Below are positions 1 to 60,841 of a DNA stretch of 60,841 bases, piece after piece. The stretch covers positions 1 through 60,841 of the forward strand of contig JAQTMM010000002.1 of assembly GCA_028714335.1 (NCBI GenBank), given 5' to 3'. The notes under the pieces are model-generated. The model was given only the letters and a program-made list of their open reading frames with translations, was not told the DNA's origin and made no database searches. The translations under genes and the position numbers were made by a program. This stretch comes from Dehalococcoidales bacterium (GTDB lineage: Bacteria; Chloroflexota; Dehalococcoidia; Dehalococcoidales; RBG-16-60-22). The number at the start of each line of letters is the position of its first letter. Within the stretch, counting starts at the first letter, position 1.

Positions 1-239
1 ACTGGTTGAAGTGGGTAATTATCAAACAGGATAGTGGCAAGATGAAGCTTACAACACAGCCGATACCAATAGATAAGTATAAAATCAAACCCACTGATTA
101 ACCACAAATAAGTCTCTACAACAAACGGAAAGATAGAAATCATCCGAGTATATTTTGGATATCACTAAAAGACACTATGTTACAATCGGTATAAGCTGTT
201 ATAATTAACCGAAATTAAGTTAGTTGCGACAGGTCTATT

Positions 240-743
240 GTGAAAAATAACAATCAAGATGAAATAGAAAAAATAAGAACGTCAAAGAAAAATGACCCCG
301 AGGTAAATCTTTACATATTACTCGACCAGACCGACGGGATTGTGACCAGTGCGGTTGAGCTTGAAATCAAACATCTCAAAATGACTCAACCGCAAATCAG
401 GGTCTTGACTATGCTTTCCAGGCAAGATAAACCAGCGACCCTTGAAGAACTGGCCAATTGGACATTGAAGGAATTTAACTCTGTATCAACTCTAATCAAC
501 CGCATGGAGAAGAAGGGGCTTGTCAAGAAAACCAAAATAAACGGGGACTTAAAAACATATATTTCGCTTACTGAAAAAGGTAGTGAACTATATCATAAAC
601 AGGTTACCGAACGTTCAATTCACTTGATATTCGACAAATTATCATCTCAAGAAAAGAAACAGCTTGACTCCATATTGAGAAAGGTTCGGGATACCACGCG
701 CGATCTCCTCGGGTTGGATTACCGGCCACCATTTTTACCTTAG
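240..743 (+). CDS. MarR family transcriptional regulator
   Basis: 167-aa ORF with a GTG start. It has a winged-helix MarR-like core (IRVLTMLSRQDKPATLEELANW...VSTLINRMEKKGLVKK). The gene is visibly AT-rich. Confidence 0.8.
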   Translation: MKNNNQDEIEKIRTSKKNDPEVNLYILLDQTDGIVTSAVELEIKHLKMTQPQIRVLTMLSRQDKPATLEELANWTLKEFNSVSTLINRMEKKGLVKKTKINGDLKTYISLTEKGSELYHKQVTERSIHLIFDKLSSQEKKQLDSILRKVRDTTRDLLGLDYRPPFLP

Positions 744-1231
744 GTGTTTGATAAATATTCTTCTCGAATATATATTCGCCTTAAAATGATCCTGTATTGT
801 TGGTTAGCTTTTGTTATAATACGTAATGTTACGATAAAGTATGGGAATTATTAAACAAATTAGCCCATAATTGGTAACTTAGTGTCTGTATATTCTCGTA
901 GCGCTCAACAATCAAGTAGATTGTTGTATGAATGTCACTTAAGTCCACATTGTTAATGTCCACGAGATATTGCACAATTATGAATTTTGACTGAAGTACA
1001 GTTCAAAGGTTCTGTCTATTGTACACTGCAGTCCACTATAATGCACAGAATATCGAACCGGTATTTTCTCTTCTGTTTTTAACATCGCTATTATAATTAA
1101 ATTCTTCGTCTAGCAACTTTCATTACAAGTAACAATTCATCTTAATGTTTCCTTTGTTCGCTAAAAAATAAATGGTTGACAAACCCTGTGCGAACTAAGT
1201 AAGCTTAACAGCAAAGGGAAAATATTCAAGT

Positions 1232-1711
1232 ATGACTTGGATAGACGTAGTCAAGTTGGTAGTAAGCATAGTCGCCTGTGAAGGCGCTGGTGGTATTGGT
1301 GCCATTTTCACAACACGCGCAATCCCGACCTGGTACAAGAGTCTTAAGAAACCATCCTTTACTCCTCCTAACCGGGTCTTCGGGCCTGTCTGGATAACCC
1401 TCTACCTTTTAATGGGTGTAGCTGTTTTCCTGGTCTGGCGAGAAGGATTTAGTCAAGCAGGGGTAACGGTAGCTTTTACCGTATTCTGGGTTCAACTAGT
1501 CCTGAACGTCCTTTGGTCGGTAATCTTCTTTGGGCTTAAGTCTCTTTTCGGTGGAATGATTGTAATTTTTATACTCTGGATAGCAATACTGGTCAATATC
1601 ATTTTGTTCTTTGGTGTGTCGTCTATAGCGGGCGGGCTTCTCATACCATATTTAGTCTGGGTTAGTATTGCGACTAATCTGAACATACAGTTATGGAGGC
1701 TAAACAGATAA
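1232..1711 (+). CDS. tspO: TspO/MBR family tryptophan-rich sensory protein
   Basis: 159 aa with five hydrophobic helices. It carries the characteristic FTPPNRVFGPVWITLYLLMG segment and many Trp residues. Confidence 0.85.
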   Translation: MTWIDVVKLVVSIVACEGAGGIGAIFTTRAIPTWYKSLKKPSFTPPNRVFGPVWITLYLLMGVAVFLVWREGFSQAGVTVAFTVFWVQLVLNVLWSVIFFGLKSLFGGMIVIFILWIAILVNIILFFGVSSIAGGLLIPYLVWVSIATNLNIQLWRLNR

Positions 1712-1749
1712 CTAATCCCACACATTGGTGGCAATACGGTGTTAACTAC

Positions 1750-1775
1750 GAGGCTGATTTTTCAGCCTCTTTTTG
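1750..1775 (+). terminator. Rho-independent terminator downstream of tspO
   Basis: Perfect 8-bp stem GAGGCTGA/TCAGCCTC (1750-1757 / 1762-1769) with a TTTT loop, followed by TTTTT. Confidence 0.6.
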
Positions 1776-1987
1776 TTCTCTGAGATAACAATCTGGACTT
1801 TTATGATAGTCACAATCTACTTTTTTATTGGATTGGGCCTATAATAACGAAGACTGTTGCTTTAATAGACCCGTCCCTGAACTAAGATTCCCATAATTAA
1901 GGTCGGATATCAAAAACTTTGTCTGTAGATAATGCTTACTAGTGGGTGTTCTCTATCTTTGCGGGCTTGACCCGCAACCTTTTTACG

Positions 1988-2614
1988 TTACACCAATTTC
2001 AATTTAATATCTTCTACGATTTTATCAAAAACCTTCTCTCGTTCCGTAGACGTATCATAAATCGTAAAGCCGTATTTCACTAAATGATCAGTCATAGATC
2101 GACTGGATGGAATGGCATCTTGACTAGCATACTCTCTTAGTTCATCATCATCAAAACCATATGTCCAATCGTCTTCCGTATCGTATTTCCTGAAATCGTT
2201 GAAATATTCATCAACCGTTTTCTTGTTTTGTACCAACCCTATAAGGGAAAACTTGTCTTTCAATTCTTCTATCCCATACATTTTCAGAATAGGTAATATC
2301 TTCTCAAAATTAAAATGCCCTCCTTCCAACACAAACCTATTTCCTTTTACAGCGTGCGCCCGCAGGTTTAGCTCGTATGCAACGCCGTGACTGGAAGAAA
2401 ACGCACCAAGAAAATGACCAAGGAACGGCGCTAAATTGTCTGTGGTCTTCCTTCTATTCCAAGCAAGCTTAATATTCAATTGTGGATATGCCCCTTGAAA
2501 CGTGGCGATAAGTTTATCGACACTGATGATAAAGTAATTTAGCTCTTCATTTATTTTTCTCGCTAATGTTGTTTTACCGGCTCTTCCCGGGCCTGCAATG
2601 ATTATGTTTTTCAT
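1988..2614 (-). CDS. P-loop NTPase (AAA/kinase-like), function unknown
   Basis: 208 aa with an N-terminal Walker A motif (IIIAGPGRAGKTTLARK). I recognise no other family signature. The gene is AT-rich and stands alone. Confidence 0.55.
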   Translation of the reverse strand: MKNIIIAGPGRAGKTTLARKINEELNYFIISVDKLIATFQGAYPQLNIKLAWNRRKTTDNLAPFLGHFLGAFSSSHGVAYELNLRAHAVKGNRFVLEGGHFNFEKILPILKMYGIEELKDKFSLIGLVQNKKTVDEYFNDFRKYDTEDDWTYGFDDDELREYASQDAIPSSRSMTDHLVKYGFTIYDTSTEREKVFDKIVEDIKLKLV

Positions 2615-3064
2615 GTTGCATCCAGTTTACTACAATGGTTTGAGTAATACTACCTTGCTAGGTATGAATGGGTAAAAAGGGGTAAAGTCAAGACAGGTCA
2701 ACTCATCACACAATCTGACGTTTTATGACCCAACAAAATGGACGTTTGATACTTTTAATAAATATTATTACTTTTTATAGAACGGTGAGAGGGGTAAGTC
2801 CAAACGGCATCTCACAATAAAATTTAAGTCCATTAAAGCAGAGGCATGCGTTGAGAAAGATAGCATTGCACATAAGTCAGAAATTTGCGTCAGCAGAATA
2901 TTATGTAGCATAATAGCGGAATAATGTCCATAATTAACAACCTTGCCAAATAACAATACGACTGTCTCAAATAAAAGAATGGCTAAAATTGCCTATAAAA
3001 TGAGCTAAAGGTTACGCGGGGATATTGTTTCGGGTGAAGGAAAAGAATAAAATCGGAATAACTG

Positions 3065-4507
3065 ATGATTTTTACTTCATGGTTTTTTATAATATTTTTA
3101 GTAGCAGTATTAGCCGCCTATTTTGCTCTCAGCCGATGGTGGCGGTGGCAAAATGTCCTGCTTCTTGTGGCTAGCTACGTCTTCTATGCCTTCTGGGACT
3201 GGCGTTTTCTAGGGTTACTCATTGGCATGACCCTGGTCAACTATCTTGCCGGCGGAGCGATTAGTAGAGCATCGCGGCTTGACGGAATTGCCGCTACCAA
3301 TAGGAAGCGTTTATGGTTGGGTTTGGCGATTGCCATTGATTTACTGGTACTGGCGACTTTTAAGTACTTCAACTTCTTTGACACCAGCTTCGTAAATTTC
3401 TTTGCTCTCTTCGGCATCCACTTTGATATCGTTAGCTTGAATATCATCCTACCGCTCGGTATCTCCTTTTTTACCTTTATGGCTATCACTTATCCTTTTG
3501 ATATCTATCGCGGAAAGTTAACTCACACCAAGCACTTACACGATTTCGCCCTCTTTGTTGCCTTCTTCCCCACCATCGTCTCTGGTCCGGTCGAGCGGGC
3601 TTCTCATATGTTGCCACAGTTCCAGTCGCCCCGTCAGGTGACCAGCGAGAAAGTTGATGAAGCCCTGTGGCTCATTATTTGGGGCTTCTTCCAAAAACTC
3701 GTTATCGCTGATAATATCGGGCTGATTGTCAATCAAGTTTTTAACAACTATACCCAGTATCAAGGCCTTGACATCATCATTGCTCTTTTAGCTTTTGCCG
3801 TACAAATTCTAGCTGATTTTAGTGGTTATACAGATATCGCTCGAGGCATCGCACGTCTCTTGGGCTTCGACCTCCTGCTCAACTTTAATGTACCCTATTT
3901 TTCCATAAATCCCTCTGATTTCTGGTCGCGATGGCATATGTCGCTTTCTCAATGGTTCCGCGATTACCTTTATATACCACTGGGAGGTAACCGTAAGGGG
4001 AAATGGCGTACCAGCATTAACTTATTTATCACCATGGTCATGGTCGGTTTGTGGCACGGGGCTGCCTGGACTTTCGCTATCTGGGGAGCCTGGAACGGAT
4101 TCCTTCTGGCGTTTTATAGGCTATTCGGAAAAGCCGGTCAAAGTACCGACCGCACTATTCGCGGTGTATGGTCTTTTCTCAGCGTTTTCTTCCGGACGGG
4201 TTTAATGGTAGTGCTGGTAGTCGCCGGCTGGGCAGCATTCCGGGCTACATCCTTCGACCAATTGGCTTATCTGTTCACTAAAATGGGTTTTTCTACATCA
4301 AGTACTACCCTGGACTCGCTTTGGCACCTTTTCGCTTTTGCGCTCCCGCTAATAGTCGTACAAATTTTGCAGCTGCGCCCCGGTTTTACGTCATTTTTAA
4401 CAAAGCTCAACCCTGTTGTAAGAGGCCTGGTCTATGGTATCCTAATTGTCGGTATAATCATCTTCGGCCAGCATGAATTTAGTCGCTTTATCTATCAGGG
4501 GTTTTAG
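3065..4507 (+). CDS. MBOAT family O-acyltransferase (AlgI/DltB/PatA-like)
   Basis: 480 aa and polytopic. It has the conserved MBOAT His region (FWSRWHMSLSQWFRDYLYIPLGGNRKG) and a later WHG motif. Confidence 0.9.
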   Translation: MIFTSWFFIIFLVAVLAAYFALSRWWRWQNVLLLVASYVFYAFWDWRFLGLLIGMTLVNYLAGGAISRASRLDGIAATNRKRLWLGLAIAIDLLVLATFKYFNFFDTSFVNFFALFGIHFDIVSLNIILPLGISFFTFMAITYPFDIYRGKLTHTKHLHDFALFVAFFPTIVSGPVERASHMLPQFQSPRQVTSEKVDEALWLIIWGFFQKLVIADNIGLIVNQVFNNYTQYQGLDIIIALLAFAVQILADFSGYTDIARGIARLLGFDLLLNFNVPYFSINPSDFWSRWHMSLSQWFRDYLYIPLGGNRKGKWRTSINLFITMVMVGLWHGAAWTFAIWGAWNGFLLAFYRLFGKAGQSTDRTIRGVWSFLSVFFRTGLMVVLVVAGWAAFRATSFDQLAYLFTKMGFSTSSTTLDSLWHLFAFALPLIVVQILQLRPGFTSFLTKLNPVVRGLVYGILIVGIIIFGQHEFSRFIYQGF

Positions 4508-4510
4508 AAA

Positions 4511-6193
4511 ATGTCACAGGATACACATAACGAGTCCGAGAATATTTATAATACGCTCTTACTTTATTTGAAAGAAGGTATGTGGAAAAGTGCTATGACG
4601 GAAGCCAATAGCTTGGCGGCTCGTCATCCCAAAGATAAAGTATGTGTGGAATTGGCTCAGTGTCTGCGTGTAATAAAAAGAATTGCAGATCGTTTACCGA
4701 CCGGTACTAGATCTGGCGACATTGATAAATTAGAAAAAATTGAACACCTCCTGCCCGAATTATCGGGAATGGATTCATACCGATCCCTCAAAACACTGGT
4801 CAGTAAATCGATACAGAAACCAGTTCGGACCCTTTTTAAAAAATTAAAAATATGGCGAGTAGTCATCTCCTGCCTTGTCGCTATCGTCTTTATTCTTGTG
4901 TGCAATACCGCCGTATACGCCTACAATCAAGCGCAGCCTATGGTTACCAAGTCGGGAACAGATGGGCCTTATCGATCATGGGTTGCGCTTCAAAATCTGG
5001 ATAAACCTGTTGATGTATTATTACTGGGAGACTCAGCTTGCCGTTATAATTTGGCATGGGGCGCGATAGCTGACAGGTTGGGGGGAGAGGTCATTAATTT
5101 AGCGAACAATATATATTCGTCTTTTTTGTCAGACGCCTGGATGCTGGCAGCCTATATTGAAAAGTTCGGCGCCCCGAAAACCGTTATCGTTTCACGTACT
5201 TCATCTGGCTATTCCTCTCTCCACAAAGTTGAATTTGTCGTTGGTGTTCCCCTTCCCTGGGCATATTGGGACTATTACGGGTTGGCACCAAGCTGGAAAA
5301 GGGGAGAAATCAGCGAAGCCTTTATAACTAAATTCGGCGTATTGTATTCCTATGCCGACATTTTACAGGAACGTCTTCTGGAGCCTTGGACTTTATTTGA
5401 CCATGAAGTCGCTCCCAGAGTCACTTCTCATACCTACTACGAAGGAGACCCGTCCGAACAACAGGATATGGATGTTAGTACACGCACACCGAGTTACTAC
5501 TTCCATGATTTCGACACTTGTGATGATACTGAGGCCTCTTTGCAATACATGTCTGATTTAGCTAGACAATACCATTTTCAACTCTATTTTGTCCTGCAGC
5601 CCGATTGGGATGAAGCTGTCCAGGCAGGCTTACGTGATGAAATTATAACGGAACAGAAAGAGTTTCTGTCACAGTATACCGACCCCACCTATGTCCACGT
5701 CGTAGAGCAGCTGCCAAAGACCTTATTCCGGCAGGACCAATTGAAAAATCCCAACCACCTGCGTCCAGCCGCATCAGCAATTTATACCGAAGAAGTTGTA
5801 AACGCCATTGCCAATATTCAAAATCAACAAACAGCCGGGCAGGCGCAGCCCTTGGAGTTGACTTCTATATCTCTTGATAAAGGATCTTACTCACTGGCAG
5901 AGAAACCGGTTATTAAACTAAAAATTGTGAATAATGGTGCCAGCGCCGTTACCGGGAGTGTGTCTTGCCTGATTAAGCCCGTAGGCGTTGAGGATGCTTA
6001 TTGGGTAGCTCGTGGGCCGGCCATAGCAATGAACATTGCGGCTAACGGTGAGGTTGAGATTACTCTAGAAGCCTCTGCAGGTGAATTGACTGAATCCGGC
6101 ACTTATGAGTTGGTGGTATTTATTCGCCAGGACATCGGTGGGCTTTTTTATGAAACTCGGATTGTCATGTCGAGTAAAATCATCGTACATTAA
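4511..6193 (+). CDS. Membrane-anchored extracytoplasmic protein with SGNH/AlgJ/DltD-like block and a C-terminal beta-sandwich (CARDB-like) domain; putative partner of the MBOAT
   Basis: The gene starts 4 nt after the MBOAT stop codon. The protein has a helical N-terminal region of about 110 aa and a single TM helix (IWRVVISCLVAIVFILVCNTAVYAY). It then shows VLLLGDSACRYNL (a GDS block I-like motif) and a later NPNHL. The C-terminal approximately 100 aa look like a CARDB-type repeat (PVIKLKIVNNGASAVTGSVS...GTYELVVFI). Confidence 0.5.
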   Translation: MSQDTHNESENIYNTLLLYLKEGMWKSAMTEANSLAARHPKDKVCVELAQCLRVIKRIADRLPTGTRSGDIDKLEKIEHLLPELSGMDSYRSLKTLVSKSIQKPVRTLFKKLKIWRVVISCLVAIVFILVCNTAVYAYNQAQPMVTKSGTDGPYRSWVALQNLDKPVDVLLLGDSACRYNLAWGAIADRLGGEVINLANNIYSSFLSDAWMLAAYIEKFGAPKTVIVSRTSSGYSSLHKVEFVVGVPLPWAYWDYYGLAPSWKRGEISEAFITKFGVLYSYADILQERLLEPWTLFDHEVAPRVTSHTYYEGDPSEQQDMDVSTRTPSYYFHDFDTCDDTEASLQYMSDLARQYHFQLYFVLQPDWDEAVQAGLRDEIITEQKEFLSQYTDPTYVHVVEQLPKTLFRQDQLKNPNHLRPAASAIYTEEVVNAIANIQNQQTAGQAQPLELTSISLDKGSYSLAEKPVIKLKIVNNGASAVTGSVSCLIKPVGVEDAYWVARGPAIAMNIAANGEVEITLEASAGELTESGTYELVVFIRQDIGGLFYETRIVMSSKIIVH

Positions 6194-6305
6194 CTGGAGA
6201 ATTTTTAACTCAACTGCTTTTTTTTGGACTTCATCCAGCCACAACCCTTTTTACTATCGTTTAGTCGAAGGTGATATTCTTTACATACATTGTACGCATT
6301 AACTT

Positions 6306-7112
6306 TTAGAGATATCCAAACGGCTCTTCAGCGTCGATGAAGTGAACCGGAATTCCTCCCAACAGCGGTTGGAGACGTTTGGGCAGTTCTTTCATGCCGG
6401 GCTCCTCGCTGCGCTCATGGCCTACCACAATCATGGCTTTATTGAAGCCTAAAGCCGCCGCATCACGGACGTAAGCGCTTAAAGTCCATTCGGTAATCTC
6501 ACCGCAAACCATGACGTCCAGCTGCTGTTCCTTCATAAGTTCGGCAGGCATCTCTTCGCGGCCAAGCCCTAGACTCCCACCGCCAACCAGTATGCCAACG
6601 CGGCTGCACTTCATCTTCGGGTCGCCAATGATTTGGATGACTTTCATACCAAGAGTCTTCTTAAAAAACTTTACCAGGTTAGAAACAGTCGTCGGGGGTA
6701 TTACGTAACAATGCGGGTGCGGGAGACCTTTCACCAAATAGTCCTGCCATCTCAGCACATCCAGCAATCCATCGTAAATCAAGTCGCCGTTGCCCATGTG
6801 CATATGGTCGTGGTATCGCCAGATGGATATCTTGCTGTCTTCAATCAAAGCCTTTTTACTATAGTATATCGGGTCGTCTTTCAACCAATCGGTCTTATCA
6901 AGGCCGGAGAAATAAAGCGGCTCGTGGGTGATGACAAAGTCGCAGCCCATTTCTTTTGCCTTGCGGATAACATCAACGGTTGCCATGAACGTGGTAGCGA
7001 TGCTCGTTACCTGCTGGCCCCAGCTGCCCGCGAGAAGCTGGTCGCAGGTTGGGTTAACTCTCTTATTGCCATTCAGCGTCAGGACTATTTCTGTCACTTC
7101 TTTTACGTTCAT
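6306..7112 (-). CDS. Nif3-like dinuclear metal centre protein
   Basis: 268 aa with VITHEPLYF and WRYHDHMH metal-binding motifs and a C-terminal GHERSEEPGM motif, all typical of the NIF3 family. Confidence 0.8.
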   Translation of the reverse strand: MNVKEVTEIVLTLNGNKRVNPTCDQLLAGSWGQQVTSIATTFMATVDVIRKAKEMGCDFVITHEPLYFSGLDKTDWLKDDPIYYSKKALIEDSKISIWRYHDHMHMGNGDLIYDGLLDVLRWQDYLVKGLPHPHCYVIPPTTVSNLVKFFKKTLGMKVIQIIGDPKMKCSRVGILVGGGSLGLGREEMPAELMKEQQLDVMVCGEITEWTLSAYVRDAAALGFNKAMIVVGHERSEEPGMKELPKRLQPLLGGIPVHFIDAEEPFGYL

Positions 7113-7132
7113 TCTCCTATTCCTCCAAAGCT

Positions 7133-8104
7133 TTAATCATTACGCATGCATTTAGCCAATACAATAGCGCCGAGGACGCCCGATAAGGCGACGTCCGACT
7201 TTTTGTTAACGAGAGCGGGCCGGACAATATAGCGGCGGAACTTTACCGGAGAATCCAGGGCAGAGATATATCCGCCGAGCAGTTTTTCAACTTTTCCCTG
7301 CACCTTTTCCAGCAAACCGGGGTGGCCCATAATTCCGCCGCCTAATATAATGCGCTGGGGGGATAATGTGCATATCAGATTGTACACTCCCAGAGCGATA
7401 TAGTTGGCTTCAAGTTCCCAGGCGCGGTGGTAGTCTTTATCGTTTTTAAGGATTTTTTCCGGCGGTTTGCCCCAACGTAACTGCATGGCTTTACCGGATG
7501 CTAAACCCTCCCAACAACCATAGCCTGCTACGCATTTGTGAAACCGGCACGAACCTTTAAAATCCTGAATATCGTCTTTATCGAGCGGTATTCTGATATG
7601 TCCCATTTCCGGGTGAACAAGACCGTGCATCAAGCCACCGTTGATTACGCCACCGCCACCGATGCCCGTCCCCAGTGTAATGTAAATAAACGTATCCAGC
7701 CCTTTAGCAACTCCCCATTCCTGTTCGCCTAAAGCAGCACCATTAACGTCGGTGTCTATAGCCACAGGAATACCAAGAGCGTCACTTAACTTTCCTGCAA
7801 GATTAACATTACTCCAACCGGGTTTGGGTGTTTTAGTAATGTAGCCGTGTTTAGGTGATTTTTTATTAAGGTCGAGGGGACCAAAGGAAGCAATGCCAAG
7901 TGAGGCTATGCGTTTTTTTGCGTCTATATTGGTATAGGACTTAAAGAATTTAATAACTTCTTCAATGGTCTTTTGGGGTGTGGTAGTCTCGATACGTTTA
8001 ATAATCAAGTCTTGGGGGTTAGTGCCAACAGCGCAAATGAACTTTGTGCCGCCAGCCTCGATGCCACTATAAATTTCATTTGGGGATTTCTGTAAACGAA
8101 CCAT
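7133..8104 (-). CDS. ROK family sugar kinase (fructokinase/mannokinase-like)
   Basis: 323 aa with an N-terminal GIEAGGTKFICAV ATP-binding motif. It has the ROK Zn/His region EMGHIRIP...CRFHKC..GCWEGLASG. Confidence 0.8.
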   Translation of the reverse strand: MVRLQKSPNEIYSGIEAGGTKFICAVGTNPQDLIIKRIETTTPQKTIEEVIKFFKSYTNIDAKKRIASLGIASFGPLDLNKKSPKHGYITKTPKPGWSNVNLAGKLSDALGIPVAIDTDVNGAALGEQEWGVAKGLDTFIYITLGTGIGGGGVINGGLMHGLVHPEMGHIRIPLDKDDIQDFKGSCRFHKCVAGYGCWEGLASGKAMQLRWGKPPEKILKNDKDYHRAWELEANYIALGVYNLICTLSPQRIILGGGIMGHPGLLEKVQGKVEKLLGGYISALDSPVKFRRYIVRPALVNKKSDVALSGVLGAIVLAKCMRND

Positions 8105-8177
8105 TTACTGAATTGTAGCTAATATCGTACTTCTTGACAACATACAAAGCCCACCGCTAATATTTCTATAAGTAATC

Positions 8178-9761
8178 ATGAATATTAAAGCTGGTTATCC
8201 CAAATGGCTGGACCGGGCGGTTTTTTACCAGATTTATCCTCAAAGCTTTTACGATACCAACAACGACGGCATCGGAGATATACCGGGGATAAATGAAAAA
8301 CTGGATTATCTGCAGTGGCTGGGCATCAACGCAATATGGATTAATCCATGTTTCGTGTCGCCTTTTCAGGACGCCGGTTACGATGTTGCAGACTACTATA
8401 AAGTCGCGCCGCGCTACGGCACTAACCAAGACTTGTATAAACTCTGCCGGGCGGCGCACCGGCGGGATATTAAAATCTGCCTGGATTTGGTGGCGGGGCA
8501 TACTTCTATCGAACACCCCTGGTTTAAAGCCTCCTGCAACCCTAAACAAAATAAATATTCCGACCGCTATATCTGGACAATTCCTAGTAAGCCTATTACC
8601 GACTTTCCGTTAACCCTTGTCAAGGAGCATGCCCCGGGAAAAGGCGATTATATCGCCAATTTTTTCAACTTCCAACCGGCTTTAAATTACGGATTCGCCA
8701 AACCGGATAAAGACCAGCCCTGGCAGCAGCCGGTCAACGCGCCGGGGCCGCTGGAGGCGCGTAAAGAATTAATCAAGATAATGAAATACTGGCTTAGCCA
8801 CGGCGTTGACGGTTTCCGCGTAGACATGGCCTTTTCACTGGTGAAACTTGACCCGGGACATAAAGAGACAATTAAGCTCTGGCAGGACATCGCCCAGAAA
8901 GTGCGTGCGGAATATCCCGAGGTGGTTTTAATCGCCGAGTGGGGCAACCCGGAAGAATCCATCGCCGCCGGCTTTGATATCGACTTCATGATGCACATCG
9001 GGGTGGAGGGCTACGGCGCATTAATGCTCAACGAAAACTGTTTCTTCCGCCGTAACGGCGGCGGTAATATTGAGGAATTTCTTAAAGTCTACTTTACGCA
9101 AACCAAGAAAACAAAAGGCAGGGGTTTGATATCTATTCCCAGTGCCAACCATGATTTCAAGAGGCCGTATGCCGACGACAGGACAGCCAACGATCTAAAA
9201 GTTATATTTACATTTTTACTGACCTGGCCGAGTATGCCCTTTATCTATTATGGAGACGAAATAGGCATGCGCTATATCCCTAAAATGGAATCTAAAGAGG
9301 GAGGCTTCGGACGCACCGGCACCCGTACGCCGATGCAATGGGACAACACGAGAAATGCGGGTTTTTCTAAAGCCGAAAAAACCCAATTGTACCTGCCATT
9401 AGACCCGCGGAAAAACCGTCCGACGGTAGAAAAGCAGGAAAATGAATCGGGGTCGCTGTTAAACCACGTCCGCAAACTTATCGTTTTAAGAAAAAACTCC
9501 CCTGCCCTGCAAGCCTCAGCAAAACTCACACCTTTGCCGGTTAAAGCCAGCGACAGACACTTTGCTTATTTACGCGAGTCCGACAGCGAGAGATATCTCA
9601 TCGTGCTGAATCCATCAGCCCAACCAGTTGAGGCAAGGCTAAACGTAACAAAGCCTGGTAACCTGACACCCCAAATTTGCCGCGGCGTTAAGGCTAACGT
9701 TGCAGGCGATGTTATTCAGCTTAATATGGGCGGAATTTCTTACGGTGTCTTTAAACTGTAA
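8178..9761 (+). CDS. GH13 alpha-amylase family glycosidase (alpha-glucosidase/oligo-1,6-glucosidase-like)
   Basis: 527 aa with the N-terminal segment AVFYQIYPQSFYDTNNDGIGDIPGI..LDYLQWLGINAIWINPCF. The catalytic regions are present: VDGFRVDMA, LIAEWG and SANHD. Confidence 0.85.
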   Translation: MNIKAGYPKWLDRAVFYQIYPQSFYDTNNDGIGDIPGINEKLDYLQWLGINAIWINPCFVSPFQDAGYDVADYYKVAPRYGTNQDLYKLCRAAHRRDIKICLDLVAGHTSIEHPWFKASCNPKQNKYSDRYIWTIPSKPITDFPLTLVKEHAPGKGDYIANFFNFQPALNYGFAKPDKDQPWQQPVNAPGPLEARKELIKIMKYWLSHGVDGFRVDMAFSLVKLDPGHKETIKLWQDIAQKVRAEYPEVVLIAEWGNPEESIAAGFDIDFMMHIGVEGYGALMLNENCFFRRNGGGNIEEFLKVYFTQTKKTKGRGLISIPSANHDFKRPYADDRTANDLKVIFTFLLTWPSMPFIYYGDEIGMRYIPKMESKEGGFGRTGTRTPMQWDNTRNAGFSKAEKTQLYLPLDPRKNRPTVEKQENESGSLLNHVRKLIVLRKNSPALQASAKLTPLPVKASDRHFAYLRESDSERYLIVLNPSAQPVEARLNVTKPGNLTPQICRGVKANVAGDVIQLNMGGISYGVFKL

Positions 9762-9770
9762 GGCAACCGC

Positions 9771-11297
9771 CTATATAATTCCGTCCCAGGCTTTGCGTTC
9801 ACTATCGTAAGGGGCGGCTTCAACACGGCAATCTTTATCAAGAATCATTGTATGGCGTTCGCTACCGTAAACCGGCCATTTACCAATGCTCTCGCACGAA
9901 GGGTCGCCGGTGTGGACGAAAGCCAGCCAGGCATCCTGCATACACGTCGCCAGCTTTTCAGCGTCAGGCCCGGCGCCCGAAAACATCTCTATGAGGTTGC
10001 CAAAGACGAAGCTGATTTCCAATCCGTGGCAAGCCCCCAATACACCACCCATCGCCGGAGATTTCCAGGTGAAGAGGTAGTTGTAGGCGCTTTGTTTGTT
10101 GGCCTGCTGCGCTTCGATGAGCCTGACGCCCGGCATCCTGAACATCAAGTCGCCGAAGATAGCGGTAAATAACTCGGCGGGGGTGGTGGATTCACCGCGC
10201 TTGGCGCGGGTTTCACGGTAAGCCGACACCAACGATTTAGCCGCATCCGCAGACATTACGTTACCAAGACGCTTAAGCACCTCCGCTTCGTCAATCTGGT
10301 CAAAACCCGGCTCCATCATGGTAAACAACTTCCATTCGTTAAGGTTGGAGCCAACAAGGGTCTTGATTTCTTTGGAGTAGCCCTGTTTGGCCGATTCAAG
10401 AACGTCGGTGGGGATATTTTCTTTATCCACGACGGGCACAGTGACGGTGACTTCCGGATTTTTGCATTTACCGCGCCGGCTGGCTACTATTTTCTTTTCT
10501 ATTTCCAGAAGTTCGGGCGGAGTGAGGGCATTTATCTTGTCTATATCGTCACTCTTCAGCCCGGCCATTTCCAGGAAAAGCTGGGCGTTGAAATTCGCTT
10601 CATCAGCCGTAATAGCAAAGCCGCCGGAACCGCTTTCCAGAATACCTTTCTGGAATAGCCCCCTGGCGGCGGGCATCGCCATCAGGCAGCCGATGGACAT
10701 GGCGCCGGCAGATTCTCCGAAGACGGTAATATCATCCGGGTTGCCGCCAAAAGCGGCGATGTTATCCTTAATCCACTTAAGCGCCAGAACCTGGTCGAGC
10801 AGCCCTTCATTACCGGTAGAGGGTATTTTCCCGCCGGTAATATCTTTAAATCTGAAAAATCCCAGCATACCCAGGCGGTAGTTGATGCTTACCATGACGA
10901 CATTGCCGCGCTTGGGATAGACTCCGGTATCATACGAAGGGTCGGCGCCGGAGCCTAAAGTGAACGCGCCGCCGTGAATCCAGACCATCACCGGGCGTCG
11001 GGCATTATCAAGCCCGGGCGACCAGATATTAAGGGTGATGCAGTCTTCCGACTGGGGGGGCTGGGGCACCTGCCCGAAAGCGCCCATCGGCATGATAGTC
11101 TGGGGGGCGATGTTGCCAAAGTCCTTGGCTTTTTTAACGCCTTCCCACTGTTTCACCGGCTGGGGCGATGCCCAGCGTAAAGCGCCTACCGGAGGCTCGG
11201 CGTAGGGAATACCTTTAAAGATATATAGGTCGTTAACATAGTTGCCTTCCACTTTACCGGATTTAGTAGTTACAACAGGATTGGCTTTCTCTTTCAT
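9771..11297 (-). CDS. Type-B carboxylesterase (para-nitrobenzyl esterase-like), copy 1
   Basis: 508 aa with FKGIPYAEPPVGALRW, WIHGGAF and the nucleophile elbow FGESAGA. It is co-directional with the GRE gene and lies 39 nt downstream of it. Confidence 0.85.
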   Translation of the reverse strand: MKEKANPVVTTKSGKVEGNYVNDLYIFKGIPYAEPPVGALRWASPQPVKQWEGVKKAKDFGNIAPQTIMPMGAFGQVPQPPQSEDCITLNIWSPGLDNARRPVMVWIHGGAFTLGSGADPSYDTGVYPKRGNVVMVSINYRLGMLGFFRFKDITGGKIPSTGNEGLLDQVLALKWIKDNIAAFGGNPDDITVFGESAGAMSIGCLMAMPAARGLFQKGILESGSGGFAITADEANFNAQLFLEMAGLKSDDIDKINALTPPELLEIEKKIVASRRGKCKNPEVTVTVPVVDKENIPTDVLESAKQGYSKEIKTLVGSNLNEWKLFTMMEPGFDQIDEAEVLKRLGNVMSADAAKSLVSAYRETRAKRGESTTPAELFTAIFGDLMFRMPGVRLIEAQQANKQSAYNYLFTWKSPAMGGVLGACHGLEISFVFGNLIEMFSGAGPDAEKLATCMQDAWLAFVHTGDPSCESIGKWPVYGSERHTMILDKDCRVEAAPYDSERKAWDGII

Positions 11298-11336
11298 GAT
11301 ATTCTCCTTTACGATGCTTTACTGAGAGATATATTA

Positions 11337-13778
11337 CTAACAACCTTGTTCACTACGGTAGATAATGTCGTCCTGGATTTCCGGAGAAAGCATGACGAAG
11401 TAAGCGCTGAAACCCCCCACCCTGACCACCAAATCACGGTGCTTTTCCGGATGTTCTTTAGCGTCGAGCAGTTCTTTTGTATCCACCATATTGTACTGGA
11501 TATGCTGCCCGCCATTCTTAAAGAAAGTATCGGTCAGTATTGCCAGCTTCTCACGGCTTTCCGGCGTCTGCATGACGGTGCTGGAAAACTTCTGGTTGAG
11601 GCACGAGGCATACGATTCTTTAAAGCCCGCTTTAAGCGCCGACCGGATAACCCCGGTGGGACCTAATTTATCCATGCCGCGCATCGGGGATATCGAGCCG
11701 TCGTTCAGAGGTTCTTTGGATTTTCTGCCGTTAGGTAAAGCGCCTACGCCAAGACCGCCGAAGTAATGCCATGACAGACCTTCGCGTGAAATTTTACAGG
11801 GCACGTCGAAGGGGTTTTTATACGCCATGATAACGCTACCGGAAAACTGCCCAACTTCCTTAACCATCAAGTCGGCTTCCTCTATATCGTTACCGAACTT
11901 TGGCGCCGCTAGGCACATCTGCCGGATTTCCTCGCCTTGGTCTCCGGCAAAGTTGCTGTCAATAGCGCTAAGTAACTCGTCCATTGTTAGCTTTTTCTCG
12001 TCGAAGACCAGGTGCTTAATCGCCGTAAAAGAATCCGCCGCGTCAACGATAGCGCGGTCGCTAATGCCGTAGCTGTGGTCGGCGGCAGTGATAAGGATAT
12101 CCCGCCCCTTTTCCATACACGAAGGCCCGGCGATGCAGGAGTTAAACGGAAATCGTAGATATTTAGGCTCGACGCTCTGGGCTAAAGTGCCCATCCACAA
12201 TACACGGTTGACGACATATTTATATTCCTTCTTGAATGCCTCGTACAAATCGTTAAAACTTTTAAAGTCACGTGGGTCGCCGACGTCAATGCCGACTTTT
12301 TTGCCGGTTATCTGCGACACGCCGCGGTGCAGCGTCAGGTCGAATAACAGGGCGACGTTGACCGCCCCTTTGCCTTCGCTGCCGTTATGGTCAACCTTGG
12401 TGGGGAGAATGGGGGTTACACAGCCCTGCCCGTACCATTCCCTGGCGTCGCCGGCGGGTGTTCCATCATTGATAAAGCTGGACACAACATGGTCGCTGTT
12501 CTCAAAGAGAGGAATGCCTCCCTTGGTTTTATAGTTAGTCTCCAAAGCCTTCAGCAATAATGAGCGCGGCGTTCCTGAATGCCAGTTAAGCAGAACAGTC
12601 GGCGAAGATATCTTAATCAAGCCTATCAGGTGGAGCACCAAATAGCTTAAAGTATTGGTGGCGTCTTTGCCCATCCTGTCCACACCACCGAGGTTGATGC
12701 TGTTAATGCAAAAACTAAACTGATGGGTTTCCAACTGTGTTTTACCGACGGGGAGGACAACTTTCATGCCCCAGAGTATCAAGGCGCTGCCTAATAATTC
12801 TGCCGCCCGTTCCAGAGTTAGACGCCCGTCCTGGAGATCTTTTTCCAGATACGAACCCAGATACTGGTCAACCCTGCCGACCAGGAGCGGATACATGGCT
12901 TCCAGCCCCCGACCGACCATGATGAAATTCATTAACTGCAAAGCCTCGTGGAAGGTTTGCGCCGGATTTTCCGGGACGCGTTCGCAGATGCCGGCGATTT
13001 CCAGCAATTCTTTCTTTCTATCCGCGTCGGATTCTTTTTCGGCTTTTTGACGCGCCAGTTCGGCATAGCGGCGAGCATAGGTAATCATCGCCTCGCAGAC
13101 AATAATCGCAGACTGCCAGAAATAGAGTTTGTTAACATCATTTTCCTGCATCTCTCCAAAGCTCTTGATGCCGGCTTTGGCTTCTTCGATTAAGCCGCGT
13201 ACGCCTTTGGACAACAGCTTTTCCCACAAGCCCCGGCAAGTAACACCCGGGTAGTAACCGGAATCGGGGGTGGGGTCAGCGCCTTTAGCTTCGGAGATAT
13301 CCTGCGGCCAAGTGTTAAAGACGTCACGCCAAGTTTCAACGACGTAGTCGGGCGCTGTTTTTCCATCAAAGTAACGTGAGCATTTCCTTAATATTTCCTT
13401 ATCTTCTTTGTTTTTAAATTCCATCCAACGGCTTAATTTGTCGGCTTCATCCCAGAGCCCGGCGACGGAATTTCCGATTTCGTCCACAAAAGCCGGCGCC
13501 CCGATGAGGTGCTCCGTTTCTCTGCCGACGATGACGTCGACGTCGTGGATGGCGATGGGAACGCCTTCCAAAACTTTTTTGAATACTTTGGCGCGGCGGA
13601 GTTCGATGTCTTCGCCCTCCGTTTCCTGCCAGGACTCCATCACCAGCCGGGCGCGGTCAACGGAAATCATGCGAGGGGCGCCGAACATGGCGTCCTTAAG
13701 CTGGAAGAGACGCGGGCTTAACGTTAGTTTATTGATTTTTTCTAAGAGTTCTTCGCCGGTATTTGATTTCACAACCAT
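11337..13778 (-). CDS. Glycyl radical enzyme (PFL2/dehydratase-like fold), substrate unknown
   Basis: 813 aa with the C-terminal glycyl radical motif VVRVGGFSAYFVMLSPEIQDDII. A single candidate catalytic Cys sits near residue 453 in WYGQGCVTPILP. PFL2-family helices are present (WQSAIIVCEAMITYARRYAELA, NPAQTFHEALQLMNF). Confidence 0.9.
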   Translation of the reverse strand: MVVKSNTGEELLEKINKLTLSPRLFQLKDAMFGAPRMISVDRARLVMESWQETEGEDIELRRAKVFKKVLEGVPIAIHDVDVIVGRETEHLIGAPAFVDEIGNSVAGLWDEADKLSRWMEFKNKEDKEILRKCSRYFDGKTAPDYVVETWRDVFNTWPQDISEAKGADPTPDSGYYPGVTCRGLWEKLLSKGVRGLIEEAKAGIKSFGEMQENDVNKLYFWQSAIIVCEAMITYARRYAELARQKAEKESDADRKKELLEIAGICERVPENPAQTFHEALQLMNFIMVGRGLEAMYPLLVGRVDQYLGSYLEKDLQDGRLTLERAAELLGSALILWGMKVVLPVGKTQLETHQFSFCINSINLGGVDRMGKDATNTLSYLVLHLIGLIKISSPTVLLNWHSGTPRSLLLKALETNYKTKGGIPLFENSDHVVSSFINDGTPAGDAREWYGQGCVTPILPTKVDHNGSEGKGAVNVALLFDLTLHRGVSQITGKKVGIDVGDPRDFKSFNDLYEAFKKEYKYVVNRVLWMGTLAQSVEPKYLRFPFNSCIAGPSCMEKGRDILITAADHSYGISDRAIVDAADSFTAIKHLVFDEKKLTMDELLSAIDSNFAGDQGEEIRQMCLAAPKFGNDIEEADLMVKEVGQFSGSVIMAYKNPFDVPCKISREGLSWHYFGGLGVGALPNGRKSKEPLNDGSISPMRGMDKLGPTGVIRSALKAGFKESYASCLNQKFSSTVMQTPESREKLAILTDTFFKNGGQHIQYNMVDTKELLDAKEHPEKHRDLVVRVGGFSAYFVMLSPEIQDDIIYRSEQGC

Positions 13779-13803
13779 ATCAACCTCCGTTGGTGGTACT
13801 TAG

Positions 13804-14706
13804 TTATTTTGAAATTGTACACTCTACCCCGTAAGACTCGAATGCTTTTACGATTGATTCGAGGTGCTGTGGCTCGGGCTGGAGGATATCGGGGAGAGGG
13901 TATTTTTTATCTAAAGATTCATACTTACCCTTGCCCAAACGATGATACGGCATTAACTCAACGTGAGGAGCTATTCCCAAGCCTTTTAAAAAGTCTGCCG
14001 TTTCCTTGATGTTTTGCGTATTATCGTTGATGCCCGGAATCAGCGGCATCCTGAAAAGCGTTGCCACACCACTTGCCGCCGTCGCTCTGGCGTTGGAAAG
14101 GATTAACTTGTTAGTTTTGCCGGTATATTCACAGTGCTTGTCCGAATTCATATGCTTGATATCGTAAAGTACATAGTCGGTCAAAGGGAGTACTTGTTTT
14201 AAAGCAGATTCGGTAGCGCAGCCTGAAGTCTCTATGCAGGTGTGGATACCGTCCTTACGGCACTTTTCAAATAATTCACATACCAGTTGCGGCTGCAACA
14301 AAGCCTCGCCGCCGGAGACGGTTACGCCGCCTGACGCCTCGTAAAACATTTTATCGCGTTCCACCGCGTCGTAGATTTCTTCAGCGGTCATCGGTTTTCC
14401 ATAGAGAACAAGCGCTCTATAAGAACACACGTCAACACATTCGCCGCAGCCGTTACAGCGCGCTCGGTCAATCACGGGCAGCTTGCCCTCTTCATAAACC
14501 AATGCGTCGTTAGGGCAGACTCCGGCGCACTTGCCGCATATAGTACAAAGCGCTTTTACCAAGCCTATCTCTGCATGCGGCGAGATGCACTCCGGGTTGC
14601 TGCACCACCCGCACTCAAGACCGCAGCCTTTCATAAAGACAACCGTCCTGATACCCGGCCCGTCGTGAATCGAATACCCCTGGATATTGGTGACCAGACC
14701 TACCAT
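13804..14706 (-). CDS. Glycyl-radical enzyme activating protein (radical SAM)
   Basis: 300 aa with a CGLECGWC (CX3CX2C) radical SAM cluster motif. It has a two-ferredoxin insert (CTICGKCAGVCP, CNGCGECVDVC) and the SAM-binding motif VSGGEAL. Confidence 0.9.
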   Translation of the reverse strand: MVGLVTNIQGYSIHDGPGIRTVVFMKGCGLECGWCSNPECISPHAEIGLVKALCTICGKCAGVCPNDALVYEEGKLPVIDRARCNGCGECVDVCSYRALVLYGKPMTAEEIYDAVERDKMFYEASGGVTVSGGEALLQPQLVCELFEKCRKDGIHTCIETSGCATESALKQVLPLTDYVLYDIKHMNSDKHCEYTGKTNKLILSNARATAASGVATLFRMPLIPGINDNTQNIKETADFLKGLGIAPHVELMPYHRLGKGKYESLDKKYPLPDILQPEPQHLESIVKAFESYGVECTISK

Positions 14707-14729
14707 TAAATGTCATCCCAGATTTTTTG

Positions 14730-15143
14730 TTATTTAAACGGCTCTTCTTTTTTAACGTATTTTGAGGCGATGCTGGTGTGGAAAAGAATGATGGGCTTAT
14801 CTACCCGTTTAAAGACGAGCGGGCAGTGCACCATACCGGCGGGGATGTAGACGCTGGTCGGTTTAGTGAAGGTATGCATTTCCTGCTCCTCGCCCAACCC
14901 GATTACTATCTCCCCGAAGAGCTCATCCATGTTGTTATAATCATAAGAAACAAAGTGCAGGTACATATCAAAGTCGTGGGAATGAGGGGATTCTTCCATC
15001 CGGCACGGCGCCACGACTTTGGTAATCATAAACGTCATATTGGTGTCATAGTCAATATCGCCTATCCATTCCATCGTAGGATACGGTTCCGGCTTGGTTA
15101 CCTTTTTACTGATTACATACTTCCCGTATTTTGAGTCTGCCAT
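14730..15143 (-). CDS. Small cupin-fold protein
   Basis: 137 aa with the cupin-like metal motifs SPHSHDFDMYLHF and YIPAGMVHCP. It sits between the IclR gene and the GRE activase, with 19- and 23-nt gaps. Confidence 0.55.
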   Translation of the reverse strand: MADSKYGKYVISKKVTKPEPYPTMEWIGDIDYDTNMTFMITKVVAPCRMEESPHSHDFDMYLHFVSYDYNNMDELFGEIVIGLGEEQEMHTFTKPTSVYIPAGMVHCPLVFKRVDKPIILFHTSIASKYVKKEEPFK

Positions 15144-15162
15144 TGGTAGAATCCTCCTGTTA

Positions 15163-15987
15163 TCATTTACTTAATACTTTTTTCATGTTGCCGATTTTTT
15201 GTTGAAACACTAGGTGCCCGGCGTCTTTAGAAATAGTTTTAACTGCTTCTACAACCAGGGGGCCATACTGCAAAGTTTCTTTCCCGGAAAAGAAACCGAC
15301 GATTGTGACATAACCGACGGGGTAGTTGTTCTGGTCCAAGATAGGCGCCGCCACGGCGTTCATCCCCGGCTGGATATCACCCAGTTCTAAAGAAAATCCA
15401 CGGCGGCGGCACTCCGCCAATTCATCTAAAAGCTTTTTTTTATCAAATTTCCCCGGAGTGCCGTAAAAGTAGAGGTCTTTACTCTTTAGTAATTCGTCCA
15501 GCTCGTCTTGAGGCAGAAAAGCGGCGATGGCTTTGCCGTGAGAGCCGTAGGTGATGGGGGTGGTGTAACCGATCGGCGAGGAAACACCCATGCCCGGCGC
15601 TCCTAAATACTCGGCGACGGTGAAGGTAACATCTTTAAAAATTACGCCCATTGTCACCGTAGCTTCGGTTTTTTTAGCAAGTTCGTAAAGCACCGGCTCG
15701 GCGAGGCGGGGGAGGCTTAACGTTTCCAACATCTTGCCGGCGAGGGTCACCAGCCCGGGTCCAAGCACATATCCCTTGCGGTTGGGATTCTTTTTCACAA
15801 AGCCGTATGCGTTGAGGGTGTTCAGGATGGAAAAAGCTTTGCTGCGGTGGATGTCCACTTCCTGGCAGATGTCGGTGAGGCTTTTGGGATTGCCGCCGTT
15901 ATCCGCCAGGCAAAGCATAACGCGAATTGCCTGTTCAACCGATGGAACTAGATAAGTGTTTTTCTCCTGCTGGTCATTATCATTCAT
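15163..15987 (-). CDS. IclR family transcriptional regulator
   Basis: 274 aa. It has an N-terminal wHTH (SVEQAIRVMLCLADNGGNPKSLTDICQEVDIHRSKAFSILNTL) and a C-terminal IclR effector domain (GFSLELGDIQPGMNAVAAPI). Confidence 0.85.
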   Translation of the reverse strand: MNDNDQQEKNTYLVPSVEQAIRVMLCLADNGGNPKSLTDICQEVDIHRSKAFSILNTLNAYGFVKKNPNRKGYVLGPGLVTLAGKMLETLSLPRLAEPVLYELAKKTEATVTMGVIFKDVTFTVAEYLGAPGMGVSSPIGYTTPITYGSHGKAIAAFLPQDELDELLKSKDLYFYGTPGKFDKKKLLDELAECRRRGFSLELGDIQPGMNAVAAPILDQNNYPVGYVTIVGFFSGKETLQYGPLVVEAVKTISKDAGHLVFQQKIGNMKKVLSK

Positions 15988-16220
15988 AATAGTTTTCTTG
16001 ATAGAACTTAAGTTTTGTGGATAGAATAACAGAGTGCAAGATTATTGTCAAACTATTGCTTGACTTTCTGCTAGAAAAGAAAGCAAGAAGCCGGTTGCCT
16101 TTTCTCTATTATCTTTTCTTAACTATATTCAGCTGCGATACTTTTCAGCCATATATTGTCCAATATTATGACTTTTGCGTATTGTTTACTAAATATATAT
16201 GCGCAATCATGTAGTATTAT

Positions 16221-16249
16221 TTGACAATATGCACGGATTGCGGTAAAAT
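16221..16249 (+). promoter_or_regulatory. Sigma70-like promoter for the Mo/W oxidoreductase operon
   Basis: TTGACA (16221-16226), a 17-nt spacer, then TAAAAT (16244-16249), about 65 nt upstream of the ATG at 16313. Confidence 0.45.
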
Positions 16250-16312
16250 GGAAACAATATATCAAAAAATATCGTACAGAAAACTTGAAAAGAATAGGAT
16301 AGCTTGTAAATT

Positions 16313-18421
16313 ATGGAGAAGATAATAAAAAGTAACTGCCGGGGCTGTCATGGAGGCTGCGGCGTATTAGTCCATGTTGAAGACGGACGTATCACCAAGA
16401 TAGAAGGCAATCCCGATTTCCCTACTAATCACGGGGTCATGTGCAGCCGGGGGTTGTCCTTCCTTCAGTTGGTATACCATCCCGATAGGGTGACGCATCC
16501 GCTGCGGCGAACCGGTAAACGCGGCGAGGGCAAGTGGGAACAGATTTCCTGGAACGAGGCGCTGGATACCATAGCTGAAAAGTATAAAAAAATAATAGCA
16601 GAGTACGGCGCCGAATCTATCGCCCTGGGTTACGGTACTGGGCGTAATTATGAAGGCTTTTTATATCGCTTCTCCAACCTGCTGGGGACGCCCAATGTAC
16701 TTACCTCCGGCCATATGTGCTATGGGCCGAGGGTTGCCACCAGCGGCATCATCAACGGCAAACTGACTTTATGCGATTATGAAAACAACCCCAAGTGCGT
16801 CGTCGTTTGGGGTAACAACGTCGTCATCAGCAACGGCGATGAATATACCGGTGAGAATCTTACTAAGGCTCTGGCCCAGGGTACTAAACTCATTGTTGTT
16901 GACCCCAGACTCACCTATCTGGCAGGACGGGCTGACGTCTGGCTGCAGCTACGCCCGGGAACCGACGTCGCTTTGGCAATGGGTATGGCGAACGTCATCG
17001 TGGAAGAAAAGCTTTATGATAAAAACTTCGTTGAAAAATACGTTTACGGGTGGGACGAGTTTACCGCCAGGATTAAAGAATACAACCTGGAAAAGGTAGA
17101 AGAAATAACGTGGGTGTCGGCGGATAAGATAAGAGAAGCCGCCCGGCTTTATGCCACTACCAAACCTGCGGGCATACAATGGGGCTGCGCCATCGAACAG
17201 AATATCAACTGCACGGACAGCGTCCGCGCGCTGGTGTCTTTAATGGCAATTACTGGCAACCTCGACGTTCCGGGGGGCAATATCTCTCCAGAATCGCCGC
17301 CATGGCTGCCTGTCAGCCAGTTTGCCATGCATCACGAATTGCCCGCCGAACAGCGTGCCAAACGGCTGGGAGGCGATACGTATAAGCTGGCAGACAGAAT
17401 AGCCGTAATTACCCCCAAGGTCGTCTGGGACGCTATTCTGACCGGCAAGCCCTACCCTATTAAAGCGGTACAGATTCACGGTTCCAACCCGGTTATCACG
17501 CGGTCTAACGCCGCCGAGGTTTATAAGGCTTTAAGCAAACTCGATTTTTTAGTTGTGGCTGATTTCTTCCTGACGCCTACAGCCGAACTGGCCGATATCT
17601 TTTTACCGGCGGCAACCTGGCTTGAGATGGAAGACATCGGTGATTACTGGAAGCGCCAGAACTATATCTACCCCAGAACTAAAATCATCCAGGTCGGCGA
17701 ATGCCGTTCGGACCATGAGATGTTCCTGGAGCTGGGGAAAAAGCTGGGGCAAAAAAACCAGTGGTTCGATACCGTAGAAGGCAACCTCGACTATATCCTC
17801 AAGCCGATGGGGCTTACCTGGCAGGAGTTCCGGCGCCTTGATTACTATAGGGTATCGCAAAAATACCGTAAATATAAGACCGAAGGCTTCCGTACGCCTA
17901 CCGGCAAGGTCGAGCTTTATTCAACCATTATGGAGAAATGGGGTTACGACCCGCTGCCCATTTACCGCGAAACGCCGGAAAGCCCGGTCAGTAAACCGGA
18001 AATGGTCAAGGATTATCCCTTAATCCTGATAACCGGAGCCAGGTCGCCCGTTTTTTACACCTCCGAGCACCGTATGATTCCCTGGTTAAGGGAAATCGTC
18101 CCCGACCCTATCGTCGAGATACATCCAAAAACAGCTGAAAAACTGGGAATCGGTAATCACCAGTGGGTTTACATCGAGACGCCGCGCGGCAGAATCAAGC
18201 AGCGGGCTTTACTCACCACCGGCATTAATCCCGGTGTGGTAGCGGCGCAGTACGGCTGGTGGTTCCCCGAGGAAAAAACCCCGGGGCACGGCTGGGAAAA
18301 ATCAAACGTCAATATCCTTACGGATAATGATACCAAAGGTTATGATGTGGCGATGGGCGCAGACAACCTTAGAGTATTGATGTGTAAAATATACCCGACT
18401 GGAGATAAAGATGAATCCTAA
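16313..18421 (+). CDS. Molybdopterin (Mo/W-bisPGD) oxidoreductase catalytic subunit, cytoplasmic
   Basis: 702 aa with an N-terminal 4Fe-4S motif (CRGCHGGCGV...C at approximately residue 44). There is no twin-arginine signal peptide. A candidate metal-ligand Cys lies in GHMCYGPRV. The protein reads as DMSO-reductase-superfamily throughout. Confidence 0.85.
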   Translation: MEKIIKSNCRGCHGGCGVLVHVEDGRITKIEGNPDFPTNHGVMCSRGLSFLQLVYHPDRVTHPLRRTGKRGEGKWEQISWNEALDTIAEKYKKIIAEYGAESIALGYGTGRNYEGFLYRFSNLLGTPNVLTSGHMCYGPRVATSGIINGKLTLCDYENNPKCVVVWGNNVVISNGDEYTGENLTKALAQGTKLIVVDPRLTYLAGRADVWLQLRPGTDVALAMGMANVIVEEKLYDKNFVEKYVYGWDEFTARIKEYNLEKVEEITWVSADKIREAARLYATTKPAGIQWGCAIEQNINCTDSVRALVSLMAITGNLDVPGGNISPESPPWLPVSQFAMHHELPAEQRAKRLGGDTYKLADRIAVITPKVVWDAILTGKPYPIKAVQIHGSNPVITRSNAAEVYKALSKLDFLVVADFFLTPTAELADIFLPAATWLEMEDIGDYWKRQNYIYPRTKIIQVGECRSDHEMFLELGKKLGQKNQWFDTVEGNLDYILKPMGLTWQEFRRLDYYRVSQKYRKYKTEGFRTPTGKVELYSTIMEKWGYDPLPIYRETPESPVSKPEMVKDYPLILITGARSPVFYTSEHRMIPWLREIVPDPIVEIHPKTAEKLGIGNHQWVYIETPRGRIKQRALLTTGINPGVVAAQYGWWFPEEKTPGHGWEKSNVNILTDNDTKGYDVAMGADNLRVLMCKIYPTGDKDES

Positions 18422-18869
18422 ATCTAGAAAATTGGCGTTAAGTATCAACAATGATATCTGTGTTGGCTGTTATGCCTGTGAGATAGCTTGCAAACAGGAA
18501 CACAATCTTCCGGTCGGCCCAAGGTTAATCAGCGTCCACCCCGAAGAACCACGGGAGATAGATGGTAAACCGCAACTAAGGAACCGGGTGGAATACTGCC
18601 TTCAATGCATTTCAGCTCCATGCCAAAGCGCCTGCCCGCAAAACGCCATAAGCACAAGGGATGACGGCATCGTTGTTATTGACGGAGAACTCTGCAACGG
18701 CTGCGGGGAGTGCATTAAAGCCTGCACCTTTGGTGTGATGCAGTTCGATGATATAAAGAAGCTCGCCCTAAAATGCGACCTTTGTGTAGAAAGACTGGAC
18801 AAAGGCCTGCAGCCCGCCTGCATAAGCTCATGTCCCAGTCATTGTATTAGTATCAATAAACGGGGCTAG
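18411..18869 (+). CDS. 4Fe-4S dicluster domain electron-transfer subunit
   Basis: 152 aa, overlapping the alpha subunit by 11 nt. It has four Cys groups: CVGCYACEIAC, CLQCISAPCQSACP, CNGCGECIKAC and CDLC...CISSCP. Confidence 0.85.
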   Translation: MNPKSRKLALSINNDICVGCYACEIACKQEHNLPVGPRLISVHPEEPREIDGKPQLRNRVEYCLQCISAPCQSACPQNAISTRDDGIVVIDGELCNGCGECIKACTFGVMQFDDIKKLALKCDLCVERLDKGLQPACISSCPSHCISINKRG

Positions 18870-18894
18870 TTTAAGTATCAACTAACTGCTGTTA

Positions 18895-20772
18895 CTATTT
18901 TTTCGGTGACGACTCCCCATAAATGTCTTTGATAACATTTTCAAGGTCGCCTACTCCCCGCAAAGATTCCAGGGTTGGTTTACCCGTTTCCCAATCCCAA
19001 TCTAGAATTCTGTAGAAATTCTTGCCTAAGCGGTCATTATCAACTGTTACACCGGCAACGGGCCCTTCTTTCTGGGGAGGATTACCTAATGACCTTGGAG
19101 GCATGACAAAGTCAGGCCGCCTTAAACCTTCCCTAATATTAAAAGCCTGTCTCATGGTTAGAATACGCTTACCAACGGCAAAGAGGTGACGGGCCTTAAA
19201 CGGCCAGCCGGTTAATGCCTCCATATAGTCGTTATAAGTACCTTCCGGTATAAAATCTTCGGAGAACAGACAGAAACCAGCGGAATTTAAAACTTCCTTC
19301 TTGAAGGTGTCATATACGTCCATAAAACCGGTCCCGTCGTAGTTGTATTCCTCGCCAGTTTTATTATTTTCTTGTATGTGGCCAAGCCCGCCCTTAACAT
19401 GCCGGGCTGGTGTGGGGTCAAATTGGTAGCTTCGCCCAAAACCGGGGGCAAATCTGGGGTCGTGCATAGGAAACTCAACGCCCCGGACGGTCTGTAAATA
19501 TTCGAAACCCTTGCCCCATTTATTTGCGGCTCCCTGCGAGCCTAAAGCCAGCACAGCGCCGCAGCCATCACCGTCTGCCATTTTCTGTGTGATTTTTACA
19601 ATGGCTTCGCTGTTTCCCCATGTTAACTCAATCCCGTCCAGTTCTTCTTTAGAAAGAATGCCCTCATTGTAGCATTCCATCGCCCATGCCACGGTTGCCC
19701 CGGCTGATATGGTATCCAGGCCCATTCTATTGCAAATATCATTGGTTTTGATTAAAGATTCTGCATCAACGTTCAACAGCATACTGCCGAACGCGGAAGC
19801 TGTTTCGTATTCGGGACGGTCTGTCTTACCAACAGGCCATTTGCCCGTATTTACTTCATACTCGGCGCCGCACCCCAGCGGGCAATTCGAGCAAGCGTAT
19901 TTTCCTATTCTGTATTTATCAAGTCCTTGAGAGCTAATGTTTTGAACATTAACTTCGTCATAGTCTATTATGCCGACCCCTCCCCAGTTTTTAACCGGAG
20001 AATTTCCATCCATGGCGGAAATAGTTGTGCCGACTCCCGTGCCAAATCCCCCGAGCATGGTAACGCCTTCTTTCTGCTCGTTTTTCATGTAACTGCTTAC
20101 CCTGCGGTTGATTTCTTGTAGTTTTTCCGGGTTGGCTACAGGTATTTCGGCTTCTCCCCTAACCACGATTGCTTTTAATTTTTTAGAACCCATGACAGCG
20201 CCTCCACCACCCCTCGCCGGCGCGCGATGGCCCTCATTAATCGGGCAGGATATCAAGGACATTTTCTCGCCTGCAGGCCCGATTATTGAAGCCCGGATTT
20301 TAGTATCTCCGTATTCCTCAATCAGGGCAGTTAACGTGTCTTTAGTATCTTTTCCCCACAAATGACTGGCGTCTTTAATCTCGGCTTTGCCATCCTTAAT
20401 CCAGAGATAAACCGGGCTTTTAGATATTCCAGTTACAAAAACTGCATCATAGCCTGCTTTCTTCAGTTCCTTGCCAAAGTAACCCCCGGAATTGGCGTCA
20501 TTCCACCCACCGGTAACCGGAGATTTGCAGACTAAAGTATAACGGGAACCAAAGAAAGCTCCTGACCCTGTCGCCGGCCCCGTAATGAATCCCAGGATAT
20601 TTTCCGGGCCGAGGGGATCGGCTCCCGGTTTCATCATGTCATATAGCAATTTTACGCCTATTCCATAGCCCCCGATGTAGTTCATAGCTAAATCATCGGA
20701 AATCGCTTTCTCTTCTATCTTTTTATTGGTTAGATTTACAAACAGCATTTTCCCCACGTAACCTTTAGCCAT
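18895..20772 (-). CDS. Aldehyde:ferredoxin oxidoreductase (tungstopterin AOR family)
   Basis: 625 aa with the AOR N-terminal segment GKMLFVNLT...YIGGYGIG. The FeS ligand motif CSNCPLGCG is present, and both the AOR_N and AOR_C regions are recognisable. Confidence 0.9.
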   Translation of the reverse strand: MAKGYVGKMLFVNLTNKKIEEKAISDDLAMNYIGGYGIGVKLLYDMMKPGADPLGPENILGFITGPATGSGAFFGSRYTLVCKSPVTGGWNDANSGGYFGKELKKAGYDAVFVTGISKSPVYLWIKDGKAEIKDASHLWGKDTKDTLTALIEEYGDTKIRASIIGPAGEKMSLISCPINEGHRAPARGGGGAVMGSKKLKAIVVRGEAEIPVANPEKLQEINRRVSSYMKNEQKEGVTMLGGFGTGVGTTISAMDGNSPVKNWGGVGIIDYDEVNVQNISSQGLDKYRIGKYACSNCPLGCGAEYEVNTGKWPVGKTDRPEYETASAFGSMLLNVDAESLIKTNDICNRMGLDTISAGATVAWAMECYNEGILSKEELDGIELTWGNSEAIVKITQKMADGDGCGAVLALGSQGAANKWGKGFEYLQTVRGVEFPMHDPRFAPGFGRSYQFDPTPARHVKGGLGHIQENNKTGEEYNYDGTGFMDVYDTFKKEVLNSAGFCLFSEDFIPEGTYNDYMEALTGWPFKARHLFAVGKRILTMRQAFNIREGLRRPDFVMPPRSLGNPPQKEGPVAGVTVDNDRLGKNFYRILDWDWETGKPTLESLRGVGDLENVIKDIYGESSPKK

Positions 20773-20911
20773 ATTTTCTCCTTATCTGTTTATTCTCGTT
20801 ATTTTATCATATTAAGCTAAACAATTTATACTTTATCCCTAACGGTTTGATGCTTCTTCCTAATTGAGTTATAGTTATTCCAGAAATATTACCTCAAAGA
20901 AAAGAGGCTAC

Positions 20912-22309
20912 ATGGAAACGTTAAGAATTGGATTCGTTCCCGCCCACCGCGAACCCTTCGGGGAGGACTGGGCAGTCAAAATGCGCCGCCGCTGCCTAGA
21001 CGCTTTAGCCTCCCACCCCCTCCTTGAAATCGTCGTGCCTGATGAAAAACTCACCCGAGGCGGCTGCGTCCGCGACGACGCCGAAGCGGAAAAGGTCATC
21101 GCTTTATTTCAGGAAAAGAAAATCAACGGTTTGATTATCGGCACTGTTACCTTCGGCGATGAAGTCGCCGCACTTACCGTAGCCTCGGCTTTTCGTGATA
21201 AACCTATTCTCCTATTTGGCACAAAGGAAGGTCCCTTCACTAAAGACGGTAACCGCCTCTCCGATTCGTTTTGCGGCACGCTTTCCATATCTTCCGGCTT
21301 ACACCGCCGCAAGATTCCCTTCCTCTTTGGCGGCATCGTCTTTCCGGAAGAAAAAACCTTTAAAAACACCATCGCCGATTTTGCCCGCGTCTGCGCTATT
21401 TCTCGCGGTTTTATCGGGGCGAATATAGGCTTGGTCGGCCCACGCCCAGAACGCTTTGAGACCTGCATCTTCAGCGAAGACCAATTGATGCGTAAGTTCA
21501 ATCAAAGGGTCATCCCCATTGACCTCGCCGACATTATGAGTATCGCTGCGGCGCAGAAGAACTCTGCAGCAGTGAAAAAACTCGTCGAAAAAACCAAAAA
21601 GCAGACTAAAACGTCCGGCGTCGAAGCCGCTACCCTGCAAAACATCGCCGGGCTGGAATACGCTTTAGAGAAGTTTGCCGCTGGTAAAAACCTTGCCGCT
21701 ATGGGCGTGCAATGCTGGACGGCCATGCAGAGCGTTTACGGCATCTCGCCCTGCTACGCCATGGGCTGTATGACCGATAAAGGCGTGATGACCGCCTGCG
21801 AGGTTGATATTTACGGCGCTTTAACGATGCTCCTCCAATACCTGGCGGCTCTGGGCAAGACCGTCCCGCACTTTATTGACTGGACGATAAAGCACCAGGA
21901 AAAGGAAAATGTATTCCTCGCCTGGCATTGCGGTAACGGCCCGCCCTCTTTAACCTGTAAAGGAGGCGATATAGAGCTTAAATATCACAGCATTTTAGGC
22001 ACGTCTCTTGGTTTGGACCGCTCTAAAGGCACCGGCGAATTTCAGCTCGCCCCCGGCGCGGTGACACTTTCACGTCTGCAGGAGCACGACGGCGAATTCA
22101 AGCTGCTGGTGGCTAAAGGGAAAATCGTTGCCTCCAATCAAAAGCTGCGCGGTTCCTGGAGCTGGGTTGAAGTGCCTGACCTCGATAAACTCTATTCCAC
22201 CCTCGTTAAAGAGGGCTTTACCCACCACGCCTCCTTAATTCACGGCGATTTTTCCAACGCTTTAATAAGCGCCTGCGACTTGCTGGGTATCAAAGTTGTT
22301 GTAGTATAA
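20912..22309 (+). CDS. L-fucose/L-arabinose isomerase family protein
   Basis: The ORF track starts at a TTG at 20864. An ATG at 20912 is preceded by AAGAGG 6 nt upstream, so I prefer that start. The fold looks fucose-isomerase-like (RIGFVPAHREPF..., C-terminal FTHHASLIHGD). Confidence 0.7.
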   Translation: METLRIGFVPAHREPFGEDWAVKMRRRCLDALASHPLLEIVVPDEKLTRGGCVRDDAEAEKVIALFQEKKINGLIIGTVTFGDEVAALTVASAFRDKPILLFGTKEGPFTKDGNRLSDSFCGTLSISSGLHRRKIPFLFGGIVFPEEKTFKNTIADFARVCAISRGFIGANIGLVGPRPERFETCIFSEDQLMRKFNQRVIPIDLADIMSIAAAQKNSAAVKKLVEKTKKQTKTSGVEAATLQNIAGLEYALEKFAAGKNLAAMGVQCWTAMQSVYGISPCYAMGCMTDKGVMTACEVDIYGALTMLLQYLAALGKTVPHFIDWTIKHQEKENVFLAWHCGNGPPSLTCKGGDIELKYHSILGTSLGLDRSKGTGEFQLAPGAVTLSRLQEHDGEFKLLVAKGKIVASNQKLRGSWSWVEVPDLDKLYSTLVKEGFTHHASLIHGDFSNALISACDLLGIKVVVV

Positions 22310-22327
22310 GTTCAAGAAAGGGGAAAT

Positions 22328-23185
22328 ATGTTTAAGTTCGGCGTTGATTCGCTTATCTGGACGGAAGAGTTCACAGAAAAAGACCTGCCGCTGATTGAGA
22401 AGGCTAAATCTTTAGGCTTTGAAGTCATCGACATTAACGTTAGCCACCCCGAGCGCTTTCCCGTCAAGGCTGTTAAAGAAAAAATCAAAGAGGTCGGCAT
22501 TGAGGCGGTCACAACCATCGGTCTCCCCGCCGATTCCAACCCCATCAGCCCTAAGCCGGAAGTCCGGCGCCACGCTTTAGAGACGCTTAAACTAATGGTT
22601 GATATCAACAACGAAATCGGCTCTAAGATTCTGGGCGGTGTTTTATATTCGGCGTGGGGCTATCTTTCCGGCAAGTGCCGCACCGACGAGGAATGGGCAT
22701 GGTCAGTGGCGGCTATGCGTGAGGTTTGCAACTACGCTAAAAACAAAAGCAACTTGATTTTAGCCATCGAGCCGGTCAACCGTTTCGAGACCCACTTTAT
22801 CAACATCGCCGAAGACGCGGTGAGGTACTGTAAAGAGGTGGGGACGGGTAACCTAAAAGTCCACCTCGACGCTTTCCACATGATACGTGAGGAGACAAGC
22901 TACCGCGAGGCTGTTTTAACCTGCGGCAAGGAATATCTGGGCTACATTCACGTCTGCGAGAATAACCGCGGCATACCCGGCACCGGTATGGTGCCCTGGC
23001 AGGAGTTTTTCACCGCCGTCAAAGAGATAGGCTATGACGGCCCCCTCACCATCGAGTCCTTCGACCCCAATTTTGAAGAGCTTAACCGCCTCTGCGCCAT
23101 CTGGAGAAAATTCGCCGACTCCGGCGAGGAGCTGGCGGTAAAGGGGCTGGCGAACCTTAAAAAAATCGAGGCAGCATTAAAGTAA
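22328..23185 (+). CDS. Xylose-isomerase-like TIM barrel sugar epimerase (D-tagatose/D-psicose 3-epimerase-like)
   Basis: 285 aa with a metal-ligand pattern typical of the family: LAIEPVNRFE, HLDAFHM and IHVCENNRG. Confidence 0.75.
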   Translation: MFKFGVDSLIWTEEFTEKDLPLIEKAKSLGFEVIDINVSHPERFPVKAVKEKIKEVGIEAVTTIGLPADSNPISPKPEVRRHALETLKLMVDINNEIGSKILGGVLYSAWGYLSGKCRTDEEWAWSVAAMREVCNYAKNKSNLILAIEPVNRFETHFINIAEDAVRYCKEVGTGNLKVHLDAFHMIREETSYREAVLTCGKEYLGYIHVCENNRGIPGTGMVPWQEFFTAVKEIGYDGPLTIESFDPNFEELNRLCAIWRKFADSGEELAVKGLANLKKIEAALK

Positions 23186-23198
23186 GGTTGAGGCTGAT

Positions 23199-23966
23199 AT
23201 GAGTATAGACAAATTATTCGAGATTAAAGGCCGCAGGGCTTTAGTGACGGGGGCGGGGCGGGGCATCGGTAAAGTACTGGCGCTTACTTTAGCCGAAGCC
23301 GGATGCGACGTCGCTTTATTCGGCTTGCACTCCAATTATCTGGAAGATGTTGCTGAACAGGCCAATAAATTCGGTGTTCGTACCCTCATTCTGGAGGGCG
23401 ATGTTTCCAAAAAAGCCGACGTGCAAAAGGCTTTTCAAGCTATTGCCAAAGACTTCGGACGGCTCGACATTTGCGTCAATAACGCCGGTATCAGCATGCA
23501 GGTGCCAGTCGAAGATATGGCGGAAGCGGACTGGGACCGCCTTCTGGACGTTAACATGAAGGGGGTGTTTCTCTGTTCACAGGAAGCCGCCAAACTCATG
23601 AAACCGCAAAAAAACGGCAGCATTATCAACATCGGCTCAATATCCGCCCGTACCGTTAATGTCCCCCAGAAGCAGGCCGTCTATAACACCACTAAAGCCG
23701 GCGTAGTCATGTTGACACAAACCATGGCCGTGGAATGGGCGCCCTATGGCATCCGTGTGAACTCCATTAGTCCCGGCTATATGAAAACTGAAATGGTGCT
23801 CTCTTCCATGTCGAAGCTATTCCCGGAATGGGAATCGTTGACGCCGCTTAACCGCCTGGGCGAACCGGAAGAACTGCGTGGCGCTTTACTTTATCTGGCA
23901 TCGGATGCTTCAAGCTACGTCATCGGCCACGACTTAGTAGTAGATGGCGGCTACACAATCCGCTAG
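23199..23966 (+). CDS. SDR family oxidoreductase
   Basis: 255 aa with TGAGRGIG cofactor motif, NNAG, and the catalytic YNTTK. Confidence 0.85.
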   Translation: MSIDKLFEIKGRRALVTGAGRGIGKVLALTLAEAGCDVALFGLHSNYLEDVAEQANKFGVRTLILEGDVSKKADVQKAFQAIAKDFGRLDICVNNAGISMQVPVEDMAEADWDRLLDVNMKGVFLCSQEAAKLMKPQKNGSIINIGSISARTVNVPQKQAVYNTTKAGVVMLTQTMAVEWAPYGIRVNSISPGYMKTEMVLSSMSKLFPEWESLTPLNRLGEPEELRGALLYLASDASSYVIGHDLVVDGGYTIR

Positions 23967-24995
23967 CTACATCTCGATGATTGTCTTCACCGAGCGTGGC
24001 TCCGGATTAGCCGCGTAATCGTACGCTTTAATGGCGTCGACGAACTTATATTTGTCAGTAACCAATGGTTTGACGTTTATCTTACCCGAACCCAATAGCG
24101 CCACCGCCCGCGGGTAGATATTGGCGTACCTAAAGACCGATTCCATTCTGGCTTCTTTAGCCTGCGCCGCCACGATATCCACCGGCACCGGTTCAACCGG
24201 CATTCCAATAAACACTACCTTGCCACCCGGGCACAACGGCTCGAAGATATTGGCAATGGCTTTTTCGTTGCCACTGGCTTCAAAGATAATATCGGTGCCC
24301 CATCCCCCGGTTTCATTTTTCACTACATCCACCAGATTTTGTGTCGTTATATTAACTGGAACCATACCGTACGCAGCCGCTATATCCAGTTTTGGTTGAA
24401 TGACGTCAGAAATAATAACCTTGCTGCAACCACCCGCTAAAGCAGCTAAGCCCGTCACCAGCCCGATTGTTCCGCAGCCCGTTACTAGAGCCACGTCTCC
24501 TGGTTTGACGTTAGCTTTTTTCACTGCTTGCAACCCCACCGAAAGAGGCTCGACCAGAGCCCCCTCTGCGTAACTCACGTTGTCCGGCAGCTTGAAACAG
24601 AACATCGCCGGGTGCACCACCGTTTCCCGCAAACATCCGTGAATTGGCGGCGTCGCCCAGAAAACTACGTCGGGGTCAAGGTTGTATATTCCCTCCATCG
24701 TCGCCCGGCTGTGCAGGTCGGGTATCCCCGGCTCCATGCAAACCCGGTCGCCGGCTTTAAGCGACTTTACGTTTTCCCCCACTTCAATCACCGTGCCAGA
24801 GGCTTCGTGTCCCAGCACCATCGGCTCCTTAACGATGAAGTTACCTATCTTCCCATGAGTGTAATAATGCACGTCGCTGCCGCAAATGCCTACGGTGTGT
24901 ATCTTTATGCGTACATCGTCCGCGCCCAGCGTTTCGTTAAAATCCATATCCAAAATGGCGAGCTTGCCCTTTTCTTTTAAAACCATCGCTTTCAT
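23967..24995 (-). CDS. Zn-dependent alcohol/polyol dehydrogenase (sorbitol/L-iditol dehydrogenase-like)
   Basis: 342 aa with [16 protein letters not shown] and a Rossmann motif GCGTIG. Its stop codon directly abuts the SDR stop codon in a convergent arrangement. Confidence 0.85.
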
Positions 24996-25055
24996 AACAC
25001 TCCTTTACGGGACCGTATTTCCTACAACTGCATTTTTTAACATTACTTTCATATA

Positions 25056-25073
25056 TGTTATTATACAATAACA
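25056..25073. promoter_or_regulatory. Candidate operator palindrome upstream of esterase copy 2
   Basis: Perfect 7-4-7 inverted repeat TGTTATT-ATAC-AATAACA, 37 nt upstream of the ATG at 25110. Confidence 0.3.
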
Positions 25074-25109
25074 CACCGGATATCACTCAAACTTAAAGAG
25101 GAGTTTTTT

Positions 25110-26621
25110 ATGCTACGCATCACGAAAACGGAAAACGGCACGGTTCGCGGAATTGGGGCGGCTGACCCGAGGATTACGGTTTTTAAAGGCGTGCCTTTTG
25201 CCGCGCCGCCTGTACGCGAATTACGCTGGCGGGCACCGCAACCGGCTAGCAACTGGAAAGGTGTGCGTGACTGCCTTGAATATATGCCCATAGCCATGCA
25301 GCGTATCCCGGGCGAAGACCCGCAGGCTTTTTATGCAAAAGAATGGCATGTGGAACCGGAAGTGCCAATGGATGAAGACTGCCTGTACCTGAATATCTGG
25401 ACGTTAGCTAAAACCGGCAAAGAAAAAATGCCGGTGATGGTCTGGATATACGGCGGCGGGTTAATGGAAGGTTATCCTTATGAAATGGAATTTGACGGCG
25501 AGCGTATTGCGCGGCGCGGCGTTATTTTAGTTTCCGTTAATTATCGACTCAATGTCTTCGGGTTTTTAACACACCCTGAAATAATCAAGTCGTCTCCGGA
25601 TGGGTTCACGGCAAATTGGGGCTACCTTGACCAAAAAGCCGGCATAGACTGGGTGCGGCGGAATATCAGCAGCTTTGGCGGCGACCCGGATAATATCACC
25701 ATTTTCGGGCAGTCGGCGGGCGGCGGCAGCGTCCTAGCACATATCAATTCTCCGCTGGCAAAAGGCGCTTTCGCCAAAGCCATCGTGCAGTCCGGAGGCG
25801 GTATTGATGTTAAAGGGCCTGCCTTTGAGTTGATGCCCTTCCTCAACCGTGAACAGCTGGCTAAACAGGGCGAAGCTTTCTTTAGCTTTATCGGTGCTAA
25901 AAATCTCGCTGAAGCTAGGAAGATTGATAGTAAAATATTAATGGCTAAACATATCGAATTCGGTAAATACTGGAACTCCACGATAGACGGTAAATACGTC
26001 GTTGAAGATGCTTGCGCTAGTATTATGGCTGGTCATCAGCACTCTATTCCCCTCATGACCGGCTCAACGCTTGACGAATCCCTTTTCGGTCCGCCGGACG
26101 ACAATATAGAAGGTTGGGCGAAAACAGCTATCCCAGACATCGCTGAAGAATACTGTAAGCTGGCGAAAGAAAAAGCCTCGGCTAAAAATATCATCCTAAA
26201 ACAGGCGGCTTCAGTCAATTTCTTCGAACTGTCCGCCAGCTTGTTCTGTGATTTTGTGGCCAACCAGGGTAAACCTAATATCTACAACTACCGCTTTGGA
26301 CCGGAAATCCCCGGCGACGATGTTGGAGCTTTTCATTCCTCCGACCTTTGGTTTGAGTTCGAAACGCTGGCAAAATGCTGGCGCCCTTTTACCGGCAAGC
26401 ATTACGATTTGGCGCGCCAGATGTGCAACTACTGGACCAACTTTGCTAAAAATGGCGACCCTAATGGGCATGACGCTGACGGCACTCCGATGCCGGTATG
26501 GACGCCCTACACCGTTAACTCACCATTAGCTATGGAGTTTTTTGATAAACCCGGCATGGAAAAAGCCCAGAACCGGATGAAAAAGCTGTTGATTGAGTAT
26601 AATAAAAAACTGTTGAAATAA
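25110..26621 (+). CDS. Type-B carboxylesterase, copy 2
   Basis: 503 aa with FKGVPFAAPPVRELRW, WIYGGG and the nucleophile elbow FGQSAGG. Confidence 0.85.
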   Translation: MLRITKTENGTVRGIGAADPRITVFKGVPFAAPPVRELRWRAPQPASNWKGVRDCLEYMPIAMQRIPGEDPQAFYAKEWHVEPEVPMDEDCLYLNIWTLAKTGKEKMPVMVWIYGGGLMEGYPYEMEFDGERIARRGVILVSVNYRLNVFGFLTHPEIIKSSPDGFTANWGYLDQKAGIDWVRRNISSFGGDPDNITIFGQSAGGGSVLAHINSPLAKGAFAKAIVQSGGGIDVKGPAFELMPFLNREQLAKQGEAFFSFIGAKNLAEARKIDSKILMAKHIEFGKYWNSTIDGKYVVEDACASIMAGHQHSIPLMTGSTLDESLFGPPDDNIEGWAKTAIPDIAEEYCKLAKEKASAKNIILKQAASVNFFELSASLFCDFVANQGKPNIYNYRFGPEIPGDDVGAFHSSDLWFEFETLAKCWRPFTGKHYDLARQMCNYWTNFAKNGDPNGHDADGTPMPVWTPYTVNSPLAMEFFDKPGMEKAQNRMKKLLIEYNKKLLK

Positions 26622-26683
26622 CACTGTTAATAGCAGCAACGGTAAAGATCGTTAGTTTAGAGGTTTAGCCGCTGTTTTACTGG

Positions 26684-27511
26684 TTATTCCTTATCGGGCG
26701 CCGCTTTTTTTACAAACAACCGCGAAACCCCGAAGGCTAACGCCAACACCACCCCACCCAGCAGAATTATCGTTGCGCCTGAGGGCAGATTAAGCTCGTA
26801 AGAAATCCACAGCCCGCCCAACGTAAACAAGAATCCAAAGATGACCGAGAGTATCATCATCTTTTTCATGTCATACGTGAACAGCCGCGCCATTGCCGCC
26901 GGGAAGGTCAACAGTGCTATCACCAGTATCATCCCCACCACTCGTATCAGCACCACCACCGTCAGCGCAATCATTGCCAGCAGCAGGAAGTAAAGTATAT
27001 CCACCGGCATCCCAATGGCTGTGGCATATTCTTCATCGAAAGACAAAATCAAGTATTCCTTGAAGAAAATCGTTACGATGCTGATGATTACCAAGTCCAG
27101 CCCTAACATCAGGTAAATGTCGGTCATCGGGACGGTTAAAATATTCCCGAAGAGGTAACTCATCAAGTCCGGTGCGTAGCCGGGCGTCAAATAAATGAAG
27201 ATAATCCCCACCGCCATACCCACCGCCCACAGTATCCCGATGGCAGTATCGGCGGACAAACGCGTCTTGCGCGTTATGCCCCCTATCGCCAGCCCCGAAG
27301 CCAACGAGAACACCAGCGCCCCAATGATTGGGTTGATACCGAGGTAATACCCAATCCCGATGCCCCCGAATGAGGCGTGCGCAATACCTCCGCTGATGAA
27401 GACTATCCTCTTCACCACCACGTAAACTCCCACGATGCCGCAGGCAACCGCCGCCAGCAGTCCTGCCATCAGGGCGTTGCGCATAAATTCGAATTGTAGT
27501 GCTTCAATCAT
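26684..27511 (-). CDS. Metal (Zn/Mn) ABC transporter permease
   Basis: ZnuB/MntB-like polytopic protein. The ORF-track start at 27574 overlaps the upstream ATPase. An internal ATG at 27511 (MIEALQFEF) lies right after the ATPase stop codon, so I prefer it. Confidence 0.85.
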   Translation of the reverse strand: MIEALQFEFMRNALMAGLLAAVACGIVGVYVVVKRIVFISGGIAHASFGGIGIGYYLGINPIIGALVFSLASGLAIGGITRKTRLSADTAIGILWAVGMAVGIIFIYLTPGYAPDLMSYLFGNILTVPMTDIYLMLGLDLVIISIVTIFFKEYLILSFDEEYATAIGMPVDILYFLLLAMIALTVVVLIRVVGMILVIALLTFPAAMARLFTYDMKKMMILSVIFGFLFTLGGLWISYELNLPSGATIILLGGVVLALAFGVSRLFVKKAAPDKE

Positions 27512-27513
27512 AA

Positions 27514-28275
27514 TTAGTGTTCTTTTAAAACGCGGTGCGGCACCGGCCCGTGCGTGATTAGCTGCACCGGGCACTTGTAAGTTGCTTCCAGCACCTCCGC
27601 TGTGATTTCCCGGGAGCCGTGGTAATAAAGCTGCCGGTTCAGGCAGGCGATTTTATCTACGTAGATGGACACCGCACCGATGTCGTGCGATACCATGATA
27701 ATCGTTAAATTCCTTTTCAATTCGCCGAGTAGTTCGTAAAACTCCGCCTGCAGGGTCGAATCTATGCTGGCGGTCGGTTCGTCTAAAAGCAGCAGCTCCG
27801 GCTCGGAGACCAGCGCCCGCGCCACGAATACGCGCTGCTGCTGCCCCCCCGATAATCTGCCTATCTGTTTGTCCTTGTATTTAAACATATCCACGCGCTT
27901 TAACGCCCGTTCCACCGCCGCTTTGTCCTCGTGGCTGTACCGCCGCATGATGCCCGCTTTGCCGTAACGCCCCATCATCGCCACATCCCAGATGCTTACA
28001 GGGTAATTGTTGTCGAAGACCGGCCGCTGTGAAACATACCCGATGCGGCTCCGCGCCTGTTCCGGGTTTTTCCCGAACACAGATACGGTGCCGGAATCCG
28101 GTTTTACCAGTCCCAGCAGCACCTTTAAAAGCGTGCTTTTACCCCCGCCGTTCGGCCCGATTATCCCCAGAAAGTCGTGTCGGAAGATGGATATAGTGAC
28201 GTCTTCCAGCGCCGGCACGCCCCCATAGCTTACCCGTATGTTTTGCAGTTTTACTATTTCGTTTTCGTTTTTCAT
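27514..28275 (-). CDS. Metal ABC transporter ATP-binding protein
   Basis: 253 aa with Walker A GPNGGGKST, ABC signature LSGGQQQR and Walker B LLLLDEP. Confidence 0.9.
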   Translation of the reverse strand: MKNENEIVKLQNIRVSYGGVPALEDVTISIFRHDFLGIIGPNGGGKSTLLKVLLGLVKPDSGTVSVFGKNPEQARSRIGYVSQRPVFDNNYPVSIWDVAMMGRYGKAGIMRRYSHEDKAAVERALKRVDMFKYKDKQIGRLSGGQQQRVFVARALVSEPELLLLDEPTASIDSTLQAEFYELLGELKRNLTIIMVSHDIGAVSIYVDKIACLNRQLYYHGSREITAEVLEATYKCPVQLITHGPVPHRVLKEH

Positions 28276-28277
28276 CT

Positions 28278-29165
28278 TTATTGCATCGCCTGTCTCATTG
28301 CCGCCTCGATGGCGCGCATATTGGTGATGTAATCTTTAGCCAGCGGGTCGATGATGACCACCTCCCCACCGATTTCGTTAGCCACCGATTCCGCGCTGAC
28401 GGTGCTATATTGCGGCGAGATGAAGACGACTTTAATATCCTTCGCCCTGGCTTCGTTTATCAGCCGCACCAGGTAATCGGCGTTAGGTTCTTTCCCCTCC
28501 TGTTCAATCCCTATCTGTGTCAGGTTATAGTCTTTGGCGAAGTACCCGAAGGCGGGGTGAAACACAATAAAACTGCGGTTGGTCATCCCTTCCAGCGCTG
28601 TCTCTATATCGTTATCCAGTTCCGTCAACTGCGCCAGGTAGCTGCTGCAATTAGCTTCGTAATAGTCCTTGTTGGCGGCGTCCACCTGCACTAGCCCATC
28701 GCAGATATTCTGTACCATTATTTTAGCATTTTTTACGGAAAGCCAGATATGCGGGTCTAGACCCGGTTCATCCGGGTCTTCACTGGCTATCAAATTGATG
28801 CCTTTTGAACAATCCACTACCAGCATATCCTGGTTGACCCCAATTAAATTATCCAACCAGGCAAGCTCGAACTCCACCCCAGAACCTACTTTCGCATACA
28901 TCTTGGCTTTAGAAAGCTGTACCATCTGTTCCGGCGTGACTTCATAGGTGTGCGGCGAGGCACCCGGCGGCACCATGACGACTACCTCCACTTTATCTCC
29001 TCCCACCGCCTCCACAAATCCAGCTTGCGGCAGCAGCGTTACTGCCACTACTGTTTTATCGGTACTCGTAACATCCCCGTTACAGCCCGCGGCCGCTATT
29101 GCCAGCGCCGCTAGCATTAACATGAGTATAACGGGGACGAGTTTAGTGACTATGAAGTGTTTCAT
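28278..29165 (-). CDS. Metal ABC transporter substrate-binding lipoprotein (ZnuA/TroA family)
   Basis: 295 aa with a signal peptide ending in a lipobox-like AIAAAGC. Cluster-9 SBP motifs are present (PGASPHTYE, DPHIW, FHPAFGYF). Confidence 0.85.
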   Translation of the reverse strand: MKHFIVTKLVPVILMLMLAALAIAAAGCNGDVTSTDKTVVAVTLLPQAGFVEAVGGDKVEVVVMVPPGASPHTYEVTPEQMVQLSKAKMYAKVGSGVEFELAWLDNLIGVNQDMLVVDCSKGINLIASEDPDEPGLDPHIWLSVKNAKIMVQNICDGLVQVDAANKDYYEANCSSYLAQLTELDNDIETALEGMTNRSFIVFHPAFGYFAKDYNLTQIGIEQEGKEPNADYLVRLINEARAKDIKVVFISPQYSTVSAESVANEIGGEVVIIDPLAKDYITNMRAIEAAMRQAMQ

Positions 29166-29926
29166 TTTTTCTCCTTATGAAACTTATGGTGCCGTAAAAC
29201 AATCACAACAACACACACTACTATCGCAATTAGCGTAATCCATCGGGCGGTCGGGAAGCCCCCGAGCGTCCAGACGTTTATCTTGAACCCCTCCAGGATA
29301 AACCGCCCGATGCTGTACCAGATGACGTATAAAAAGAAGATATCGCCATCACGCAGACGGTTATACATTTTACGCCCCACCACCATCAGGATGACGAAGC
29401 CTATTAAGTTCCAAAGAAATTCATAGAAAAACATCGGGTGAAAGTAGCTATAGCTTTTGTAGCCCGGCAGCCGGTGCATTGGATCGATGTAAATCGCCCA
29501 GGGTAGGTCGGTTGGGTAGCCGTAAAGCTCCTGGTTAAAGTAGTTGCCCCACCGCCCTATTGCCTGTGCCAGTATCAGTCCCGGCGCTAGTATGTCCAGC
29601 CAGCGTAGCGTGCTGAGTTTTTTCCAGAGAGTATAAATGATAACTCCCAGCACACCCCCGATTATCGCCCCGAAAATACCCAGTCCTTGCCCCCCGATAA
29701 TCAGCCCCGGATTTTGCATGTAATAGTCCCACTGGTCTATCACGTGGTACAAACGCGCCCCGATGATACCTAATGGTAACACCAGCAGCGCCATGCCCAA
29801 GAGTTCGCTGGCTTTTTCTTTCCGCCGGTTCGCCTCTATGACGGCGATGCCCAGCGCCGCTAATACTCCCAAGGCTATCATCACGCCGTACCAGCCGATG
29901 CCGAATCCCGAATCCATTATAGCCAC
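29162..29926 (-). CDS. lgt: Prolipoprotein diacylglyceryl transferase
   Basis: 254 aa and polytopic, with the conserved GRWGNYFNQELYG motif. An ATGA overlap links it to the downstream SBP gene. Confidence 0.9.
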   Translation of the reverse strand: MAIMDSGFGIGWYGVMIALGVLAALGIAVIEANRRKEKASELLGMALLVLPLGIIGARLYHVIDQWDYYMQNPGLIIGGQGLGIFGAIIGGVLGVIIYTLWKKLSTLRWLDILAPGLILAQAIGRWGNYFNQELYGYPTDLPWAIYIDPMHRLPGYKSYSYFHPMFFYEFLWNLIGFVILMVVGRKMYNRLRDGDIFFLYVIWYSIGRFILEGFKINVWTLGGFPTARWITLIAIVVCVVVIVLRHHKFHKEKK

Positions 29927-29991
29927 TCACATTTGATATTCATTTTCATATGAATAAACCATCTCTTTAGTTGACGTTCTCTCCTGGTGAT

Positions 29992-30435
29992 TTATTCCGG
30001 TACATGGCGGCAGTCCGGGCAAACCCCGTACAGCTCCAATAAATGCCCCGTGATATCGAACTTGGTTTCTTTGGTAAGCCTGTTTTCCAGGTCGGCCAGC
30101 GTACAGCCATCAAAGTCCACCACTTTGCCGCACTGCGAACATACCAGGTGGTGATGATGCCCTACCGGACGCCGCATCATGTAAGACCGGCAGCCATCCG
30201 GAGCATGGACGCGGCAGACCAGATTAAGGCTGTTAAGTAGGTCCAGTGTGCGGTAAATCGTCACCAGCCCGATATCCGGGTTTTCCTCGCGGGTTTTGCT
30301 GTATATCGTTTCTGGAGTCATGTGGTCGCTGCTGGCCGCGATGACTTTAAGCACTGCGTGGCGTTGCGGAGTCAGTTTATAACCGTTCTCCCGTAAAATC
30401 CCCGCTATCTTGTTGGCTGTCAGTCTCATATGCAC
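29992..30435 (-). CDS. Fur family transcriptional repressor (Zur-like by context)
   Basis: 147 aa with a wHTH (LTPQRHAVLKVIA), an HHHH patch and two CxxC pairs (CSQCGK, CPDC). It is the first gene of the metal-uptake operon. Confidence 0.85.
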   Translation of the reverse strand: MHMRLTANKIAGILRENGYKLTPQRHAVLKVIAASSDHMTPETIYSKTREENPDIGLVTIYRTLDLLNSLNLVCRVHAPDGCRSYMMRRPVGHHHHLVCSQCGKVVDFDGCTLADLENRLTKETKFDITGHLLELYGVCPDCRHVPE

Positions 30436-30439
30436 TCAC

Positions 30440-30460
30440 AATTGAAAATTGTTTTCAATT
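30440..30460. promoter_or_regulatory. Fur-family box (9-3-9 palindrome) immediately upstream of the Fur-family gene
   Basis: AATTGAAAA-TTG-TTTTCAATT, with perfect 9-bp arms, 5 nt upstream of the start codon at 30435. Confidence 0.55.
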
Positions 30461-30563
30461 ATAAATAAAATATATCACCACGCTTTTTACTTGTCAAGGG
30501 AAAAAACCAAGGGGGTGGGCTTTAGGGTTGCCTACCCCCTACCTTCTTGGGATTTATCTTTGC

Positions 30564-31589
30564 TTAGCTGTTTTTCTGCGACTGCAGTGTGTGTCTTTGT
30601 ATGAAATTTACCATCATATTCGCGATAATCGGGTCAAACTGCGTGCCGCTGTACCACCTGATTTCGTCTACCGCCTCCGAGACTGTTAAAGCCTTGCGGT
30701 AAGGTCGGTCGGAAGTCATGGCGTGATAGGCGTCGGCCAGCGCGATAATCCTCGCCCCGATGGGTATATCGTTGCCTTTTATCGTCTGGTCCAGCCCGCC
30801 GCCGTCGTAATGGTCGTGGTGGTGGGAAATTATATCCACTACCCTGTCGTTGACAAAGGGCTTAACCAGATTAGGCCCGATGACGGCGTGGGCCATAATG
30901 TGGCGGTACTCGCTGGGGGTCAACTCGCTGGGTTTGTTCAGGATATTCGGATCTACCGCAATTTTACCGACGTCGTGCAGCAGAGCCGCCCAGTGCAAAT
31001 CGTCCATCTCGTCGGATTTCAATTTCATCTGCTCGCCCAGCTTCAGGGTTATCTCAGCCACGGCTTCGGAGTGCCCCGCCGTATAACTGTCTTTAGCTTC
31101 CAGCGTATTGATTAAAGCTTGAATCGACCCGAAGAAAAAGCGCCGCGGGTCATTTTTGTTTTCGTTGATTTCCCGGCTTAACTCACTGAAGTAGTGGCTG
31201 ATATCCAGCGCTACGCGCCTCTTATCCAATGTGCCGTTGACGCTGGCTAGCACCTGCTCGAAGCGGAAAGGCTTGCTTAAGTAGTCCTGCGCGCCATCCT
31301 GGATGCATTTAGCGATGACCTTGGGGTCGCTGACGCCGCTGGCCATGATTACCGCCGTATCCGGGAAGTTCCTGGTAATCTCCGGCAATACCTCACTGCC
31401 CATTCTGCCCGGCATGTTGATGTCCATAATTACCAGGTCGCTGGGGCCTTTTTCCAGTTTCTTTAATGCCTGGTCGCCGTCTTCGGCTTCGTCGCAAACG
31501 TAGCCGCGCGCTCCCAGCCCCATTGAGAGGATGCTACGAATTGATTCTTCGTCATCGACCAGTAAAATTTTCTCTTTAGGTTCGGTCAT
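30564..31589 (-). CDS. Response regulator with HD-GYP-type phosphohydrolase domain
   Basis: It has a REC domain (ILLVDDE...DLVIMDINMPG) and an HD domain (LLHDVGKI, HHHDHYDGGG). The ATG at 31589 is preceded by AGGAGG 7 nt upstream, so I prefer it to the ORF-track start at 31622. Confidence 0.85.
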   Translation of the reverse strand: MTEPKEKILLVDDEESIRSILSMGLGARGYVCDEAEDGDQALKKLEKGPSDLVIMDINMPGRMGSEVLPEITRNFPDTAVIMASGVSDPKVIAKCIQDGAQDYLSKPFRFEQVLASVNGTLDKRRVALDISHYFSELSREINENKNDPRRFFFGSIQALINTLEAKDSYTAGHSEAVAEITLKLGEQMKLKSDEMDDLHWAALLHDVGKIAVDPNILNKPSELTPSEYRHIMAHAVIGPNLVKPFVNDRVVDIISHHHDHYDGGGLDQTIKGNDIPIGARIIALADAYHAMTSDRPYRKALTVSEAVDEIRWYSGTQFDPIIANMMVNFIQRHTLQSQKNS

Positions 31590-31749
31590 CTTGCCGCCTC
31601 CTGGCGTAGTATTATCAACCATACGCCGATATTTTACGTTTTGGGGGCTAAATAAGGCGTTAATTTACCTCGCCGCTACGTAAACAAAACGTAAAAATTT
31701 AGGAGGGGAAAATAGAGTAAAAAGTGGCACTTTAAGGGCTAGAGACTAG

Positions 31750-32328
31750 CTATTTCAGCGTCACAGCGCCGAGCCGGCTGTATATCGGCCCCTCGCGCGT
31801 CAGGACGCTTTTCATCAGGTTGAGGGATGTAACGTTTATGACGTGTTTCTCTTCAAAATCAGCTTCGGAGACCAACCGCCCCAGCCTCTGTCGTTCTTCG
31901 GGGCGGGCAAAGTCGCGCACCCTCGCCAGCGTCAGGTGGGGGGTAAACGGGCGGTTTTCGGGCATAAAGCCCAATGGCTTTAGGTTCGTTTCGAGTTTTT
32001 TTTGCAGATCGCCCAGTTTTTCCAATTCTCCATGAAGTCCCACCCATACTATCTGGATGCGGTTCATGTTGGGGAACACCCCCAACCCCTTAACCTCTAT
32101 ATTGAACGACGCGGCGCCTTTAACGGCCTCTTCCATCGCTTTGAGTATTCCCTCGACGCTGTCTGCGTCAACGTCCCCGAGGAACTTTAGCGTGAGGTGT
32201 ATATTGCCGGGATCAACCCACTTTACCGGCAGACTGCCCGACTTTTTGAACTTGTTTTGCAGGTCTGACAGCGCTTTTTTAACTTCTTCCGGCAGTTCGA
32301 TGGCGATGAACGAGCGTATCTTTTCCAT
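31750..32328 (-). CDS. thpR: RNA 2',3'-cyclic phosphodiesterase (2H phosphoesterase, ThpR/LigT)
   Basis: 192 aa with the two HxTx motifs HLTLKF and HLTLAR. Confidence 0.85.
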   Translation of the reverse strand: MEKIRSFIAIELPEEVKKALSDLQNKFKKSGSLPVKWVDPGNIHLTLKFLGDVDADSVEGILKAMEEAVKGAASFNIEVKGLGVFPNMNRIQIVWVGLHGELEKLGDLQKKLETNLKPLGFMPENRPFTPHLTLARVRDFARPEERQRLGRLVSEADFEEKHVINVTSLNLMKSVLTREGPIYSRLGAVTLK

Positions 32329-32329
32329 C

Positions 32330-33169
32330 TTAAATACCCAGCAGGCGTTTTACGTTGCCGTAAAGGATTTTCTCTTTGTCTTCCTTCTTCAGGTCGGCGT
32401 CTTTAATCTCGTTATACACCTTGGCCTGACCGATTACCGGAAAGTCACTCCCAAAGAGAATTTTCTCTACCCCGACTATCTTACTGACGCTTTGGTAAAT
32501 CTCCGGTTTATAGAGGTACGGCGATATCGCTGTATCGAAGTACACGCTTTCTAACGCATGCTTTACCTCCGGCATCAGCGCGTAGAAAGGCAGTCCTCCG
32601 CCCCAGTGCGCGCACACCACCGGCAATTCCGTAAAATGGGAAACGAAGTTCAGGAGTAAATCCGGCGTGGCTTTACCTTTACCGGGGTATAAATGCCCCA
32701 CCGGCTCTGTAGAATGGGTGGAAACGATTAATTTATGCTTCTTAATTATGTCAACAAAAGGCTTGATGATGTTTTCTTTGGTGTAATCTATTCCCAGCGT
32801 ATCCGGCCTTAACTCACCTACGCCCCTTATCCCTCCACACGCGCACCGCTCTATCTCCTTCAATGAGGCGTCGTCGGTGTAGGAACTCACGGCACATAAG
32901 CCAATCAGCCGTTTGGGGTACTTCGCCACCGACTCCAATATATAGTCGTTGGTCAACGCGCAGAAATCGTGGGTCGTCCACTGGTAGTTGACAATAACGG
33001 AAACATCAACCTCATCCCTGTCCATGCTTTCGATGAGGTCTTCTGCCGTGGCAATCTTGACCTTGTCGCCGGAGTATATTGCGTTGAAAGCCTTATCCCA
33101 TGACGTGTACTGGCTGCAGTTGCTCTTTACCTGTGGCGGCAATACATGCGTGTGACAATCAATAATCAT
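32330..33169 (-). CDS. Amidohydrolase-fold metal-dependent hydrolase
   Basis: 279 aa with an N-terminal IIDCHTHV motif, then later STHS and FGSDFP. Confidence 0.7.
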   Translation of the reverse strand: MIIDCHTHVLPPQVKSNCSQYTSWDKAFNAIYSGDKVKIATAEDLIESMDRDEVDVSVIVNYQWTTHDFCALTNDYILESVAKYPKRLIGLCAVSSYTDDASLKEIERCACGGIRGVGELRPDTLGIDYTKENIIKPFVDIIKKHKLIVSTHSTEPVGHLYPGKGKATPDLLLNFVSHFTELPVVCAHWGGGLPFYALMPEVKHALESVYFDTAISPYLYKPEIYQSVSKIVGVEKILFGSDFPVIGQAKVYNEIKDADLKKEDKEKILYGNVKRLLGI

Positions 33170-33205
33170 CTCTAACCGCAGACCCGCAGCGTAAACAGGT
33201 TGGGC

Positions 33206-33919
33206 TTATTCTTTCTTGTCCGAGGCTTTGTCGGCTCCGCCTTCGGGCTTTGCAGCGCCCTCGGCGCCTTCTTCGCCTTCAGCGCCTTCTGCACCCTCAG
33301 CGCCTTCTTCGCCTTCAGCGCCTTCAACTGCCGCTACCGGTCTCTCTTCTTCAACTCTGATAGTGATTTCGGATACCTTAACCACCAGCAGTTCCGGGTC
33401 GTCGTTGACGGTGATTTCCGGGTCCAGTTGAATATCTTTGATGAAGATGGAATCGTCGAGTTCTAACAATGTGCTGATATCCACTTCGATTTGCGGAGGC
33501 ACTTTCTCCGGTAAACATTCCAAACTTAATACGGTCGTGCCGCGTGATAGGATGCGTCCTTTACCCTTTAATGCCGGTGCTTCGCCGATGAGGACGATAG
33601 GCACGTCCATCGTCATCTTCTCGTCCTTGCGCACCTGATAAAAGTCCACGTGGAGGAGTTCGCGGGTCAGGGCGTTTTTCTGGATTTCGCGTAAGAAGAC
33701 GTTTTTGGGTTCTTTATCGCCTTCAACGTCCAGACTGATGAGACGCGTCGTTCCGGCGCGCGCGATTATTTTCTTCAGCTCGGTAGTGTCGCACTGCAGA
33801 GTTATTGATTCTAAACTGCGTCCGAAGAGATGCGCCGGCGTCTTGCCTTCGCGGCGTAAGAATCTGGTCCGTTTACCGAGCACGTCTCTTTTACTAGCTT
33901 TTATCTTAAGTTCCTGCAT
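33206..33919 (-). CDS. rplY: 50S ribosomal protein L25/general stress protein Ctc, with acidic repeat tail
   Basis: 237 aa. The N-terminal segment LKIKASKRDVLGKRTRFLRREGKTPAHL and the two-domain Ctc form are recognisable. The C-terminus is an EGAEGEEGAEGAEGAEGEEGAEGA repeat. Confidence 0.9.
   Translation of the reverse strand: MQELKIKASKRDVLGKRTRFLRREGKTPAHLFGRSLESITLQCDTTELKKIIARAGTTRLISLDVEGDKEPKNVFLREIQKNALTRELLHVDFYQVRKDEKMTMDVPIVLIGEAPALKGKGRILSRGTTVLSLECLPEKVPPQIEVDISTLLELDDSIFIKDIQLDPEITVNDDPELLVVKVSEITIRVEEERPVAAVEGAEGEEGAEGAEGAEGEEGAEGAAKPEGGADKASDKKE
33264..33325. repeat. In-frame 36-bp tandem duplication inside the L25 tail
   Basis: GCGCCTTCTTCGCCTTCAGCGCCTTC occurs at 33264-33289 and again at 33300-33325. 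The period is 36 bp, or 12 codons. Confidence 0.7.
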
Positions 33920-34071
33920 GTAATTACCTCTCTCTTAACCTTACAAATTTACCATAAACAGCCCCAAAAATCAATCTTATAGCTACAAAATGTTCCAGTA
34001 AAATCCCTTTGCTCTGCACCGCCCGTCCGCCCCATGATATAATTGAAACATACTGATTTTAGGGGTAAAAC

Positions 34072-35463
34072 GTGTTTAAGAAAATCCTTATCGCTAACCG
34101 TGGCGAAATCGCCGTAAGAATTATCAGGACCTGCCGCGAGATGGGAATCACCGCCGCCACCGTCTATTCGGATGCCGACGCCGACTCCCTTCACGTCCGC
34201 CTCGCCGATGAAGCCTATCCCATCGGCGCCCCAGAGTCTGCTAATTCTTACCTTAATACAAAGAAGATTTTAGAGGTCGCACGTGAAAGCCAGTCCGACG
34301 CTATTCATCCCGGCTACGGCTTTTTGGCGGAGAATCCTATATTTGTTGAGGCCTGTGAAAAACAGGGGCTGACCTTTATCGGTCCCTCCTCCAAAGCCAT
34401 GTACACCGTCAAGCCCAAGTTTGCCGCCCGCAACATGATGAAACTCCTAAATATCCCCGTCGTCCCCGGCCACGACCAGGTGCTGACCGGCGAGACTAAA
34501 AAGAACGAGCGCCGCATCAAGCAAGTCGCCGAGGACATCGGTTACCCCGTTATCGTTAAGCCTTCGGGCGGCGGCGGCGGCATCGGCATGACCATCGCCC
34601 ATAACCAGGACGAATTAGGTAAAGCCGTCCACTTCGTTGAAGAGCGGGGGCAGAAAAACTTTGGTATTTCTTCCTTTTACGTGGAAAAGTACCTCCCCCG
34701 CATGAAGCACATCGAGTTTCAGGTGCTGGCGGATAAGTACGGCAATGTCATCCACCTCGGCGAGCGTGACTGCTCAATCCAGCGACGCTTTCAGAAACTG
34801 ATTGAGGAAGCCCCCTGCTCCATATTGTCCCCCCACCTCCGCATGAAAATGGGCGCCGCCGCTTTAGATATCGCTATGGCGATGAAATACGTCAACGCCA
34901 TGACTGTCGAGTTCTTTTTCATCCCGGAAACCCAGGAGTTCTATTTCAACGAGGTCAACACCCGCCTCCAAGTGGAGCACTGCGTTACCGAGATGATTAC
35001 CGATGTTGATATCGTAAAGGAGCAGATAAAAATCGCCGCCGGCGAGAGGCTTTCCTACACCCAGGACGATATCCCCCGCCGCGGTTGGGCGATTGAGTGC
35101 CGTATTACCGCCGAGAATGCGGCGTTTAACTTCCTCCCCTCCCCCGGACAAATTACCAGTCTGCATCTGCCCCGCGGACTCGGCTTGCGCATTGACGAGG
35201 GTATTTACGAAGGTTACACCGTTCCCTTCTACTACGATCCCCTGCTGTGCAAGATGATGACCTGGGGTAAATCCCGCGAAGAAGCTATTAAGCGCATGCA
35301 GCGGGCGATTAATGAAACACGCATCGAGGGCATCATTACCAATATACCATTTCATCAGGTGGCTCTGGCCGACGAGGAATTTAACAGCGGCAACCATGCC
35401 ACCGACTTTATAGAAAAACGCGAAATTATTAAGAAAGTGCGCGAACTGATTAAGAAAGCTTAA
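34072..35463 (+). CDS. accC: Biotin carboxylase (AccC / pyruvate carboxylase subunit A type)
   Basis: 463 aa with a GTG start. It has the N-terminal segment KILIANRGEIAVRIIRTCREMGI, an ATP-grasp domain and the EVNTRLQVEH motif. No BCCP or carboxyltransferase gene is adjacent. Confidence 0.9.
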   Translation: MFKKILIANRGEIAVRIIRTCREMGITAATVYSDADADSLHVRLADEAYPIGAPESANSYLNTKKILEVARESQSDAIHPGYGFLAENPIFVEACEKQGLTFIGPSSKAMYTVKPKFAARNMMKLLNIPVVPGHDQVLTGETKKNERRIKQVAEDIGYPVIVKPSGGGGGIGMTIAHNQDELGKAVHFVEERGQKNFGISSFYVEKYLPRMKHIEFQVLADKYGNVIHLGERDCSIQRRFQKLIEEAPCSILSPHLRMKMGAAALDIAMAMKYVNAMTVEFFFIPETQEFYFNEVNTRLQVEHCVTEMITDVDIVKEQIKIAAGERLSYTQDDIPRRGWAIECRITAENAAFNFLPSPGQITSLHLPRGLGLRIDEGIYEGYTVPFYYDPLLCKMMTWGKSREEAIKRMQRAINETRIEGIITNIPFHQVALADEEFNSGNHATDFIEKREIIKKVRELIKKA

Positions 35464-35465
35464 GA

Positions 35466-36497
35466 ATGACACAGAAAACGTTTTATATTCCACCCTTCTC
35501 TCCGGAAAGAATTATTGCCTTAAGAGAAGCCGCCTTTGCCTGTGACTTATTCATCACGGCGGTCAGCCACTTCGACTTTTTTAACTGGCTGGCAAAGAAA
35601 CCGGCGGATATAACCACCGTTTGCCGCGAGCTTAAGATAAAGCCCCGGCCCGCCGACGTTATGCTGACACTCTTTAAAGCCTACGGCTTCATCGTTGAAA
35701 AAGCGGGTAAATATTATTTGACTGATACCGCCAAACACTACCTGCTTAAAAAGTCCGGTTTTGATTTATCGTCTTATGTAGCCTCATTAAAGAACCGCCC
35801 CATCTGCGACGACATGAAAAAGGTATTGCTGACCGGTAAGCCCGCCAACTGGGCCGCCGCTAAAGAAGGCAAAGACTGGGCGGCCGCTATGGAAGACGAC
35901 GCCTTCGCCGAATCTTTTACCGCCGGCATGAACAGCCGCGGTGCTTACCTGTCGAGTGGCGTAGTCAAAGCCCTAAACCTGAAGAAACACCAGAAGCTCC
36001 TCGACATAGGCGGCGCTTCCGGCATTTACGCCTGCGCTTTAGTTACCGCCAATCCCCACCTGACCGCCGCCGTCTTTGAAAAGCCCCCCGTAGATAAAGT
36101 AGCTGCTTACTCCATAAAAAAAATGAAACTCACGAGCAAAATCGGGGTGGTTGCCGGGGACGTCTTTAAAGATCCCCTCCCCGACGGCTATGATGTTCAT
36201 TTTATTTCCCACGTCCTCCACGACTGGGATTTACCGAAAGTCAAGAAAATCCTGCGTAATTCTTTTAAGCACCTAGCGCCCGGCGGCATCATTGTCCTCC
36301 ACGACGCCCATATCAATAAAGACAAATCCAGCCCCCTCTCCGTCGCCGAGTATTCCGTGCTCCTTATGTTCCTTTCGGAGGGAAAATGTTACTCCACCGG
36401 CGAGATGCAGGAACTGCTTTCTGAAGCCGGGTTTGGTGATATCAAGCAAAAATCCACCATTCTTAACCGCAGCATTATCACTGCGCGTAAAAAGTAA
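35466..36497 (+). CDS. Class I SAM-dependent O-methyltransferase (COMT/PF00891-like, with N-terminal dimerisation wHTH)
   Basis: 343 aa with the SAM motif LLDIGGASG and the catalytic-region HVLHDW. It starts 2 nt after the accC stop codon. Confidence 0.75.
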   Translation: MTQKTFYIPPFSPERIIALREAAFACDLFITAVSHFDFFNWLAKKPADITTVCRELKIKPRPADVMLTLFKAYGFIVEKAGKYYLTDTAKHYLLKKSGFDLSSYVASLKNRPICDDMKKVLLTGKPANWAAAKEGKDWAAAMEDDAFAESFTAGMNSRGAYLSSGVVKALNLKKHQKLLDIGGASGIYACALVTANPHLTAAVFEKPPVDKVAAYSIKKMKLTSKIGVVAGDVFKDPLPDGYDVHFISHVLHDWDLPKVKKILRNSFKHLAPGGIIVLHDAHINKDKSSPLSVAEYSVLLMFLSEGKCYSTGEMQELLSEAGFGDIKQKSTILNRSIITARKK

Positions 36498-36518
36498 TGG
36501 ACTTAATAGTTTTTTTCA

Positions 36519-37409
36519 TTGTATAATGACGGCATAGTGAACGTTTCTAACAACCCTGAAAACAAAACCTCGGTCGCTAAAGCAAACGCCGGGGTTTTTT
36601 CGTCTTCTGAAGACCTCTCCATTGTCTGTAAAAGACTCCGCCGCGATATCGTTACGATGATAGCCAAGGCCGGCAGCGGCCATCCCGGCGGCTCGCTTTC
36701 CGCCGTGGAAATCGTCGTCACGCTTTACTGGAAAGTCCTCCATCATAAGCCCGTCGACCCCGCCTGGCCGGGCCGCGACCGTTTTATCTTAAGCAAGGGA
36801 CACGCCGCCCCCGTCCTTTATGCCGCTCTGGCGGAATGCGGCTACTTCCCTAAAGCAGAACTTGATACCCTACGCAAAATTGACAGCCGCCTGCAGGGCC
36901 ACGCCGACCGCACCGCAACGCCCGGCGTTGAAATGTCATCGGGGTCTTTGGGGCAAGGTTTATCCTTTGCCGTCGGTTCAGCATTGGCCGGCAGATTAGA
37001 CAAAGCCCCCTGGCGTGTTTATGCCCTCTTGAGCGACGGCGAGTGCGACGAAGGGCAAACATGGGAAGCCGCCATGTCCGCCTCCATGTTCAAACTGGAC
37101 AACCTGACCGCCATTGTGGACAACAACGGCATCCAACTAAGCGGCTTTAATAAAGACATTATGAATGTTGACCCCCTTACTAAAAAGTTCGATTCCTTTG
37201 GCTGGCACGTCATTGAAATTGACGGCCACGACCTTAAACAGGTGCTAAACGCTATAAATCAAGCTAAAACAATCAAAGGCAAACCCGCCGCCATTATCGC
37301 GCACACCGTTAAGGGTAAGGGCGTCAGTTTTATGGAGAACAACGTGGACTTTCACGGTAAAGCTCCCAACGCCGAACAGCTGGAACAAGCCTTAAAGGAG
37401 CTGGCTTAA
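36519..37409 (+). CDS. Transketolase, N-terminal (TPP-binding) subunit
   Basis: SGHPGGSLS, GHAAP and LSDGECDEG motifs are present. The start is uncertain. The ORF-track start is a TTG that lies inside a TATAAT hexamer (36522-36527), and an in-frame GTG follows at 36537. Confidence 0.85.
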   Translation: MYNDGIVNVSNNPENKTSVAKANAGVFSSSEDLSIVCKRLRRDIVTMIAKAGSGHPGGSLSAVEIVVTLYWKVLHHKPVDPAWPGRDRFILSKGHAAPVLYAALAECGYFPKAELDTLRKIDSRLQGHADRTATPGVEMSSGSLGQGLSFAVGSALAGRLDKAPWRVYALLSDGECDEGQTWEAAMSASMFKLDNLTAIVDNNGIQLSGFNKDIMNVDPLTKKFDSFGWHVIEIDGHDLKQVLNAINQAKTIKGKPAAIIAHTVKGKGVSFMENNVDFHGKAPNAEQLEQALKELA

Positions 37410-37410
37410 T

Positions 37411-38352
37411 ATGCCGGAAGAAGTTGCCCCGCGCGAGGTCTTCGGTAAGACATTAGTGGAACTGGGGAAAGAGAATCCCGATATCGTCGTGCTGGACGCC
37501 GACCTTTCGCCTTCCACTATGACCAAGTATTTTAAGGAAGCTTATCCGGAACGTTTTATCGAGGTCGGTATCGCCGAGGCGAATATGATAGGCATCGCCG
37601 CCGGTTTGGCGGCTAACGGCAAGATACCCTTCGCCAGCACCTTCGCCGTCTTTGCCACCTCCCGCTGCTTTGACCAGATACGTGTCTCGGTGGCGCAATC
37701 CAAGCTCAACGTTAAGATAGTCTCTACCCACTCCGGCCTCTCCGTGGGCGAGGACGGCGCGTCCCACCAGGCTTTAGAGGACCTGGCTTTAATTTGTTCC
37801 CTCCCCAACTTCACCGTTATAGTCCCTGCTGATGGCGTAGAAACCGCCCAGGTCATCCGCGCTGTAGCCGCCCATAACGGCCCCTGTTACATCAGGTTGA
37901 TTCGCGGCAAATCTCCGGTTGTTTTCGATGACAATTATAAGTTCCAGATTGGTAAAGCCGCTTTAATGCGTCAGGGTAACGACGCCACGATTATGGCCAT
38001 TAGCACGATGGTCGCCCCTGCTTTAGAAGCCACCAATGCCTTAGCGAGTGAAGGGATAAAATGCCGCGTGCTAAACATGTCCACGCTTAAGCCGATTGAT
38101 GTTGATGCAATACTTAAAGCCGCGAAAGAAACCGGCGGTATCGTTACTGCGGAAGAACATCAGGAACACGGAGGCTTGGGTAATACCGTCGCCAGAGTTT
38201 TAGCGGAACAATACCCCACCCCTATGGAACTCGTCGCGGTGAAAGATAAGTTCGGTATGTCCGGCAAACCCGCTGAGCTTTTAGAGCGTTACGGCCTCAC
38301 CGCCAAAGACATTGCAGCAGCCGTGAAAAAAGTCATTAAGAGAAAAGTTTAA
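37411..38352 (+). CDS. Transketolase, C-terminal (pyrimidine-binding) subunit
   Basis: 313 aa with GIAEANMIGIAAGLA and EDGASHQALEDL motifs. It starts 1 nt after the N-terminal subunit stop codon. Confidence 0.9.
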   Translation: MPEEVAPREVFGKTLVELGKENPDIVVLDADLSPSTMTKYFKEAYPERFIEVGIAEANMIGIAAGLAANGKIPFASTFAVFATSRCFDQIRVSVAQSKLNVKIVSTHSGLSVGEDGASHQALEDLALICSLPNFTVIVPADGVETAQVIRAVAAHNGPCYIRLIRGKSPVVFDDNYKFQIGKAALMRQGNDATIMAISTMVAPALEATNALASEGIKCRVLNMSTLKPIDVDAILKAAKETGGIVTAEEHQEHGGLGNTVARVLAEQYPTPMELVAVKDKFGMSGKPAELLERYGLTAKDIAAAVKKVIKRKV

Positions 38353-38358
38353 TATTTT

Positions 38359-38709
38359 GTCATTCCAGCGCAGGCTGGAATCCACTCTAGGCAATAATGT
38401 TATACAGGTCTTTCCAGTCTGGATTAGCTTCTTCGATTAACCTTATCTTCCAATTACGATGCCAGACTTTTAACCGTTTTTCTCTCTGAATCGCCGATTC
38501 AATATTTTCACATTGTTCGTAAAAAACGAGCATATGTACGCCATACTTTTTGGTGAATCCTTCAACGAAGTCATTTTTATGTTCGTAGACTCTTTTCACA
38601 AGGTCGTTTGTAACACCTATATAAAGAGTCCCATGTCGTTTACTTGCTAATATGTAAACGTAATATGACTTCACTTTCAAAAGTAGATTCTGGCCTTCGC
38701 CAGAATGAC
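38359..38709 (-). mobile_element. GIY-YIG mini-element A: single small GIY-YIG gene bounded by hairpin-forming inverted repeats
   Basis: The left end is GTCATTCCAGCGCAGGCTGGAATC (38359-38382). The right end is GATTCTGGCCTTCGCCAGAATGAC (38686-38709). The two ends are inverted copies of each other, and each folds into an 8-bp hairpin. Differences between the ends are compensatory within the stems. Confidence 0.5.
38387..38680 (-). CDS. GIY-YIG nuclease family protein (small YhbQ/UPF0213-like)
   Basis: 97 aa with the segment YYVYILASKRHGTLYIGVTNDLVKRVYEHK...REKRLKVWHRNWK. Confidence 0.85.
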   Translation of the reverse strand: MKVKSYYVYILASKRHGTLYIGVTNDLVKRVYEHKNDFVEGFTKKYGVHMLVFYEQCENIESAIQREKRLKVWHRNWKIRLIEEANPDWKDLYNIIA

Positions 38710-38717
38710 ACCTGCCC

Positions 38718-39200
38718 TTAGTCCAACGCGGTAATCGTCGTCGCGGGCCTTTCCTTCATCTCCACTTTTATCCCCGCCTCCTTAAAAAGCCCGATAAACG
38801 TATCGTCGTCGTATTTTCCAAAACTCACAAAGCGCGCTATCTTGGCGTTGACCAGCATCTTGGCGCATAAAACACACGGCGTGTGCGTGCAGTAAACGGT
38901 GCTGCCCTCTAAACTTACGCCGTGCAGCCCCGCCTGAATAATCACATTCTGCTCGGCATGGATGGCGCGGCAGATTTCCTGCCTCGTCCCCGATGGTATT
39001 TTCAGTTCGTCCCTGATGCATCCCAGCTCCAGACAGTCTTTAGCCCCCGCCGGCGCCCCGTTATAACCAGTCGTTAAAATATGTTTATCCCTTACCGCTA
39101 TCGCCCCCATGTGGTGCCGCAAACACGTTGACCGCTCCGCCACCACCGAGGCTATCTTTAAAAAATACTCGTCTATATCCGGGCGCTTTGGTGTCGTCAT
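38718..39200 (-). CDS. Deoxycytidylate (dCMP) deaminase, ComEB-like
   Basis: 160 aa with the zinc motifs HAEQNVI and PCVLCAK. Confidence 0.85.
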   Translation of the reverse strand: MTTPKRPDIDEYFLKIASVVAERSTCLRHHMGAIAVRDKHILTTGYNGAPAGAKDCLELGCIRDELKIPSGTRQEICRAIHAEQNVIIQAGLHGVSLEGSTVYCTHTPCVLCAKMLVNAKIARFVSFGKYDDDTFIGLFKEAGIKVEMKERPATTITALD

Positions 39201-39739
39201 CTCAACCTCGCTACAATTCTTTCTACCTGTTTCCTTAAATCGCTGATGGAGCCTGTATTCAGTATTGTAAAATCCGCCATGCAGATAGGCCCGCCCTTGT
39301 TCAAATTTTCTATCTCTGCGCGGTCGCGGCTAACGGCCTGCTGCAGCGTTAGTGGTCGGTACTTACGGTTCACCAGCCGTTTATACCTGTCCTCCGGCGA
39401 TGCCCACACCGCTACCACCATAAATTGGTTTTTATAATAATCCTTTAGATAAATGTACTCCTCCCACGAGTAAAGCCCATCCACCACTACATTACGGGTT
39501 TTGAGCGCATCATCTATCTTGGGCACGCTCAACTTGGCGTATGCCGCCATGCCGTGCTCCTGCCGGATGCGCTCCCTGACCGGCCTCTCGTTTTCCTCTG
39601 ATAAAGGTAGCCCCTGCTGCTTGACGGCTTCGTCGGTGATTTCTCCAAAGCGCACCGTCGTGTAGCCTTTGGCGTTGAAAAAACGCGCTATTTCCGACTT
39701 CCCTGACCCTGTCATTCCGACTATTGCTACAATCTTCAT
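39197..39739 (-). CDS. P-loop nucleotide/nucleoside-monophosphate kinase-like protein
   Basis: Walker A motif VGMTGSGKS. I prefer the start MKIVAIVG at 39739. It lies 6 nt downstream of a TATAAT hexamer with a TTGTCA 18 nt further upstream, which suggests a possible leaderless mRNA. The gene overlaps the dCMP deaminase gene by 4 nt. Confidence 0.6.
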   Translation of the reverse strand: MKIVAIVGMTGSGKSEIARFFNAKGYTTVRFGEITDEAVKQQGLPLSEENERPVRERIRQEHGMAAYAKLSVPKIDDALKTRNVVVDGLYSWEEYIYLKDYYKNQFMVVAVWASPEDRYKRLVNRKYRPLTLQQAVSRDRAEIENLNKGGPICMADFTILNTGSISDLRKQVERIVARLR

Positions 39740-39841
39740 ACCGTCATTATAAGGCGTTGCGCCCATAAATGACAATGACAATTTTCGGCATTTTTGGATA
39801 AGCACGCAGGTTTTTAAACTTGGTATAATCTAGTTGCTGAT

Positions 39842-40753
39842 ATGGAAAACAAAATTGTTATACGAAAAGCCCTGGACATTATTGATAGCCGCATCGCTGA
39901 AGGGATAACACCCGGCGAACTGGCAAAAGAATGTGGATATTCCACAATTCACTTTAGCCGATTGTTTTCCGGCATAACGGGAATGACGCTGATGGCTTAT
40001 ATCACCCGTCGCAAACTCCAATATGCGCTTTATGATATCAGTTGCAGCGAAAAAATCATTGACGTTGCAGTGAAATACAGCTTTGAAACTCACGCCGGAT
40101 TTACCAGAGCTTTTAAAAAATGTTTTGGTTATCCACCATCTATTTACAGAATTCACGCCATTTGCAGTCGGCCGACGAGAATGGATTTGGATGAACTAAT
40201 AAGTATCATATCAGGAGGAATATTAATGTATCCGGAAATATTGCAAATGGAGCCTATTACAGTTGTCGGCTTTACCACCCGTCATAAAATACCCAACGTA
40301 AAGTATACTCACGATATCCCGCTCTACTGGGACACCATCAACATGGATTACGGTGAACCCCTCACGCGCTTGCATGACCTTTTCAACAAATCCAAGCATT
40401 GCGAGATTACTGTATGCTTCGACATCAATTCAGAAACAGGTGAATTTACCTATCTCCTCGGCGTTGGTGTGGATAATCCGGAGGACTTTAAAAAAGTTGA
40501 ATCGGATATGTATGTAATGAAGACGGCGCGCGGATTGTATGCTAGGTTCACCACCCCTCTCATCGAAGACTCGAAACACATCCAGGCGGTCAGGGATACC
40601 TGGAACAAAATATTCGATAGCTGGCTGCCGGCATCCGGCTATGCGTTCGATGAGAAACGGAACGACTTTGAGTACTACGACGAAAGAGATCACATCTCAC
40701 ACAATAAAGGTATGGTACAAATAGAAATCTTTATCCCTATCAAGAAGCGTTAA
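39842..40753 (+). CDS. AraC family transcriptional regulator with GyrI-like effector-binding domain
   Basis: 303 aa. It has an N-terminal AraC HTH (GYSTIHFSRLFSGITGMTLMAYITRRKL...GFTRAFKKCFGYPP) and a C-terminal GyrI-like domain. Confidence 0.85.
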   Translation: MENKIVIRKALDIIDSRIAEGITPGELAKECGYSTIHFSRLFSGITGMTLMAYITRRKLQYALYDISCSEKIIDVAVKYSFETHAGFTRAFKKCFGYPPSIYRIHAICSRPTRMDLDELISIISGGILMYPEILQMEPITVVGFTTRHKIPNVKYTHDIPLYWDTINMDYGEPLTRLHDLFNKSKHCEITVCFDINSETGEFTYLLGVGVDNPEDFKKVESDMYVMKTARGLYARFTTPLIEDSKHIQAVRDTWNKIFDSWLPASGYAFDEKRNDFEYYDERDHISHNKGMVQIEIFIPIKKR

Positions 40754-40829
40754 TCGTGTTGGTGAATGGAGAGGGGGTAATACTCCTCTCCTCTCTTTTT
40801 AGACGCTCTGTGCTATACTACTTGATAAG

Positions 40830-42086
40830 ATGAGCGCATCCGAACAGAACAACCTGTCCGAAATAATTGAAGAGCAGCTTCCCGGCGATATTTTCCACTT
40901 TATCCAGCACGCCGGCGACACCGCTAACAGCCTCCAGCAGCGCATTTACCTGGTGGGTGGGGTTGTTCGTGACCTGCTCCTTGAACGCATTAATCTTGAT
41001 ATTGATTTAGTCGTTGAGGGGGACGCCATTAAGCTGGCGCAGGCTATCAACAGCGAGGGCCGCGCCCAACTCGTTACCCACCCACGCTTTGGCACCGCTA
41101 AGCTAAAGTGGGGACACCGCAGCGTGGACTTCGCTACCGCCCGCGCCGAAAGCTATGCCCACCCCGGCGCTTTACCCACCATCCACCCCGGCACGATTAA
41201 TGATGACCTTAAGCGGCGCGACTTTGCGATTAACGCCATGGCCGTCGAGCTTAATCCACGCCACTTCGGCGAGCTTATTGACCCCTTTGACGGCTGCGGC
41301 GACCTTAACCGCCAGCACATTAGGGTCTTACATGAAAAAAGCTTTGTTGACGACGCCACGCGTATCTGGCGCGCCTTGCGTTATGAACAACGGCTGGATT
41401 TTACCATCGAACCGGCGACACGCCTACTACTTAAGCGTGATATTGTTTACCTGAAAACCATCAGCGGCGACCGTATCCGCCATGAGCTGGAGTTAGTTTT
41501 ACGCGAAGAACAGCCGGAAAAAGCCCTGTGCCGCGCTTTTGAACTGGACGTTTTAACCACCCTCCACCCCGCTTTAAAAGGCGATAGCTGGCTGATCGAG
41601 GCTTTTAAGGCGGCACGCGTACGCTGCCTCCCCGATTTACCCCACCCCGACTTTTATCTGGCGCTTTTATGCTACCGACTAACAGCTAACCACCTGGAGC
41701 AATTGATTCAGTATCTACGCCCGGCTAAAACCACCACACAGGTATTGCAGGATACTATAGCAATCAAAGAAAAAACCAAAGAGCTCAAATCCCGGCGCCT
41801 GGCGCCCAGCGAGGTTTACGAGATTTTAAACGGTTATCACCCGGTTGCCTATGCTGTTAACGCCATAGCCGCCGGTGCTTCCGCCGCCGACTATATCGAG
41901 CTTTACTTGAATGTTTTAAGAAATGTTAAGCCCGCCCTCACCGGCGAGGCTTTAAAGAAACTGGGTGTTAAACAGGGACCACGAATTAAAGAGGTCTTAT
42001 CTAAACTGCGCCACGCCCGCCTCGATGGTAAAATCACTACCAAAAAACAAGAAGAGGAGTGGGTAGCAAAACGCCACTCCTCATAA
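40830..42086 (+). CDS. tRNA nucleotidyltransferase/poly(A) polymerase family protein (CCA-adding type)
   Basis: 418 aa with the motifs GGVVRDLLL, DIDLVV and RRDFAINAMA. Confidence 0.8.
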   Translation: MSASEQNNLSEIIEEQLPGDIFHFIQHAGDTANSLQQRIYLVGGVVRDLLLERINLDIDLVVEGDAIKLAQAINSEGRAQLVTHPRFGTAKLKWGHRSVDFATARAESYAHPGALPTIHPGTINDDLKRRDFAINAMAVELNPRHFGELIDPFDGCGDLNRQHIRVLHEKSFVDDATRIWRALRYEQRLDFTIEPATRLLLKRDIVYLKTISGDRIRHELELVLREEQPEKALCRAFELDVLTTLHPALKGDSWLIEAFKAARVRCLPDLPHPDFYLALLCYRLTANHLEQLIQYLRPAKTTTQVLQDTIAIKEKTKELKSRRLAPSEVYEILNGYHPVAYAVNAIAAGASAADYIELYLNVLRNVKPALTGEALKKLGVKQGPRIKEVLSKLRHARLDGKITTKKQEEEWVAKRHSS

Positions 42087-42093
42087 TGTCGCC

Positions 42094-42600
42094 CTACTCT
42101 ACCTTTTTGAACGCTTTAGCCCCCGCCCCACAAACCGCGCACTTATCCGGCGCGCTGCCTTTAACGGTATTGCCGCACACCTGGCAAACGTAATAGTCCT
42201 CGTTCTTGAGCTTCTTGCCTTCCTTCACCGCCATATAAGCGTCCTCGAAGTAACCATAGTGGATTTTCTCCACCCGGTTCGCCCAGTCAAAGGACCTTTC
42301 CGCCCGGTCGTTGCTCTCTTTACGCGCCGTCTCGATGAAAAACGGGTACATCTCGGTGAATTCCGTCCTCTCTCCCATGCTTGCCCCCAGCAGATTGTCT
42401 TTGGTCTTCCCTATAGCGTCAATGACGTTCAGGTGGTTGCGCGCATGCACTAATTCCGCCGCCGCCACCGCTCGGAAGAGCTTTGCCGCCTGCGGATAAC
42501 CTTCTTCATCCGCCTTTTCAGCAAAAAATAAATAGCGCCGGTTGGCCTGGCATTCTCCACTGAAAGCTTCAAGAACATACTTTTCCGTCCTATATTCCAT
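42094..42600 (-). CDS. Rubrerythrin
   Basis: 168 aa. It has a ferritin-like diiron domain (E..E..H pattern) and a C-terminal rubredoxin motif CQVCG...CAVCG. Confidence 0.9.
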   Translation of the reverse strand: MEYRTEKYVLEAFSGECQANRRYLFFAEKADEEGYPQAAKLFRAVAAAELVHARNHLNVIDAIGKTKDNLLGASMGERTEFTEMYPFFIETARKESNDRAERSFDWANRVEKIHYGYFEDAYMAVKEGKKLKNEDYYVCQVCGNTVKGSAPDKCAVCGAGAKAFKKVE

Positions 42601-42634
42601 GATAATCCTCCAAGCAGTATTACCTGATTTTACA

Positions 42635-43453
42635 TTATGAATAGTAGGTGATACGAGCCTCCTTACGCGGCGGGATGCGCTGGTACTTGAACACGGGATA
42701 CCCGACCATCATAGCACCGTAGATTCTCATGCCCTTCGGCAGCGCCACGGCTTTAACCATTGCCGGGAATGATTGCGCCGCCATTTGGAAAAATCCGTTC
42801 CAGCAGCACCCCAGCCCGGCCGCTTTGGCCGCGAGGTCGAAGTAGCTGGCGGCAATAACCCCATCAATGGCCGCGATGGGGCTGTTCATTTCGGCAATGG
42901 TGCAGACTACCACCGGCGCGTTGCGCAGGAAGATGTTGATGCCCAATTCGTGCATTTTTACCACACCCTTCATTTCCACCGCCCAGGGTGCATCTCCCTC
43001 CGCCATCGAACGGAACCAGTCCACTCCGATGGCTGTCATTTCCTTTAGCTTTTCTTTGTCGTCAATGACCAGCCATTGCACTTCCTGCATATTATGGCCC
43101 GTCGGCGCGTACCGGGCAACGTCTATTATCTTCTCGATTTCTTCCCGCGGCACCGGCTTGTCCTGATATTCTCGGATGGACCGCCGGCTCTTTATTAACT
43201 GCGCCACCTGTTTGAAGGACGGCTCCAAAGTTTTATCTATCGGCGGGCAGTTTTCCAGCGGGAACTCCTTGTGCGTCAGGCTGCCGGTGGGGCAAATACC
43301 CACACAATGACCGCAGCGCATACAAAATTCATCGCCGTTGGGAAAAAAGCGGGGGTAGTCATTCTCCCTGGGTATAATCAAATTCGCCCCGCAAATAATC
43401 GCGCAGGCGTTGCACTTGGTGCAGGTCTCTTTATTTATCTCGACAATCGCCAT
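42635..43453 (-). CDS. Nitroreductase family protein with N-terminal 2x[4Fe-4S] ferredoxin domain
   Basis: 272 aa with the ferredoxin motifs CTKCNACAIIC and CMRCGHCVGICP, followed by a nitroreductase fold (RRSIREY...). Confidence 0.8.
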   Translation of the reverse strand: MAIVEINKETCTKCNACAIICGANLIIPRENDYPRFFPNGDEFCMRCGHCVGICPTGSLTHKEFPLENCPPIDKTLEPSFKQVAQLIKSRRSIREYQDKPVPREEIEKIIDVARYAPTGHNMQEVQWLVIDDKEKLKEMTAIGVDWFRSMAEGDAPWAVEMKGVVKMHELGINIFLRNAPVVVCTIAEMNSPIAAIDGVIAASYFDLAAKAAGLGCCWNGFFQMAAQSFPAMVKAVALPKGMRIYGAMMVGYPVFKYQRIPPRKEARITYYS

Positions 43454-43473
43454 TATAATAACTCCTCGATTTT

Positions 43474-44310
43474 TTATATCGTTTGTGCTACGTATGACCT
43501 GGCATTGTGTTCGCGGCAGATATTGTAGAAAGTTTTTGCCCCACCCTCGTCAGGGAAGATGGCGAATAACGTTGGCCCCGCCCCGGCTAAATGTATCGAT
43601 ATCCCCTGCCGGATGCAGCCCCTGATGTAATAGGCGATGTCGGGGTACATCTCTACGGCAATATCCTCGAAGGCGTTGCACAGCATCCCCGGCGTGATTA
43701 TTTTACCTCCCTTTATCGCCTCCGCCAATTGCATTGTTGTTTTCCCGTCGCTATAGCTGGAGGGCTTTAGGACGCCGTACATTTTTGCCGTCTTCCCGGC
43801 TTCAACCTCGATTTCCGGGAACAGCAGCACGACCCATAGCTTTTTAACCGGGGGGAGGGGCTTTATTATTTCTCCCCGCCCTTCTGCTAACGCCGTGCCG
43901 CCTTTTAAGAAAAATCCCACGTCCGACCCCAACTTACTGGCCATTTTAAGTAATTCATCATCGGATATGTTTAATGCGTATAATTCGTTAATGCCTTTGA
44001 GCAATGCCGCCGCATCGGAGCTATCACCACCCAAGCCCGCTATCATGGGGATGTTTTTCTCTATCTTTACCTTTACTCCACCCCCCATTTCACCCGGCAA
44101 AAGGTCTATAACCTTGCTTATCAGGCTCTTTTCCGCCAACCAGCCCGGAAGTGCACATTCACAGGTAAAACCCCGCCCTTTTTCAACGTAGAGCGTGTCA
44201 TACAGGTCTATCGTCTGGAGGACGCTGACTATCTCGTGGTAGCCGTCGTTACGCTTCCCCACCACCTCAAAAGTGAGGTTTATCTTGGCGGGGGCTTTAA
44301 TCGTCAGCAT
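43474..44310 (-). CDS. ispE: 4-(cytidine 5'-diphospho)-2-C-methyl-D-erythritol kinase
   Basis: 278 aa with N-terminal APAKINLTF and the GHMP kinase motif IPMIAGLGGDSSDAAA. Confidence 0.9.
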   Translation of the reverse strand: MLTIKAPAKINLTFEVVGKRNDGYHEIVSVLQTIDLYDTLYVEKGRGFTCECALPGWLAEKSLISKVIDLLPGEMGGGVKVKIEKNIPMIAGLGGDSSDAAALLKGINELYALNISDDELLKMASKLGSDVGFFLKGGTALAEGRGEIIKPLPPVKKLWVVLLFPEIEVEAGKTAKMYGVLKPSSYSDGKTTMQLAEAIKGGKIITPGMLCNAFEDIAVEMYPDIAYYIRGCIRQGISIHLAGAGPTLFAIFPDEGGAKTFYNICREHNARSYVAQTI

Positions 44311-44312
44311 GC

Positions 44313-45188
44313 CTACTTTTTCCCCCGGCTGTACACATTATGCAAATTCGCCCACTCCTCCAGCGTAAAGGTCTCCGCCCGGCGCTGCGGGTCCAGTCCT
44401 GCTTTAGCCAGCAGCCTCACCGCTGCCTCTTTATCTATGTGTAAACCCTGTGCCAGCGAGTTCGCCACCTGCTTGCGCGCTGCGGTGAATCCCGCCCGCA
44501 CCAGCTTAAAGAACCCTTCAACATCCTTCACCGGCACGGGAGGGTTGTCATACACGTCTATCTTAAGAACGGCGGAGTCCACTTCCGGCGGGGGGAAAAA
44601 GGAGGCGGCGGGAACGTTCGCTACGATTTCCGGTTTGCCGTAGAACTGCACCGCGATACTTAAAACCGAGCGGCCGCCCGCCTTCGCAGCTATCACTTCG
44701 GCGACTTCTTTTTGCACCATGACCACCATCGTTGCGGGCTTTACTGACGCTTCCAGGAAGTGCCGCAGCACCGGCGAGGTTATGTAGTACGGCAGATTGG
44801 CGACGACTTTATAAGAACGGAGTTGCGGGGGGAAGTGCGGGGCGCTGCCCTGCATCAATTTAGCCGGGTTGGTGCCGAGGACGTCCTCGTTGATGACAAC
44901 GATGTTTTCGGCTTCAAGGTTATCCTGCAGTAACGACGCCAGCCGGTTGTCCAGCTCTATAGCGATGACCCACCCCGCCCGTTTGGCGAGTTCCCGGGTC
45001 ATTAACCCCAGCCCCGGCCCCACCTCAATGACGGTGTCCTCCGGCGTTAAAGCGGCGGCATCGAGGATTTGCTCCAGGACAGCGTCGTCAATAAGGAAAT
45101 GCTGCCCCAGTTTCTTGCGCGTCTGGATGTTATAGCGGCGCAGCAGCTTCTTGGTTACCGCCGCCATGGAGGCGTCTTTGTTACTCAT
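44313..45188 (-). CDS. rsmA: 16S rRNA (adenine1518/1519-N6)-dimethyltransferase
   Basis: KKLGQHFL and VIEVGPGLG motifs are present. I truncated the start to the ATG at 45188 (MSNKDAS...). The 58-codon upstream extension in the ORF track runs through the SRP RNA gene. Confidence 0.9.
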   Translation of the reverse strand: MSNKDASMAAVTKKLLRRYNIQTRKKLGQHFLIDDAVLEQILDAAALTPEDTVIEVGPGLGLMTRELAKRAGWVIAIELDNRLASLLQDNLEAENIVVINEDVLGTNPAKLMQGSAPHFPPQLRSYKVVANLPYYITSPVLRHFLEASVKPATMVVMVQKEVAEVIAAKAGGRSVLSIAVQFYGKPEIVANVPAASFFPPPEVDSAVLKIDVYDNPPVPVKDVEGFFKLVRAGFTAARKQVANSLAQGLHIDKEAAVRLLAKAGLDPQRRAETFTLEEWANLHNVYSRGKK

Positions 45189-45198
45189 AATAAAAGGA

Positions 45199-45468
45199 GG
45201 CCGTGCATCCCATCCTCGACTTTGACTAACGGCTTGCCCGGGCCAGCCGGCTCCAGCCAGGCTAACCTGCGGCACCCAGAATATACTATTTACCGCTGCT
45301 TCCTCTCGGACCTCACGGGGTTCATAGCGATCTGCCGCGCAGGACCCAGCCTTCAACGCCACTTAACCAGGGCAGTCCCACCAGACAAAAGCCTCAAACA
45401 GGCTTTCGACCCTGCTATAGCGGATTTCAGGTACAGGGCACCGCTGGCTCCCCATCTAGCACGACCTC
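45199..45468 (-). ncRNA. ffs: Signal recognition particle RNA, large (Bacillus-type, with Alu domain)
   Basis: The minus strand reads GGUCGUGCUAGAUGGGGAGCCAGCGGUGCCCUGUACCUGAAAUCCGCUAUAGCAGGG at the 5' end. Further in, it shows the domain IV motif GGUCCGAGAGGAAGCAGC with a GAGA (GNRA) tetraloop. The 5' GGUCGUGC pairs with the 3' GCACGGCC to close the molecule. The ends are approximate. Confidence 0.8.
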
Positions 45469-45781
45469 AAATAAAGGGTAAGGCGTGGGGTTTTAATTGT
45501 CAAGGAGACTCCCTCGACTACACCTCGACAAGGTCAGTGTAAACGTTCGGGATAAAGAGAATGAATAGGATTGGTTTAAAAATAAAATTTTATTTTAGCT
45601 TCAATTTGGGGTTATTCGTTTGTGGTTTTATGTTAAATTAGCTTTGACTGGCGGCACCGGCGGTATTTTCTTAAAATATTTTATGTTAAATGTTATCACT
45701 GCTGCCCTTTCATGAGTATTATAGGGGGTGGGAGGAGAAAAGCGAAGGGGATTTTGGCGGGGGATGACACCACCCAATCAC

Positions 45782-45810
45782 GAGATTCTTCGTTACGCTC
45801 AGAATGACAG
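45782..45810. repeat. Solo degenerate copy of the GIY-YIG element end repeat
   Basis: GAGATTCTTCGTTACGCTCAGAATGACAG resembles the right end of element A (GATTCTGGCCTTCGCCAGAATGAC) but has a decayed stem. No GIY-YIG gene is attached. Confidence 0.35.
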
Positions 45811-45879
45811 GCTTTTATGAAAGAGGGAGACTAGTGAGGGTATTTTTTTAAATAGGATTTTAGTTGTCAAAAATCCATT

Positions 45880-46392
45880 TTAAGCCAACAGGTTCTTTTC
45901 CAGTACTTTTTGAATTTCTTCAGGGTAGCTGGCTACTATGAAAGGATCGAGATACGGCAAATACTCCATTTGACGTGAGTGCTCCATAAACGCAAAACCG
46001 CACCGGTGATGCCCCCGACAGTTATCCTCGCCGCAGCGGCATTCCCATTCTTTGCCGAACATATTACATAAACTGTACTCCAAAGTGAGTTCCTCATTTT
46101 TGGCAATATCGCATATAGCGATACAGTACATTGCCTTGTTGACGGTATAGTAAAACATGTTCGGCCGGCAGGAATGATTAAAGTAGCGGTACGGCTCGGC
46201 GAGTAATAGTGTCTCACCGTCGGGGGCATAGTGGCAATGGTAATACATCTCACCCTGGGCAGGGTCGAGCGGATGCTCTTTAGTGACGGTTCTGGTGATT
46301 TCTACTTTGCAGACAACCGAGTGCTTACGAATCGTTTTGGTGGTAAAGACGCCTTTACCATTGATATTAGAATCCCTTAGCTCAAGAGACAT
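45880..46392 (-). CDS. SET domain protein (putative protein-lysine methyltransferase)
   Basis: 170 aa with GKGVFTT, RYFNHSCRPN, NEELTLEY and a post-SET-like CRCGEDNCRG. The gene is visibly AT-rich compared with its neighbours. Confidence 0.85.
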   Translation of the reverse strand: MSLELRDSNINGKGVFTTKTIRKHSVVCKVEITRTVTKEHPLDPAQGEMYYHCHYAPDGETLLLAEPYRYFNHSCRPNMFYYTVNKAMYCIAICDIAKNEELTLEYSLCNMFGKEWECRCGEDNCRGHHRCGFAFMEHSRQMEYLPYLDPFIVASYPEEIQKVLEKNLLA

Positions 46393-46489
46393 AAATCACC
46401 TCACTCTTATTTTTGTATTTACTAAGATAAAAGCTGGCGCAACTTATGTCTTTTACATCTTCGCTCCCTGGTTACTTAGATATATTATA

Positions 46490-46531
46490 CTACTTCCCTG
46501 TCTCCAGCCGCATAATCAATTGCAGCGGCAG
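46490..46531. repeat. Direct repeat copy 1 (duplicate of the 3' end of the metallophosphoesterase gene)
   Basis: CTACTTCCCTGTCTCCAGCCGCATAATCAATTGCAGCGGCAG matches 46931-46972 at 41 of 42 positions. Confidence 0.85.
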
Positions 46532-46543
46532 CCTAGACAATAG

Positions 46544-46922
46544 GTCATTGCGAGTCCTTCTTAAGAAGGACGTGGCAATCTCCATTTCAGTTTTACATCC
46601 ATTCTTCGGATAAATTACGCCAATTCGGATTTATTGTAGTAATTAATGCTACCTTTGCTTCTCTCGACCAGCTTTTTATTTGCTTTTCTCTTAGAATACA
46701 ACTCTCAATACTTTCGCCTGTTTCATAATAAACAAGTTTATTAATGTTGTATTTGGCTGTAAATCCTTTAACCAATTTATGTTTATGTTCATAGATTCTT
46801 CTAATTAGGTCATTAGTTATAACTGTATAGGTAACCGTATTTGTATCATTAGTCATGATATACACGTAATATTGCCTATTCATAGATTGAGATTGCCACG
46901 TCACTACGTTCCTCGCAATGAC
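46544..46922 (-). mobile_element. GIY-YIG mini-element B: small GIY-YIG gene bounded by approximately 37-bp inverted repeats
   Basis: The left end is GTCATTGCGAG-TCCTTCTTAAGAAGGA-CGTGGCAATCTC (46544-46582). The reverse complement of the right end (46889-46922) is GTCATTGCGAG-GAACGTAGTGA-CGTGGCAATCTC. The termini GTCATT/AATGAC are shared with element A. Confidence 0.55.
46593..46883 (-). CDS. GIY-YIG nuclease family protein (small YhbQ/UPF0213-like), copy 2
   Basis: YYVYIMTNDTNTV...NDLIRRIYEHK...REKQIKSWSREAK. I prefer the ATG at 46883 (MNRQYYVY). The ORF-track GTG at 46904 lies inside the terminal repeat. Confidence 0.85.
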   Translation of the reverse strand: MNRQYYVYIMTNDTNTVTYTVITNDLIRRIYEHKHKLVKGFTAKYNINKLVYYETGESIESCILREKQIKSWSREAKVALITTINPNWRNLSEEWM

Positions 46923-46930
46923 AGACTTGT

Positions 46931-46972
46931 CTACTTCCCTGTCTCCAGCCGCATAATCAACTGCAGCGGCAG
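46931..46972. repeat. Direct repeat copy 2 (the functional 3' end of the metallophosphoesterase gene)
   Basis: CTACTTCCCTGTCTCCAGCCGCATAATCAACTGCAGCGGCAG encodes the last 13 codons plus the stop codon of the CDS at 46931-47662. Confidence 0.85.
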
Positions 46973-47662
46973 GCCCGCCTGCGCCATCTTATCCTGCACG
47001 GAGCGCACGTCGTACTCCACGCGGTAAAATCGTAGGAAATGGTCGTCGGTGTCGTAAATAACGTAGCTAGCGCGCGGGTCGCCGTCCCTGGGCTGCCCCA
47101 CCGCCCCCGGATTGATTATCGTCTTTTCATCGCTCAAGAGGAATCCCTTGTTCGCCATAATCATCGGCGCCGATATTTTTTCCGGTTCCTGACGGAAGAC
47201 CGCCGGCGCGTGCGTATGCCCCACCAGGCAATACTTCGTATCGAAAAAGTTAAAGTTCCGCTCGGCGTTGCCGGTGGAGATGATGTATTCAAAAAGCGGC
47301 GAGGCCGGGCTGCCATGCACCAGCATAAAGTCGCCGATTTGCGCCTCTTCCGGCAGCTTTCCCAGGTAAAGCATGTCCGCCGCGCTTAACTTATCCATCG
47401 TCCACTCTAAAGCCATCGCCGCGAAGGGGTTGAAGTTTTGCATTTCTATTTGCCCAATAGCCCCCCGGTCATGGTTGCCTGCCACGCATACGCCGTCCAG
47501 CTCCTTGACGAGCGCAATGCACTCGGCGGGTTCCGGCCCGTACCCCACAATGTCCCCGAGGCACCATATCTCGCCTACCGCCCCTTGCCTGGCGGCGTCT
47601 TTCAGCACAGCCTCGAGCGCCGTCAGGTTGCCATGTATGTCCGCGATGATTAAGTACCGCAT
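46931..47662 (-). CDS. Metallophosphoesterase (YfcE/MJ0936-like)
   Basis: 243 aa with the motifs ADIHGN, GDIVGYG, GNHD and GHTH. Confidence 0.85.
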   Translation of the reverse strand: MRYLIIADIHGNLTALEAVLKDAARQGAVGEIWCLGDIVGYGPEPAECIALVKELDGVCVAGNHDRGAIGQIEMQNFNPFAAMALEWTMDKLSAADMLYLGKLPEEAQIGDFMLVHGSPASPLFEYIISTGNAERNFNFFDTKYCLVGHTHAPAVFRQEPEKISAPMIMANKGFLLSDEKTIINPGAVGQPRDGDPRASYVIYDTDDHFLRFYRVEYDVRSVQDKMAQAGLPLQLIMRLETGK

Positions 47663-47747
47663 CGTTCACTTAATATAACAGGTTTTACCGCATAAAGAAA
47701 GGGTATTGCCCCAACCGCCGCTGGTTGAATGTGTTATAATTTTTAAC

Positions 47748-48734
47748 GTGAAAGTGAAGCAACTCGGCGAGTTCGGGCTGATTGACCGGCTCGAAAAAAT
47801 GATTGCCGCCGCCGGCGTTAGTAAAGCCCCCCGCCTCCTCCTCGGCATCGGCGACGATACGGCTGCCTGGCAGAGCGACGGCGCGGTGCAGATTGCCACG
47901 GTGGATACGATGGTCGAGGGCATTCACTTTACGCCGGATACCGCTACCTGGCGGGAAGTCGGCTGGAAGTCTTTAGCCATCAATTTAAGCGACATCGCGG
48001 CGATGGGCGGCATCCCTAAGTACGCGTTAATTGCCCTCACCCTGCCCGATACAACCGAGGTTGCCGATATTACCGACCTCTACAAAGGCATGATAGATAT
48101 CGCTAAGGAATACAAAACCGCCATCGTTGGCGGCAACATCAGTAAAGCGCCGCAGGTCTCAATTACCGTTACCATTTTCGGCTCCGCCACAGGCAACATC
48201 CTCCGACGCGCTAACGCTAAAGCGGGAGACGTTATTGCTGTGACCGGTTACGCGGGCAGCGCCGCCGCCGGACTACAGATGCTGACGAAAAAGCTCAAAC
48301 TTAAGGCGGCGGACGCCAAATACCTCCATAACGCTTTCCTCCACCCCATTCCCCGAATTTCCGAAGGGCAGCTCCTCGTTAAAAGCGGGATAACCTGCGC
48401 TGTTGACACCTCCGACGGCCTGCTGGCTGACCTGCGTCACATCTGCGAGGCGAGTAAGGCAGCCGCCAAGGTCAACGTTGACCTCGTCCCCATTCACGAC
48501 GCCGTAAAAAACAACTTCAAGAAACAGGCTTTAGAACTGGCTCTGGGCGGCGGCGAGGATTACGAACTCCTTTTCACCGGCAGCAAGGACGCTGTGAATA
48601 AAGTAAAAAAAGCCGCCAAGTGCCCGGTGACCGTAATCGGGGAAATGGTTAAGGGCGCGGCGGGCAAAATAGATTTGGTTGATAACCGCGGCAGGCCCGT
48701 GAAAATCCAACACGCGGGCTGGACGCATTTTTAG
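47748..48734 (+). CDS. thiL: Thiamine-monophosphate kinase
   Basis: LGEFGLIDRL and GIGDDTA motifs, with an AIR-synthase-like fold. I prefer the GTG at 47748 to the ORF-track start at 47706. Confidence 0.85.
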   Translation: MKVKQLGEFGLIDRLEKMIAAAGVSKAPRLLLGIGDDTAAWQSDGAVQIATVDTMVEGIHFTPDTATWREVGWKSLAINLSDIAAMGGIPKYALIALTLPDTTEVADITDLYKGMIDIAKEYKTAIVGGNISKAPQVSITVTIFGSATGNILRRANAKAGDVIAVTGYAGSAAAGLQMLTKKLKLKAADAKYLHNAFLHPIPRISEGQLLVKSGITCAVDTSDGLLADLRHICEASKAAAKVNVDLVPIHDAVKNNFKKQALELALGGGEDYELLFTGSKDAVNKVKKAAKCPVTVIGEMVKGAAGKIDLVDNRGRPVKIQHAGWTHF

Positions 48735-48749
48735 ACGACGGGAGACGTT

Positions 48750-49211
48750 ATGGCTGTAATTCCTAAAGTGGTGCTGAATACCGACCTCAACGAGGGCTTT
48801 TGCTTCGGGTGCGGTAAGCACAACCCCATCGGCATGAAGTTAAAGTTCACTAAAGACGGCGACGCCATCCGCGCCGAGTTTAAGCCGGACAAATTCCACC
48901 AGGGCTGGCCGGGCCTACTGCACGGCGGCATTGTTATGACGCTTTTGGATGAGGCCATGTCCAACGTCGCTTACGCCACCGGGGAGACGACCCTCACCGC
49001 GCGCATGGAAGTCGTCTGGCGGCAGCCCGTCAAGGTCGCCGAAACGTTAGTGGTCTCCGCCTGGATTATCCGCCACCGCAAGAAGGTCATCGAGACCGCC
49101 GGCAAGGTGGCACTTAAGGACGGCACGGTGATTGCCGAAAGCACCGCCAAGCAGTTCGTCGCCGTCAACGCCGCCGAGGACAAAGTGAAGGAGAAACGCT
49201 CTCATGTCTAG
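48750..49211 (+). CDS. PaaI-family hotdog-fold thioesterase
   Basis: 153 aa with the segment HQGWPGLLHGGIVMTLLDEAM. Confidence 0.8.
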   Translation: MAVIPKVVLNTDLNEGFCFGCGKHNPIGMKLKFTKDGDAIRAEFKPDKFHQGWPGLLHGGIVMTLLDEAMSNVAYATGETTLTARMEVVWRQPVKVAETLVVSAWIIRHRKKVIETAGKVALKDGTVIAESTAKQFVAVNAAEDKVKEKRSHV

Positions 49212-49866
49212 CGCCCGCCTAGAGGCTGTGCTCTGGGACATGGACGGCGTTATTGCCGACACCGCGGATTTTCATTACGGCGCCTGGCGCGATATTTTTA
49301 AAGAGTACGGTTTCTCTTTCAGCAAAGAGGACTTTATGAAGTTTTTCGGGCGCCGCCACGATACGATTATCCGGTTCGCCCTCGGTGACAAGATATCACC
49401 GGAGAAGATAAAAGAAATATCCGACAAGAAAAACATCATTTACCGCCGCAACGTAGCTAAAGACTTGATACCCCTCCCCGGAGCTGTTGCATTGATAAAG
49501 TCGCTTAAAGCAACCAATATCAAGTCGGCGATAGCTTCCTCGGCAACGCCGGCGAATATTGACGTTATTATCAAGGGCCTTGGCATTGAAAACGACTTCC
49601 AGGCTATCGCCCACGGCACCGAGGTCGCCGAAGGCAAACCCAGTCCCGAGATATTTCAACTCGCCGCAAAAAAGCTCGGCGTGCCCCCCGCCAACTGCCT
49701 CGTCATCGAGGACGCTATCGCGGGCGTGACCGCCGCCAAACGCGCCGGCATGAAGTGCCTGGCGGTGACCAACAGCCACTCTTCGGAAAACCTTAAAAAC
49801 GCCGACCTTGTTGTTGACAGCCTGGAAAAGGTTGATATAGCAACATTAAAAAAACTATTTGATTGA
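49204..49866 (+). CDS. HAD family hydrolase (beta-phosphoglucomutase-like subfamily)
   Basis: 220 aa with DMDGVIADT motif I, SS motif II and EDAIAGVTAAKRAGM motif IV. Confidence 0.85.
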   Translation: MSSARLEAVLWDMDGVIADTADFHYGAWRDIFKEYGFSFSKEDFMKFFGRRHDTIIRFALGDKISPEKIKEISDKKNIIYRRNVAKDLIPLPGAVALIKSLKATNIKSAIASSATPANIDVIIKGLGIENDFQAIAHGTEVAEGKPSPEIFQLAAKKLGVPPANCLVIEDAIAGVTAAKRAGMKCLAVTNSHSSENLKNADLVVDSLEKVDIATLKKLFD

Positions 49867-49878
49867 TAAGGAGTAATT

Positions 49879-50292
49879 ATGGAAAGGTCTCTGGTACTCA
49901 TTAAACCCGACGCTATGGAAAGGGAGCTTGCCGGTGCCATCATCGGGCGGCTGCAGGGCGCGGGGCTAAAGTTAATCGGGCTTAAAATGCTGCATCTGGA
50001 TGACGCCCTAGCAGGCAAACACTACGCTATCCATAAGGAAAAACCGTTTTTTAAAGACCTGGTGGAATATATTACCTCCACTCCCATCGTCGCGGCTGCT
50101 TTTGAAGGGGATGATGCAATCGCCCGTATCCGCAAACTGATGGGCGCCACGGACCCCTCTAAAGCCGACGCCGGGACGATACGGAAAGACTACGGACTGG
50201 ACATTCAGCGCAACGCCACCCACGCCTCCGATTCCCCGGAAAACGGCTTGATAGAAATCGCCAACTTCTTTAAAAAGGATGAGCTTTTCTGA
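49879..50292 (+). CDS. ndk: Nucleoside-diphosphate kinase
   Basis: 137 aa with MERSLVLIKPDA and the active-site NATHASDS. Confidence 0.95.
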   Translation: MERSLVLIKPDAMERELAGAIIGRLQGAGLKLIGLKMLHLDDALAGKHYAIHKEKPFFKDLVEYITSTPIVAAAFEGDDAIARIRKLMGATDPSKADAGTIRKDYGLDIQRNATHASDSPENGLIEIANFFKKDELF

Positions 50293-50297
50293 AAACT

Positions 50298-51068
50298 ATG
50301 AAGGTATTCGATAAGGTAAAAAAAGGATTCCTTTCTTCAGTAAACTTCTTCAAGGCTCTGCCGCCGGTGAGGCTCTGGCAGCTATTGGCGGTTTTTGCTC
50401 TAGTCGCCCTCATGGGCGTCAGCGCCGGTCTCGGCTACTCTTTAGCCCGCATCTCCGGCGAGCTGGAAGACACGAAAACCGATCTGGCGTCAACGCAAAC
50501 CGCTTTAGCCGATACCCGCGATACGTTACTCGATACCCAAAATGAATTGGCTTCGACAGAAGATTCGCTGACCGCCGTTCAAAACGATTTAACCCAGGCG
50601 ATTATCGATTTAGGCCACAGCCAGGCGGAAGCCGCGGATTACGCCGCCCAGCTTGCCGAAGTCCAATCCCTCTACGATAACTTGAGCCAGGGCTACAGTT
50701 TTATCGCGAATAATATCTCATATCTAGACGTGATTAATTTTCTTGCGAAAGACAAGACAGACCTTAATCTTTACAACTCGGATACCTACACGTGCTTCAA
50801 TTTCACCGCTGACGTTATCTCTAGCGCGCTTGAACAGCATATCTGGTGCGGATTTACTTACATACGCTTCACCGGTGGGAATGGGGCTCATGCGCTTGTT
50901 GCTTTTAATACATCAGATAGAGGGATAGTGTACTTCGAACCTCAAACAGATGATGAGGCAACTCCGGAAGTCGGCAAGCAATACTGGACGGAATGTTTCC
51001 CAGCAGGTCTTTTCAACAGCCCGGCCAATTACGACGATACAATAGAGTATATGGTTATAATCTGGTAA
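50298..51068 (+). CDS. Membrane-anchored coiled-coil protein with a C-terminal Cys/His-containing globular domain, function unknown
   Basis: 256 aa with one TM helix (LWQLLAVFALVALMGVSAGLGY). A repetitive T/D/L-rich coiled coil follows (DLASTQTALADTRDTLLDTQNELASTEDSL). The C-terminal domain contains YTCFNF...GAHALVAF...YFEPQTDD. Confidence 0.5.
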   Translation: MKVFDKVKKGFLSSVNFFKALPPVRLWQLLAVFALVALMGVSAGLGYSLARISGELEDTKTDLASTQTALADTRDTLLDTQNELASTEDSLTAVQNDLTQAIIDLGHSQAEAADYAAQLAEVQSLYDNLSQGYSFIANNISYLDVINFLAKDKTDLNLYNSDTYTCFNFTADVISSALEQHIWCGFTYIRFTGGNGAHALVAFNTSDRGIVYFEPQTDDEATPEVGKQYWTECFPAGLFNSPANYDDTIEYMVIIW

Positions 51069-51072
51069 AGCT

Positions 51073-51381
51073 TTATTGAATCCTTAAAATGGTCTTAGCG
51101 CTTTCCCAGAGTTCGTCGAGTTTATAGTAATCCCTTTCGTCCGTGCTAAAGATGTGGATGATAACGTCGGTATAGTCCAGCAGCAGCCAACCGGAATCGG
51201 TGCCCCCCTCGCGATGGTGCGGGAGTACACCCGCCTGCTTGAAGGTTTTTTCAATCTCGGCGCTGATGGTGTTAATCTGCCGCCCGCTTTCGCCGGAGCA
51301 AATGACAAAATAGTCTGCGAAGCTGCTGACTCCGCGCACGTCCAGCAAAACGATATTGCTTGCCTGCTTGTCGCTGGCCAT
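51073..51381 (-). CDS. rsfS: Ribosome silencing factor
   Basis: IVLLDVRGVSSFADYFVICSG and LLDYTDVIIHIF motifs are present. The true start is probably upstream, at an in-frame CTG at 51417 preceded by AGGAG (see findings). Confidence 0.85.
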   Translation of the reverse strand: MASDKQASNIVLLDVRGVSSFADYFVICSGESGRQINTISAEIEKTFKQAGVLPHHREGGTDSGWLLLDYTDVIIHIFSTDERDYYKLDELWESAKTILRIQ

Positions 51382-51495
51382 ATTTACGGCTTTCCGGGCT
51401 AATTCTAGAGCTTCCAGTTTATTCTCCTGTCTTTCTCAACCAGATTATACCACAGTTTTGTATAGCATAGACTCTTGCGATATACTTAAAAAGAT

Positions 51496-52212
51496 ATGGC
51501 GACCAAACCACTCATTAAAGCCCTCACCGAAGCCGGCATCGGCTCGCGCCGCCGTATGACGGACGCTATTAAGCAGGGCAAGGTAAAGGTCAACGGCGCG
51601 GCAGCCGAATCGTTCAACCACCTCGTAGACCTCGCCAAAGACCACATCCAGCTCAACGGGCAAGACGTCAGCCTCCAGCCCGATACGGTCATCTGCCTGC
51701 TGCTCAATAAACCTGTTGGCGTCGTCTCCACCACCAGCGACGAAAAAGGCCGCGGCACAGTCCTTTCCATCCTCCCCGACAACTACCGCCGCCACCGGCT
51801 CTATCCCGTGGGGCGCCTGGACATTGACACCACCGGGCTCCTCCTCCTCACCAACGACGGCGCTTTAACCTACCGCCTCACCCATCCTAAATTCGAGTAC
51901 GAAAAAGAGTATCTGGTAGCTATTAAAAGCAAAATGACCATTCAGGAAATACAGCAGCTGCAGCGCGGCGTTCCGCTGGAGGACGGTATGTCCTACCCTG
52001 CCAAAATCAGAGAGATTTCCCAACCCCCATTCAACTACAGCGTCATCATCCACGAGGGTAAAAAGCGGCAGGTCCGCCGCATGTTCGAGTACCTCCGCTA
52101 CCACGTCACCGCTCTAAAGCGCATCCGCCTCGGTAATCTTACTTTGGGGAATCTTAAAGAGGGCGAGGTTCGCCGCCTCACGACCAAAGAAATATCAGCT
52201 CTGCTCAGGTAA
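51496..52212 (+). CDS. Pseudouridine synthase, RsuA/RluB family (S4 domain + catalytic domain)
   Basis: 238 aa with S4 domain (SRRRMTDAIKQGKVKVNG) and the catalytic motif GRLDIDTTGLLLLTNDG. Confidence 0.85.
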   Translation: MATKPLIKALTEAGIGSRRRMTDAIKQGKVKVNGAAAESFNHLVDLAKDHIQLNGQDVSLQPDTVICLLLNKPVGVVSTTSDEKGRGTVLSILPDNYRRHRLYPVGRLDIDTTGLLLLTNDGALTYRLTHPKFEYEKEYLVAIKSKMTIQEIQQLQRGVPLEDGMSYPAKIREISQPPFNYSVIIHEGKKRQVRRMFEYLRYHVTALKRIRLGNLTLGNLKEGEVRRLTTKEISALLR

Positions 52213-52215
52213 CAA

Positions 52216-53229
52216 CTACATAAACAAATGTATCAGGTAGAAGCACCCCAGCCCGATTATCCCCGCGCCGGGTATTGTGAATATCCATGCCCAAACTATA
52301 CGCAGCGTTACACCCCACCGCACCGCCGTCAATCTTTGCACCGACCCCACCCCCGCTATCGCTCCGGTGATTACGTGCGTCGTGCTGACGGGTATGCCCA
52401 TGTGGGTGGAAAGGAAAATACTGGAAGCCGCTGCCGTTTCGGCGCAAAAGCCGTCTATCGGCCTTAGCTTGGTAATGCGCTGCCCCATGGTCTTAACGAT
52501 ACGCCAGCCCCCGGTGAGTGTCCCTAAAGCGATGGCGGCGTGGGCGCTTAAGACGACCCATAAAGGCACGCTGAACTCGGTGTTGAGTCCGCCGGCCACC
52601 AGCAGGCTGGCGATTATACCCATTGTTTTTTGCGCGTCGTTGCCGCCATGTCCCAAGCTGAAAGCCGCCGCCGAAAACAACTGTGCCACACGCGACCATT
52701 TATCGATTTTATCCGGTCTTTGACGGTAAACAATCCACGTGGTAATAACCTTTATCAGCAGCCCCATTACCATACCGATTAACGGAGCCAGAATAATAAA
52801 AACCAGGATTCTTACCCAGGCATTATCCCAACTGAAGGCAAATATAATAGCCCCGAACCCGCCCTTGGCTATAGCCGCCCCCGCGTACCCGCCGATGAGC
52901 GCGTGTGAAGAACTGCTGGGCAGTCCGAAGTACCAGGTAATCAAGTTCCAGGCAATCGCTCCGATAAGCCCGGCCAGAATCACCGTCGGTGTTACGACGT
53001 TCAGGTCCACCATCCCCTTGCCGATGGTGGCCGCCACCCCTGTGCCGAATATCAGGAACGCTATAAAGTTGAAAAAAGCCGCCCAGATAACCGCCATGCG
53101 CGGCGAGAGCACTCTGGTGGAAACAACGGTGGAAATGGAGTTAGCGGCATCGTGCATGCCGTTAGTGAAGTCAAATACCAGAGCTATTATAATGATTGGT
53201 ACGATAAAAAATAGACTTGTTTCCATCAA
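52216..53229 (-). CDS. Inorganic phosphate transporter, PiT family
   Basis: 337 aa and polytopic, with the duplicated PiT signature regions GMHDAANSI and GGNDAQKTMG. Confidence 0.9.
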   Translation of the reverse strand: MMETSLFFIVPIIIIALVFDFTNGMHDAANSISTVVSTRVLSPRMAVIWAAFFNFIAFLIFGTGVAATIGKGMVDLNVVTPTVILAGLIGAIAWNLITWYFGLPSSSSHALIGGYAGAAIAKGGFGAIIFAFSWDNAWVRILVFIILAPLIGMVMGLLIKVITTWIVYRQRPDKIDKWSRVAQLFSAAAFSLGHGGNDAQKTMGIIASLLVAGGLNTEFSVPLWVVLSAHAAIALGTLTGGWRIVKTMGQRITKLRPIDGFCAETAAASSIFLSTHMGIPVSTTHVITGAIAGVGSVQRLTAVRWGVTLRIVWAWIFTIPGAGIIGLGCFYLIHLFM

Positions 53230-53329
53230 TATCTCTGATACTTGGTAGTATCTACCTCATTATACATCATTATTCCAACTTTACGAAAATTCTGCACTTT
53301 TGCTATACTGGTATGTTACGTAAAATACA

Positions 53330-54880
53330 ATGACTGAATCAATGATTTTAAGCTCAATACCAAAAAACACCGCTAGGCGTCTCGGCGGCAAGACAGCCCT
53401 CGTCTATGGCGACCGCCGTATCCCCTTTGCCGCCTTTGAGGATGACTCCAACCGATTCGCCAACGCTTTGGTGAAACTGGGGGTAAAAACGGGCGACCGC
53501 GTGGCGATGCTGCAGAACTCCGGCCCGGAATTCATCGTCGTTTTCTTCGGGATAATGAAAGCCGGCGCTATTGCCGTGCCGCTGGATTCCCGCTACGTCG
53601 CCGATGAACTGGCCAGCCTCTTTAACGACTGCACGCCCGTCCTCGCGGTGAGCGAAGCCGCCCTTACCAAACCCCTCCTCGAGGCTTTACCCCGTTCCCC
53701 TTCCGTTAAAAACATTATCACCGTCGGCGAGGGTGCTGATGGGCAGCAAATCAGGTACGAAAAACTCATTAAGGAAAATCCCTCCACGCCCGTTAAAGTT
53801 AAAGTCGCCCCGGAAGATATCGCGATTATTTCCTACACGGGCGGGCCTACATTCCACCCCCACGGCGTGGCGTTGACACACCAGAGCCTTGTCACCGAGG
53901 TTATCAGCTCCGTGGAAACCTTTGAGCAGACCGAGGACGACGTCTTTATGCTTTTCGCCCTGCCAATGTACCACCAGTTCGGACTCACTGCCGTTTTACT
54001 GGCGTCTTTCTACACCGGCAACACCGTCGTCGGTGTGCCAGGCACCGGGCGCTCTATCGAGAGTTTCATGGAAACCATCGAGCGGGAAAAGGGCACCGTC
54101 TATTGCGGCGTACCCTACATCTACTCGCTGATGATTAACGTTGCCAAACGCGCCGGCATCAAGTACAATCTTTCGTCGCTGCGGCTTTTAGCCAGCGGCG
54201 GCGCGCCCCTTGAGCCTATCGTTATCAAGCAGTTCAAGCAGTACTACGGTTTAGATATCCGCGATATCTACGGCCAGACGGAGTCCATCTGCCACTGCAC
54301 CGTCATGCCCATCCACGGCACGGGCAAAATCGGCTCGTCGGGTAAAACTTTATCCTGCTGGGAGATGAAGATTTTCGACGCTAATGACAATGAATTACCC
54401 CCCGGCCAGGAGGGCGAGATTGTCCTGCGGGGGCCGCTGATGCACAGCTTCTGGAATCAGCCCCAAAAAACCGCCGAAATCTTAAGGAACGGCTGGCTCC
54501 ACACCGGCGACGTTGGTTACATCGACGAGGAGGGCTACCTCTTTATCACCGCCCGCAGCCGCCGTATGATTGTCCTTAAGGGGCAGAACGTCTTTCCCAG
54601 TGATATCGAGGCAGTTATTCAGACCCACCCCGCCGTGGCGGAGGTTAAGGTGGGGGGAGTTATAGATTTAACTCGCGGTGAGACGATTAGTGCTTACGTT
54701 AAGCTTAAGCCCGGCGCCGCTGTTACCGAACATGATTTGAGGCAATATTGCCAGGGAAAAATGGCGGACTATAAACTCCCGCGCGATATTGAGTTTGTGG
54801 ATGTGATGCCCGATGTTCTGCCGCTGTGGCGCCGCCGGCAGTATACCGATGCCGATGCCAAGCTGGCTTCTTTAGACTAG
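53330..54880 (+). CDS. ANL-superfamily AMP-binding enzyme (acyl-CoA synthetase-like), with divergent core motifs
   Basis: 516 aa with canonical IYGQTES, HTGDVGYIDEEGYLFITARS and YKLPRDIEFV. The P-loop reads YTGGPTFHPHG. The C-terminal PxxxxGK motif reads PDVLPLW. Confidence 0.8.
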   Translation: MTESMILSSIPKNTARRLGGKTALVYGDRRIPFAAFEDDSNRFANALVKLGVKTGDRVAMLQNSGPEFIVVFFGIMKAGAIAVPLDSRYVADELASLFNDCTPVLAVSEAALTKPLLEALPRSPSVKNIITVGEGADGQQIRYEKLIKENPSTPVKVKVAPEDIAIISYTGGPTFHPHGVALTHQSLVTEVISSVETFEQTEDDVFMLFALPMYHQFGLTAVLLASFYTGNTVVGVPGTGRSIESFMETIEREKGTVYCGVPYIYSLMINVAKRAGIKYNLSSLRLLASGGAPLEPIVIKQFKQYYGLDIRDIYGQTESICHCTVMPIHGTGKIGSSGKTLSCWEMKIFDANDNELPPGQEGEIVLRGPLMHSFWNQPQKTAEILRNGWLHTGDVGYIDEEGYLFITARSRRMIVLKGQNVFPSDIEAVIQTHPAVAEVKVGGVIDLTRGETISAYVKLKPGAAVTEHDLRQYCQGKMADYKLPRDIEFVDVMPDVLPLWRRRQYTDADAKLASLD

Positions 54881-55806
54881 ACGACGATATTCAGTGCCGC
54901 CGGCATTATCTTGAAACTCGCCGGCACTTCACCGAGCAATTCCCCGTCCGCCTGCACAAAAAGCTTGCCGTCCAGAGGCTTAACAATTACCTCTCTGGCG
55001 CGTCCGGAGTCTACCTTACGGTGCGTCAGGTGCGTGCCTTTGTACAGTCGCGGCAGCGACCATAAAAATTCCAGCTTGCTTAAGTCGTGGGCGACCATTA
55101 CGTCCAGGAAGCCGTCTTGCAGGTCGGCATAAGGCCCGGTGCACATGCCCCCGCCGCCGTACTTCCCGTTGTTCATGATTAGCGTTAAAATGTTGGCTTC
55201 GCGTGTCTCGCCGTCAATGGTAATGGATAATTTATGGTTGTGATAGGTCAATAAACTGGTTAGCGCGCCCAAAAGGTAAGAAGGCATGTCGCCGAGTTTT
55301 TTATATTGCTGTGTCGTCCGCCGCACGATTTCCGAATCTATGCCCATCCCGGCAAAGTTAACAAAAAGCCTTGTTTCCGTGCCGCCGTTTTTACAGTACT
55401 CCACTATGCCCACATCCACCGTGCGCGCTTTAGGCTTTAGGAAGAGCCGGCAGGCGTCTTCGTAGCTGTGGGAGCCGCCAGTGGTGCGGATGTAATCGCT
55501 GCCCGTTCCCGTTTCTACGATGCCCAGCAGGTTGTCCTTAAGTTTGCCCGAGGCGTATAGCCCGTTGACGATTTCGTGAATCGTGCCGTCGCCGCCAACG
55601 GAAACTACCAAGTCATAGCCCTTTTTGGCGGCGGTCTTGGCCAGTTCAATGGCGTGCCCGGGGGCTTCGGTAATAACGTGCTCGAAATTTAAACCGAGCT
55701 GCTGAAAAGAATACATAATCCGCGGCCAGAGCTTGCCCGTTTTGCCAGCGCCCGCCGCGGGATTGACGATTACGTTAGCGAATTTCTTACTCAAAAAACT
55801 CCTCAA
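54877..55806 (-). CDS. Diacylglycerol kinase family lipid kinase (YegS/DagK-like)
   Basis: 309 aa with the motifs NPAAGAGK and GGDGTIHEIVNG. Confidence 0.85.
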   Translation of the reverse strand: MRSFLSKKFANVIVNPAAGAGKTGKLWPRIMYSFQQLGLNFEHVITEAPGHAIELAKTAAKKGYDLVVSVGGDGTIHEIVNGLYASGKLKDNLLGIVETGTGSDYIRTTGGSHSYEDACRLFLKPKARTVDVGIVEYCKNGGTETRLFVNFAGMGIDSEIVRRTTQQYKKLGDMPSYLLGALTSLLTYHNHKLSITIDGETREANILTLIMNNGKYGGGGMCTGPYADLQDGFLDVMVAHDLSKLEFLWSLPRLYKGTHLTHRKVDSGRAREVIVKPLDGKLFVQADGELLGEVPASFKIMPAALNIVV

Positions 55807-55868
55807 TCAGGAGCGATAATTCAACTTTATTATCTGGCATAGAGTATAGCACAATTCACTGAATTCAA

Positions 55869-58310
55869 CTAGCTCCACTCCCCGGCGTCTGTCCAGACCC
55901 GCGCCATTTCTTTAGCCAGCGCCTGATGCTCATCTTTTGCCATGTCCGCGTCGGTTTTGAACATCTCTATAGCCTCATTGCGCGCTAATTCTAATATGCC
56001 CACGTCCGACATTTTAGCCATGCGCAGGTCGGGGATGCCGCTTTGCCGCGTCCCGAAGAATTCCCCCGGCCCCCGCATCTTTAAGTCCTCTTCCGCCAGC
56101 TTAAAGCCGTCGAAAGTGTTTTCTATTATGTCAAGCCGCTGCTGCCCCACCTCCGATGGATTATCAGCCAGCAGCATGCAGTAGCTCTGCTCTTGGCCCC
56201 GCCCCACTCGGCCGCGGAACTGGTGTAATTGCGATAGCCCAAAGCGGTCAGCGCTTTCGATTAACATGACCGTAGCATTGGGAATGTCGATGCCTACCTC
56301 AATCACCGGCGTCGAGACCAGTATATCCAGCCTTCCGGCTCTAAACTCCTCCATCACCATATCTTTTTGCGCCGAGGCCAGCCGTCCGTGCAACAGCCCC
56401 ATTCTTAAGTCCGGGAAAACCTCGCTGGACAGCCTCTCGTATTCTGCCACCGCCGCCTGCGCCTCTATTGCCTCCGATTCTTCAATTAACGGACAGAGAA
56501 TGAACGCCTGTTGACCTTCTCCCACTTTCTTCCTGACAAACGCGTAAGCGCTTTCCCGCTGGTTGGGCTTGAGCCACTTTGTCTTGACGATTTGCCTGCC
56601 CGGCGGCAGCTCGCTGATCACGGAAAGATCGAGGTCACCGTAAAGCGTCAGGGCGAGGGTGCGTGGTATCGGCGTGGCGGTCATTACCAGCATATGCGGA
56701 TTGAACCCCTTTTCCCTTAACGCCGAGCGCTGTTCCACCCCGAATCTGTGCTGTTCATCCACCACCGCCAGCCCCAGTTTGGCGAACTCCAGGCCCTTTT
56801 GCACCAGCGCGTGCGTCCCGATGACGATATCAATTTCACCCGACTGCACCTGCTTTTGTATCTGTTTCTTGCCCGCCTGCTTAATGTCCCCGATGAGCAG
56901 CGCGACGGTGACAGGATTCTCTAAAATGCCCTTAAAACTATAGACGTTCTCCTCCCCTTCTCCCTTCCCCAACTTGCTTAATAACTGGCATATCGTGGCA
57001 AAGTGCTGCTCCGCGAGGATTTCCGTAGGCGCCATGAAGGCGCTCTGCAAACCGTTAGCCGCCGCCAGTAATAAAGCCGCCGTGGCTACCACCGTTTTAC
57101 CGGAGCCTACCTCGCCCTGCAATAGGCGGCACATCGGCACCGCTTTAGTGAGGTCACTTTTTATCTCCTCCAGCACCTTGGTCTGCGCCGCCGTCAGGGT
57201 GAACGGCAGCGACGTTAAAAACCGGTTCAGTAATTCGTCTTTAATATCCAAAGGCGTGCCGGGCTTCGTCTCCTGGAAGTCCCGCTTCTTCTTCATCACG
57301 CCCAATTGCAGCAAAAACAACTCGTCGAAAGCCAGCCGGACGCGCGCTTTATCTTTATTTTCTTCGTCTTCCGGGTAATGCGCCTGGCTGATGGCTGCGG
57401 GTAATTCCAGTAAACCCAGACGCTTTCGCAAGCCGTCCGGTAAAAAGTCGTTGACCTGCCCCACCCACTTGTCAATGAATTCCTTCATCAACCGCCGCAC
57501 CTGCCGCGGATGCAGCCCGCGCGTTAGCGGATAGACCGGCACCAGGCGCCCGGTGTGGACGGAGTCCTGCCCTTCCGCCAGTTCCCACTCCGGCGACTGG
57601 AATACATGACGCCCTTTGAAAACGCTAACCCTGCCGCTCAGGATTATCCGCGCGTTGGTCGTCAGCGTCTTTGCCAGATAAGGCTGGTTAAACCAGACGA
57701 CGCGCATATTGCCCGTTTCGTCGCCTACGATAGCCTCGGTGCTTTTACGTCCGCCGGGGCGCGTTTCCTGCGCCTGCCAAACGTTGGCGATAATCGTTTG
57801 CTCTTCTCCCGCCACCAGCTGCGAGATTGTTTTTAGCTTGCTGTAGTCTATATGGCGATTGGGGAAGAAATAAAGCAGGTCGCGCACCGTTTTGACGTTC
57901 AATTTACCGAACTTGCCCGCCAGAGTGGTGCTGATGCCCTTTACAATCGTTATTGGAGCCTCCAGCGGCGCTTGACCGACGGTAACCTTAGGGGGAGGTT
58001 TTGGGGCGGACTTTTTCTTAACTGGCGCGGGCTTTGTACTTGCTGCCGCGACGTTGTCTTTGCCTTCTAAATCCGTTAAGAATTGCAGAACATTGATTAC
58101 CCAGGCGGCGCGCTGTTCTTTAGACATGGCGGCGTAGCCCGCTTTGAAGAGTTTGTGGAATTGCACCAGCAGTTTGGGGCTTTTAACTAACTCTACCGCC
58201 CCCTGCGACCAGTTATAGATAAACCTGTCCAGCCCACCAAAGACGGCGCCGTCGCTGTAACCGCGCTGCCTTTCAAGCTCGAGGATTTTCCGCAAGGATT
58301 CTGCGTTCAT
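55869..58310 (-). CDS. recG: ATP-dependent DNA helicase RecG (with N-terminal extension)
   Basis: 813 aa with a wedge domain, Walker A GEVGSGKT, the DEQHRFG box and the RGRVGRG motif. An extra N-terminal region of about 110 aa includes a Lys/Pro-rich linker. Confidence 0.9.
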   Translation of the reverse strand: MNAESLRKILELERQRGYSDGAVFGGLDRFIYNWSQGAVELVKSPKLLVQFHKLFKAGYAAMSKEQRAAWVINVLQFLTDLEGKDNVAAASTKPAPVKKKSAPKPPPKVTVGQAPLEAPITIVKGISTTLAGKFGKLNVKTVRDLLYFFPNRHIDYSKLKTISQLVAGEEQTIIANVWQAQETRPGGRKSTEAIVGDETGNMRVVWFNQPYLAKTLTTNARIILSGRVSVFKGRHVFQSPEWELAEGQDSVHTGRLVPVYPLTRGLHPRQVRRLMKEFIDKWVGQVNDFLPDGLRKRLGLLELPAAISQAHYPEDEENKDKARVRLAFDELFLLQLGVMKKKRDFQETKPGTPLDIKDELLNRFLTSLPFTLTAAQTKVLEEIKSDLTKAVPMCRLLQGEVGSGKTVVATAALLLAAANGLQSAFMAPTEILAEQHFATICQLLSKLGKGEGEENVYSFKGILENPVTVALLIGDIKQAGKKQIQKQVQSGEIDIVIGTHALVQKGLEFAKLGLAVVDEQHRFGVEQRSALREKGFNPHMLVMTATPIPRTLALTLYGDLDLSVISELPPGRQIVKTKWLKPNQRESAYAFVRKKVGEGQQAFILCPLIEESEAIEAQAAVAEYERLSSEVFPDLRMGLLHGRLASAQKDMVMEEFRAGRLDILVSTPVIEVGIDIPNATVMLIESADRFGLSQLHQFRGRVGRGQEQSYCMLLADNPSEVGQQRLDIIENTFDGFKLAEEDLKMRGPGEFFGTRQSGIPDLRMAKMSDVGILELARNEAIEMFKTDADMAKDEHQALAKEMARVWTDAGEWS

Positions 58311-58385
58311 CTATAGACACATTATAGACAAAAACGTATTAAGGGGAAAGGTGGGGTGGAAACAAATTGCAGATTACCGACTACT

Positions 58386-59237
58386 TTATTCTCTATCGCC
58401 CAGTACCGCGACCAATATCAGCCCCGGCCCAGTATGCGTGCCAATTACCGGCGATGTGTGCGTCTTGATGATTTTTTCTTCCGGATACAGCTTGCCCAAC
58501 CGCTTTACCAGTTCTTTAGCGTCGTCCGGGCAGGCGGCATCTTCCACCGCCAGTCCGTCAATCTTCTTGTAACCCGCCGCAAAGTCGTAAAGCAGGTCGA
58601 CGGCTTTAGCGCGCGAATGCGCCCTACCCGCCGGCTGGACCTTGCCGTCTTTAAGCATAATGATGGGGTTTATTTTCAGTATCGAGCCCATGAACGCCTG
58701 CGCTTTACCGATTCTCCCGCCCCGCTCCAGATATTCCAAAGTATCGAAGGCGGCACGGATTTCTGCGCGCGGGAAATTATCCTGTAAAACCTTCACTACT
58801 TCATCTATTGGGGCGCCCTTTTTAGCGGCCTCCGCCGCCTTAATTACGGCAAACCCCTGCGCCATTACCGCCAGGCCGGAATCAATTACTTTAATGTGGC
58901 AATCGCTTTCAAAAAGGTTAGCGCTCTGTAAAGCCGCGTTATAAAGCCCGCTTAGCTTGGAACTTAACATGACAACCAGGATGTCGTCTGTTTTTTTAGC
59001 AAGATTAGCATAGGTTCGGGCAAAGAGGTCCAGTGATGGCACGGCGGTCGTCGGCACGGCCTTGTTTTGCTCCAGCCGTTTGTAGAATTGTTCGTTGGTA
59101 ATATCGATGCCGTCGCGGAAAACGTCTTCACCAAAGCGCACCAGCACCGGGATGGTGGAAATATCCAGCGCTTTTAATATATCCGGAGGGATATCACTGA
59201 CGCTGTCGGTTACTATCTTGACCGGTTTATTGGGCAT
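58386..59237 (-). CDS. DegV family fatty-acid-binding protein, paralog 1
   Basis: 283 aa with the motifs VKIVTDSVSD, LERGGRIGKAQAFMGSILKINPI and SPVIGTHTGPG. Confidence 0.9.
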   Translation of the reverse strand: MPNKPVKIVTDSVSDIPPDILKALDISTIPVLVRFGEDVFRDGIDITNEQFYKRLEQNKAVPTTAVPSLDLFARTYANLAKKTDDILVVMLSSKLSGLYNAALQSANLFESDCHIKVIDSGLAVMAQGFAVIKAAEAAKKGAPIDEVVKVLQDNFPRAEIRAAFDTLEYLERGGRIGKAQAFMGSILKINPIIMLKDGKVQPAGRAHSRAKAVDLLYDFAAGYKKIDGLAVEDAACPDDAKELVKRLGKLYPEEKIIKTHTSPVIGTHTGPGLILVAVLGDRE

Positions 59238-59269
59238 ACTGAAACACCGCCAGACTATACCATATTATA

Positions 59270-60109
59270 TTACTTGTCGCCAAGTACCGCTACGCTGATT
59301 ACCCTGGGCCCTACATTCGTCCCGATGACCGGGCTGACCTTGCTGTGATATATCTTCTTTTCCGGATACAGCGCCCCCAGCCTTTTCACAAAGGCGTCTT
59401 TCTCGGAGTGTGTTGTGGCGTCTTCTACGGCCACCTCTTCTATCTTTTTATACCCCGCCACAAAGTTGTAAAGGTAATCTTTAGCTTTTTCCCGCGAGCG
59501 TTCCCGCGCAAAGGGGAAAACCTCGCCGTCTTTGATGCCCAGTATCGGGTTAATCCCCAGCACCGAGCCCATTAACGCCTGCGCTTTACCGATGCGCCCG
59601 CCCCGCTCCAGATATTCCAGTGTATCAAAGGCGATGCGGATTTCCGAACGGGCCATGTTATGCCTGGTCAGTTCCACCAGCTCTTTAAGACTGGCGCCCT
59701 TTTTCGCCGCCTTGGCGGCGGCTATCGCCAGCAGACCTTCCGCCATCATCGCCGTGTCCGAGGTGATTATTTCCACGCGGCATTTTTTCTTCATTATTTC
59801 TTTGGCTTTTTGGGCTGATTCGCCGGAGGCGCTTAGCTTCTTCCCGATGGTTATCACCAGGATTTCGTCGGTTTTTTCCGCCAGTTCGCTGTAGTACTGC
59901 ACGAAAACATACGGCGCCGGAGTGGATGTCGTGGGGGTAATCTTGCTGGATGCAAGCTTCTCGTAAAACTCGTCGGTGGTGATGTCCACGCCGTCACGGT
60001 AGGTAACAGCATCAATGACTATATTGAGCGGTACGACTGTTATGCCAAGTTCAGCCGCTATTTCCGGCGTTACGTCGGAAACGCTATCGGTGATGATTTG
60101 TACCGTCAT
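59270..60109 (-). CDS. DegV family fatty-acid-binding protein, paralog 2
   Basis: 279 aa with the motifs QIITDSVSD, LERGGRIGKAQALMGSVLGINPI and SPVIGTNVGP. Confidence 0.9.
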   Translation of the reverse strand: MTVQIITDSVSDVTPEIAAELGITVVPLNIVIDAVTYRDGVDITTDEFYEKLASSKITPTTSTPAPYVFVQYYSELAEKTDEILVITIGKKLSASGESAQKAKEIMKKKCRVEIITSDTAMMAEGLLAIAAAKAAKKGASLKELVELTRHNMARSEIRIAFDTLEYLERGGRIGKAQALMGSVLGINPILGIKDGEVFPFARERSREKAKDYLYNFVAGYKKIEEVAVEDATTHSEKDAFVKRLGALYPEKKIYHSKVSPVIGTNVGPRVISVAVLGDK

Positions 60110-60111
60110 TA

Positions 60112-60841
60112 CTACTTTTCAGCTTCCAGCACGGATAATGCTAGTGCACCGGGGCCGGAATATGTGCCGACGACCGGGCTGATTACTGAACGGTAAATAG
60201 GTACTTTGGGATACGTTTCGGCAAGGCGTTGCGCCAATATATCACCGTCTTTGGGATTGGTGGTATGTTCTACGGCGATACTTTCAAGCTTGGGATAACG
60301 CGCCGGTATACTCATCAGATAATCGAATCCGGACTTCATGGAATGGACCCTCGTTAGAGGCGCCATTTCACCTTCCTTCACAGTAAGTATCTGTTTCACG
60401 GAGAGCATCGAGCCGAGGAATTCTTTAGCCTTGCCGATGCGCCCTCCCTTGGCGAGGTATTTAAGTGTATCAAAATATGCAAAGAGGTGGCTGCGCTGCG
60501 TAGCTTTACGCGTAACCTCCACCATTTTATCCAGACTCAATCCAGTTTTAGCAGATCGCACCGCCGCCTCTACAATTAATCCCTCTGCCATCGCCACCGT
60601 TAGCGAATCAACTACCTCAATGCGGCATTTCCCTTTAACGTAATCTTTAGCCTGCAGCGCCGATTGGTATGTACCGCTCAACTTGCTGGATACGGTGATT
60701 ACTAAAATCTCAGCCGTTTCCCTGGCAAGTTTCTCATAAACCTCAGCAAAATCGTTAGGGGTTGGTTGGGTGGTGGAGGGGAGTTTCGGCTCGTTCATCA
60801 GCCTCCGGTAAAAATCTTCGCTGGTGATATCTATCCGGTCC
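60112..60841 (-). CDS. DegV family fatty-acid-binding protein, paralog 3 (5' end beyond the window)
   Basis: LAKGGRIGKAKEFLGSMLSVKQI and SPVVGTYSGPG motifs are present. The reading frame stays open to the window edge. The upstream residues (DRIDITSEDFYRRL) align with the N-terminal parts of the other two paralogs, so the ATG at 60798 is internal. Confidence 0.85.
   Translation of the reverse strand, partial: DRIDITSEDFYRRLMNEPKLPSTTQPTPNDFAEVYEKLARETAEILVITVSSKLSGTYQSALQAKDYVKGKCRIEVVDSLTVAMAEGLIVEAAVRSAKTGLSLDKMVEVTRKATQRSHLFAYFDTLKYLAKGGRIGKAKEFLGSMLSVKQILTVKEGEMAPLTRVHSMKSGFDYLMSIPARYPKLESIAVEHTTNPKDGDILAQRLAETYPKVPIYRSVISPVVGTYSGPGALALSVLEAEK

Follow-up and report, generated by a model that had tools for sequence, protein, structure and literature searches.

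A five-gene cluster on the minus strand of the 60,841-nucleotide window, by which we mean the whole stretch of Dehalococcoidales DNA analyzed, encodes an intact glycyl radical enzyme (GRE) that, judged by sequence comparison, belongs to no characterized family. We tentatively favor, with slightly less than even confidence, a reading in which this enzyme belongs to a catabolic cassette under IclR control that handles an organic acid taken up by the cell, sometimes in ester form: a cupin, with or without a SnoaL-like protein, would carry out an isomerization or tautomerization, and the GRE would perform a radical step without a Cys-loop glutamate. The invariant core of the cassette consists of a small metal cupin, the GRE activase, and the GRE of this uncharacterized clade.

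Organization of the cassette and its optional esterase

As originally predicted, the five genes are co-directional and tightly spaced; the same ORF coordinates were recovered, with gaps of 19, 23, 25, and 39 nt between the genes for an IclR-family regulator, a 137-aa cupin, a GRE activase, an 813-aa GRE, and a type-B carboxylesterase. A scan for terminator-like sites found none in the intergenic stretches of the minus strand inside the cluster. The regulator (15163..15987, minus strand) consists of an N-terminal HTH_IclR domain and a C-terminal IclR_C effector domain, both above the Pfam cut-off, and its closest NCBIfam models are BhcR and PcaR/PcaU/PobR at approximately 94 bits, with no equivalog cut-off reached. 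On its 5' side lies a putative promoter (16023..16051, minus strand), a promoter-like site with TTGACA, a 17-nt spacing, and TG-TATTCT that gave 10 of 12 matches in a consensus scan. In 29 of 44 related loci, the cupin gene is preceded by one for an IclR protein.

The activase (13804..14706, minus strand) is a radical SAM enzyme with a ferredoxin-like two-cluster insert. It scores 331.6 bits against TIGR02494 (cut-off 174), has Radical_SAM and Fer4 domains, and contains one CX3CX2C and two CX2CX2CX3C motifs in its translation; with this TIGR02494-scoring gene adjoining it, the GRE has the cognate activase that marks the superfamily. A second 813-aa ORF in the window (55869-58310), considered as another GRE, is RecG. 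An AOR gene is also present in the window.

The last gene (9771..11297, minus strand) encodes a presumably cytoplasmic type-B carboxylesterase that matches COesterase (PF00135) at 1.8e-106 and 357.6 bits (cut-off 27), carries the nucleophile-elbow motif GESAG of the type-B carboxylesterase/lipase family, and shows by eye no obvious signal peptide at its N-terminus. Its closest solved relatives, Est50 (PDB 2ogt, 354 bits), TfCa, and pNB esterase, are promiscuous. The original prediction had an ester hydrolyzed first and treated the esterase as a conserved neighbor. A synteny comparison shows that an esterase does recur, as either a type-B carboxylesterase or an unrelated Abhydrolase_3 protein located before the cupin or after the GRE, but it is found in the cassette in only 11 of the 26 loci with room to judge and is absent from the other 15. 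In L020, L043, and L044 the same place is occupied by orthologs at 74–77% identity, copies at 47–59% identity precede the cupin in about nine other loci, and both families occur together in some loci (L003, L021, L032, L043, and L044). A cassette esterase is missing from at least half of the loci, so ester hydrolysis is dispensable; the 11 occurrences, from two families and at varying positions, speak for a genuine feeder step that is optional, not an obligatory starting reaction.

It is unlikely, in our estimation, that the esterase merely sits next to a functional unit made up of the IclR regulator, cupin, activase, and GRE only. The 15 of 26 loci with downstream room and no cassette esterase would fit such an arrangement, as would the shifting position and the second, unlinked carboxylesterase paralog elsewhere in the window (25110-26621). 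However, two unrelated esterase families recur on the same strand directly before the cupin or directly after the GRE, both are present in some loci, and the 39-nt gap in the window holds no terminator-like site; non-orthologous replacement at one operon position is hard to ascribe to chance.

The cupin and the recurrent neighbors

The 137-aa protein (14730..15143, minus strand) had been read as a cupin with HxH...H metal motifs, and its predicted structure bears this out. Searches of Pfam and NCBIfam returned no match for it, but its AlphaFold model (pLDDT 88) gives 332 Foldseek matches at E ≤ 0.001, the best 50 of which all have the cupin fold. Small metal cupins are among the matches, which include TM1459, Sthe2323, MarH, KdgF, and phosphomannose isomerase (TM ~0.55, 11–19% identity). 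The modeled fold and the HxH...(D/E)...H motif place the protein in the cupin superfamily, with a predicted metal site in the segment from H54-x-H56-D-F-D59 to P-x-G-x-x-H106-C107 (14826..14984, minus strand). Residues H54, H56, D59, E86, E88, H106, C107, and H122 are invariant in 26 sequences reaching down to 50% identity. The family comprises more than 500 clusters, all labeled hypothetical, and a profile search with the cupin alignment retrieved only further unannotated "hypothetical" proteins.

Synteny also upheld the cupin as a conserved neighbor, as cupin and GRE occur together, with the cupin upstream in one operon, in 43 of the 43 loci that have enough flanking DNA, and the cupin is conserved to the same degree as the GRE (70–88% versus 73–85% identity). 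These are the observations that could make it a new accessory subunit that stabilizes, gates, or regulates the GRE in the manner of BSS beta/gamma or HPAD gamma, whose metal cofactors are themselves of unclear function; a 57%-identity relative also occurs in L083 and L084, where the accompanying GRE is very different (34% identity, loop SGCLGY). We nevertheless consider this role improbable. The invariant metal ligands and the polar residues adjacent to them resemble an active site, and transporter and SnoaL genes often intervene between the cupin and the GRE. Relatives at 56–59% identity are abundant without any GRE within 10 kb, and paralogs occur as tandem fusions; the more distant ones, at approximately 31–38% identity, adjoin glycosidase-like genes and a third esterase type, CocE/NonD. 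Furthermore, the known GRE small subunits are 4Fe-4S (HiPIP-like) or rubredoxin-like iron proteins and not cupins, as the original prediction had stated.

Other genes recur around this core. A SnoaL-like (NTF2) gene is present in 36 of 70 loci, and TRAP transporter genes (DctPQM) are found together with the GRE in 7 loci and, overall, in approximately 14 of 80 cupin-seeded loci, with a Liv-type ABC system taking the place of TRAP in Thermoleophilia. The earlier reading had overlooked both the SnoaL-like gene and the TRAP/ABC uptake genes. Several routes to the substrate were followed and set aside. The TRAP DctP protein (best 7e-21 to solved binding proteins) and the ABC binding protein (best 8e-10 to amino-acid, urea, and other extracellular ligand-binding receptors) are too distant from their matches for a ligand to be assigned. 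For the esterases, SnoaL proteins, and SDRs, the closest relatives are promiscuous, of polyketide type, and generic, respectively. Links to quaternary amines (MttB genes downstream in L005 only), to sulfoquinovose or sulfonates (a weak SftI-like neighbor), and to pectin or uronates (by analogy with KdgR, KdgF, and KduD) were each rejected for want of a conserved context.

The glycyl radical enzyme and its Cys loop

The GRE (11337..13778, minus strand) matches the Pfam families PFL-like (4.7e-136) and Gly_radical (4e-27), and its AlphaFold model (pLDDT 91) superimposes on all solved GREs with TM scores of 0.87–0.91 at 22–31% identity. Close to the C-terminus, RVGGFSAYFVMLSPEIQDDIIYR (11355..11423, minus strand) fits the whole of RVxG[FWY]x6-8[FL]x4Qx2[IV]x2R, the C-terminal GRE fingerprint as quoted in a 2026 review, reading R786-V-G-G789-F-SAYFVM-L797-SPEI-Q802-DD-I805-IY-R808. 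The radical glycine is G789 rather than G788, as position 789 is nearly invariant across GREs while 788 is mostly Ala, and in the model G789 sits at the tip of a hairpin formed by strands 784–787 and 790–793. The Cys loop, G452-C453-V454-T455 (12414..12425, minus strand), places Cys453 at a turn between strands 449–451 and 455–457. In alignments this residue coincides with the catalytic Cys of glycerol dehydratase, CutC, propanediol dehydratase, and AAD, and no other Cys followed by Glu takes its place. The alignment, the hairpin-tip loops, and TM scores of ~0.9 to solved GREs place Cys453 on the finger loop that in superfamily members meets the Gly loop in a 10-stranded barrel. The claim of a single Cys near residue 453 holds for the Cys loop only, as the protein has 12 cysteines in total. 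The prediction of an intact enzyme stands: with a complete fingerprint around G789, Cys453 on the loop tip, and the activase next door, the GRE should form a thiyl radical at Cys453.

All NCBIfam equivalog scores of the GRE fall below their cut-offs (265–430 bits against 1000–1150), which together with the low identity to solved GREs supports its position outside every characterized family. The eliminase and isomerase equivalogs (CutC, HypD, HpsG, HpfG, and PflD-type) give 330–430 bits against cut-offs of 1000–1109, and the PFL2-3 subfamily model gives 459 bits against 678. By both sequence and structure, the closest solved GREs are the propanediol and glycerol dehydratases, HypD, HpzG, and CutC. 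Of the decarboxylases, the IAD model gives 327 bits against 1100, the HPAD model gives 266 against 1150, and AAD itself gives 304 bits; no active-site signature common to this class is defined. The formate lyases (PFL and TdcE) carry two adjacent Cys on the loop, whereas the G-C-V-T loop has one and TIGR01255 gives 77 bits against 994; a pyruvate formate-lyase is thereby ruled out. Source databases routinely label members of this GRE family "pyruvate formate-lyase" or "formate C-acetyltransferase", and metabolic reconstructions that read formate-producing fermentation from the gene are therefore wrong.

The family contains more than 120 clusters at 78–96% identity, mostly from Dehalococcoidales, and well over a hundred 90%-identity clusters come from anoxic sediment, aquifer, and peat habitats. 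Little is known about the carbon sources of Dehalococcoidia, which abound in such settings. The nearest other GRE clusters (53–42% identity) have the loops GCAI, GCER, GCSQ, and GCLP, and their gene contexts lack this cupin and share no theme. SnoaL and SDR genes recur beside the 44%-identity cluster. A literature search combining GRE with Dehalococcoidia, cupin, SnoaL, or Chloroflexi returned nothing describing this GRE family, and the 2026 review, in which whole GRE-superfamily clades remain without function, does not mention cupins, esterases, or Chloroflexi.

The GCVT of the GRE aligns with the GCVE of glycerol dehydratase and CutC, and in place of the Cys-loop Glu that marks eliminases and isomerases it has Thr455 in 125 of 125 family members, a set that includes a Thermoleophilia copy at 70% identity. 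Also invariant in these 125 sequences are GCVTP, K461, D463, H464, E468, K470, and CKISREGLSWHY. The original prediction was correct that the Glu is absent and that there is no second Cys, but its claim that the loop is unusual was overstated, because the characterized AAD has GCVL and the Glu is missing in 70 of the 130 nearest full-length 50%-identity cluster representatives. GCVT itself is found in two unrelated GRE clusters. Loss of the Cys-loop Glu is by itself no ground for setting the enzyme apart from known GRE chemistry.

The family-invariant barrel-strand segment C661-K-I-S-R665-E666-G-L-S-W-H-Y672 (11763..11798, minus strand) is predicted to line the active site. Within it, R665 is common to the nearest uncharacterized GRE clusters, while E666, which aligns with Y640 of glycerol dehydratase, is specific to this family. 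The idea that acidity at position 666 makes up for the lost loop Glu was rejected, as the two show no association across the 130 cluster representatives (3 of 70 versus 2 of 60).

The same loop raises another explanation, to which we assign a low probability: that the GRE belongs with the AAD/PAD-type decarboxylases and acts on an esterase-released acid by hydrogen abstraction or Kolbe-type oxidation, neither of which would need a Cys-loop Glu. The GCVL of AAD lies at the same place, AAD ranks fourth in a search with the Cys-loop region alone, and the uptake systems point to a carboxylate substrate. The 2026 review notes that the acidic residue of phenylacetate decarboxylase is unknown and that active sites differ between GRE decarboxylases, with no conservation from one member to the next. 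However, AAD (304 bits), the IAD model (327 bits), and HPAD (169 bits) all score below the eliminases (345–389 bits), the predicted pocket is polar or charged rather than aromatic-binding, and according to the same review the known GRE decarboxylations end amino-acid fermentation and do not belong to inducible uptake-and-catabolism cassettes. Far less probable still is that the GRE works as a hydroalkylase of the X-succinate synthase type, with addition of a substrate radical to fumarate. The overall fold is the same (TM 0.86–0.89) and the review's mechanism for these enzymes invokes no catalytic Glu, but BSS (245 bits) and MASS (274 bits) are among the weakest full-length matches (CutC, 389 bits), no small FeS (beta/gamma) subunit or beta-oxidation-like genes were found in the window or approximately 90 related loci, and the polar predicted pocket, transporters, and esterases point to polar acids rather than hydrocarbons.

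Proposed pathway and relation to known systems

In the catabolic cassette that we tentatively favor, the substrate would be an imported organic acid, probably hydroxylated and derived from plants or detritus; in some genomes an ester or acetylated conjugate would be taken in and freed first by the esterase or esterases. The cupin, with or without SnoaL, would then carry out a metal-assisted isomerization, tautomerization, or ring-opening of the substrate or product of the GRE. Several small metal cupins catalyze enolization-type isomerization, epimerization, or ring-opening of keto acids or sugars, and the conserved HxH..D..H site, the KdgF/MarH/TM1459-like fold, and the GRE-free relatives are consistent with an enzyme. 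The hard step would fall to the GRE, in which hydrogen abstraction by Cys453 would be followed by elimination or ring-opening isomerization, and the identity of the closest solved GREs supports this eliminase-like reading. The acid/base would have to come from elsewhere in the barrel; family-specific Glu666 is a candidate, suggested by its alignment with Tyr640 and its family specificity, and Arg665 may hold the carboxylate. Aldehyde-handling genes nearby, namely AOR in the window and an Fe-ADH with an aldehyde dehydrogenase in L016 and L018, also fit the proposed cassette.

It is possible, though we consider it doubtful, that the enzyme represents a new GRE reaction class and works with an obligate cupin partner; a hydroxylated carboxylic acid, whether alicyclic, hydroaromatic, or sugar-derived, might for example undergo radical ring-opening, dehydration, or C-C cleavage. 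Here too the acid/base would lie outside the Cys loop, and the unannotated metal cupin would be a coupled isomerase or a new GRE subunit. If true, Dehalococcoidia would have a route by which esters from plants or detritus are broken down anaerobically. A GRE with an obligate cupin and without the loop Glu would widen the architectural and mechanistic range of the superfamily, and the cassette offers handles on its substrate, as the regulator, binding proteins, esterases, and cupin are all workable in air.

Among known systems, the B12-independent glycerol and 1,2-propanediol dehydratases (PDB 1r8w, 5i2g, and 9rco) are the best structural match to the GRE (TM 0.88–0.91; 359–369 bits), with which they share the fold, the Gly fingerprint, the position of the Cys loop, and the activase type. 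They differ in that identity is only 28–31% and their loop Glu435 is Thr in the GRE. In a hand-read alignment, dehydratase H164, H281, S282, Y339, D447, and Y640 correspond to C/N181, Y296, P297, I358, G469, and E666, and with the first five all replaced an eliminase mechanism would call for a pocket of entirely different makeup. CutC is the top phmmer match at 389 bits, followed by HypD (366) and HpzG (344), with a TM score of 0.90, and the CutC and hydroxyproline-type dehydratase equivalogs give 408–423 bits against cut-offs of 1050–1100. Unlike the GRE described here, CutC, HypD, HpyG, and HpzG keep the CXE motif, according to the 2026 review, and have no cupin partner. AAD (PDB 7e7l) resembles the GRE in its Cys loop without Glu and, by the same review, needs no FeS small subunit, but it reaches only 304 bits overall, has a pocket that is not known to be akin to that of the GRE, and works in amino-acid fermentation rather than in an uptake-and-esterase cassette.

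The cupin can be compared with two groups of small proteins. Like BSS beta/gamma, HPAD gamma, and MASS beta/gamma/delta, it is small, predicted to bind metal, encoded beside the catalytic subunit, and co-inherited obligately; those subunits, however, adopt HiPIP-like 4Fe-4S or rubredoxin folds in which Cys residues are the ligands, whereas the cupin would use His and carboxylate ligands and has relatives that occur without any GRE. With the single-domain metal cupins TM1459, KdgF, MarH, and archaeal phosphomannose isomerase it shares the fold, the HxH...H motif, and a length of approximately 110–140 aa, but at 11–19% identity it forms a separate, unannotated family.

Organization and conservation of the cassette

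The five co-directional minus-strand genes lie exactly where the original prediction placed them, with the same intergenic gaps of 19, 23, 25 and 39 nt. They encode an IclR regulator recognized by domain search (15163–15987), a 137-aa cupin with no Pfam or NCBIfam match, whose fold comes from its model (14730–15143), a glycyl radical enzyme (GRE) activase (13804–14706; TIGR02494, 331.6 bits against a cut-off of 174), an 813-aa GRE with PFL-like and glycine-radical domains (11337–13778), and a type-B carboxylesterase (9771–11297; PF00135, 1.8e-106). A pattern scan places a promoter-like site ~35 nt 5' of the IclR start and finds no intergenic minus-strand terminator-like site within the cluster, and the 3' end of the esterase gene is 10 nt from a convergent GH13 gene, which together make a single transcription unit plausible. 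The cassette is flanked by this gene, of the GH13 alpha-amylase family, and by a ROK kinase (7133–9761); both keep their position in the related loci L004, L009, L020, L033, L043 and L044, which may reflect either the shared ancestry of close relatives or a link to carbohydrate.

The cassette was compared across 11 GRE-seeded loci from GTDB genomes, 80 cupin-seeded loci from metagenomes, and several long contigs. Wherever there was room to judge, a cupin of at least 60% identity had the GRE downstream within 6.5 kb (43/43), and a GRE of at least 60% identity had the cupin on its 5' side (43/43). The IclR gene is upstream in 29 of 44 loci, a SnoaL-like NTF2 protein (PF07366, 2e-36) directly follows the cupin in 36 of 70, and TRAP DctPQM genes sit between cupin/SnoaL and activase in ~14; in the Thermoleophilia the place of TRAP is occupied by a Liv-type ABC system, and SDR and SnoaL genes come after the GRE. 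The esterase is present in 11 of the 26 loci with room to judge, so that of the two genes predicted to be conserved neighbors the cupin is confirmed and the esterase only in part. It is drawn from two families at varied positions, with an Abhydrolase_3 esterase just after the GRE in 8 loci, a type-B carboxylesterase after the GRE in 4 and just before the cupin in 7, and two esterases in some. The esterase module therefore recurs but is optional, and non-orthologous genes supply it, which argues for a functional link better than the conservation of a single gene would.

Several neighboring genes recur in part. Divergent from IclR is a Mo/W-bis-PGD oxidoreductase with an N-terminal 4Fe-4S domain (16313–18421, plus strand), probably cytoplasmic as no twin-arginine leader is seen by eye; its ORF overlaps that of a small poly-ferredoxin subunit (18411–18869, plus strand) by 11 nt, and an aldehyde:ferredoxin oxidoreductase (AOR) follows (18895–20772, minus strand). 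A Mo enzyme of 43% identity is likewise divergent to IclR in L001, and a link between this enzyme and the cassette is possible. A second type-B carboxylesterase, a paralogue (25110–26621, plus strand; 503 aa, 31% identical to the cassette esterase), has as neighbors a Zn-ADH, an SDR, an AP_endonuc_2 protein resembling psicose epimerase, and a FucIso_C/SftI-like isomerase (20864–24995). Most of that set (COesterase, Zn-ADH, SDR, AP_endonuc_2 and FucIso_C) surrounds the GRE cassette of L017, and FucIso_C alone is kept in L016 and L018. Farther along the window, the 5' portion of a long ORF with a GTG start (44313–45362) overlaps a bacterial large SRP RNA (45201–45464, minus strand; 183.8 bits). 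The true start codon of this ORF is probably further downstream, as its match to RrnaAD methyltransferase does not start until residue 80. Another minus-strand product of 813 aa (55869–58310) is a RecG helicase with no similarity to the GRE, and three tandem DegV-family paralogues come after it (58386–60798, minus strand).

The cupin partner

The AlphaFold model of the cupin (pLDDT 88) matches small single-domain metal cupins at a TM of ~0.55 and 11–19% identity, among them TM1459, Sthe2323, the MarH epimerase, a non-haem iron epimerase/lyase, KdgF and phosphomannose isomerase. Sequences down to 50% identity all share H54-x-H56-D-F-D59, E86, E88, P-x-G-x-x-H106-C107 and H122. The family comprises more than 500 clusters, none with a Pfam domain or any name except "hypothetical".

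One explanation for such a partner is that it is a dedicated subunit of the GRE, and in L083 and L084 a 57%-identity cupin does accompany a GRE quite unlike this one (34% identity, 896 aa, loop SGCLGY). However, many cupins of 56–59% identity occur in loci without any GRE within 10 kb, and distant paralogues are either tandem fusions or adjoin CocE/NonD-type esterase and glycosidase-like genes. We therefore read the cupin as a member of a catalytic family recruited to GRE pathways rather than as a dedicated structural subunit, the latter being a less probable alternative. The family has also expanded in several of the related genomes (L023, 350–2505; L051, 5432–6325; and ~3 kb upstream of the cassette in L005, L007 and L008), with paralogues that include a 158-aa protein, a tandem fusion of two cupins (312 aa) and a cupin extended at its C-terminus (297 aa); others have a CocE/NonD-type hydrolase and an amylase-like protein as neighbors.

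Catalytic residues and proposed reaction

The GRE's C-terminal sequence, RVGGFSAYFVMLSPEIQDDIIYR, satisfies the entire GRE fingerprint as given in a 2026 review of the superfamily. Comparison with 63 relatives identifies G789 as the conserved, radical-bearing glycine, with position 788 being Ala in most GREs, and pairwise alignments put Cys453 on the catalytic Cys of glycerol dehydratase, CutC, propanediol dehydratase and arylacetate decarboxylase (AAD). An AlphaFold model built with 64 sequences (pLDDT 91, pTM 0.91) agrees with every solved GRE at a TM of 0.86–0.91; in it G452-C453-V454 forms the hairpin turn between strands 449–451 and 455–457, and G788-G789 the turn of a second hairpin (strands 784–787 and 790–793). 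The loop holds only one of the 12 cysteines, and the protein contains no alternative Cys-x-Glu candidate for the active site. The enzyme is thus intact, as originally predicted, and fingerprint, alignment and model show the predicted machinery for radical formation at Gly789 and Cys453 to be complete.

Several features of the context bear on the reaction. Uptake systems of the types found in these loci usually carry organic anions, as is known for TRAP DctP, and the regulator is of the IclR type. We take the esterases to be cytoplasmic, as no N-terminal signal peptide is obvious by eye. Small cupins and SnoaL/NTF2 proteins typically carry out enolization-based isomerization, dehydration or ring-opening of carbonyl compounds, and aldehyde-oxidizing or -reducing genes are nearby in two genome backgrounds (AOR in the window; Fe-ADH and ALDH in L016 and L018). 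From this context, and because the GRE resembles eliminases more than it does decarboxylases or X-succinate synthases, we favor a reaction in which the Cys453 radical would take hydrogen from a hydroxylated carboxylic acid, followed by elimination or ring-opening isomerization with acid/base groups from the barrel and not the Cys loop. Arg665, common to neighboring uncharacterized GRE clusters, and Glu666, specific to this family and aligned with glycerol dehydratase Tyr640, are tentative candidates for carboxylate binding and proton transfer, as an acidic residue at 666 does not track with loss of the loop Glu across clusters. Three classes of substrate are candidates: acids that are hydroaromatic or alicyclic (quinate or shikimate from chlorogenic-type esters, for example), uronates or sugar acids, and acids with an aryl substituent.

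Other GRE loci show different company. L083 (8421–20131) and L084 look like a second uncharacterized GRE pathway. Besides the distant GRE, its activase and the 57%-identity cupin, they encode an SDR, two small ORFs of 88 and 92 aa that match no Pfam family, a KstD/fumarate-reductase-like flavoprotein (FAD_binding_2), a protein of MutL type (PF13941), an NTF2-like protein and a reductase of the OYE/Pyr_redox_2 type. In L103, the context of the GRE P0247 (44% identity, loop GCLP), two SnoaL_2 proteins and an SDR occur with a cytochrome P450, a TauD-type dioxygenase and a PQQ alcohol dehydrogenase, an odd blend of oxygen-dependent and oxygen-sensitive enzymes. In L005 alone, three successive pairs follow the GRE (11061–17716), each a ~226-aa corrinoid/B12-domain-like protein and an MttB-like methyltransferase (by eye, from two translations); the arrangement is not kept in sister loci.

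Comparison with characterized GREs

The GRE falls outside every characterized family. It scores 265–430 bits against the NCBIfam equivalogs for HpsG, HypD, CutC, HpfG, PflD-type, IAD and HPAD enzymes (cut-offs 1000–1150), 77 bits against the PFL model (cut-off 994) and 459 against the broad PFL2-3 subfamily model (cut-off 678), and is 22–31% identical to solved GRE structures. By sequence it ranks closest, in descending order, to CutC, glycerol dehydratase, HypD, propanediol dehydratase and HpzG (345–389 bits), with lower scores for AAD (304), MASS (274), BSS (245), HPAD (169) and PFL (66). It is not a diol dehydratase in disguise, as the alignment, read by hand, shows glycerol dehydratase E435, H164, H281, S282, Y339, D447 and Y640 replaced by T455, C181, Y296, P297, I358, G469 and E666, respectively.

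The family has more than 120 clusters at 78–96% identity, with few exceptions from metagenome bins of Dehalococcoidales or Dehalococcoidia; source databases label many of them "pyruvate formate-lyase" or "formate C-acetyltransferase". Its GTDB carriers are Dehalococcoidales and Dehalococcoidaceae MAGs, and a copy of 70% identity occurs in a Thermoleophilia MAG. GCVTP, K461, D463, H464, E468, K470 and the strand C661-K-I-S-R-E-G-L-S-W-H-Y are invariant in 125 family sequences. Overall, the original observation holds and the interpretation placed on it is supported in part. The locus represents an uncharacterized GRE clade whose active-site signature is distinctive and invariant and whose cupin partner is obligate. 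Its environmental abundance, systematic mis-annotation as PFL, new partner protein and tractable cassette make it a good experimental target; many GRE clades without functions were already known (2026 review), and non-Glu loops are common among them, which tempers its interest.

Among the 130 nearest full-length representatives from an exhaustive search of 50%-identity cluster representatives, the residue at +2 of the loop Cys is Glu in 60 and another residue (Q, H, S, D, T, R, N or G) in 70. The closest clusters carry GCAI (53% identity), GCER, GCSQ, GCLP, GCAH and GCVN, and GCVT itself recurs in two unrelated clusters at 33–36% identity; none of ten such GRE representatives tested reached an equivalog cut-off. 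According to the 2026 review, Cys-x-Glu is kept in all characterized GRE eliminases and isomerases, the acid in PAD is not known, and the X-succinate synthase mechanism invokes no catalytic Glu. AAD, a characterized decarboxylase, has GCVL at the position of GCVT and likewise lacks the loop Glu. The loop does genuinely differ from that of every characterized family, as originally claimed, but given AAD, the PAD and X-succinate synthase mechanisms and the 70 representatives lacking Glu, it is typical of a large uncharacterized body of GREs rather than a singular oddity.

Follow-up and report, generated by a model that had tools for sequence, protein, structure and literature searches.

Soluble, two-subunit enzymes of the Mo/W-bis(pyranopterin guanine dinucleotide) (Mo/W-bisPGD) type that carry no twin-arginine (Tat) leader are known from Dodh (PMC7028382), and Gp Hcdh is also of this type (PMC11585353); in Gordonibacter these enzymes, together with Cldh, consist of a Tat-less bisPGD subunit and a small 4Fe-4S protein, without a membrane anchor (PMC7028382, PMC11585353). 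Acetylene hydratase (AH) of Pelobacter/Syntrophotalea acetylenicus (2e7z) is likewise cytoplasmic and Tat-less; it has about 700–730 aa, carries a [4Fe-4S] site at its N terminus and binds the metal through a Cys, but is a monomer catalysing a non-redox hydration. The catechol dehydroxylases Dadh, Cadh and Hcdh of Eggerthella lenta and the respiratory Psr/Phs/Dms complexes belong to the same superfamily and have the four-cluster type of beta subunit, but possess a Tat leader, a membrane anchor and a periplasmic orientation.

Here we describe an alpha–beta gene pair within a 60,841-nt stretch of DNA (the window), and suggest, with a probability of about 0.55, that it is a self-contained soluble module of the AH/dehydroxylase clade that reduces an organic, probably phenolic, substrate. 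Among characterised enzymes the Gordonibacter dehydroxylases give the top BLASTP scores with alpha (36–40% identity), and MFS transporters adjoin alpha orthologues as they do in Gordonibacter. However, those enzymes are longer (about 770–800 aa, versus 702 aa for alpha), have a 60–90-aa N-terminal extension that is absent from alpha and do not possess the first of the FS0 cysteines, present in alpha; moreover, alpha comes from another phylum (Chloroflexota, from a landfill for which the only sequencing runs found are of DNA) and the window has no MFS gene. In contrast to the dehydroxylases of gut Coriobacteriia, alpha adjoins an IclR gene and not the regulators described for those bacteria. 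Its pairing with a strictly conserved four-cluster beta sets it apart from AH, and the pair shows none of the three features of export and anchoring that mark the E. lenta and respiratory enzymes.

The alpha–beta gene pair

The alpha gene (16313–18421, + strand) encodes the 702-aa Mo/W-bisPGD catalytic subunit, assigned to the AH/catechol dehydroxylase clade, with the Pfam triad Molybdop_Fe4S4 (E 1e-17), Molybdopterin (E 9e-46) and Molydop_binding (E 3e-22). Its N terminus, MEKIIKSNC9RGC12HGGC16...C44, holds the full CxxCxxxC...C motif of FS0 cysteines (C9, C12, C16 and C44), and Cys136 is the predicted metal ligand. Since an in-frame TAA lies at 16307–16309, just 5' of the start, an N-terminal extension is impossible and alpha therefore has no room for a Tat leader; an RR motif ahead of the first Cys was found in 0 of 119 full-length homologues. 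The beta gene (18411–18869, + strand) encodes a 152-aa electron-transfer subunit with a Fer4_11 domain and four [4Fe-4S]-type Cys groups (C17/20/23/27, C63/66/71/75, C95/98/101/105 and C122/125/137/141), whose closest solved relative is PsrB (2vpw_B, 93 bits). The two ORFs share 11 nt, with GGAG 7 nt 5' of the beta ATG; beta is translationally coupled to alpha via this overlap and lies directly 3' of alpha at every orthologous locus. Among the annotated neighbouring genes there is no membrane anchor gene of the NrfD/DmsC/cytochrome-b type.

A putative sigma-70-like promoter of the alpha–beta operon (16221–16249, + strand; TTGACA-17-TAAAAT), called by consensus match only (11/12), is the top-scoring site within 14600–21000. 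It lies in a 325-bp divergent intergenic region (15988–16312) that also holds a putative IclR promoter (16051–16023, − strand; TTGACA-17-TATTCT), beyond which the IclR-family regulator (15163–15987, − strand; HTH_IclR and IclR_C) is transcribed away from alpha. On the other side, convergent with beta across a 25-nt gap, is an enzyme of the aldehyde:ferredoxin oxidoreductase (AOR) family (18895–20772, − strand; 625 aa; AFOR_N and AFOR_C), which matches the Pyrococcus furiosus AOR (1aor) with 377 bits and keeps equivalents of Cys288/291/295/494, Glu313 and His448. The first-pass annotation had described this layout, including the Cys motifs of both subunits, the missing Tat leader and anchor gene, the overlap, the near-consensus promoter and the orientation of both flanking genes, and all of it was borne out. 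Its prediction of a soluble cytoplasmic redox enzyme, and not a respiratory reductase, also stands: with no Tat signal, no anchor gene and a conserved beta, alpha–beta is a self-contained soluble cytoplasmic enzyme, and its relatives have wiring of the NAD(P)H or Hdr type.

Genomic context and the GRE operon

The same annotation had suggested that the Mo/W pair, the glycyl-radical enzyme (GRE) and the AOR may share one pathway. That the three form a single catabolic pathway under IclR control we now consider unlikely. In such a pathway, for example, esterases would cleave a plant-derived ester or glycoside, GRE would turn one product into an aldehyde, AOR would oxidise the aldehyde, and the resulting reduced ferredoxin would drive the reduction of the phenolic moiety by alpha–beta. 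However, in seven orthologous alpha–beta loci (73–86% identity; L001–L004 and L050–L052) from MAGs of Dehalococcoidales and other Chloroflexota, neither GRE (0/7) nor an AOR orthologue (0/7) was found nearby, L003 having only a 34% AOR paralogue 4 kb away; the neighbours of these orthologues are heterogeneous (MFS, thiolase/DUF35, HGD-D, CCG/FAD and Hdr-like). Conversely, about 13 distinct loci with an orthologous IclR–cupin–AE–GRE operon have no alpha–beta pair and no AOR, most of them being devoid of any Mo/W gene, and alpha or beta was near none of the 80 AOR loci examined. Alpha–beta is an independent two-gene module with no obligate GRE or AOR partner, and the AOR is its convergent neighbour, not a conserved partner.

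The organization of the surrounding genes is consistent with this. The GRE operon of the window comprises, all on the − strand, a cupin-fold protein (137 aa, 14730–15143), the GRE activase (13804–14706), GRE (11337–13778) and a COesterase (9771–11297), and orthologues of the IclR regulator (64–76% identity) head this operon in L054, L058, L060, L062 and L145–L149. Beyond the AOR, genes for an isomerase, an epimerase, an SDR, a Zn-ADH and a second COesterase (20864–26621) are 76–90% identical to those of L149, where this gene set and the GRE operon are contiguous; in the window the alpha–beta–AOR block interrupts this cluster, which looks sugar-related rather than aromatic, a point against a phenolic substrate for the pair. 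The slot 5' of IclR, occupied here by alpha–beta and AOR, is variable. Mo/W-family paralogues fill it in L054, with 44% identity and again in divergent orientation, and in L062, with 43% identity, so that an alpha-family gene occurs there in 3 of about 13 distinct arrangements, the window counted; none occurs in the 18 control loci of Chloroflexota that the AOR search provided. A looser, family-level association with the GRE operon may therefore exist. Yet the L062 paralogue is accompanied by cytochrome b and quinone-type genes and so belongs to a different system, and an IS110 transposase in the slot of L146 suggests a rearrangement hot spot. Although alpha and IclR share the 325-bp divergent region, only its IclR-proximal ~60 nt are conserved in L054 and L062, conservation of the alpha-proximal half being confined to the same species (L053).

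As to the proposed flow of an aldehyde from GRE to AOR, an 88% AOR orthologue (L066) adjoins the isomerase of the conserved GRE cluster, and Fe-ADH and aldehyde dehydrogenase genes take the equivalent position in L148, both of which lend it some support; however, the GRE loop reads GCVTP, so that the Glu used in catalysis by the aldehyde-forming eliminases (GCVEP) is missing. Esterase genes recur in the cluster, in keeping with the single pathway.

Family placement of alpha

By sequence comparison, alpha belongs to a large environmental clade, mostly of Chloroflexota and without characterised members, with AH on one side and the two-subunit Gordonibacter catechol dehydroxylases on the other. 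In BLASTP against dehydroxylase reference sequences from the eLife 2020 supplement, alpha matched Eadh1 ('eadh1' is the label in its data file) with 39.9% identity and 514 bits, Dodh with 37.8% and 458 bits, and Cldh with 35.5% and 443 bits; AH followed with 36.5% over 721 residues and 415 bits, while AH itself gives only 238–298 bits with the same three dehydroxylases. Identity of alpha to any assayed enzyme does not exceed 36–40%. In the NJ tree, the deep nodes of which are weakly supported, the Gordonibacter clade is sister to that of alpha, with AH outside; the Gordonibacter dehydroxylases and AH are its nearest characterised relatives, but alpha falls outside the 100%-bootstrap clade formed by Gordonibacter with L022, L024 and L035. 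Alpha is not a reductase of the Psr/Phs/Dms type. Motifs common to alpha and the dehydroxylases are C-H-x-G-C, C-[YM]-x-P-R, GTGRN and SEHR.

An oxidative role, as a water-dependent hydroxylase or dehydrogenase (compare resorcinol hydroxylase and pyrogallol transhydroxylase) that oxidises an aromatic or alicyclic compound and delivers the electrons via beta to ferredoxin or NAD(P)+, is slightly less probable again than the single pathway discussed above. Pyrogallol transhydroxylase is also a cytoplasmic alpha–beta enzyme, beta matches 4v4c_B (51 bits), and the GltD-like modules of relatives could be NAD(P)+ reductases; bisPGD enzymes are able to work oxidatively, and sequence does not fix the direction of catalysis. 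However, the large subunit of pyrogallol transhydroxylase is absent from the 52 PDB matches of alpha (E <= 1e-10), Pht is placed apart from the AH/Cdh clade in the eLife phylogeny, and the Hdr-like low-potential module of L003 is a better fit to a reductase.

We regard it as improbable that alpha is a non-redox hydratase of the AH type, hydrating an alkyne, or an unsaturated compound like it, to an aldehyde for the AOR to oxidise, with beta merely keeping the metal reduced. AH is the best PDB match of alpha (442 bits; next FdhF/Psr, 242 bits), its activity requires a strong reductant, its Cys ligand, Trp293 and Trp472 have equivalents in alpha, and an AOR adjoins the pair. Nevertheless, the catalytic Asp13 of AH is replaced by His throughout the clade of alpha, as it is in Dodh, Cldh and Eadh1, and only 2/6 residues of the hydrophobic ring are kept, the replacements including Tyr, Arg and Gly (Ile142 to Tyr, Ile113 to Gly with Arg adjoining, Ile14 to Gly, Trp179 lost); after the ligand Cys, alpha has C-Y-G-P-R versus C-I-G-N-T in AH. 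In addition, the conserved beta, fused in relatives to an NAD(P)H flavoprotein, the higher bit scores of alpha to the dehydroxylases and the lack of conservation of the AOR neighbour all argue against hydration.

Least probable of all is a cytoplasmic reductase of an inorganic substrate (polysulfide, thiosulfate, tetrathionate, arsenate, selenate or nitrate), for although beta is PsrB-like and alpha has partial NCBIfam matches to PhsA (356 bits), Fdh-alpha (360 bits) and DmsA, every such match is far under its family cut-off (694 for PhsA), scores to AH/Cdh relatives are about double those to Psr or Fdh, Tat signal and anchor are both missing, and family members have organic-acid genes beside them (ligases, O-demethylases and MFS transporters).

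Electron supply and proposed function

Family loci point to how such a module may be wired. In six of them (L005 and L007–L011) beta and a GltD-like NAD(P)H flavoprotein form a single fusion protein, and the flavoprotein is a separate gene in L033 and L051, while the 73% orthologue in L003 has an HdrA-MvhD/HdrD (CCG)/GltD-like module upstream. The latter recalls, as an analogy of wiring only, class II benzoyl-CoA reductase (BamB-I), where an Hdr-type module feeds a Mo/W-pterin aromatic reductase; however, BamB is a W-pterin reductase of the AOR family, alpha belongs to the bisPGD family, and there is no Hdr-type module in the window. As hints to the substrate, an AMP-dependent (acyl-CoA) ligase is encoded in seven family loci, O-demethylase parts (URO-D, B12-binding, RACo and Pterin_bind) in five to six, and MFS transporter and IclR regulator genes also stand beside family members; however, the ligases and O-demethylase parts are found next to members of subclades of 37–62% identity, not next to the 73–86% orthologues.

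We favour reduction by alpha–beta. Electrons of low potential, probably supplied by reduced ferredoxin or by a module of the NAD(P)H or Hdr type whose genes lie elsewhere, would be taken up by the four [4Fe-4S] clusters of beta and pass via the FS0 cluster of alpha to the Cys136-ligated centre, presumably Mo or W. This centre would reduce an organic substrate, most probably an aromatic acid of the phenolic or catecholic kind, and the likeliest reaction is loss of a hydroxyl group as water. The most likely function of this Chloroflexota pair is thus that of a cytoplasmic reductase, probably a dehydroxylase, acting on an organic and probably phenolic substrate.

Layout and origin of the alpha–beta locus

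Rechecking the ORFs, domains, promoter and neighbours of the alpha–beta region bore out all coordinates and features of the first-pass annotation. Alpha (16313–18421, + strand; 702 aa) has the Pfam domain triad of a Mo/W-bisPGD catalytic subunit, and its N-terminus, MEKIIKSNCRGCHGGC, has its first cysteine already at residue 9; since an in-frame TAA stands three bases 5' of the ATG, a longer N-terminus with a twin-arginine (Tat) leader is impossible, in agreement with the leaderless enzyme originally proposed. Beta (18411–18869, + strand; 152 aa), with GGAG 7 nt before its ATG, overlaps alpha by 11 nt and carries the four PsrB/DmsB-type cysteine groups that had been described, and the claimed absence of a membrane anchor gene holds across the annotated neighbours of the pair. 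A complete protein of the aldehyde:ferredoxin oxidoreductase (AOR) family (18895–20772, − strand) is encoded convergently with beta across a gap of 25 nt; on the other side of alpha, on the minus strand, lie the genes for IclR, a 137-aa protein, a glycyl-radical enzyme (GRE) activase, the 813-aa GRE and a carboxylesterase. The near-consensus sequence TTGACA-17-TAAAAT was recovered at 16221–16249 (+ strand) as the best sigma-70-like match of the region and is the predicted promoter of the pair.

In the intergenic region between IclR and alpha, conservation does not extend to the half that faces alpha. It covers the 60 nt before the IclR start (window 15988–16060; approximately 2650–2717 and 7195–7262 in L054 and L062, two other loci with the GRE operon), with TTGACA-17-TATTCT and, at a spacing of 20 nt, two TTCTATC-N5-AAAACT repeats. 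This leader is maintained though the IclR proteins of those genomes are only 64–73% identical, and probably serves as an autoregulatory operator. Two other motifs of the region were rejected: the 12-mer CASAAAACTTRA, considered as a shared IclR operator, occurs only in the two divergent leaders, but the pattern was defined from those very sites and, because a rough count of the comparisons made leads one to expect such a match by chance, it was not accepted as evidence; the inverted 10-mers TATTGTCAAA and TTTGACAATA simply contain the two −35 boxes.

Landfill metagenome runs contain the window sequence almost completely, and no RNA runs with window sequence were found. The close relatives of alpha, GRE and AOR are all from MAGs of Dehalococcoidales, Dehalococcoidaceae or other Chloroflexota; megablast of 16000–21000 against E. 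coli genomes found nothing, so an enterobacterial origin was rejected. No exact copy of alpha is in the assembly index, where the nearest entry is L053 (GCA_028710905.1, JAQTTE010000133.1), a 3-kb contig 98% identical across the 137-aa protein, IclR and a partial alpha; its label, Candidatus Omnitrophica, is probably a mis-binning artefact, since everything else related to these genes is from Dehalococcoidales, and as it shows the same arrangement it is not independent evidence. Elsewhere the window carries ordinary chromosomal genes (RecG, ribosomal protein L25, transketolase, a Zn ABC transporter and others), with no genes for Moco biosynthesis, tungstate transport or molybdate transport; an 813-aa ORF at 55869–58310, considered as a second GRE, proved to be RecG.

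The GRE operon, AOR and the slot upstream of IclR

The first-pass annotation had suggested that GRE makes an aldehyde which AOR oxidizes, and that alpha–beta may belong to the same pathway. Co-occurrence of the three in related genomes is not conserved, whether approached from the alpha, the GRE or the AOR side. No GRE lies in any orthologous alpha–beta locus, and the only AOR-family genes in the vicinity of alpha-type genes are 33–34% paralogues (in L003, 4 kb from a 73% orthologue, and in L024, beside a 44% alpha paralogue). The GRE operon is conserved in about 13 distinct Dehalococcoidales loci (GRE 73–84% identical, activase, 137-aa protein 70–88%, IclR 64–76%), often with a SnoaL-like gene, a TRAP transporter (DctPQM) and an esterase, and none of these loci has a window-type alpha–beta or an AOR; likewise, alpha or beta is near AOR in 0 of 80 AOR loci. 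A 14-kb block of L149 holds orthologues of the second esterase (80%), Zn-ADH (88%), SDR (82%) and epimerase (90%) together with IclR, cupin (the 137-aa protein), activase, GRE (84%) and isomerase (76%), and these contiguous genes are split in the window by exactly the alpha–beta–AOR segment.

The slot upstream of IclR is filled by an arabinofuranosidase gene in L149, by an ABC transporter in L148, and in L146 by an MFS gene and an IS110-family transposase (1911–3347) directly upstream of the GRE-operon IclR, the latter being consistent with a rearrangement hot spot. In L054 and L062 the slot holds paralogues from alpha's own family, that of acetylene hydratase (AH) and the catechol dehydroxylases (Cdh), 44% identical and divergent as in the window in the former and 43% identical in the latter. 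Alpha-family genes occupy the slot in 3 of about 13 arrangements versus 0 of 18 Chloroflexota control loci, a recurrence that, with small numbers uncorrected for phylogeny, is suggestive. In our reading, alpha–beta was inserted into this plastic slot in one lineage; a search around the alpha–beta–AOR block found neither flanking repeats nor scars of mobile elements. The L062 paralogue (region 123–6889) is a Tat-less protein of 732 aa with CKSCHGGC, upstream of the GRE operon; the genes after it encode a cytochrome-b561-type membrane protein, a UbiA prenyltransferase, a radical-SAM/SPASM protein, a UbiE-like methyltransferase and a Staygreen-family protein. This set is predicted to be an unusual variant of the alpha family with a link to the membrane or to quinones.

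AOR itself, with AFOR_N and AFOR_C domains, the [4Fe-4S] cysteines and equivalents of Glu313 and His448 of the Pyrococcus enzyme, may well be the aldehyde-oxidizing enzyme of the GRE/sugar-type cluster. Its 88% orthologue (L066) adjoins the cluster's isomerase (77%), and in L148 an Fe-ADH and an aldehyde dehydrogenase follow GRE and isomerase. In the GRE 1,2-eliminases and dehydratases (CutC, GDH, PD, HypD) the Cys loop reads G-C-V-E, and the Glu, two positions past the Cys, is catalytic. This stretch is GCVEP in CutC and GDH, GCVET in HypD and GCVTP in the window GRE; the catalytic glutamate of the aldehyde-forming eliminases is therefore missing, and the proposed aldehyde logic is weakened. 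Setting the adjacency in the window and the recurrence in the slot against this loop and the changing neighbourhoods, we regard one pathway comprising alpha–beta, GRE and AOR as unlikely.

The GRE operon (9771–15987, − strand; also L054–L062 and L145–L151) consists of IclR, the 137-aa cupin, in some loci SnoaL and TRAP DctPQM genes, activase, the 813-aa GRE and esterase, and usually adjoins a fucose-isomerase-like gene, an epimerase, an SDR and a Zn-ADH. The eliminase-like window GRE is about equidistant from CutC, GDH, HypD and PD (360–390 bits), scores far under the cut-offs of all NCBIfam equivalogs and has the glycyl motif RVGGFS; judged from its sequence, it probably has a new GRE function, and this operon, not alpha–beta, may be the more original object of the window. 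The 137-aa protein (14730–15143, − strand) matches nothing by sequence in Pfam, NCBIfam or PDB, and its 182 homologue clusters, all named 'hypothetical', are from Dehalococcoidia and Thermoleophilia. Its alignment-based AlphaFold model (pLDDT 90.9; the single-sequence model, pLDDT 44, was unusable) adopts a monocupin fold and, as modelled, matches the monocupins MarH epimerase, TM1459, DddK and KdgF; H54, H56, D59 and H106 are invariant. Paralogues (30–45%) adjoin AH/Cdh-family genes in L002, L026, L035 and L052 and the AOR orthologue in L066. In L064 (10001–10180) only the last 60 GRE residues (93% identity, glycyl radical domain) are present, beside a 2159-aa ORF and close to an AH/Cdh paralogue; this short gene may be either a remnant or an independent spare glycyl-radical gene like GrcA. 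On its two sides the region is bordered by paralogous type-B carboxylesterases (COesterase, 508 and 503 aa) at 9771–11297 (− strand) and 25110–26621 (+ strand), with orthologues of both in GRE-cluster loci (L056 56%, L149 80%).

Conservation of the alpha–beta pair and its electron inputs

Across 49 loci of species-representative genomes and three further metagenome contigs, a beta-type gene follows every alpha of at least 57% identity. In the seven loci with 73–86% orthologues (L001–L004, L050–L052) beta, as in the window, stands alone (161–168 aa) and the other neighbours vary: an MFS transporter in L002, L003 and L051, thiolase-like and DUF35 genes and a GltD-type FeS flavoprotein in L051, HGD-D genes in L050, and CCG and FAD_binding_4 genes with three paralogues of the 137-aa protein in L052. 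Upstream of the 73% orthologue of L003, and in the same orientation (2507–12600), are encoded a 1147-aa GltD-like FeS flavoprotein, an HdrD-like CCG protein and an 812-aa HdrA–MvhD fusion, a wiring reminiscent of electron-bifurcating modules such as those of class II benzoyl-CoA reductase. In the 57–62% clade (L005, L007–L011) a 630–640-aa fusion takes the place of beta (e.g. L011 9275–11200), with a GltD-type NAD(P)H/FAD domain (Fer4_20 and Pyr_redox_2) between N- and C-terminal ferredoxin halves, implying that a bisPGD enzyme is here coupled to NAD(P)H directly. Neighbours in the wider family include AMP-dependent ligases (7 loci), IclR-family regulators (8 loci; at most 33% identical to the window's IclR) and corrinoid O-demethylase parts (URO-D-type methyltransferase, B12-binding protein, RACo activator, pterin-binding methyltransferase).

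Considering the conserved beta, the fusion and Hdr modules, and the ligase and O-demethylase neighbours, we conclude that beta is alpha's own partner, that the alpha family is predicted to carry out redox reactions in the cytoplasm, supplied by NAD(P)H or low-potential donors, and that many of its members sit among genes for organic acids, often methoxylated-aromatic or CoA-activated. An oxidative hydroxylase would share such redox chemistry, run in the other direction; next to the Hdr-like module of L003, which fits a reductase better, we hold it to be decidedly unlikely.

Family placement and proposed function of alpha

Alpha has the Molybdopterin, Molydop_binding and N-terminal Fe4S4 domains of the Mo/W-bisPGD (DMSO reductase) superfamily (PF00384, E 9e-46; PF01568, E 3e-22; PF04879, E 1e-17). 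Its Cys136 aligns with Cys141 of AH, the predicted metal ligand position, and GHMCY is invariant in 119 alpha homologues. Among solved structures AH (2e7z) scores 442 bits and the next, FdhF and PsrA, about 240, and the NCBIfam equivalogs (Fdh-alpha, PhsA, DmsA, NasC and others) give partial matches far under their cut-offs.

The gut Cdhs are the closest relatives of AH, and those of the Gordonibacter type have no Tat signal, are smaller and are encoded with a small 4Fe-4S protein only (PMC7028382, PMC11585353). We therefore compared alpha directly with three soluble Gordonibacter Cdhs, Dodh, Cldh and Eadh1 ('eadh1'), using the sequences in the alignment that accompanies the eLife paper. Alpha is 39.9% identical to Eadh1 (514 bits), 37.8% to Dodh (458 bits), 35.5% to Cldh (443 bits) and 36.5% to AH (415 bits), AH being 28–31% identical to the three Cdhs (238–298 bits), and the same bit-score ranking is seen in all eight members of the 73–86% orthologue group; the alpha clade is thus intermediate between AH and the Cdhs and slightly nearer the dehydroxylases. 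In a neighbour-joining tree computed from numpy distances (100 bootstraps), the Gordonibacter enzymes and Dehalococcoidales L022, L024 and L035 form a 100%-supported group, sister to alpha's clade and with AH outside; since deep nodes are poorly supported, we rely on this tree only in combination with the bit scores and motifs. Alpha lies outside the 100%-supported group, in the neighbouring clade (identity 36–40%), and has the soluble Gordonibacter-type architecture of a Tat-less catalytic subunit and a small 4Fe-4S protein with no membrane anchor. Its clade comprises thousands of sequences, mainly from Dehalococcoidales and Anaerolineae, and occurs also in Desulfobacterota and MAGs labelled Bathyarchaeia and Promethearchaeota.

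The catalytic Asp13 of AH (C-D-I-N-C) is replaced by His13 in alpha, and His holds this position in 119/119 close homologues (C-R-x-C-H-G-G-C) and in Dodh, Cldh and Eadh1 (C-H-x-G-C). The metal-ligand Cys lies in C-I-G-N-T in AH, C-Y-G-P-R in alpha and C-Y-Q-P-R, C-M-L-P-R or C-Y-L-P-R in the Cdhs, and GTGRN and SEHR are common to alpha and the dehydroxylases and absent from AH, so that alpha carries the full Gordonibacter-type set of putative active-site-region motifs (C-H-x-G-C, C-[YM]-x-P-R, GTGRN, SEHR). The Gordonibacter enzymes have an N-terminal extension that alpha lacks, and lack the first cysteine of the classical four-cysteine motif that alpha retains at FS0, its N-terminal [4Fe-4S] site. 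The hydrophobic substrate ring of AH reportedly comprises, after the work of Seiffert et al. in 2007, Ile14, Ile113, Ile142, Trp179, Trp293 and Trp472; two of the six are kept in alpha (the Trp293 and Trp472 equivalents, tryptophans conserved throughout the clade), the other positions being Gly, Gly, Tyr and a non-Trp residue. AH is, moreover, a monomer with no dedicated FeS subunit, whereas alpha has an overlapping beta gene that is kept in all orthologous loci. Since the AH-defining residues are missing, alpha is not an acetylene hydratase, and even with AH as its best structural match, an AH-type hydratase activity of alpha–beta is very improbable.

The large subunit of pyrogallol–phloroglucinol transhydroxylase has 875 aa and no FS0 cluster; alpha has the FS0 motif, and that subunit (4v4c) is absent from its 52 PDB matches (E ≤ 1e-10), so this identity was rejected. 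An inorganic reductase, as the PsrB/DmsB-type cysteines of beta might suggest, is scarcely credible, a respiratory Psr/Phs/Dms/Ttr enzyme having been rejected for want of a Tat leader and an anchor gene and for a PhsA score of 356 versus a cut-off of 694.

In the scheme that we infer for this organism, electrons from ferredoxin or from an NAD(P)H-/Hdr-type module would enter the four clusters of beta and pass through FS0 to a Cys136-ligated Mo or W of alpha, which would reduce an organic substrate; removal of a hydroxyl group from a phenolic or catecholic acid is the most probable reaction. The comparisons show the gene architecture, the clade, the missing export signals, the constant pairing and how relatives are wired for redox; direction, substrate class, donor and metal are predictions. 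We propose tentatively, with a probability of roughly 0.3, that the alpha clade is an unrecognized, environmentally widespread class of cytoplasmic Mo/W aryl dehydroxylases, here recruited with AOR into a GRE-centred cluster. Substrates of such enzymes may be lignin- or polyphenol-derived aromatic acids or their CoA esters, and electrons may come from NAD(P)H via the beta–GltD fusion or from Hdr-type bifurcating modules; in this genome AOR may serve as ferredoxin reducer, and the cluster may be devoted to plant-derived esters.

Many uncharacterized environmental homologues were already noted in the eLife paper (PMC7028382), and the two-subunit soluble architecture and the AH–dehydroxylase relationship are also already published. 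New here are the placement of a Chloroflexota clade, with diagnostic motifs, between AH and the Gordonibacter enzymes, the diversity of modules that supply electrons and the non-conservation of the GRE/AOR neighbourhood. For annotation, alpha-type genes should not be named formate dehydrogenase, thiosulfate reductase or acetylene hydratase, nor should adjacency to the GRE operon here be taken for a pathway. The variable electron inputs (stand-alone beta, beta–GltD fusion and Hdr-like sets) offer a natural system for the wiring of cytoplasmic Mo/W reductases. If the clade dehydroxylates phenolics, a chemistry tied so far to a few gut Actinobacteria would reach the abundant Chloroflexota of sediment, landfill and aquifer; an aryl-dehydroxylase class would then close gaps of long standing, among them the missing enzyme that dehydroxylates protocatechuyl-CoA, and would offer a candidate for steps that are poorly understood in how lignin-derived aromatics are turned over anaerobically.

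Follow-up and report, generated by a model that had tools for sequence, protein, structure and literature searches.

Ssn proteins are single-domain GIY-YIG nucleases of about 94 aa, encoded by genes that have an oriented hairpin at their flanks, called NTS in Neisseria (CGTCATTCCCGCGMAVGCGGGAATCYRG) and Ssn-related motif (SRM) in general (Chenal et al. 2025, Nat Commun, PMC11893778). For binding by SsnA of Neisseria meningitidis, the hairpin must be ssDNA of one particular strand; the enzyme cuts a few nucleotides to its 5' side and does not bind RNA, and the characterized members of the family leave dsDNA uncut (PMC11893778). Binding of ssDNA and 5' cutting have been demonstrated for four homologs, among which the position of the cut varies. 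Cutting depends on the GTC that precedes the stem and binding on the C that follows it; hairpin-preserving changes in the stem abolish the activity of N. meningitidis SsnA, in which residues Y6, Y17, and E64 have been mutated (PMC11893778). In this species, transforming DNA that carries an NTS is integrated about five-fold less owing to SsnA (PMC11893778). The same authors treat Ssn as a family of its own, cd10448 (GIY-YIG_unchar_3), propose it as a source of sequence-specific ssDNA nucleases, and liken the NTS-ssnA-NTS layout to an insertion sequence and to REP/RAYT (Nunvar 2010; Ton-Hoang 2012; both as cited in PMC11893778). Mobility is raised in that paper as a hypothesis only, and no follow-up literature on it was found. 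The dRS3 repeat (ATTCCC-N8-GGGAAT) is the palindromic core of the NTS motif (PMC11893778).

Two small GIY-YIG genes, ssn-A and ssn-B, occur in the window (the whole 60,841-nt stretch of DNA that was analyzed). They form two divergent pairs of nuclease and hairpin, each with its own motif type, 8 kb apart. The first, ssn-A (38387–38680, minus strand), sits between the 3' ends of the gene for the C-terminal subunit of a split transketolase (tkt; 37411–38352, plus strand) and a dCMP deaminase gene (dcd; 38718–39200, minus strand). With its hairpins it makes up element A, and the 97-aa GIY-YIG ORF that a preliminary description had reported between these neighbors at 38359–38709 is as described. 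The ORF has 97 aa when read from a TTG and 95 aa from a GTG at 38674; the GTG is the likely start, and 95 aa is the commonest length among homologs. The Pfam GIY-YIG domain spans residues 6–79 (E = 3.6e-15), and the sole further Pfam match, T5orf172 (E = 3.2e-4), covers the same residues. The product is a single GIY-YIG domain with no extra domain, within the roughly 90–100 aa used to define Ssn proteins. An exact-protein look-up returned no record for it, searches of NCBIfam, PADLOC, and PHROGs gave no above-threshold match, and a search of a phage collection gave a single weak match.

Homology to Ssn was judged by the published threshold (E < 1e-10 to Neisseria SsnA), using as reference the 94-aa SsnA ortholog of Neisseria gonorrhoeae (with Y6, Y17, and E64) from a gonococcal chromosome filed in PLSDB, not the N. 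meningitidis sequence. ssn-A has 60% identity to this ortholog (pairwise E = 1e-39, 113 bits), and its Y9, Y20, and E67 align to the gonococcal Y6, Y17, and E64; tblastn of ssn-A against the N. gonorrhoeae chromosome gave E = 2e-28. ssn-B has 44% identity to the same ortholog (E = 1e-28) and 48% to ssn-A, and it keeps the catalytic Tyr, Tyr, and Glu, with YTV replacing YIG. Both genes fall within the threshold, and both flanks of element A fit the published SRM pattern, which is the flank criterion for Ssn. Every testable defining feature of an Ssn/SRM module was found at element A, and we put the probability that it is one at about 85%. The preliminary description had regarded a unit of this kind as an unnamed class of mobile element, a view superseded by the Ssn/SRM description with its NTS-ssnA-NTS layout (Chenal et al. 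2025, PMC11893778).

Element A is bounded by two 24-nt ends, GTCATTCCAGCGCAGGCTGGAATC at 38359–38382 and GATTCTGGCCTTCGCCAGAATGAC at 38686–38709 (reverse complement GTCATTCTGGCGAAGGCCAGAATC). They are inverted copies that differ at positions 8, 9, 13, 18, and 19, and each folds into an 8-bp hairpin. The changes at 8/19 (C-G versus T-A) and 9/18 (A-T versus G-C) are compensatory pairs and position 13 is a loop base, so that the inverted ends with two paired changes and one loop change claimed earlier were confirmed on the sequence. Delimited as SRMs, the hairpins occupy 38358–38385 on the 3' side of ssn-A (plus strand; TGTCATTCCAGCGCAGGCTGGAATCCAC) and 38683–38710 on the 5' side (TGTCATTCTGGCGAAGGCCAGAATCTAC on the minus strand). 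Both point into the gene, and both carry GTC before the stem and C after it. As DNA they fold at -7.7 kcal/mol each, with z of -4.4 (3' side) and -4.1 (5' side) against shuffles. The published pattern, HGTCWYN(0-2)YYVSBRHN(0-5)WNVSBRGN(0-2)RNCYNB, has exactly two matches in the window, the two ends of element A, compared with a mean of 0.39 in dinucleotide shuffles of the window. A covariance model of the termini, as envisaged in the preliminary description, was built from 34 SRMs and scanned over the window. The ends of element A scored 39 bits (5' side) and 38.7 bits (3' side), with E of about 1e-5; the next match had 15.3 bits, and the scan found no dispersed cognate A-type sites in the window.

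That next match (E = 0.46) is a solo SRM, probably degenerate, at 45784–45808 (minus strand; GTCATTCTGAGCGTAACGAAGAATC), identified by pattern scan between the SRP RNA gene and a SET-domain gene. DNA folding predicts no stable structure for it. A near-identical type occurs at the tkt|dcd junction of locus L005.

The two ends of element A carry different stem arms, ATTCTGGC upstream and ATTCCAGC downstream of ssn-A. The same arrangement is kept in L001 and L085 (91% protein identity), L002 (89%), and L144 (84%); in L090 (74%) the downstream ATTCCAGC arm is kept and the upstream arm is ATTCTGAC, with one further changed pair. Recent drift as the source of the two compensatory differences is ruled out by this upstream/downstream asymmetry in L001, L002, L085, and L144. 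The arm difference is a conserved feature of the ssn-A subfamily, and arms at the two ends are non-identical in 49 of 61 ssn units. Either one protein may tolerate both hairpin variants or the two ends may differ in role. Stem changes abolish the activity of N. meningitidis SsnA, yet the ends of element A differ, so that a single protein may act less well on one end than on the other.

A second hairpin-framed GIY-YIG ORF, element B, lies at 46544–46922, as the preliminary description had stated. Its gene, ssn-B, is a second divergent Ssn paralog of 96 aa (46593–46883, minus strand; Pfam GIY-YIG E = 7.9e-12). The mechanical ORF is longer (46593–46904) and reaches a GTG at 46904, while ATG 46883 is the likely start. 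The termini of element B are GTCATTGCGAG and CTCGCAATGAC. On the 3' side of ssn-B is an extended SRM (46544–46580, plus strand) of the form GTCATTGCGAG-[nested hairpin]-GTGGCAATC, in which a basal 5-bp ATTGC/GCAAT stem encloses an inner 7–9-bp hairpin (DNA fold z = -4.6). The SRM on the 5' side (46891–46922; GTCATTGCGAGGAACGTAGTGACGTGGCAATC on the minus strand) has a weak predicted fold (z = -0.9). A GTCATTGC...GCAATC frame is common to both flanks, and the extended type is also present in a relative, L167. In the window scan both flanks of element B fell outside the published SRM pattern, because of the nested hairpin. Judged by protein homology, element B is an Ssn member, with a hairpin type that the published pattern does not cover.

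The ortholog of ssn-B in L167 is ~83% identical (counted from the two translations), and dN/dS for ssn-B is about 0.003, with dS saturated. Element B occupies the same site in a relative whose neighboring protein is only 70% identical. Element B is thus vertically inherited. It is bracketed by a 42-nt direct repeat, consisting of the genuine 3' end of a metallophosphoesterase gene (46931–46972; gene 46931–47662, minus strand) and a copy of it, stop codon included, at 46490–46531 (98% identity). The metallophosphoesterase has 243 aa, the length of nearly all relatives among the matches listed. In L167 the orthologous unit is bracketed by a like duplication, and in L151, which comes from an unrelated bacterium, the ssn unit lies within a comparable duplication of a gene end, 26 nt long. 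The 42-nt repeat was considered as an insertion scar and rejected as proof of insertion: in L166 a 66-nt duplication of the metallophosphoesterase end surrounds an unrelated two-gene cargo of 2.2 kb, with no ssn gene at the duplication and a solo B-type hairpin further downstream. It follows that the duplication either predates the ssn unit or is independent of it.

Association between gene and hairpin was surveyed by scanning one genome per species, which gave 80 loci with relatives at 60–91% identity from Dehalococcoidales, Zixibacteria, Omnitrophota, Bradyrhizobium, Saccharibacteria, Nitrospirales, Bacteroidetes, and others. A hairpin was defined as GTCA, an arm of at least 6 nt, a loop, a complementary arm, and C, within 160 nt of the gene. 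Inward-facing hairpins were found upstream in 55 of the 80 ssn loci and downstream in 63, and outward-facing ones in 14 and 21, respectively. In these loci, hairpins at distances above 400 nt from the gene occur at a background rate of 0.126 per kb, so that the enrichment is about 70-fold, and the same motifs stand beside ssn genes whatever the neighboring genes. The repeats are strongly tied to small GIY-YIG genes, as the preliminary description had supposed, and are not generic palindromes. At the gonococcal ssn gene the flanking motifs face outward, opposite to the window, so the geometry is not uniform across the Ssn family.

Pairing holds in 99.3% of cells among 34 distinct 24-nt SRMs, and double changes occur in each of the eight stem pairs, a level reached by none of 500 shuffles. 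The outer five stem pairs belonged to the rule by which hairpins were selected and the inner three did not; the inner three have 16, 6, and 4 double changes. The motif covaries as DNA on both strands and is oriented by its non-palindromic GTC...C flanks. SRM hairpins are selected for structure, which bears out the earlier argument made from the two ends of element A.

To compare insertion sites, 80 metagenomic loci were chosen only for a close dCMP deaminase (76–91% identity). The tkt|dcd junction is free of ssn genes in all 80 of these dcd relatives. The tkt and dcd stop codons overlap (CTAG) in six loci (L011, L012, L021, L024, L026, and L063) and lie within about 15 nt of each other in three near-empty ones (L015, L017, and L046); with these nine empty or near-empty junctions, the presence/absence polymorphism anticipated earlier is established. 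Seven loci have other inserts at this junction. The closest relative, L005, has solo SRM-like hairpins there, and in L020 three SRMs are present, two of which form a gene-less pair almost identical to those that bound element B. Altogether, 281 kb of relatives' DNA contains 1 ssn gene against about 24 SRMs, and five loci have inward-facing doublets that enclose no ssn gene.

Relative to empty-junction relatives, the whole insert runs from 38353 to 38717 and consists of 5–6 nt, the SRM-ssn-SRM unit, and 7–8 nt, with a possible 3-nt TAA duplication. Aligned with copies elsewhere, element A shows nucleotide homology from 38710 in four of six cases (38711 for L090 and 38713 for L086) to 38346–38359. 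The unit is found at tkt|dcd here, at Fer4|PrpD in L001 and L002, and at leuC|leuD in L003. SRM-ssn-SRM is one evolutionary unit that is differently placed among lineages. Between ssn-A-type copies dN/dS is 0.03 and dS is 1.6–2.0, so that synonymous divergence is saturated, and ssn-A is under strong purifying selection. One MAG has two ssn copies at 96% identity (L149/L154), of which one has an in-frame stop; the duplicate reaches 150 nt past the SRM. No consistent target-site duplication was found among 61 units. The long flank repeats in this set are mostly repeated hairpin-spacer-hairpin modules (L094, L095, L111, L122, and L156), and duplication of a gene 3' end occurs only in element B of the window and in L151.

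If Ssn-A behaves as its characterized homologs do, it would bind its own hairpins only as ssDNA, on the strand that reads GTCAT-stem-loop-stem-ATC, and would nick a few nucleotides 5' of the GTC. The predicted nicks lie one outside each end of the unit and on opposite strands, at about 38354 (plus) and 38714 (minus). Both would fall within the 5–8 nt between hairpin and neighboring stop codon, near the insert borders at 38353 and 38717. Such nicks may copy the unit with its hairpins, in a spread like that of REPIN-RAYT, may trim ssDNA for the host, as in Neisseria, or may do both. Element A is very probably an Ssn nuclease gene with inverted cognate SRMs that resembles a REPIN-RAYT system with a GIY-YIG nuclease in place of the HUH nuclease. 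The likeness in working is suggested because the unit sits in different contexts in different lineages, is absent from the tkt|dcd junction in relatives, and is accompanied by gene-less hairpins and doublets in related genomes.

Several other readings were weighed against the same data. The module may be a domesticated host system, in which Ssn trims or restricts ssDNA in transformation, conjugation, replication, or repair, and the hairpins are relics or serve self-control. The about five-fold effect of Neisseria SsnA on integration of NTS-bearing DNA (PMC11893778) agrees with such a role, as do the very strong purifying selection on both genes (dN/dS of 0.03 for ssn-A and about 0.003 for ssn-B, dS saturated), the vertical retention of element B, and the excess of SRMs over ssn genes in relatives. 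Against this, the flanks of ssn-A are the only strong cognate Ssn-A sites in the window, which leaves little local substrate, and absence of ssn from the tkt|dcd junction in 80 of 80 relatives makes the gene dispensable there. The host-system reading is possible, with the odds somewhat against it.

An autonomous IS-like transposon is doubtful. In such an element Ssn would nick both ends, an ssDNA or hairpin intermediate would move, and the doublets would be non-autonomous derivatives. The conserved unit does run from SRM to SRM, with small overhangs in some copies, and it occupies at least three genomic contexts and has empty sites in relatives. The gene-less L020 pair that nearly matches the ends of element B, the doublets in four more loci, and the 96%-identical copies in one MAG, one with an in-frame stop, are consistent with movement, and protein identities of 60–75% across distant phyla suggest horizontal spread. 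Yet dS of 1.6–2.0 between copies in different contexts is saturated and gives no sign of a recent jump, element B shares its site with a relative whose neighbor protein is 70% identical, and the L149/L154 duplicate goes 150 nt past the SRM. There is no consistent target-site duplication, since flank repeats are mostly repeated SRM modules and the 42-nt type of repeat brackets unrelated cargo in L166. With inward-facing motifs, moreover, each strand would be cut once, at its 5' end, and the unit would not be excised as in IS200/IS605. The transposon reading extends the explanation of element A as an Ssn/SRM module and does not exclude it. In a more specific form, SRM-ssn-SRM would be the autonomous element, gene-less doublets its non-autonomous REPIN-like offspring, and the differing hairpins its left and right ends. 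This form is compatible with where the unit begins and ends, with the empty sites and doublets, and with the 96% duplicate; we offer it tentatively and think it unlikely.

It is very improbable that the hairpins are transcriptional signals, that is, terminators or RNA regulators of the flanking convergent genes beside an unrelated nuclease gene. The upstream hairpin followed by CTACTTTTGA was classed as terminator-like, and this hairpin recurs in the Rfam sRNA model FtrB. The 3'-side hairpin at 38359–38382 was not flagged, however, and the region has three terminator-like matches, near the shuffle mean of 1.0. The oriented GTC...C flanks, the covariation as DNA on both strands, and the presence of the motifs around ssn regardless of neighboring genes also argue against RNA signals, and SsnA does not bind RNA (PMC11893778). 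An Rfam scan at gathering thresholds returned the SRP RNA only. FtrB itself appeared as a sub-threshold match in a permissive scan and was rejected, as the match shows only that the FtrB model contains the SRM hairpin.

A free-standing homing endonuclease of the I-TevI/Seg type, cutting dsDNA at the empty allele and copied by repair with the hairpins incidental, is hardly credible: the GIY-YIG fold and the intergenic position at a polymorphic site would fit, as would a weak match to TIGR01453, the model for group I intron endonucleases, but that match has 22.8 bits, far under the cut-off of 56.05, the 97-aa protein has no DNA-binding domain and is too short for a second domain, there is no intron or phage context, phages gave only one weak match, characterized Ssn members leave dsDNA uncut (PMC11893778), and the hairpins are much too strongly associated with ssn genes for their presence to be incidental.

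As an Ssn/SRM module, element A is nothing categorically new; it is a compact example of one outside Proteobacteria. The window, together with the empty sites and doublets of its relatives, is a convenient test case for whether such modules move themselves or are kept by the host, a question left by the 2025 paper. With their distinct hairpins, ssn-A and ssn-B are candidate orthogonal sequence-specific ssDNA nucleases. Transposition by a GIY-YIG single-strand nuclease, if true, would be chemistry so far undescribed in bacteria.

Among known systems, UPF0213/YhbQ proteins (BH0048, PDB 1zg2) have the same fold as ssn-A and about the same size. A PDB sequence search with ssn-A gave only a marginal UPF0213 match and no Ssn structure. 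The preliminary description had assigned the protein to the YhbQ/UPF0213 type, but ssn-A is far closer to SsnA, with 113 bits against SsnA and 20.9 bits (E = 0.003) against BH0048. The dRS3 repeat differs in being described as a phage integration or recombination repeat, without oriented GTC...C flanks or a linked nuclease gene, whereas the stems of element A are ATTCCAGC and ATTCTGGC. IS200/IS605 elements share recognition of an ssDNA hairpin and cleavage a short distance from it, which on the Ssn side would follow from the characterized homologs. They are peel-and-paste transposons and have no terminal inverted repeats. Element A, in contrast, has no TnpA (Y1) gene by Pfam, and its ends are inverted copies, whereas in IS200/IS605 the two subterminal hairpins are unlike each other and lie on one strand; the cuts predicted for element A fall on opposite strands, so that no single-strand excision would result. 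Element A is neither an IS200/IS605 element nor a homing endonuclease gene, and its protein is probably not of the YhbQ type.

REPIN-RAYT systems, with which element A was compared through the REPIN concept, are closer. Both have a single-copy nuclease gene between inverted cognate hairpin repeats, many intergenic gene-less repeats that are often inward-facing doublets (in the relatives; the window itself has one weak solo), and vertical retention with strong purifying selection. They differ in that the ssn-A nuclease is GIY-YIG and not an HUH Y1 transposase, and Pfam found no HUH/Y1 transposase domain in ssn-A. With a GIY-YIG nuclease no covalent 5'-phosphotyrosine intermediate is expected, and strand transfer would therefore need other factors. 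Element A works like REPIN-RAYT but is not one, because its nuclease is GIY-YIG.

The Ssn/NTS system of Neisseria shares with element A a GIY-YIG protein of ~95 aa with 60% identity to the gonococcal ortholog and the same catalytic residues. Both have motifs on either side of the gene, and the hairpin of element A, (Y)GTCAT-stem-GNAR loop-stem-ATCC, fits the published pattern. The two differ in host, which is Dehalococcoidales-like here, and in orientation, with motifs facing inward at element A and most of the 80 loci and outward at the gonococcal gene. No dense motif population was seen within the window, which instead has two divergent paralogs with a motif type each, 8 kb apart, the motif of element B being nested and outside the published pattern. 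Some observations may go slightly further than the 2025 paper: motifs mostly face inward, the two ends of a unit usually differ, an extended motif type exists, two orthogonal pairs lie within 8 kb, and Dehalococcoidales relatives have empty sites as well as doublets without the gene.

The site occupied by ssn-B (46593..46883, minus strand), one of two genes in the window for a small single-domain GIY-YIG nuclease (Ssn), appears to be a conserved hot spot for insertions, with a gene-end repeat as its boundary. A second copy of the 3' end of the adjacent metallophosphoesterase gene (46931..47662, minus strand) lies downstream of that gene in three lineages: the window (46490-46531 and 46931-46972), L166 (3166-3232 and 5476-5543), and L167 (about 3180-3232 and 3649-3701). 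Between these repeats, two of the three lineages carry an ssn unit and one carries an unrelated 2.2-kb, two-gene cargo.

The convergent junction between the transketolase gene tkt and the dCMP deaminase gene dcd, which holds ssn-A (38387..38680, minus strand) in the window, is an insertion hot spot in general, and ssn is not its sole guest. Several unrelated inserts of 0.45–0.83 kb occur after the dcd match at this junction in relatives (L007, L016, L010, L013, and L019). The inserts of L007 and L016 resemble each other, and those of L013 and L019 have a small-protein gene in common.

The stretch between the two ssn modules contains a large bacterial SRP RNA (45201-45464, minus strand, 183.8 bits) and a gene for a SET-domain protein (45880-46392, minus strand), with a solo, probably degenerate copy of the ssn-flanking hairpin motif (SRM) between them at 45784-45808. 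At 39743-39779, upstream of the probable start of gene 39197..39805, there is a palindrome, GTCATTATAAGGCGTTGCGCCCATAAATGAC, followed by AATGAC. This segment starts with GTCATT and ends with AATGAC, resembles a pair of SRM heads turned toward each other, and could be a chance occurrence, a relic, or a terminator. The consensus of FtrB, an Rfam model for Francisella sRNA B (RF02748), also includes an SRM-type hairpin, GuCauuCcCGCGuAGGCGgGaauC. This model has a sub-threshold match at 38338-38402 on the plus strand (29.4 bits, against a gathering score of 66), and what the family captures may in part be an Ssn motif at the level of DNA.

Two ssn loci of a single MAG (L149 1314-1884 and L154 1313-1884) are 95%–97% identical across ~570 nt. 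Their homology continues 150 nt past the upstream hairpin, across a 100-nt module that forms tandem repeats in L154, and the L149 copy of ssn has an in-frame TGA. Five further loci (L094, L095, L111, L122, and L156) have ssn inside a repeated module composed of a reverse hairpin, a 50–100-nt spacer, and a forward hairpin, identical in kind on either flank. This arrangement recalls either BIME-like arrays or a tandem duplication of the ssn unit. The Neisseria gonorrhoeae ssnA orthologue locus (L165, NZ_CP119140.1 1881663-1883144) comes from one of the 2.17-Mb gonococcal chromosomes that are filed as plasmids in PLSDB. The Neisseria SRMs (NTS) around this gene point away from it, one in reverse orientation at 480-506 and two in forward orientation at 901-927 and 966-990, and the SRMs in the window are arranged the other way round.

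Follow-up and report, generated by a model that had tools for sequence, protein, structure and literature searches.

A duplicated metallophosphoesterase gene end around a GIY-YIG/hairpin element: recombination scar or transposase footprint?

When a gene is followed by a mobile-looking unit and then by a second copy of its own last codons, the question is which copy was there first and what process set the two apart. Such an arrangement is found in the 60,841-nt stretch of Dehalococcoidales DNA that was analysed here as a whole (the window), in which a metallophosphoesterase (MPE) gene is followed by a unit called element B and then by an orphan copy of the MPE 3' end. A sequence-only reading of the window had explained the orphan as a target duplication that preserves the reading frame of the host gene. 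The answer matters beyond this one locus. Sequence data seldom show how a tiny, very widespread element enters a new site, as an orphan gene end does, and arrival of the element together with part of the gene upstream points to allele recombination (a homing-like spread) rather than to cut-and-paste transposition.

The repeat pair and the junction it marks

The two 42-nt direct copies are identical at 41 positions, the single mismatch is a synonymous CAG/CAA difference in a glutamine codon, and both ends of the repeat are sharp. Repeat finding and a DNA search of the window recovered only these two matches to the 42-mer; 100 shuffled sequences gave none, so that none is expected by chance. The duplication and its boundaries thus stand as the sequence-only reading had described them, and so do the coordinates of the 399 bp between the copies (46532 to 46930), which hold a pair of inverted repeats, a 96-aa GIY-YIG gene, and linkers of 12 and 8 nt (Table 1). 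The inverted repeat of element B continues outward on both sides as TAGACAA(N3-4)GTCATTGCGAG, and on the gene side the TAG of this extension is the MPE stop codon itself. The proximal linker most likely belongs to the element, as the outer stretch of its end, and its AAGTCTGTCATTGCGAGG junction recurs in an Oscillospiraceae copy (L195). The distal linker would contain a joint made between non-homologous sequences.

Table 1. Features of the window that bear on the origin of the duplicated gene end.
Feature	Coordinates	Strand	Description
MPE gene, intact, 243 aa	46931-47662	minus	ORF; Pfam PF12850/PF00149; full-length orthologs in about 160 Dehalococcoidia loci
Gene-proximal 42-mer	46931-46972	minus	Last 13 codons (LPLQLIMRLETGK) and TAG stop codon of MPE
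Proximal linker	46923-46930	minus	ACAAGTCT on the minus strand; part of extended inverted repeat TAGACAA
GIY-YIG element B core	46544-46922	minus	Proximal terminal repeat 46889-46922, gene 46593-46883, distal hairpin repeat 46544-46582
Distal linker, 12 nt	46532-46543	minus	Between the end of element B and the orphan
Orphan MPE 3' end	46490-46531	minus	41/42 to the gene copy; colinear with L163, L162 and the L082 orphan
Ancestral MPE-SET spacer, 97 nt	46393-46489	minus	Conserved motifs common to L162, L163, L082, L161, L164
SET-domain gene, 170 aa	45880-46392	minus	PF00856; directly downstream of MPE in L162, L163; absent from L081
Solo hairpin module	45782-45809	minus	TGTCATTCTGAGCGTAACGAAGAATCTC on the minus strand; orthologous to the module abutting the L081 MPE stop codon
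SRP RNA gene	45201-45464	minus	Rfam RF01854, 183.8 bits; fixed downstream boundary of the hypervariable MPE-ksgA spacer
Empty rubrerythrin/PAP site	42087-42093	.	7 nt between convergent stop codons
GIY-YIG element A	38358-38710	minus	Same architecture as B; 5 and 7 nt from two convergent stop codons

The order thiL (divergent), MPE, ksgA, ispE is found in about 160 related loci, and the gap between MPE and ksgA ranges from 153 to 3869 bp among them. The comparison with relatives that the sequence-only reading had proposed finds the uninterrupted state in L162 and L163, which lack the element and have a single MPE end, followed by a spacer of 88-100 nt and the SET gene. Relatives with the SET gene were recovered through a protein database and contig look-ups; a peptide-pattern search of contigs gave no confirmed match. 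The orphan, the spacer and the start of the SET gene in the window align colinearly with both junctions. The orphan therefore marks the ancestral MPE-SET junction, and what was added is a 441-bp block made up of the gene end next to MPE and the element with its linkers. To this extent the locus does carry an insertion footprint, as had been claimed. By analogy with five other loci discussed below (L170, L271, L315, L082, L005), the gene-proximal 42-mer probably arrived together with element B.

The nearest relative, L081 (MPE 96% identical, about 92% at the DNA level), was rejected as a simple empty allele. Its match to the window breaks off at 46917 and picks up again at 45814, so that element, orphan and SET gene are all missing, and its MPE stop codon abuts a solo hairpin module orthologous to that of the window, all of which marks it as a further rearranged allele. 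Inserts of other kinds occupy the MPE-SET junction in L161 and L164, and B-type hairpin modules lie right after the MPE stop codon in L005, L094, L123 and L121. A donor allele, in which element B follows the MPE stop codon without an orphan, was not found among the MPE loci or in a search of 5.8 billion proteins. An exact-protein look-up with the window MPE returned no record, and the identity profile of the window against L081 gave no clear signal of an imported tract. The orphan was also considered as a promoter of the SET gene; no sigma-70-like site was called there, despite a TATAAT after its stop codon.

Duplicated gene ends at other loci

Host-gene-end duplications occur at four of the approximately 166 loci of the element family: the window, L170, L271 and L315. 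The end of a rubrerythrin gene is duplicated over 39 nt in L170, and that of a peptidyl-tRNA hydrolase gene over 48 nt in L271 (Saccharibacteria). In L315, the gene for a T9SS-sorted protein has three serial end copies with the stop codons TAA, TGA and TAG; the middle copy measures 133 nt and the last 33 nt, and a hairpin module or a full GIY element follows each copy after 8-11 nt. The lengths of the element-linked duplications are accordingly 33, 39, 42, 48 and 133 nt, four of the five falling between 33 and 48 nt. The sequence-only reading had suggested a search for similar long duplications around other GIY-YIG elements: three further loci have them, and most of the family, including element A of the window, has no flanking host duplication.

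Among 161 MPE loci, each scanned for another occurrence of its MPE end, one was found only in the window, in L082 and in L005, against background alignment scores of 13-18. In L082, 67 nt of the MPE end (79% identity) flank a 2.1-kb insert with membrane-protein and MGH1-like glycoside hydrolase genes, and in L005, 72 nt (93-94% identity) flank an 88-nt dispersed repeat; neither scar has a GIY gene between its copies. At all six loci (window, L005, L082, L170, L271, L315) the displaced 3' end is in register up to the stop codon. The remaining matches of a scan of all ORFs were rejected as spurious ORFs through hairpin arrays, an N gap (L059), tandem or paralogous genes, and a DGR pair (L302).

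Recurrence bears on two further explanations. The first is a chimeric contig, in which the assembler merged two strain alleles, one with MPE next to the element and one with MPE next to SET. The apparent source is an uncultured Dehalococcoidia population, in which strain mixtures are usual, and the repeat is short, as such a chimera would have it. Against this, the copies differ at one base, and the same architecture is present in five independent assemblies; the point at which the 12-nt linker meets the orphan, moreover, appears to share no sequence with the alternative path, so that an assembler could presumably not have made it absent spanning reads. An artefact is therefore very unlikely. 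The second explanation has two steps, a tandem duplication of the gene end by slippage and a later landing of the element between the copies. Short tandem duplications are common mutations, and the family tends to land just after stop codons. Nevertheless, two independent events at the same few bases would have to be assumed for every one of the six loci, the intermediate with both copies side by side was seen in none of about 330 loci, and the allele-like divergence of the copies described below is left unexplained, which makes the two-step origin a far-fetched one.

A third question is whether the element has anything to do with the duplication at all. The spacer between MPE and ksgA may be a recombination hot spot, with the GIY-YIG element as passive cargo of homology-facilitated illegitimate recombination (HFIR) between strains that differ in what the spacer contains. 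The wide variation of the spacer across relatives, the scars around non-GIY cargo in L082 and L005, and the other inserts at the same junction in L161 and L164 are what such an accident would produce. However, the scar recurs at three other host genes (L170, L271, L315) and is enriched beside the element: orphans were found at 4 of 93 ORF ends with a hairpin module at most 30 nt downstream versus 2 of 1994 others (Fisher P = 5e-5), a comparison over some 2,100 ends of ORFs of 150 aa or more in all the DNA retrieved, made with crude ORF calls and on loci chosen for MPE or GIY genes. The geometry is also regular. All four element cases have the GIY gene running in the direction of the duplicated host gene, a repeat that closes with the stop codon, and an element that begins 1-11 nt further on; the linker from distal hairpin to orphan is 12 nt in the window, 8 nt in L170, 4 nt in L271 and 13 nt in L315. 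A random donor end would not give a joint 4-13 nt past the distal hairpin in four of four cases, and so regular a geometry suggests that the incoming DNA is delimited by the end of the element or by a break at that point. An accident independent of the element is accordingly judged improbable. The sequence-only reading had held its interpretation open to failure if the repeat belonged to a larger duplication unrelated to the element, and L082 and L005, with their unrelated cargo, come close to such a case.

The differences between gene copies and orphans carry information about where the orphans spent their history. Across seven copy pairs, 30 of 44 differences (68%) are synonymous and 14 non-synonymous, and 30 of the 44 lie at third codon positions. 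The synonymous fraction departs from random mutation (P = 2e-9) and from the expectation for duplication in place (P = 1.5e-4 to 1.6e-3), the latter estimated at 40-45% synonymous from decay of the orphan together with synonymous drift of the functional copy. No orphan contains a frameshift or an internal stop codon. Comparison with orthologs gives a mixed polarity, with 10 changes derived in the gene copy and 13 in the orphan; 9 of the 13 orphan-specific changes so assigned are at third positions (P = 0.009). Copies 1 and 2 of L315 differ at 11 sites with just two amino-acid changes, both conservative, and the L082 orphan has 14 differences with 5 conservative amino-acid changes (P = 0.003); L005 alone appears compatible with decay in place. 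Any excess divergence of the L170 rubrerythrin gene over its neighbour is weak. The excess of synonymous differences indicates that the orphans once ended functional alleles: the differences arose while they still did so, and gene copy and orphan come from two alleles that were joined later. Since the copies in the window differ at one synonymous site, the test of allele against decay has no power there, and the window is argued by analogy.

One family site provides an order of events. The closest relatives of the element B nuclease (76-83% identical) all lie between the stop codon of a rubrerythrin gene and a convergent poly(A) polymerase (PAP) gene. This site is full in L245-248, L165 and L167 (six intact elements, none with a host duplication). 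In L162, L163 and L094 it holds solo or truncated remnants; in L053, L027 and the window nothing is inserted. An orphan is present at this site only in L170, and its stop codon is followed by sequence resembling the empty site. By this distribution of full, remnant and empty states, the insertion at the rubrerythrin site is old and shared, and the L170 orphan is a later event. Because the closest relatives of element B occupy a site that is vacant in the window, the element B lineage has changed location, which bears out the claim that the unit has moved.

Recombination between alleles as a proposed origin

The reading preferred here, with a probability of about 0.55, is that the orphan is the old MPE end, displaced when the resident gene recombined with a copy that carried the element; the route would be the same as at the other loci. 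The starting state would be MPE, the 97-nt spacer and the SET gene. The 441 bp gained would comprise a replacement end (13 codons and the stop codon), a linker of 7-8 nt, the GIY-YIG/hairpin element of about 380 bp and the 12-nt linker, and their source would be an element-bearing copy of the same gene end, either from the allele of a closely related strain or as a circularised piece. On the gene side, the incoming DNA would pair by homology with the resident MPE. On the far side, its end, 12 nt past the distal hairpin, would be joined without homology 42 nt before the resident stop codon. An equivalent route would be one crossover, inside the 42 bp, between the resident gene and a small circle made up of gene end and element. 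MPE would stay intact because the incoming DNA carries its own gene end, and the repeat would stop exactly at the stop codon because the homology of the two alleles ends there; the other boundary of the repeat would be set by the illegitimate joint, by a break, or by the end of the circle's host flank. The element may promote the event through a break made by its nuclease, or through synthesis or breakage that ends at the distal hairpin.

The principal competitor is a true target-site duplication made in place, in which staggered breaks about 40 nt apart, one always close to the stop codon and the other at a varying position, are followed by gap filling. Such a duplication resembles target-primed insertion, and it may apply to the window itself. 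The repeat lies within 8-12 nt of the element and ends at the insertion point, the four element-linked cases cluster at 33-48 nt (possibly a distance set by an enzyme), the window copies are nearly identical, as for a recent event, and orphans are enriched beside these elements. The other side weighs more heavily. About 160 further insertions of the family have no host duplication, among them element A and the six intact elements at the rubrerythrin site; L315 has a copy of 133 nt; the scars of L082 and L005 enclose no GIY gene; 68% of the differences are synonymous; and at the rubrerythrin site an ancient insertion is paired with a young orphan. Nor is it evident how a single-domain nuclease of 96 aa could place staggered cuts at a measured distance. 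Duplication in place is thus unlikely. A transposase target-site duplication was rejected as a class for the window, given the lack of a single length, the occurrence at 4 of about 166 loci and the synonymous-rich differences, and a recombination scar is the more likely origin than a transposase footprint. Of the original proposal of a target duplication, the footprint of an insertion is kept; the part that falls is its attribution to the element's own insertion chemistry, in view of the rarity, variable length, unrelated cargo and synonymous-rich differences of the scars.

A bolder extension of the allele-recombination reading would treat the units of about 400 bp as distinct homing elements, each a single-domain GIY-YIG nuclease between hairpin-forming terminal repeats, lodged behind a stop codon at a distance of no more than about 10 nt. 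In element-free alleles, cleavage by the nuclease would fall some 33-48 nt upstream of that codon, and repair would copy the replacement end and the element from the occupied allele and halt at the distal hairpin. The upstream boundary of an orphan would then record the position of cleavage (-42 in the window, -39 in L170, -48 in L271, -33 in L315). Taken as a whole, this extension is tentative and rather doubtful. If true, it would make the scars a natural archive of cleavage sites for an uncharacterised family across Chloroflexota, Saccharibacteria, Bacillota, Pseudomonadota and other phyla.

Known systems and the element family

Several known systems share parts of this architecture. The sequence-only reading had held that simple homing by double-strand-break repair would not produce the duplication. 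This is sound for two-sided homing, but one-sided homing with illegitimate double-strand-break repair is known for the td intron and I-TevI of phage T4 (Parker, Belisle and Belfort 1999, as cited in PMC2988022), where, in the account given by PMC2988022, it is a proposed route into sites without full homology. As in that account, a GIY-YIG element would here be gained from an occupied allele, with homology on one flank and the other joined with little or none. Unlike the T4 case, the element B nuclease is a catalytic domain of 96 aa without a DNA-binding domain, the element itself is no intron and is bounded by terminal inverted repeats that form hairpins, and the event in the window leaves a recognisable orphan gene end. 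The seg genes of T4 are comparable in another respect, as intergenic GIY-YIG genes between conserved genes, co-oriented with the upstream gene and polymorphic for presence and absence; Seg proteins, however, have DNA-binding domains, and the seg genes have no terminal inverted repeats.

C-terminal displacement attributed to HFIR is described at Rhs, CDI and T6SS loci, where it leaves orphan 3' regions (PMC5361080 and references cited there). The resemblance is close: behind an intact gene lie one or several 3' ends that it has lost to displacement, derived from once functional alleles, the newest displaced end lies nearest the gene (L315 stacks three), and a conserved upstream anchor is followed by variable downstream cargo. 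The cargo here, in contrast, is a selfish element of about 400 bp and not a set of toxin and immunity modules, the orphans are only 33-133 nt long, and the hosts are housekeeping genes without a variable C-terminus. A parallel for the circular route is the single-crossover integration of a circular plasmid carrying a lacZ end in E. coli, with duplications of 109-950 bp (PMC3240628). As in such Campbell-type integration, a circle with a piece of the target gene would duplicate exactly that piece around its cargo; in the present case the homology would be just 33-133 bp, and the circle would have to form naturally from a gene end and an element. Displaced gene ends from one-sided recombination are, in short, an already known kind of scar. 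What is new is their link with tiny elements, each a single-domain GIY-YIG gene with hairpin ends, that lie behind stop codons in different phyla.

Integrase islands are inserted in the 3' ends of genes, such as the ssrA islands of Dehalococcoides. They share with the window the direct repeats of the gene's 3' end that bound the insert and the intact gene, and they differ in that the repeat length here is not fixed and the copies are allele-like, not an identical att core. An integrase att duplication was rejected for the window: the 399 bp contain no ORF besides the GIY-YIG gene, and the neighbours are MPE, SET, SRP RNA and ksgA. A DGR VR/TR pair was also rejected, because one of the 10 adenines in the orphan differs and the neighbouring genes include neither RT nor Avd; L302, by contrast, carries a true DGR VR/TR pair. 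An IS200/IS605 or REP/RAYT origin was rejected too, as the encoded protein is a GIY-YIG protein and not a Y1 HUH transposase, though hairpin ends are present.

No description of this GIY-YIG/hairpin family was found in the searchable literature, either by name or by signature sequence. The 96-aa protein of element B matches PF01541 (E = 7.9e-12) over nearly its whole length, which leaves no separate DNA-binding domain. It keeps the invariant catalytic residues (Y5, Y8, Y19, R29, E32, H33, E66 and N85), and it alone among 11 sequences has a G21V change in the YIG motif. A PDB sequence search with the nuclease gave no match, NCBIfam has no family for it, and no protein above 83% identity was found among 5.8 billion; the homologs at 76-83% have the same ends. 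The distal hairpin folds as DNA at -9.7 kcal/mol (z = -3.7). Relatives of the family occur in many phyla, including reduced CPR genomes, and tend to sit just after stop codons. The scars offer occupied, empty and scarred alleles, and with them a searchable pattern of gene end, stop codon, element and orphan end. They also pose a risk in annotation, in that orphan ends and hairpin arrays yield spurious ORFs that can be mistaken for pseudogenes or target-site duplications. Many of 78 relatives of element B have long direct repeats around the gene; these were rejected as host duplications and are gene-less hairpin modules of the element family. The family forms gene-less miniature copies and arrays, a behaviour more like that of MITE or REP repeats.

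Ends and nuclease of element B

Element B, the GIY-YIG/hairpin element that lies between the two copies of the metallophosphoesterase (MPE) 3' end, has an inverted repeat that continues past the family-typical GTCATTGCGAG terminus as TAGACAA / TTGTCTA, an extension not shared by its close relatives. When the two linkers between the element and the MPE ends are put together (TAGACAAGTC + TATTGTCTA), they would make a small hairpin; the landing place of the element may have been the loop of a stem-loop directly past the MPE stop codon in a donor allele. Codon 21 of the 96-aa nuclease gene of element B encodes valine where the YIG motif almost always has glycine (YTV versus YTG/YIG); among 11 aligned family members, no other nuclease has valine here. 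The nuclease may be impaired despite the intact ORF. The coordinates of these and other features are collected in the table.

Coordinates of features in the window and in comparison loci from other genomes
Feature	Locus	Position	Strand	Remarks
Large bacterial SRP RNA gene	window	45201-45464	(-)	RF01854, 183.8 bits; SET on one side, ksgA on the other
'ksgA' ORF, 349 aa	window	44313-45362
Element A	window	38358-38710
Empty rubrerythrin/poly(A) polymerase site with last polymerase codons	window	42066-42096
TAGACAA / TTGTCTA	window	46534-46540 and 46927-46933
Codon 21 of the element B nuclease gene	window	46821-46823
ORF with 48-nt repeat	window	58316-58787	(+)
Gene-less miniature of element B	L005	4902-4988
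88-nt palindromic repeat, between MPE ends	L005	4733-4820
Dispersed palindromic repeat, second copy	L005	6205-6326
Truncated element fragment	L170	1392-1470
Copy of promoter-like sequence	L164	~1080-1130
Diversity-generating retroelement signature	L302	~1040-1760

Gene-less hairpin modules and palindromic repeats

In many phyla (L165-L328, e.g., L199, L194, L216, L190, and L227), the GIY-YIG gene lies within arrays of hairpin modules that carry no gene and measure 100-220 nt; these follow the pattern TGTCATT...AATCTC ... GAGATT...AATGACA and flank the gene on both sides as repeats in direct orientation. Repeats around the GIY-YIG gene score at least 30 in 27 of 78 loci, and Bradyrhizobium has its own variant of the module, GTCATCGTCCGCGAAGGCGGACGATCCAGTAA. 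The modules look like a MITE-like non-autonomous population alongside the nuclease gene. Element A, the other GIY-YIG element in the window, takes up precisely the space that separates two convergent genes, with the transketolase stop codon 5 nt before it and the dCMP deaminase stop codon 7 nt away; its two ends form separate hairpins, both beginning TGTCATT.

The L005 locus holds a gene-less miniature of element B, located 8 nt past the MPE stop codon in its second copy. The two terminal repeats of this miniature are ~25 nt apart and fold end to end (-25.4 kcal/mol, z = -6.9). Flanked by the MPE ends of L005, the 88-nt cargo is a palindromic repeat that is dispersed in Dehalococcoidales and has no relation to the TGTCATT modules; it recurs in the same locus between ksgA and ispE, and is also found in L126, L173, L093, and L120.

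The rubrerythrin/poly(A) polymerase site

Element B's closest relatives elsewhere reside at the rubrerythrin/poly(A) polymerase site. In L170, a truncated fragment, consisting of a collapsed proximal hairpin (TGTCATTGCGTGGCAAT) and the first ~13 codons of a GIY gene (DKQYYVYIMSN), is positioned between the rubrerythrin stop codon and the full element, an arrangement suggesting that elements were acquired there more than once. At the empty site in the window, the last polymerase codons (reverse complement GACATTATGAGGAGTGGCG) are similar to the beginning of a hairpin module in degenerate form (GTCATTGCGAGGAGCGCAG in L163); what looks "empty" here may be the remnant of an old deletion, taken into coding sequence.

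The SRP RNA gene and local repeats

The first ~60 codons of the 'ksgA' ORF are spurious because the ORF reads through the overlapping SRP RNA gene. This RNA gene also accounts for the separate matching of the "N-terminal 50 aa" in relatives, at 76-88% identity. In L164, the promoter-like sequence of the SRP RNA (CTTGACAATTAACACC...CTTTACCCTTTAT) occurs as a copy 5' of the SET gene, where an orphan MPE end would be; another local piece of DNA is duplicated at the same junction.

A diversity-generating retroelement signature adjoins a GIY-YIG element in L302. There, a gene's 3' end (VR) recurs ~510 nt downstream (TR), with differences mostly at adenines of the second copy, and an ORF for an Avd-like four-helix bundle lies between the two. 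In the window, one ORF has 48 nt close to its end that are repeated ~0.8 kb (about 809 nt) downstream at ~85% identity, probably reflecting adjacent paralogous genes.
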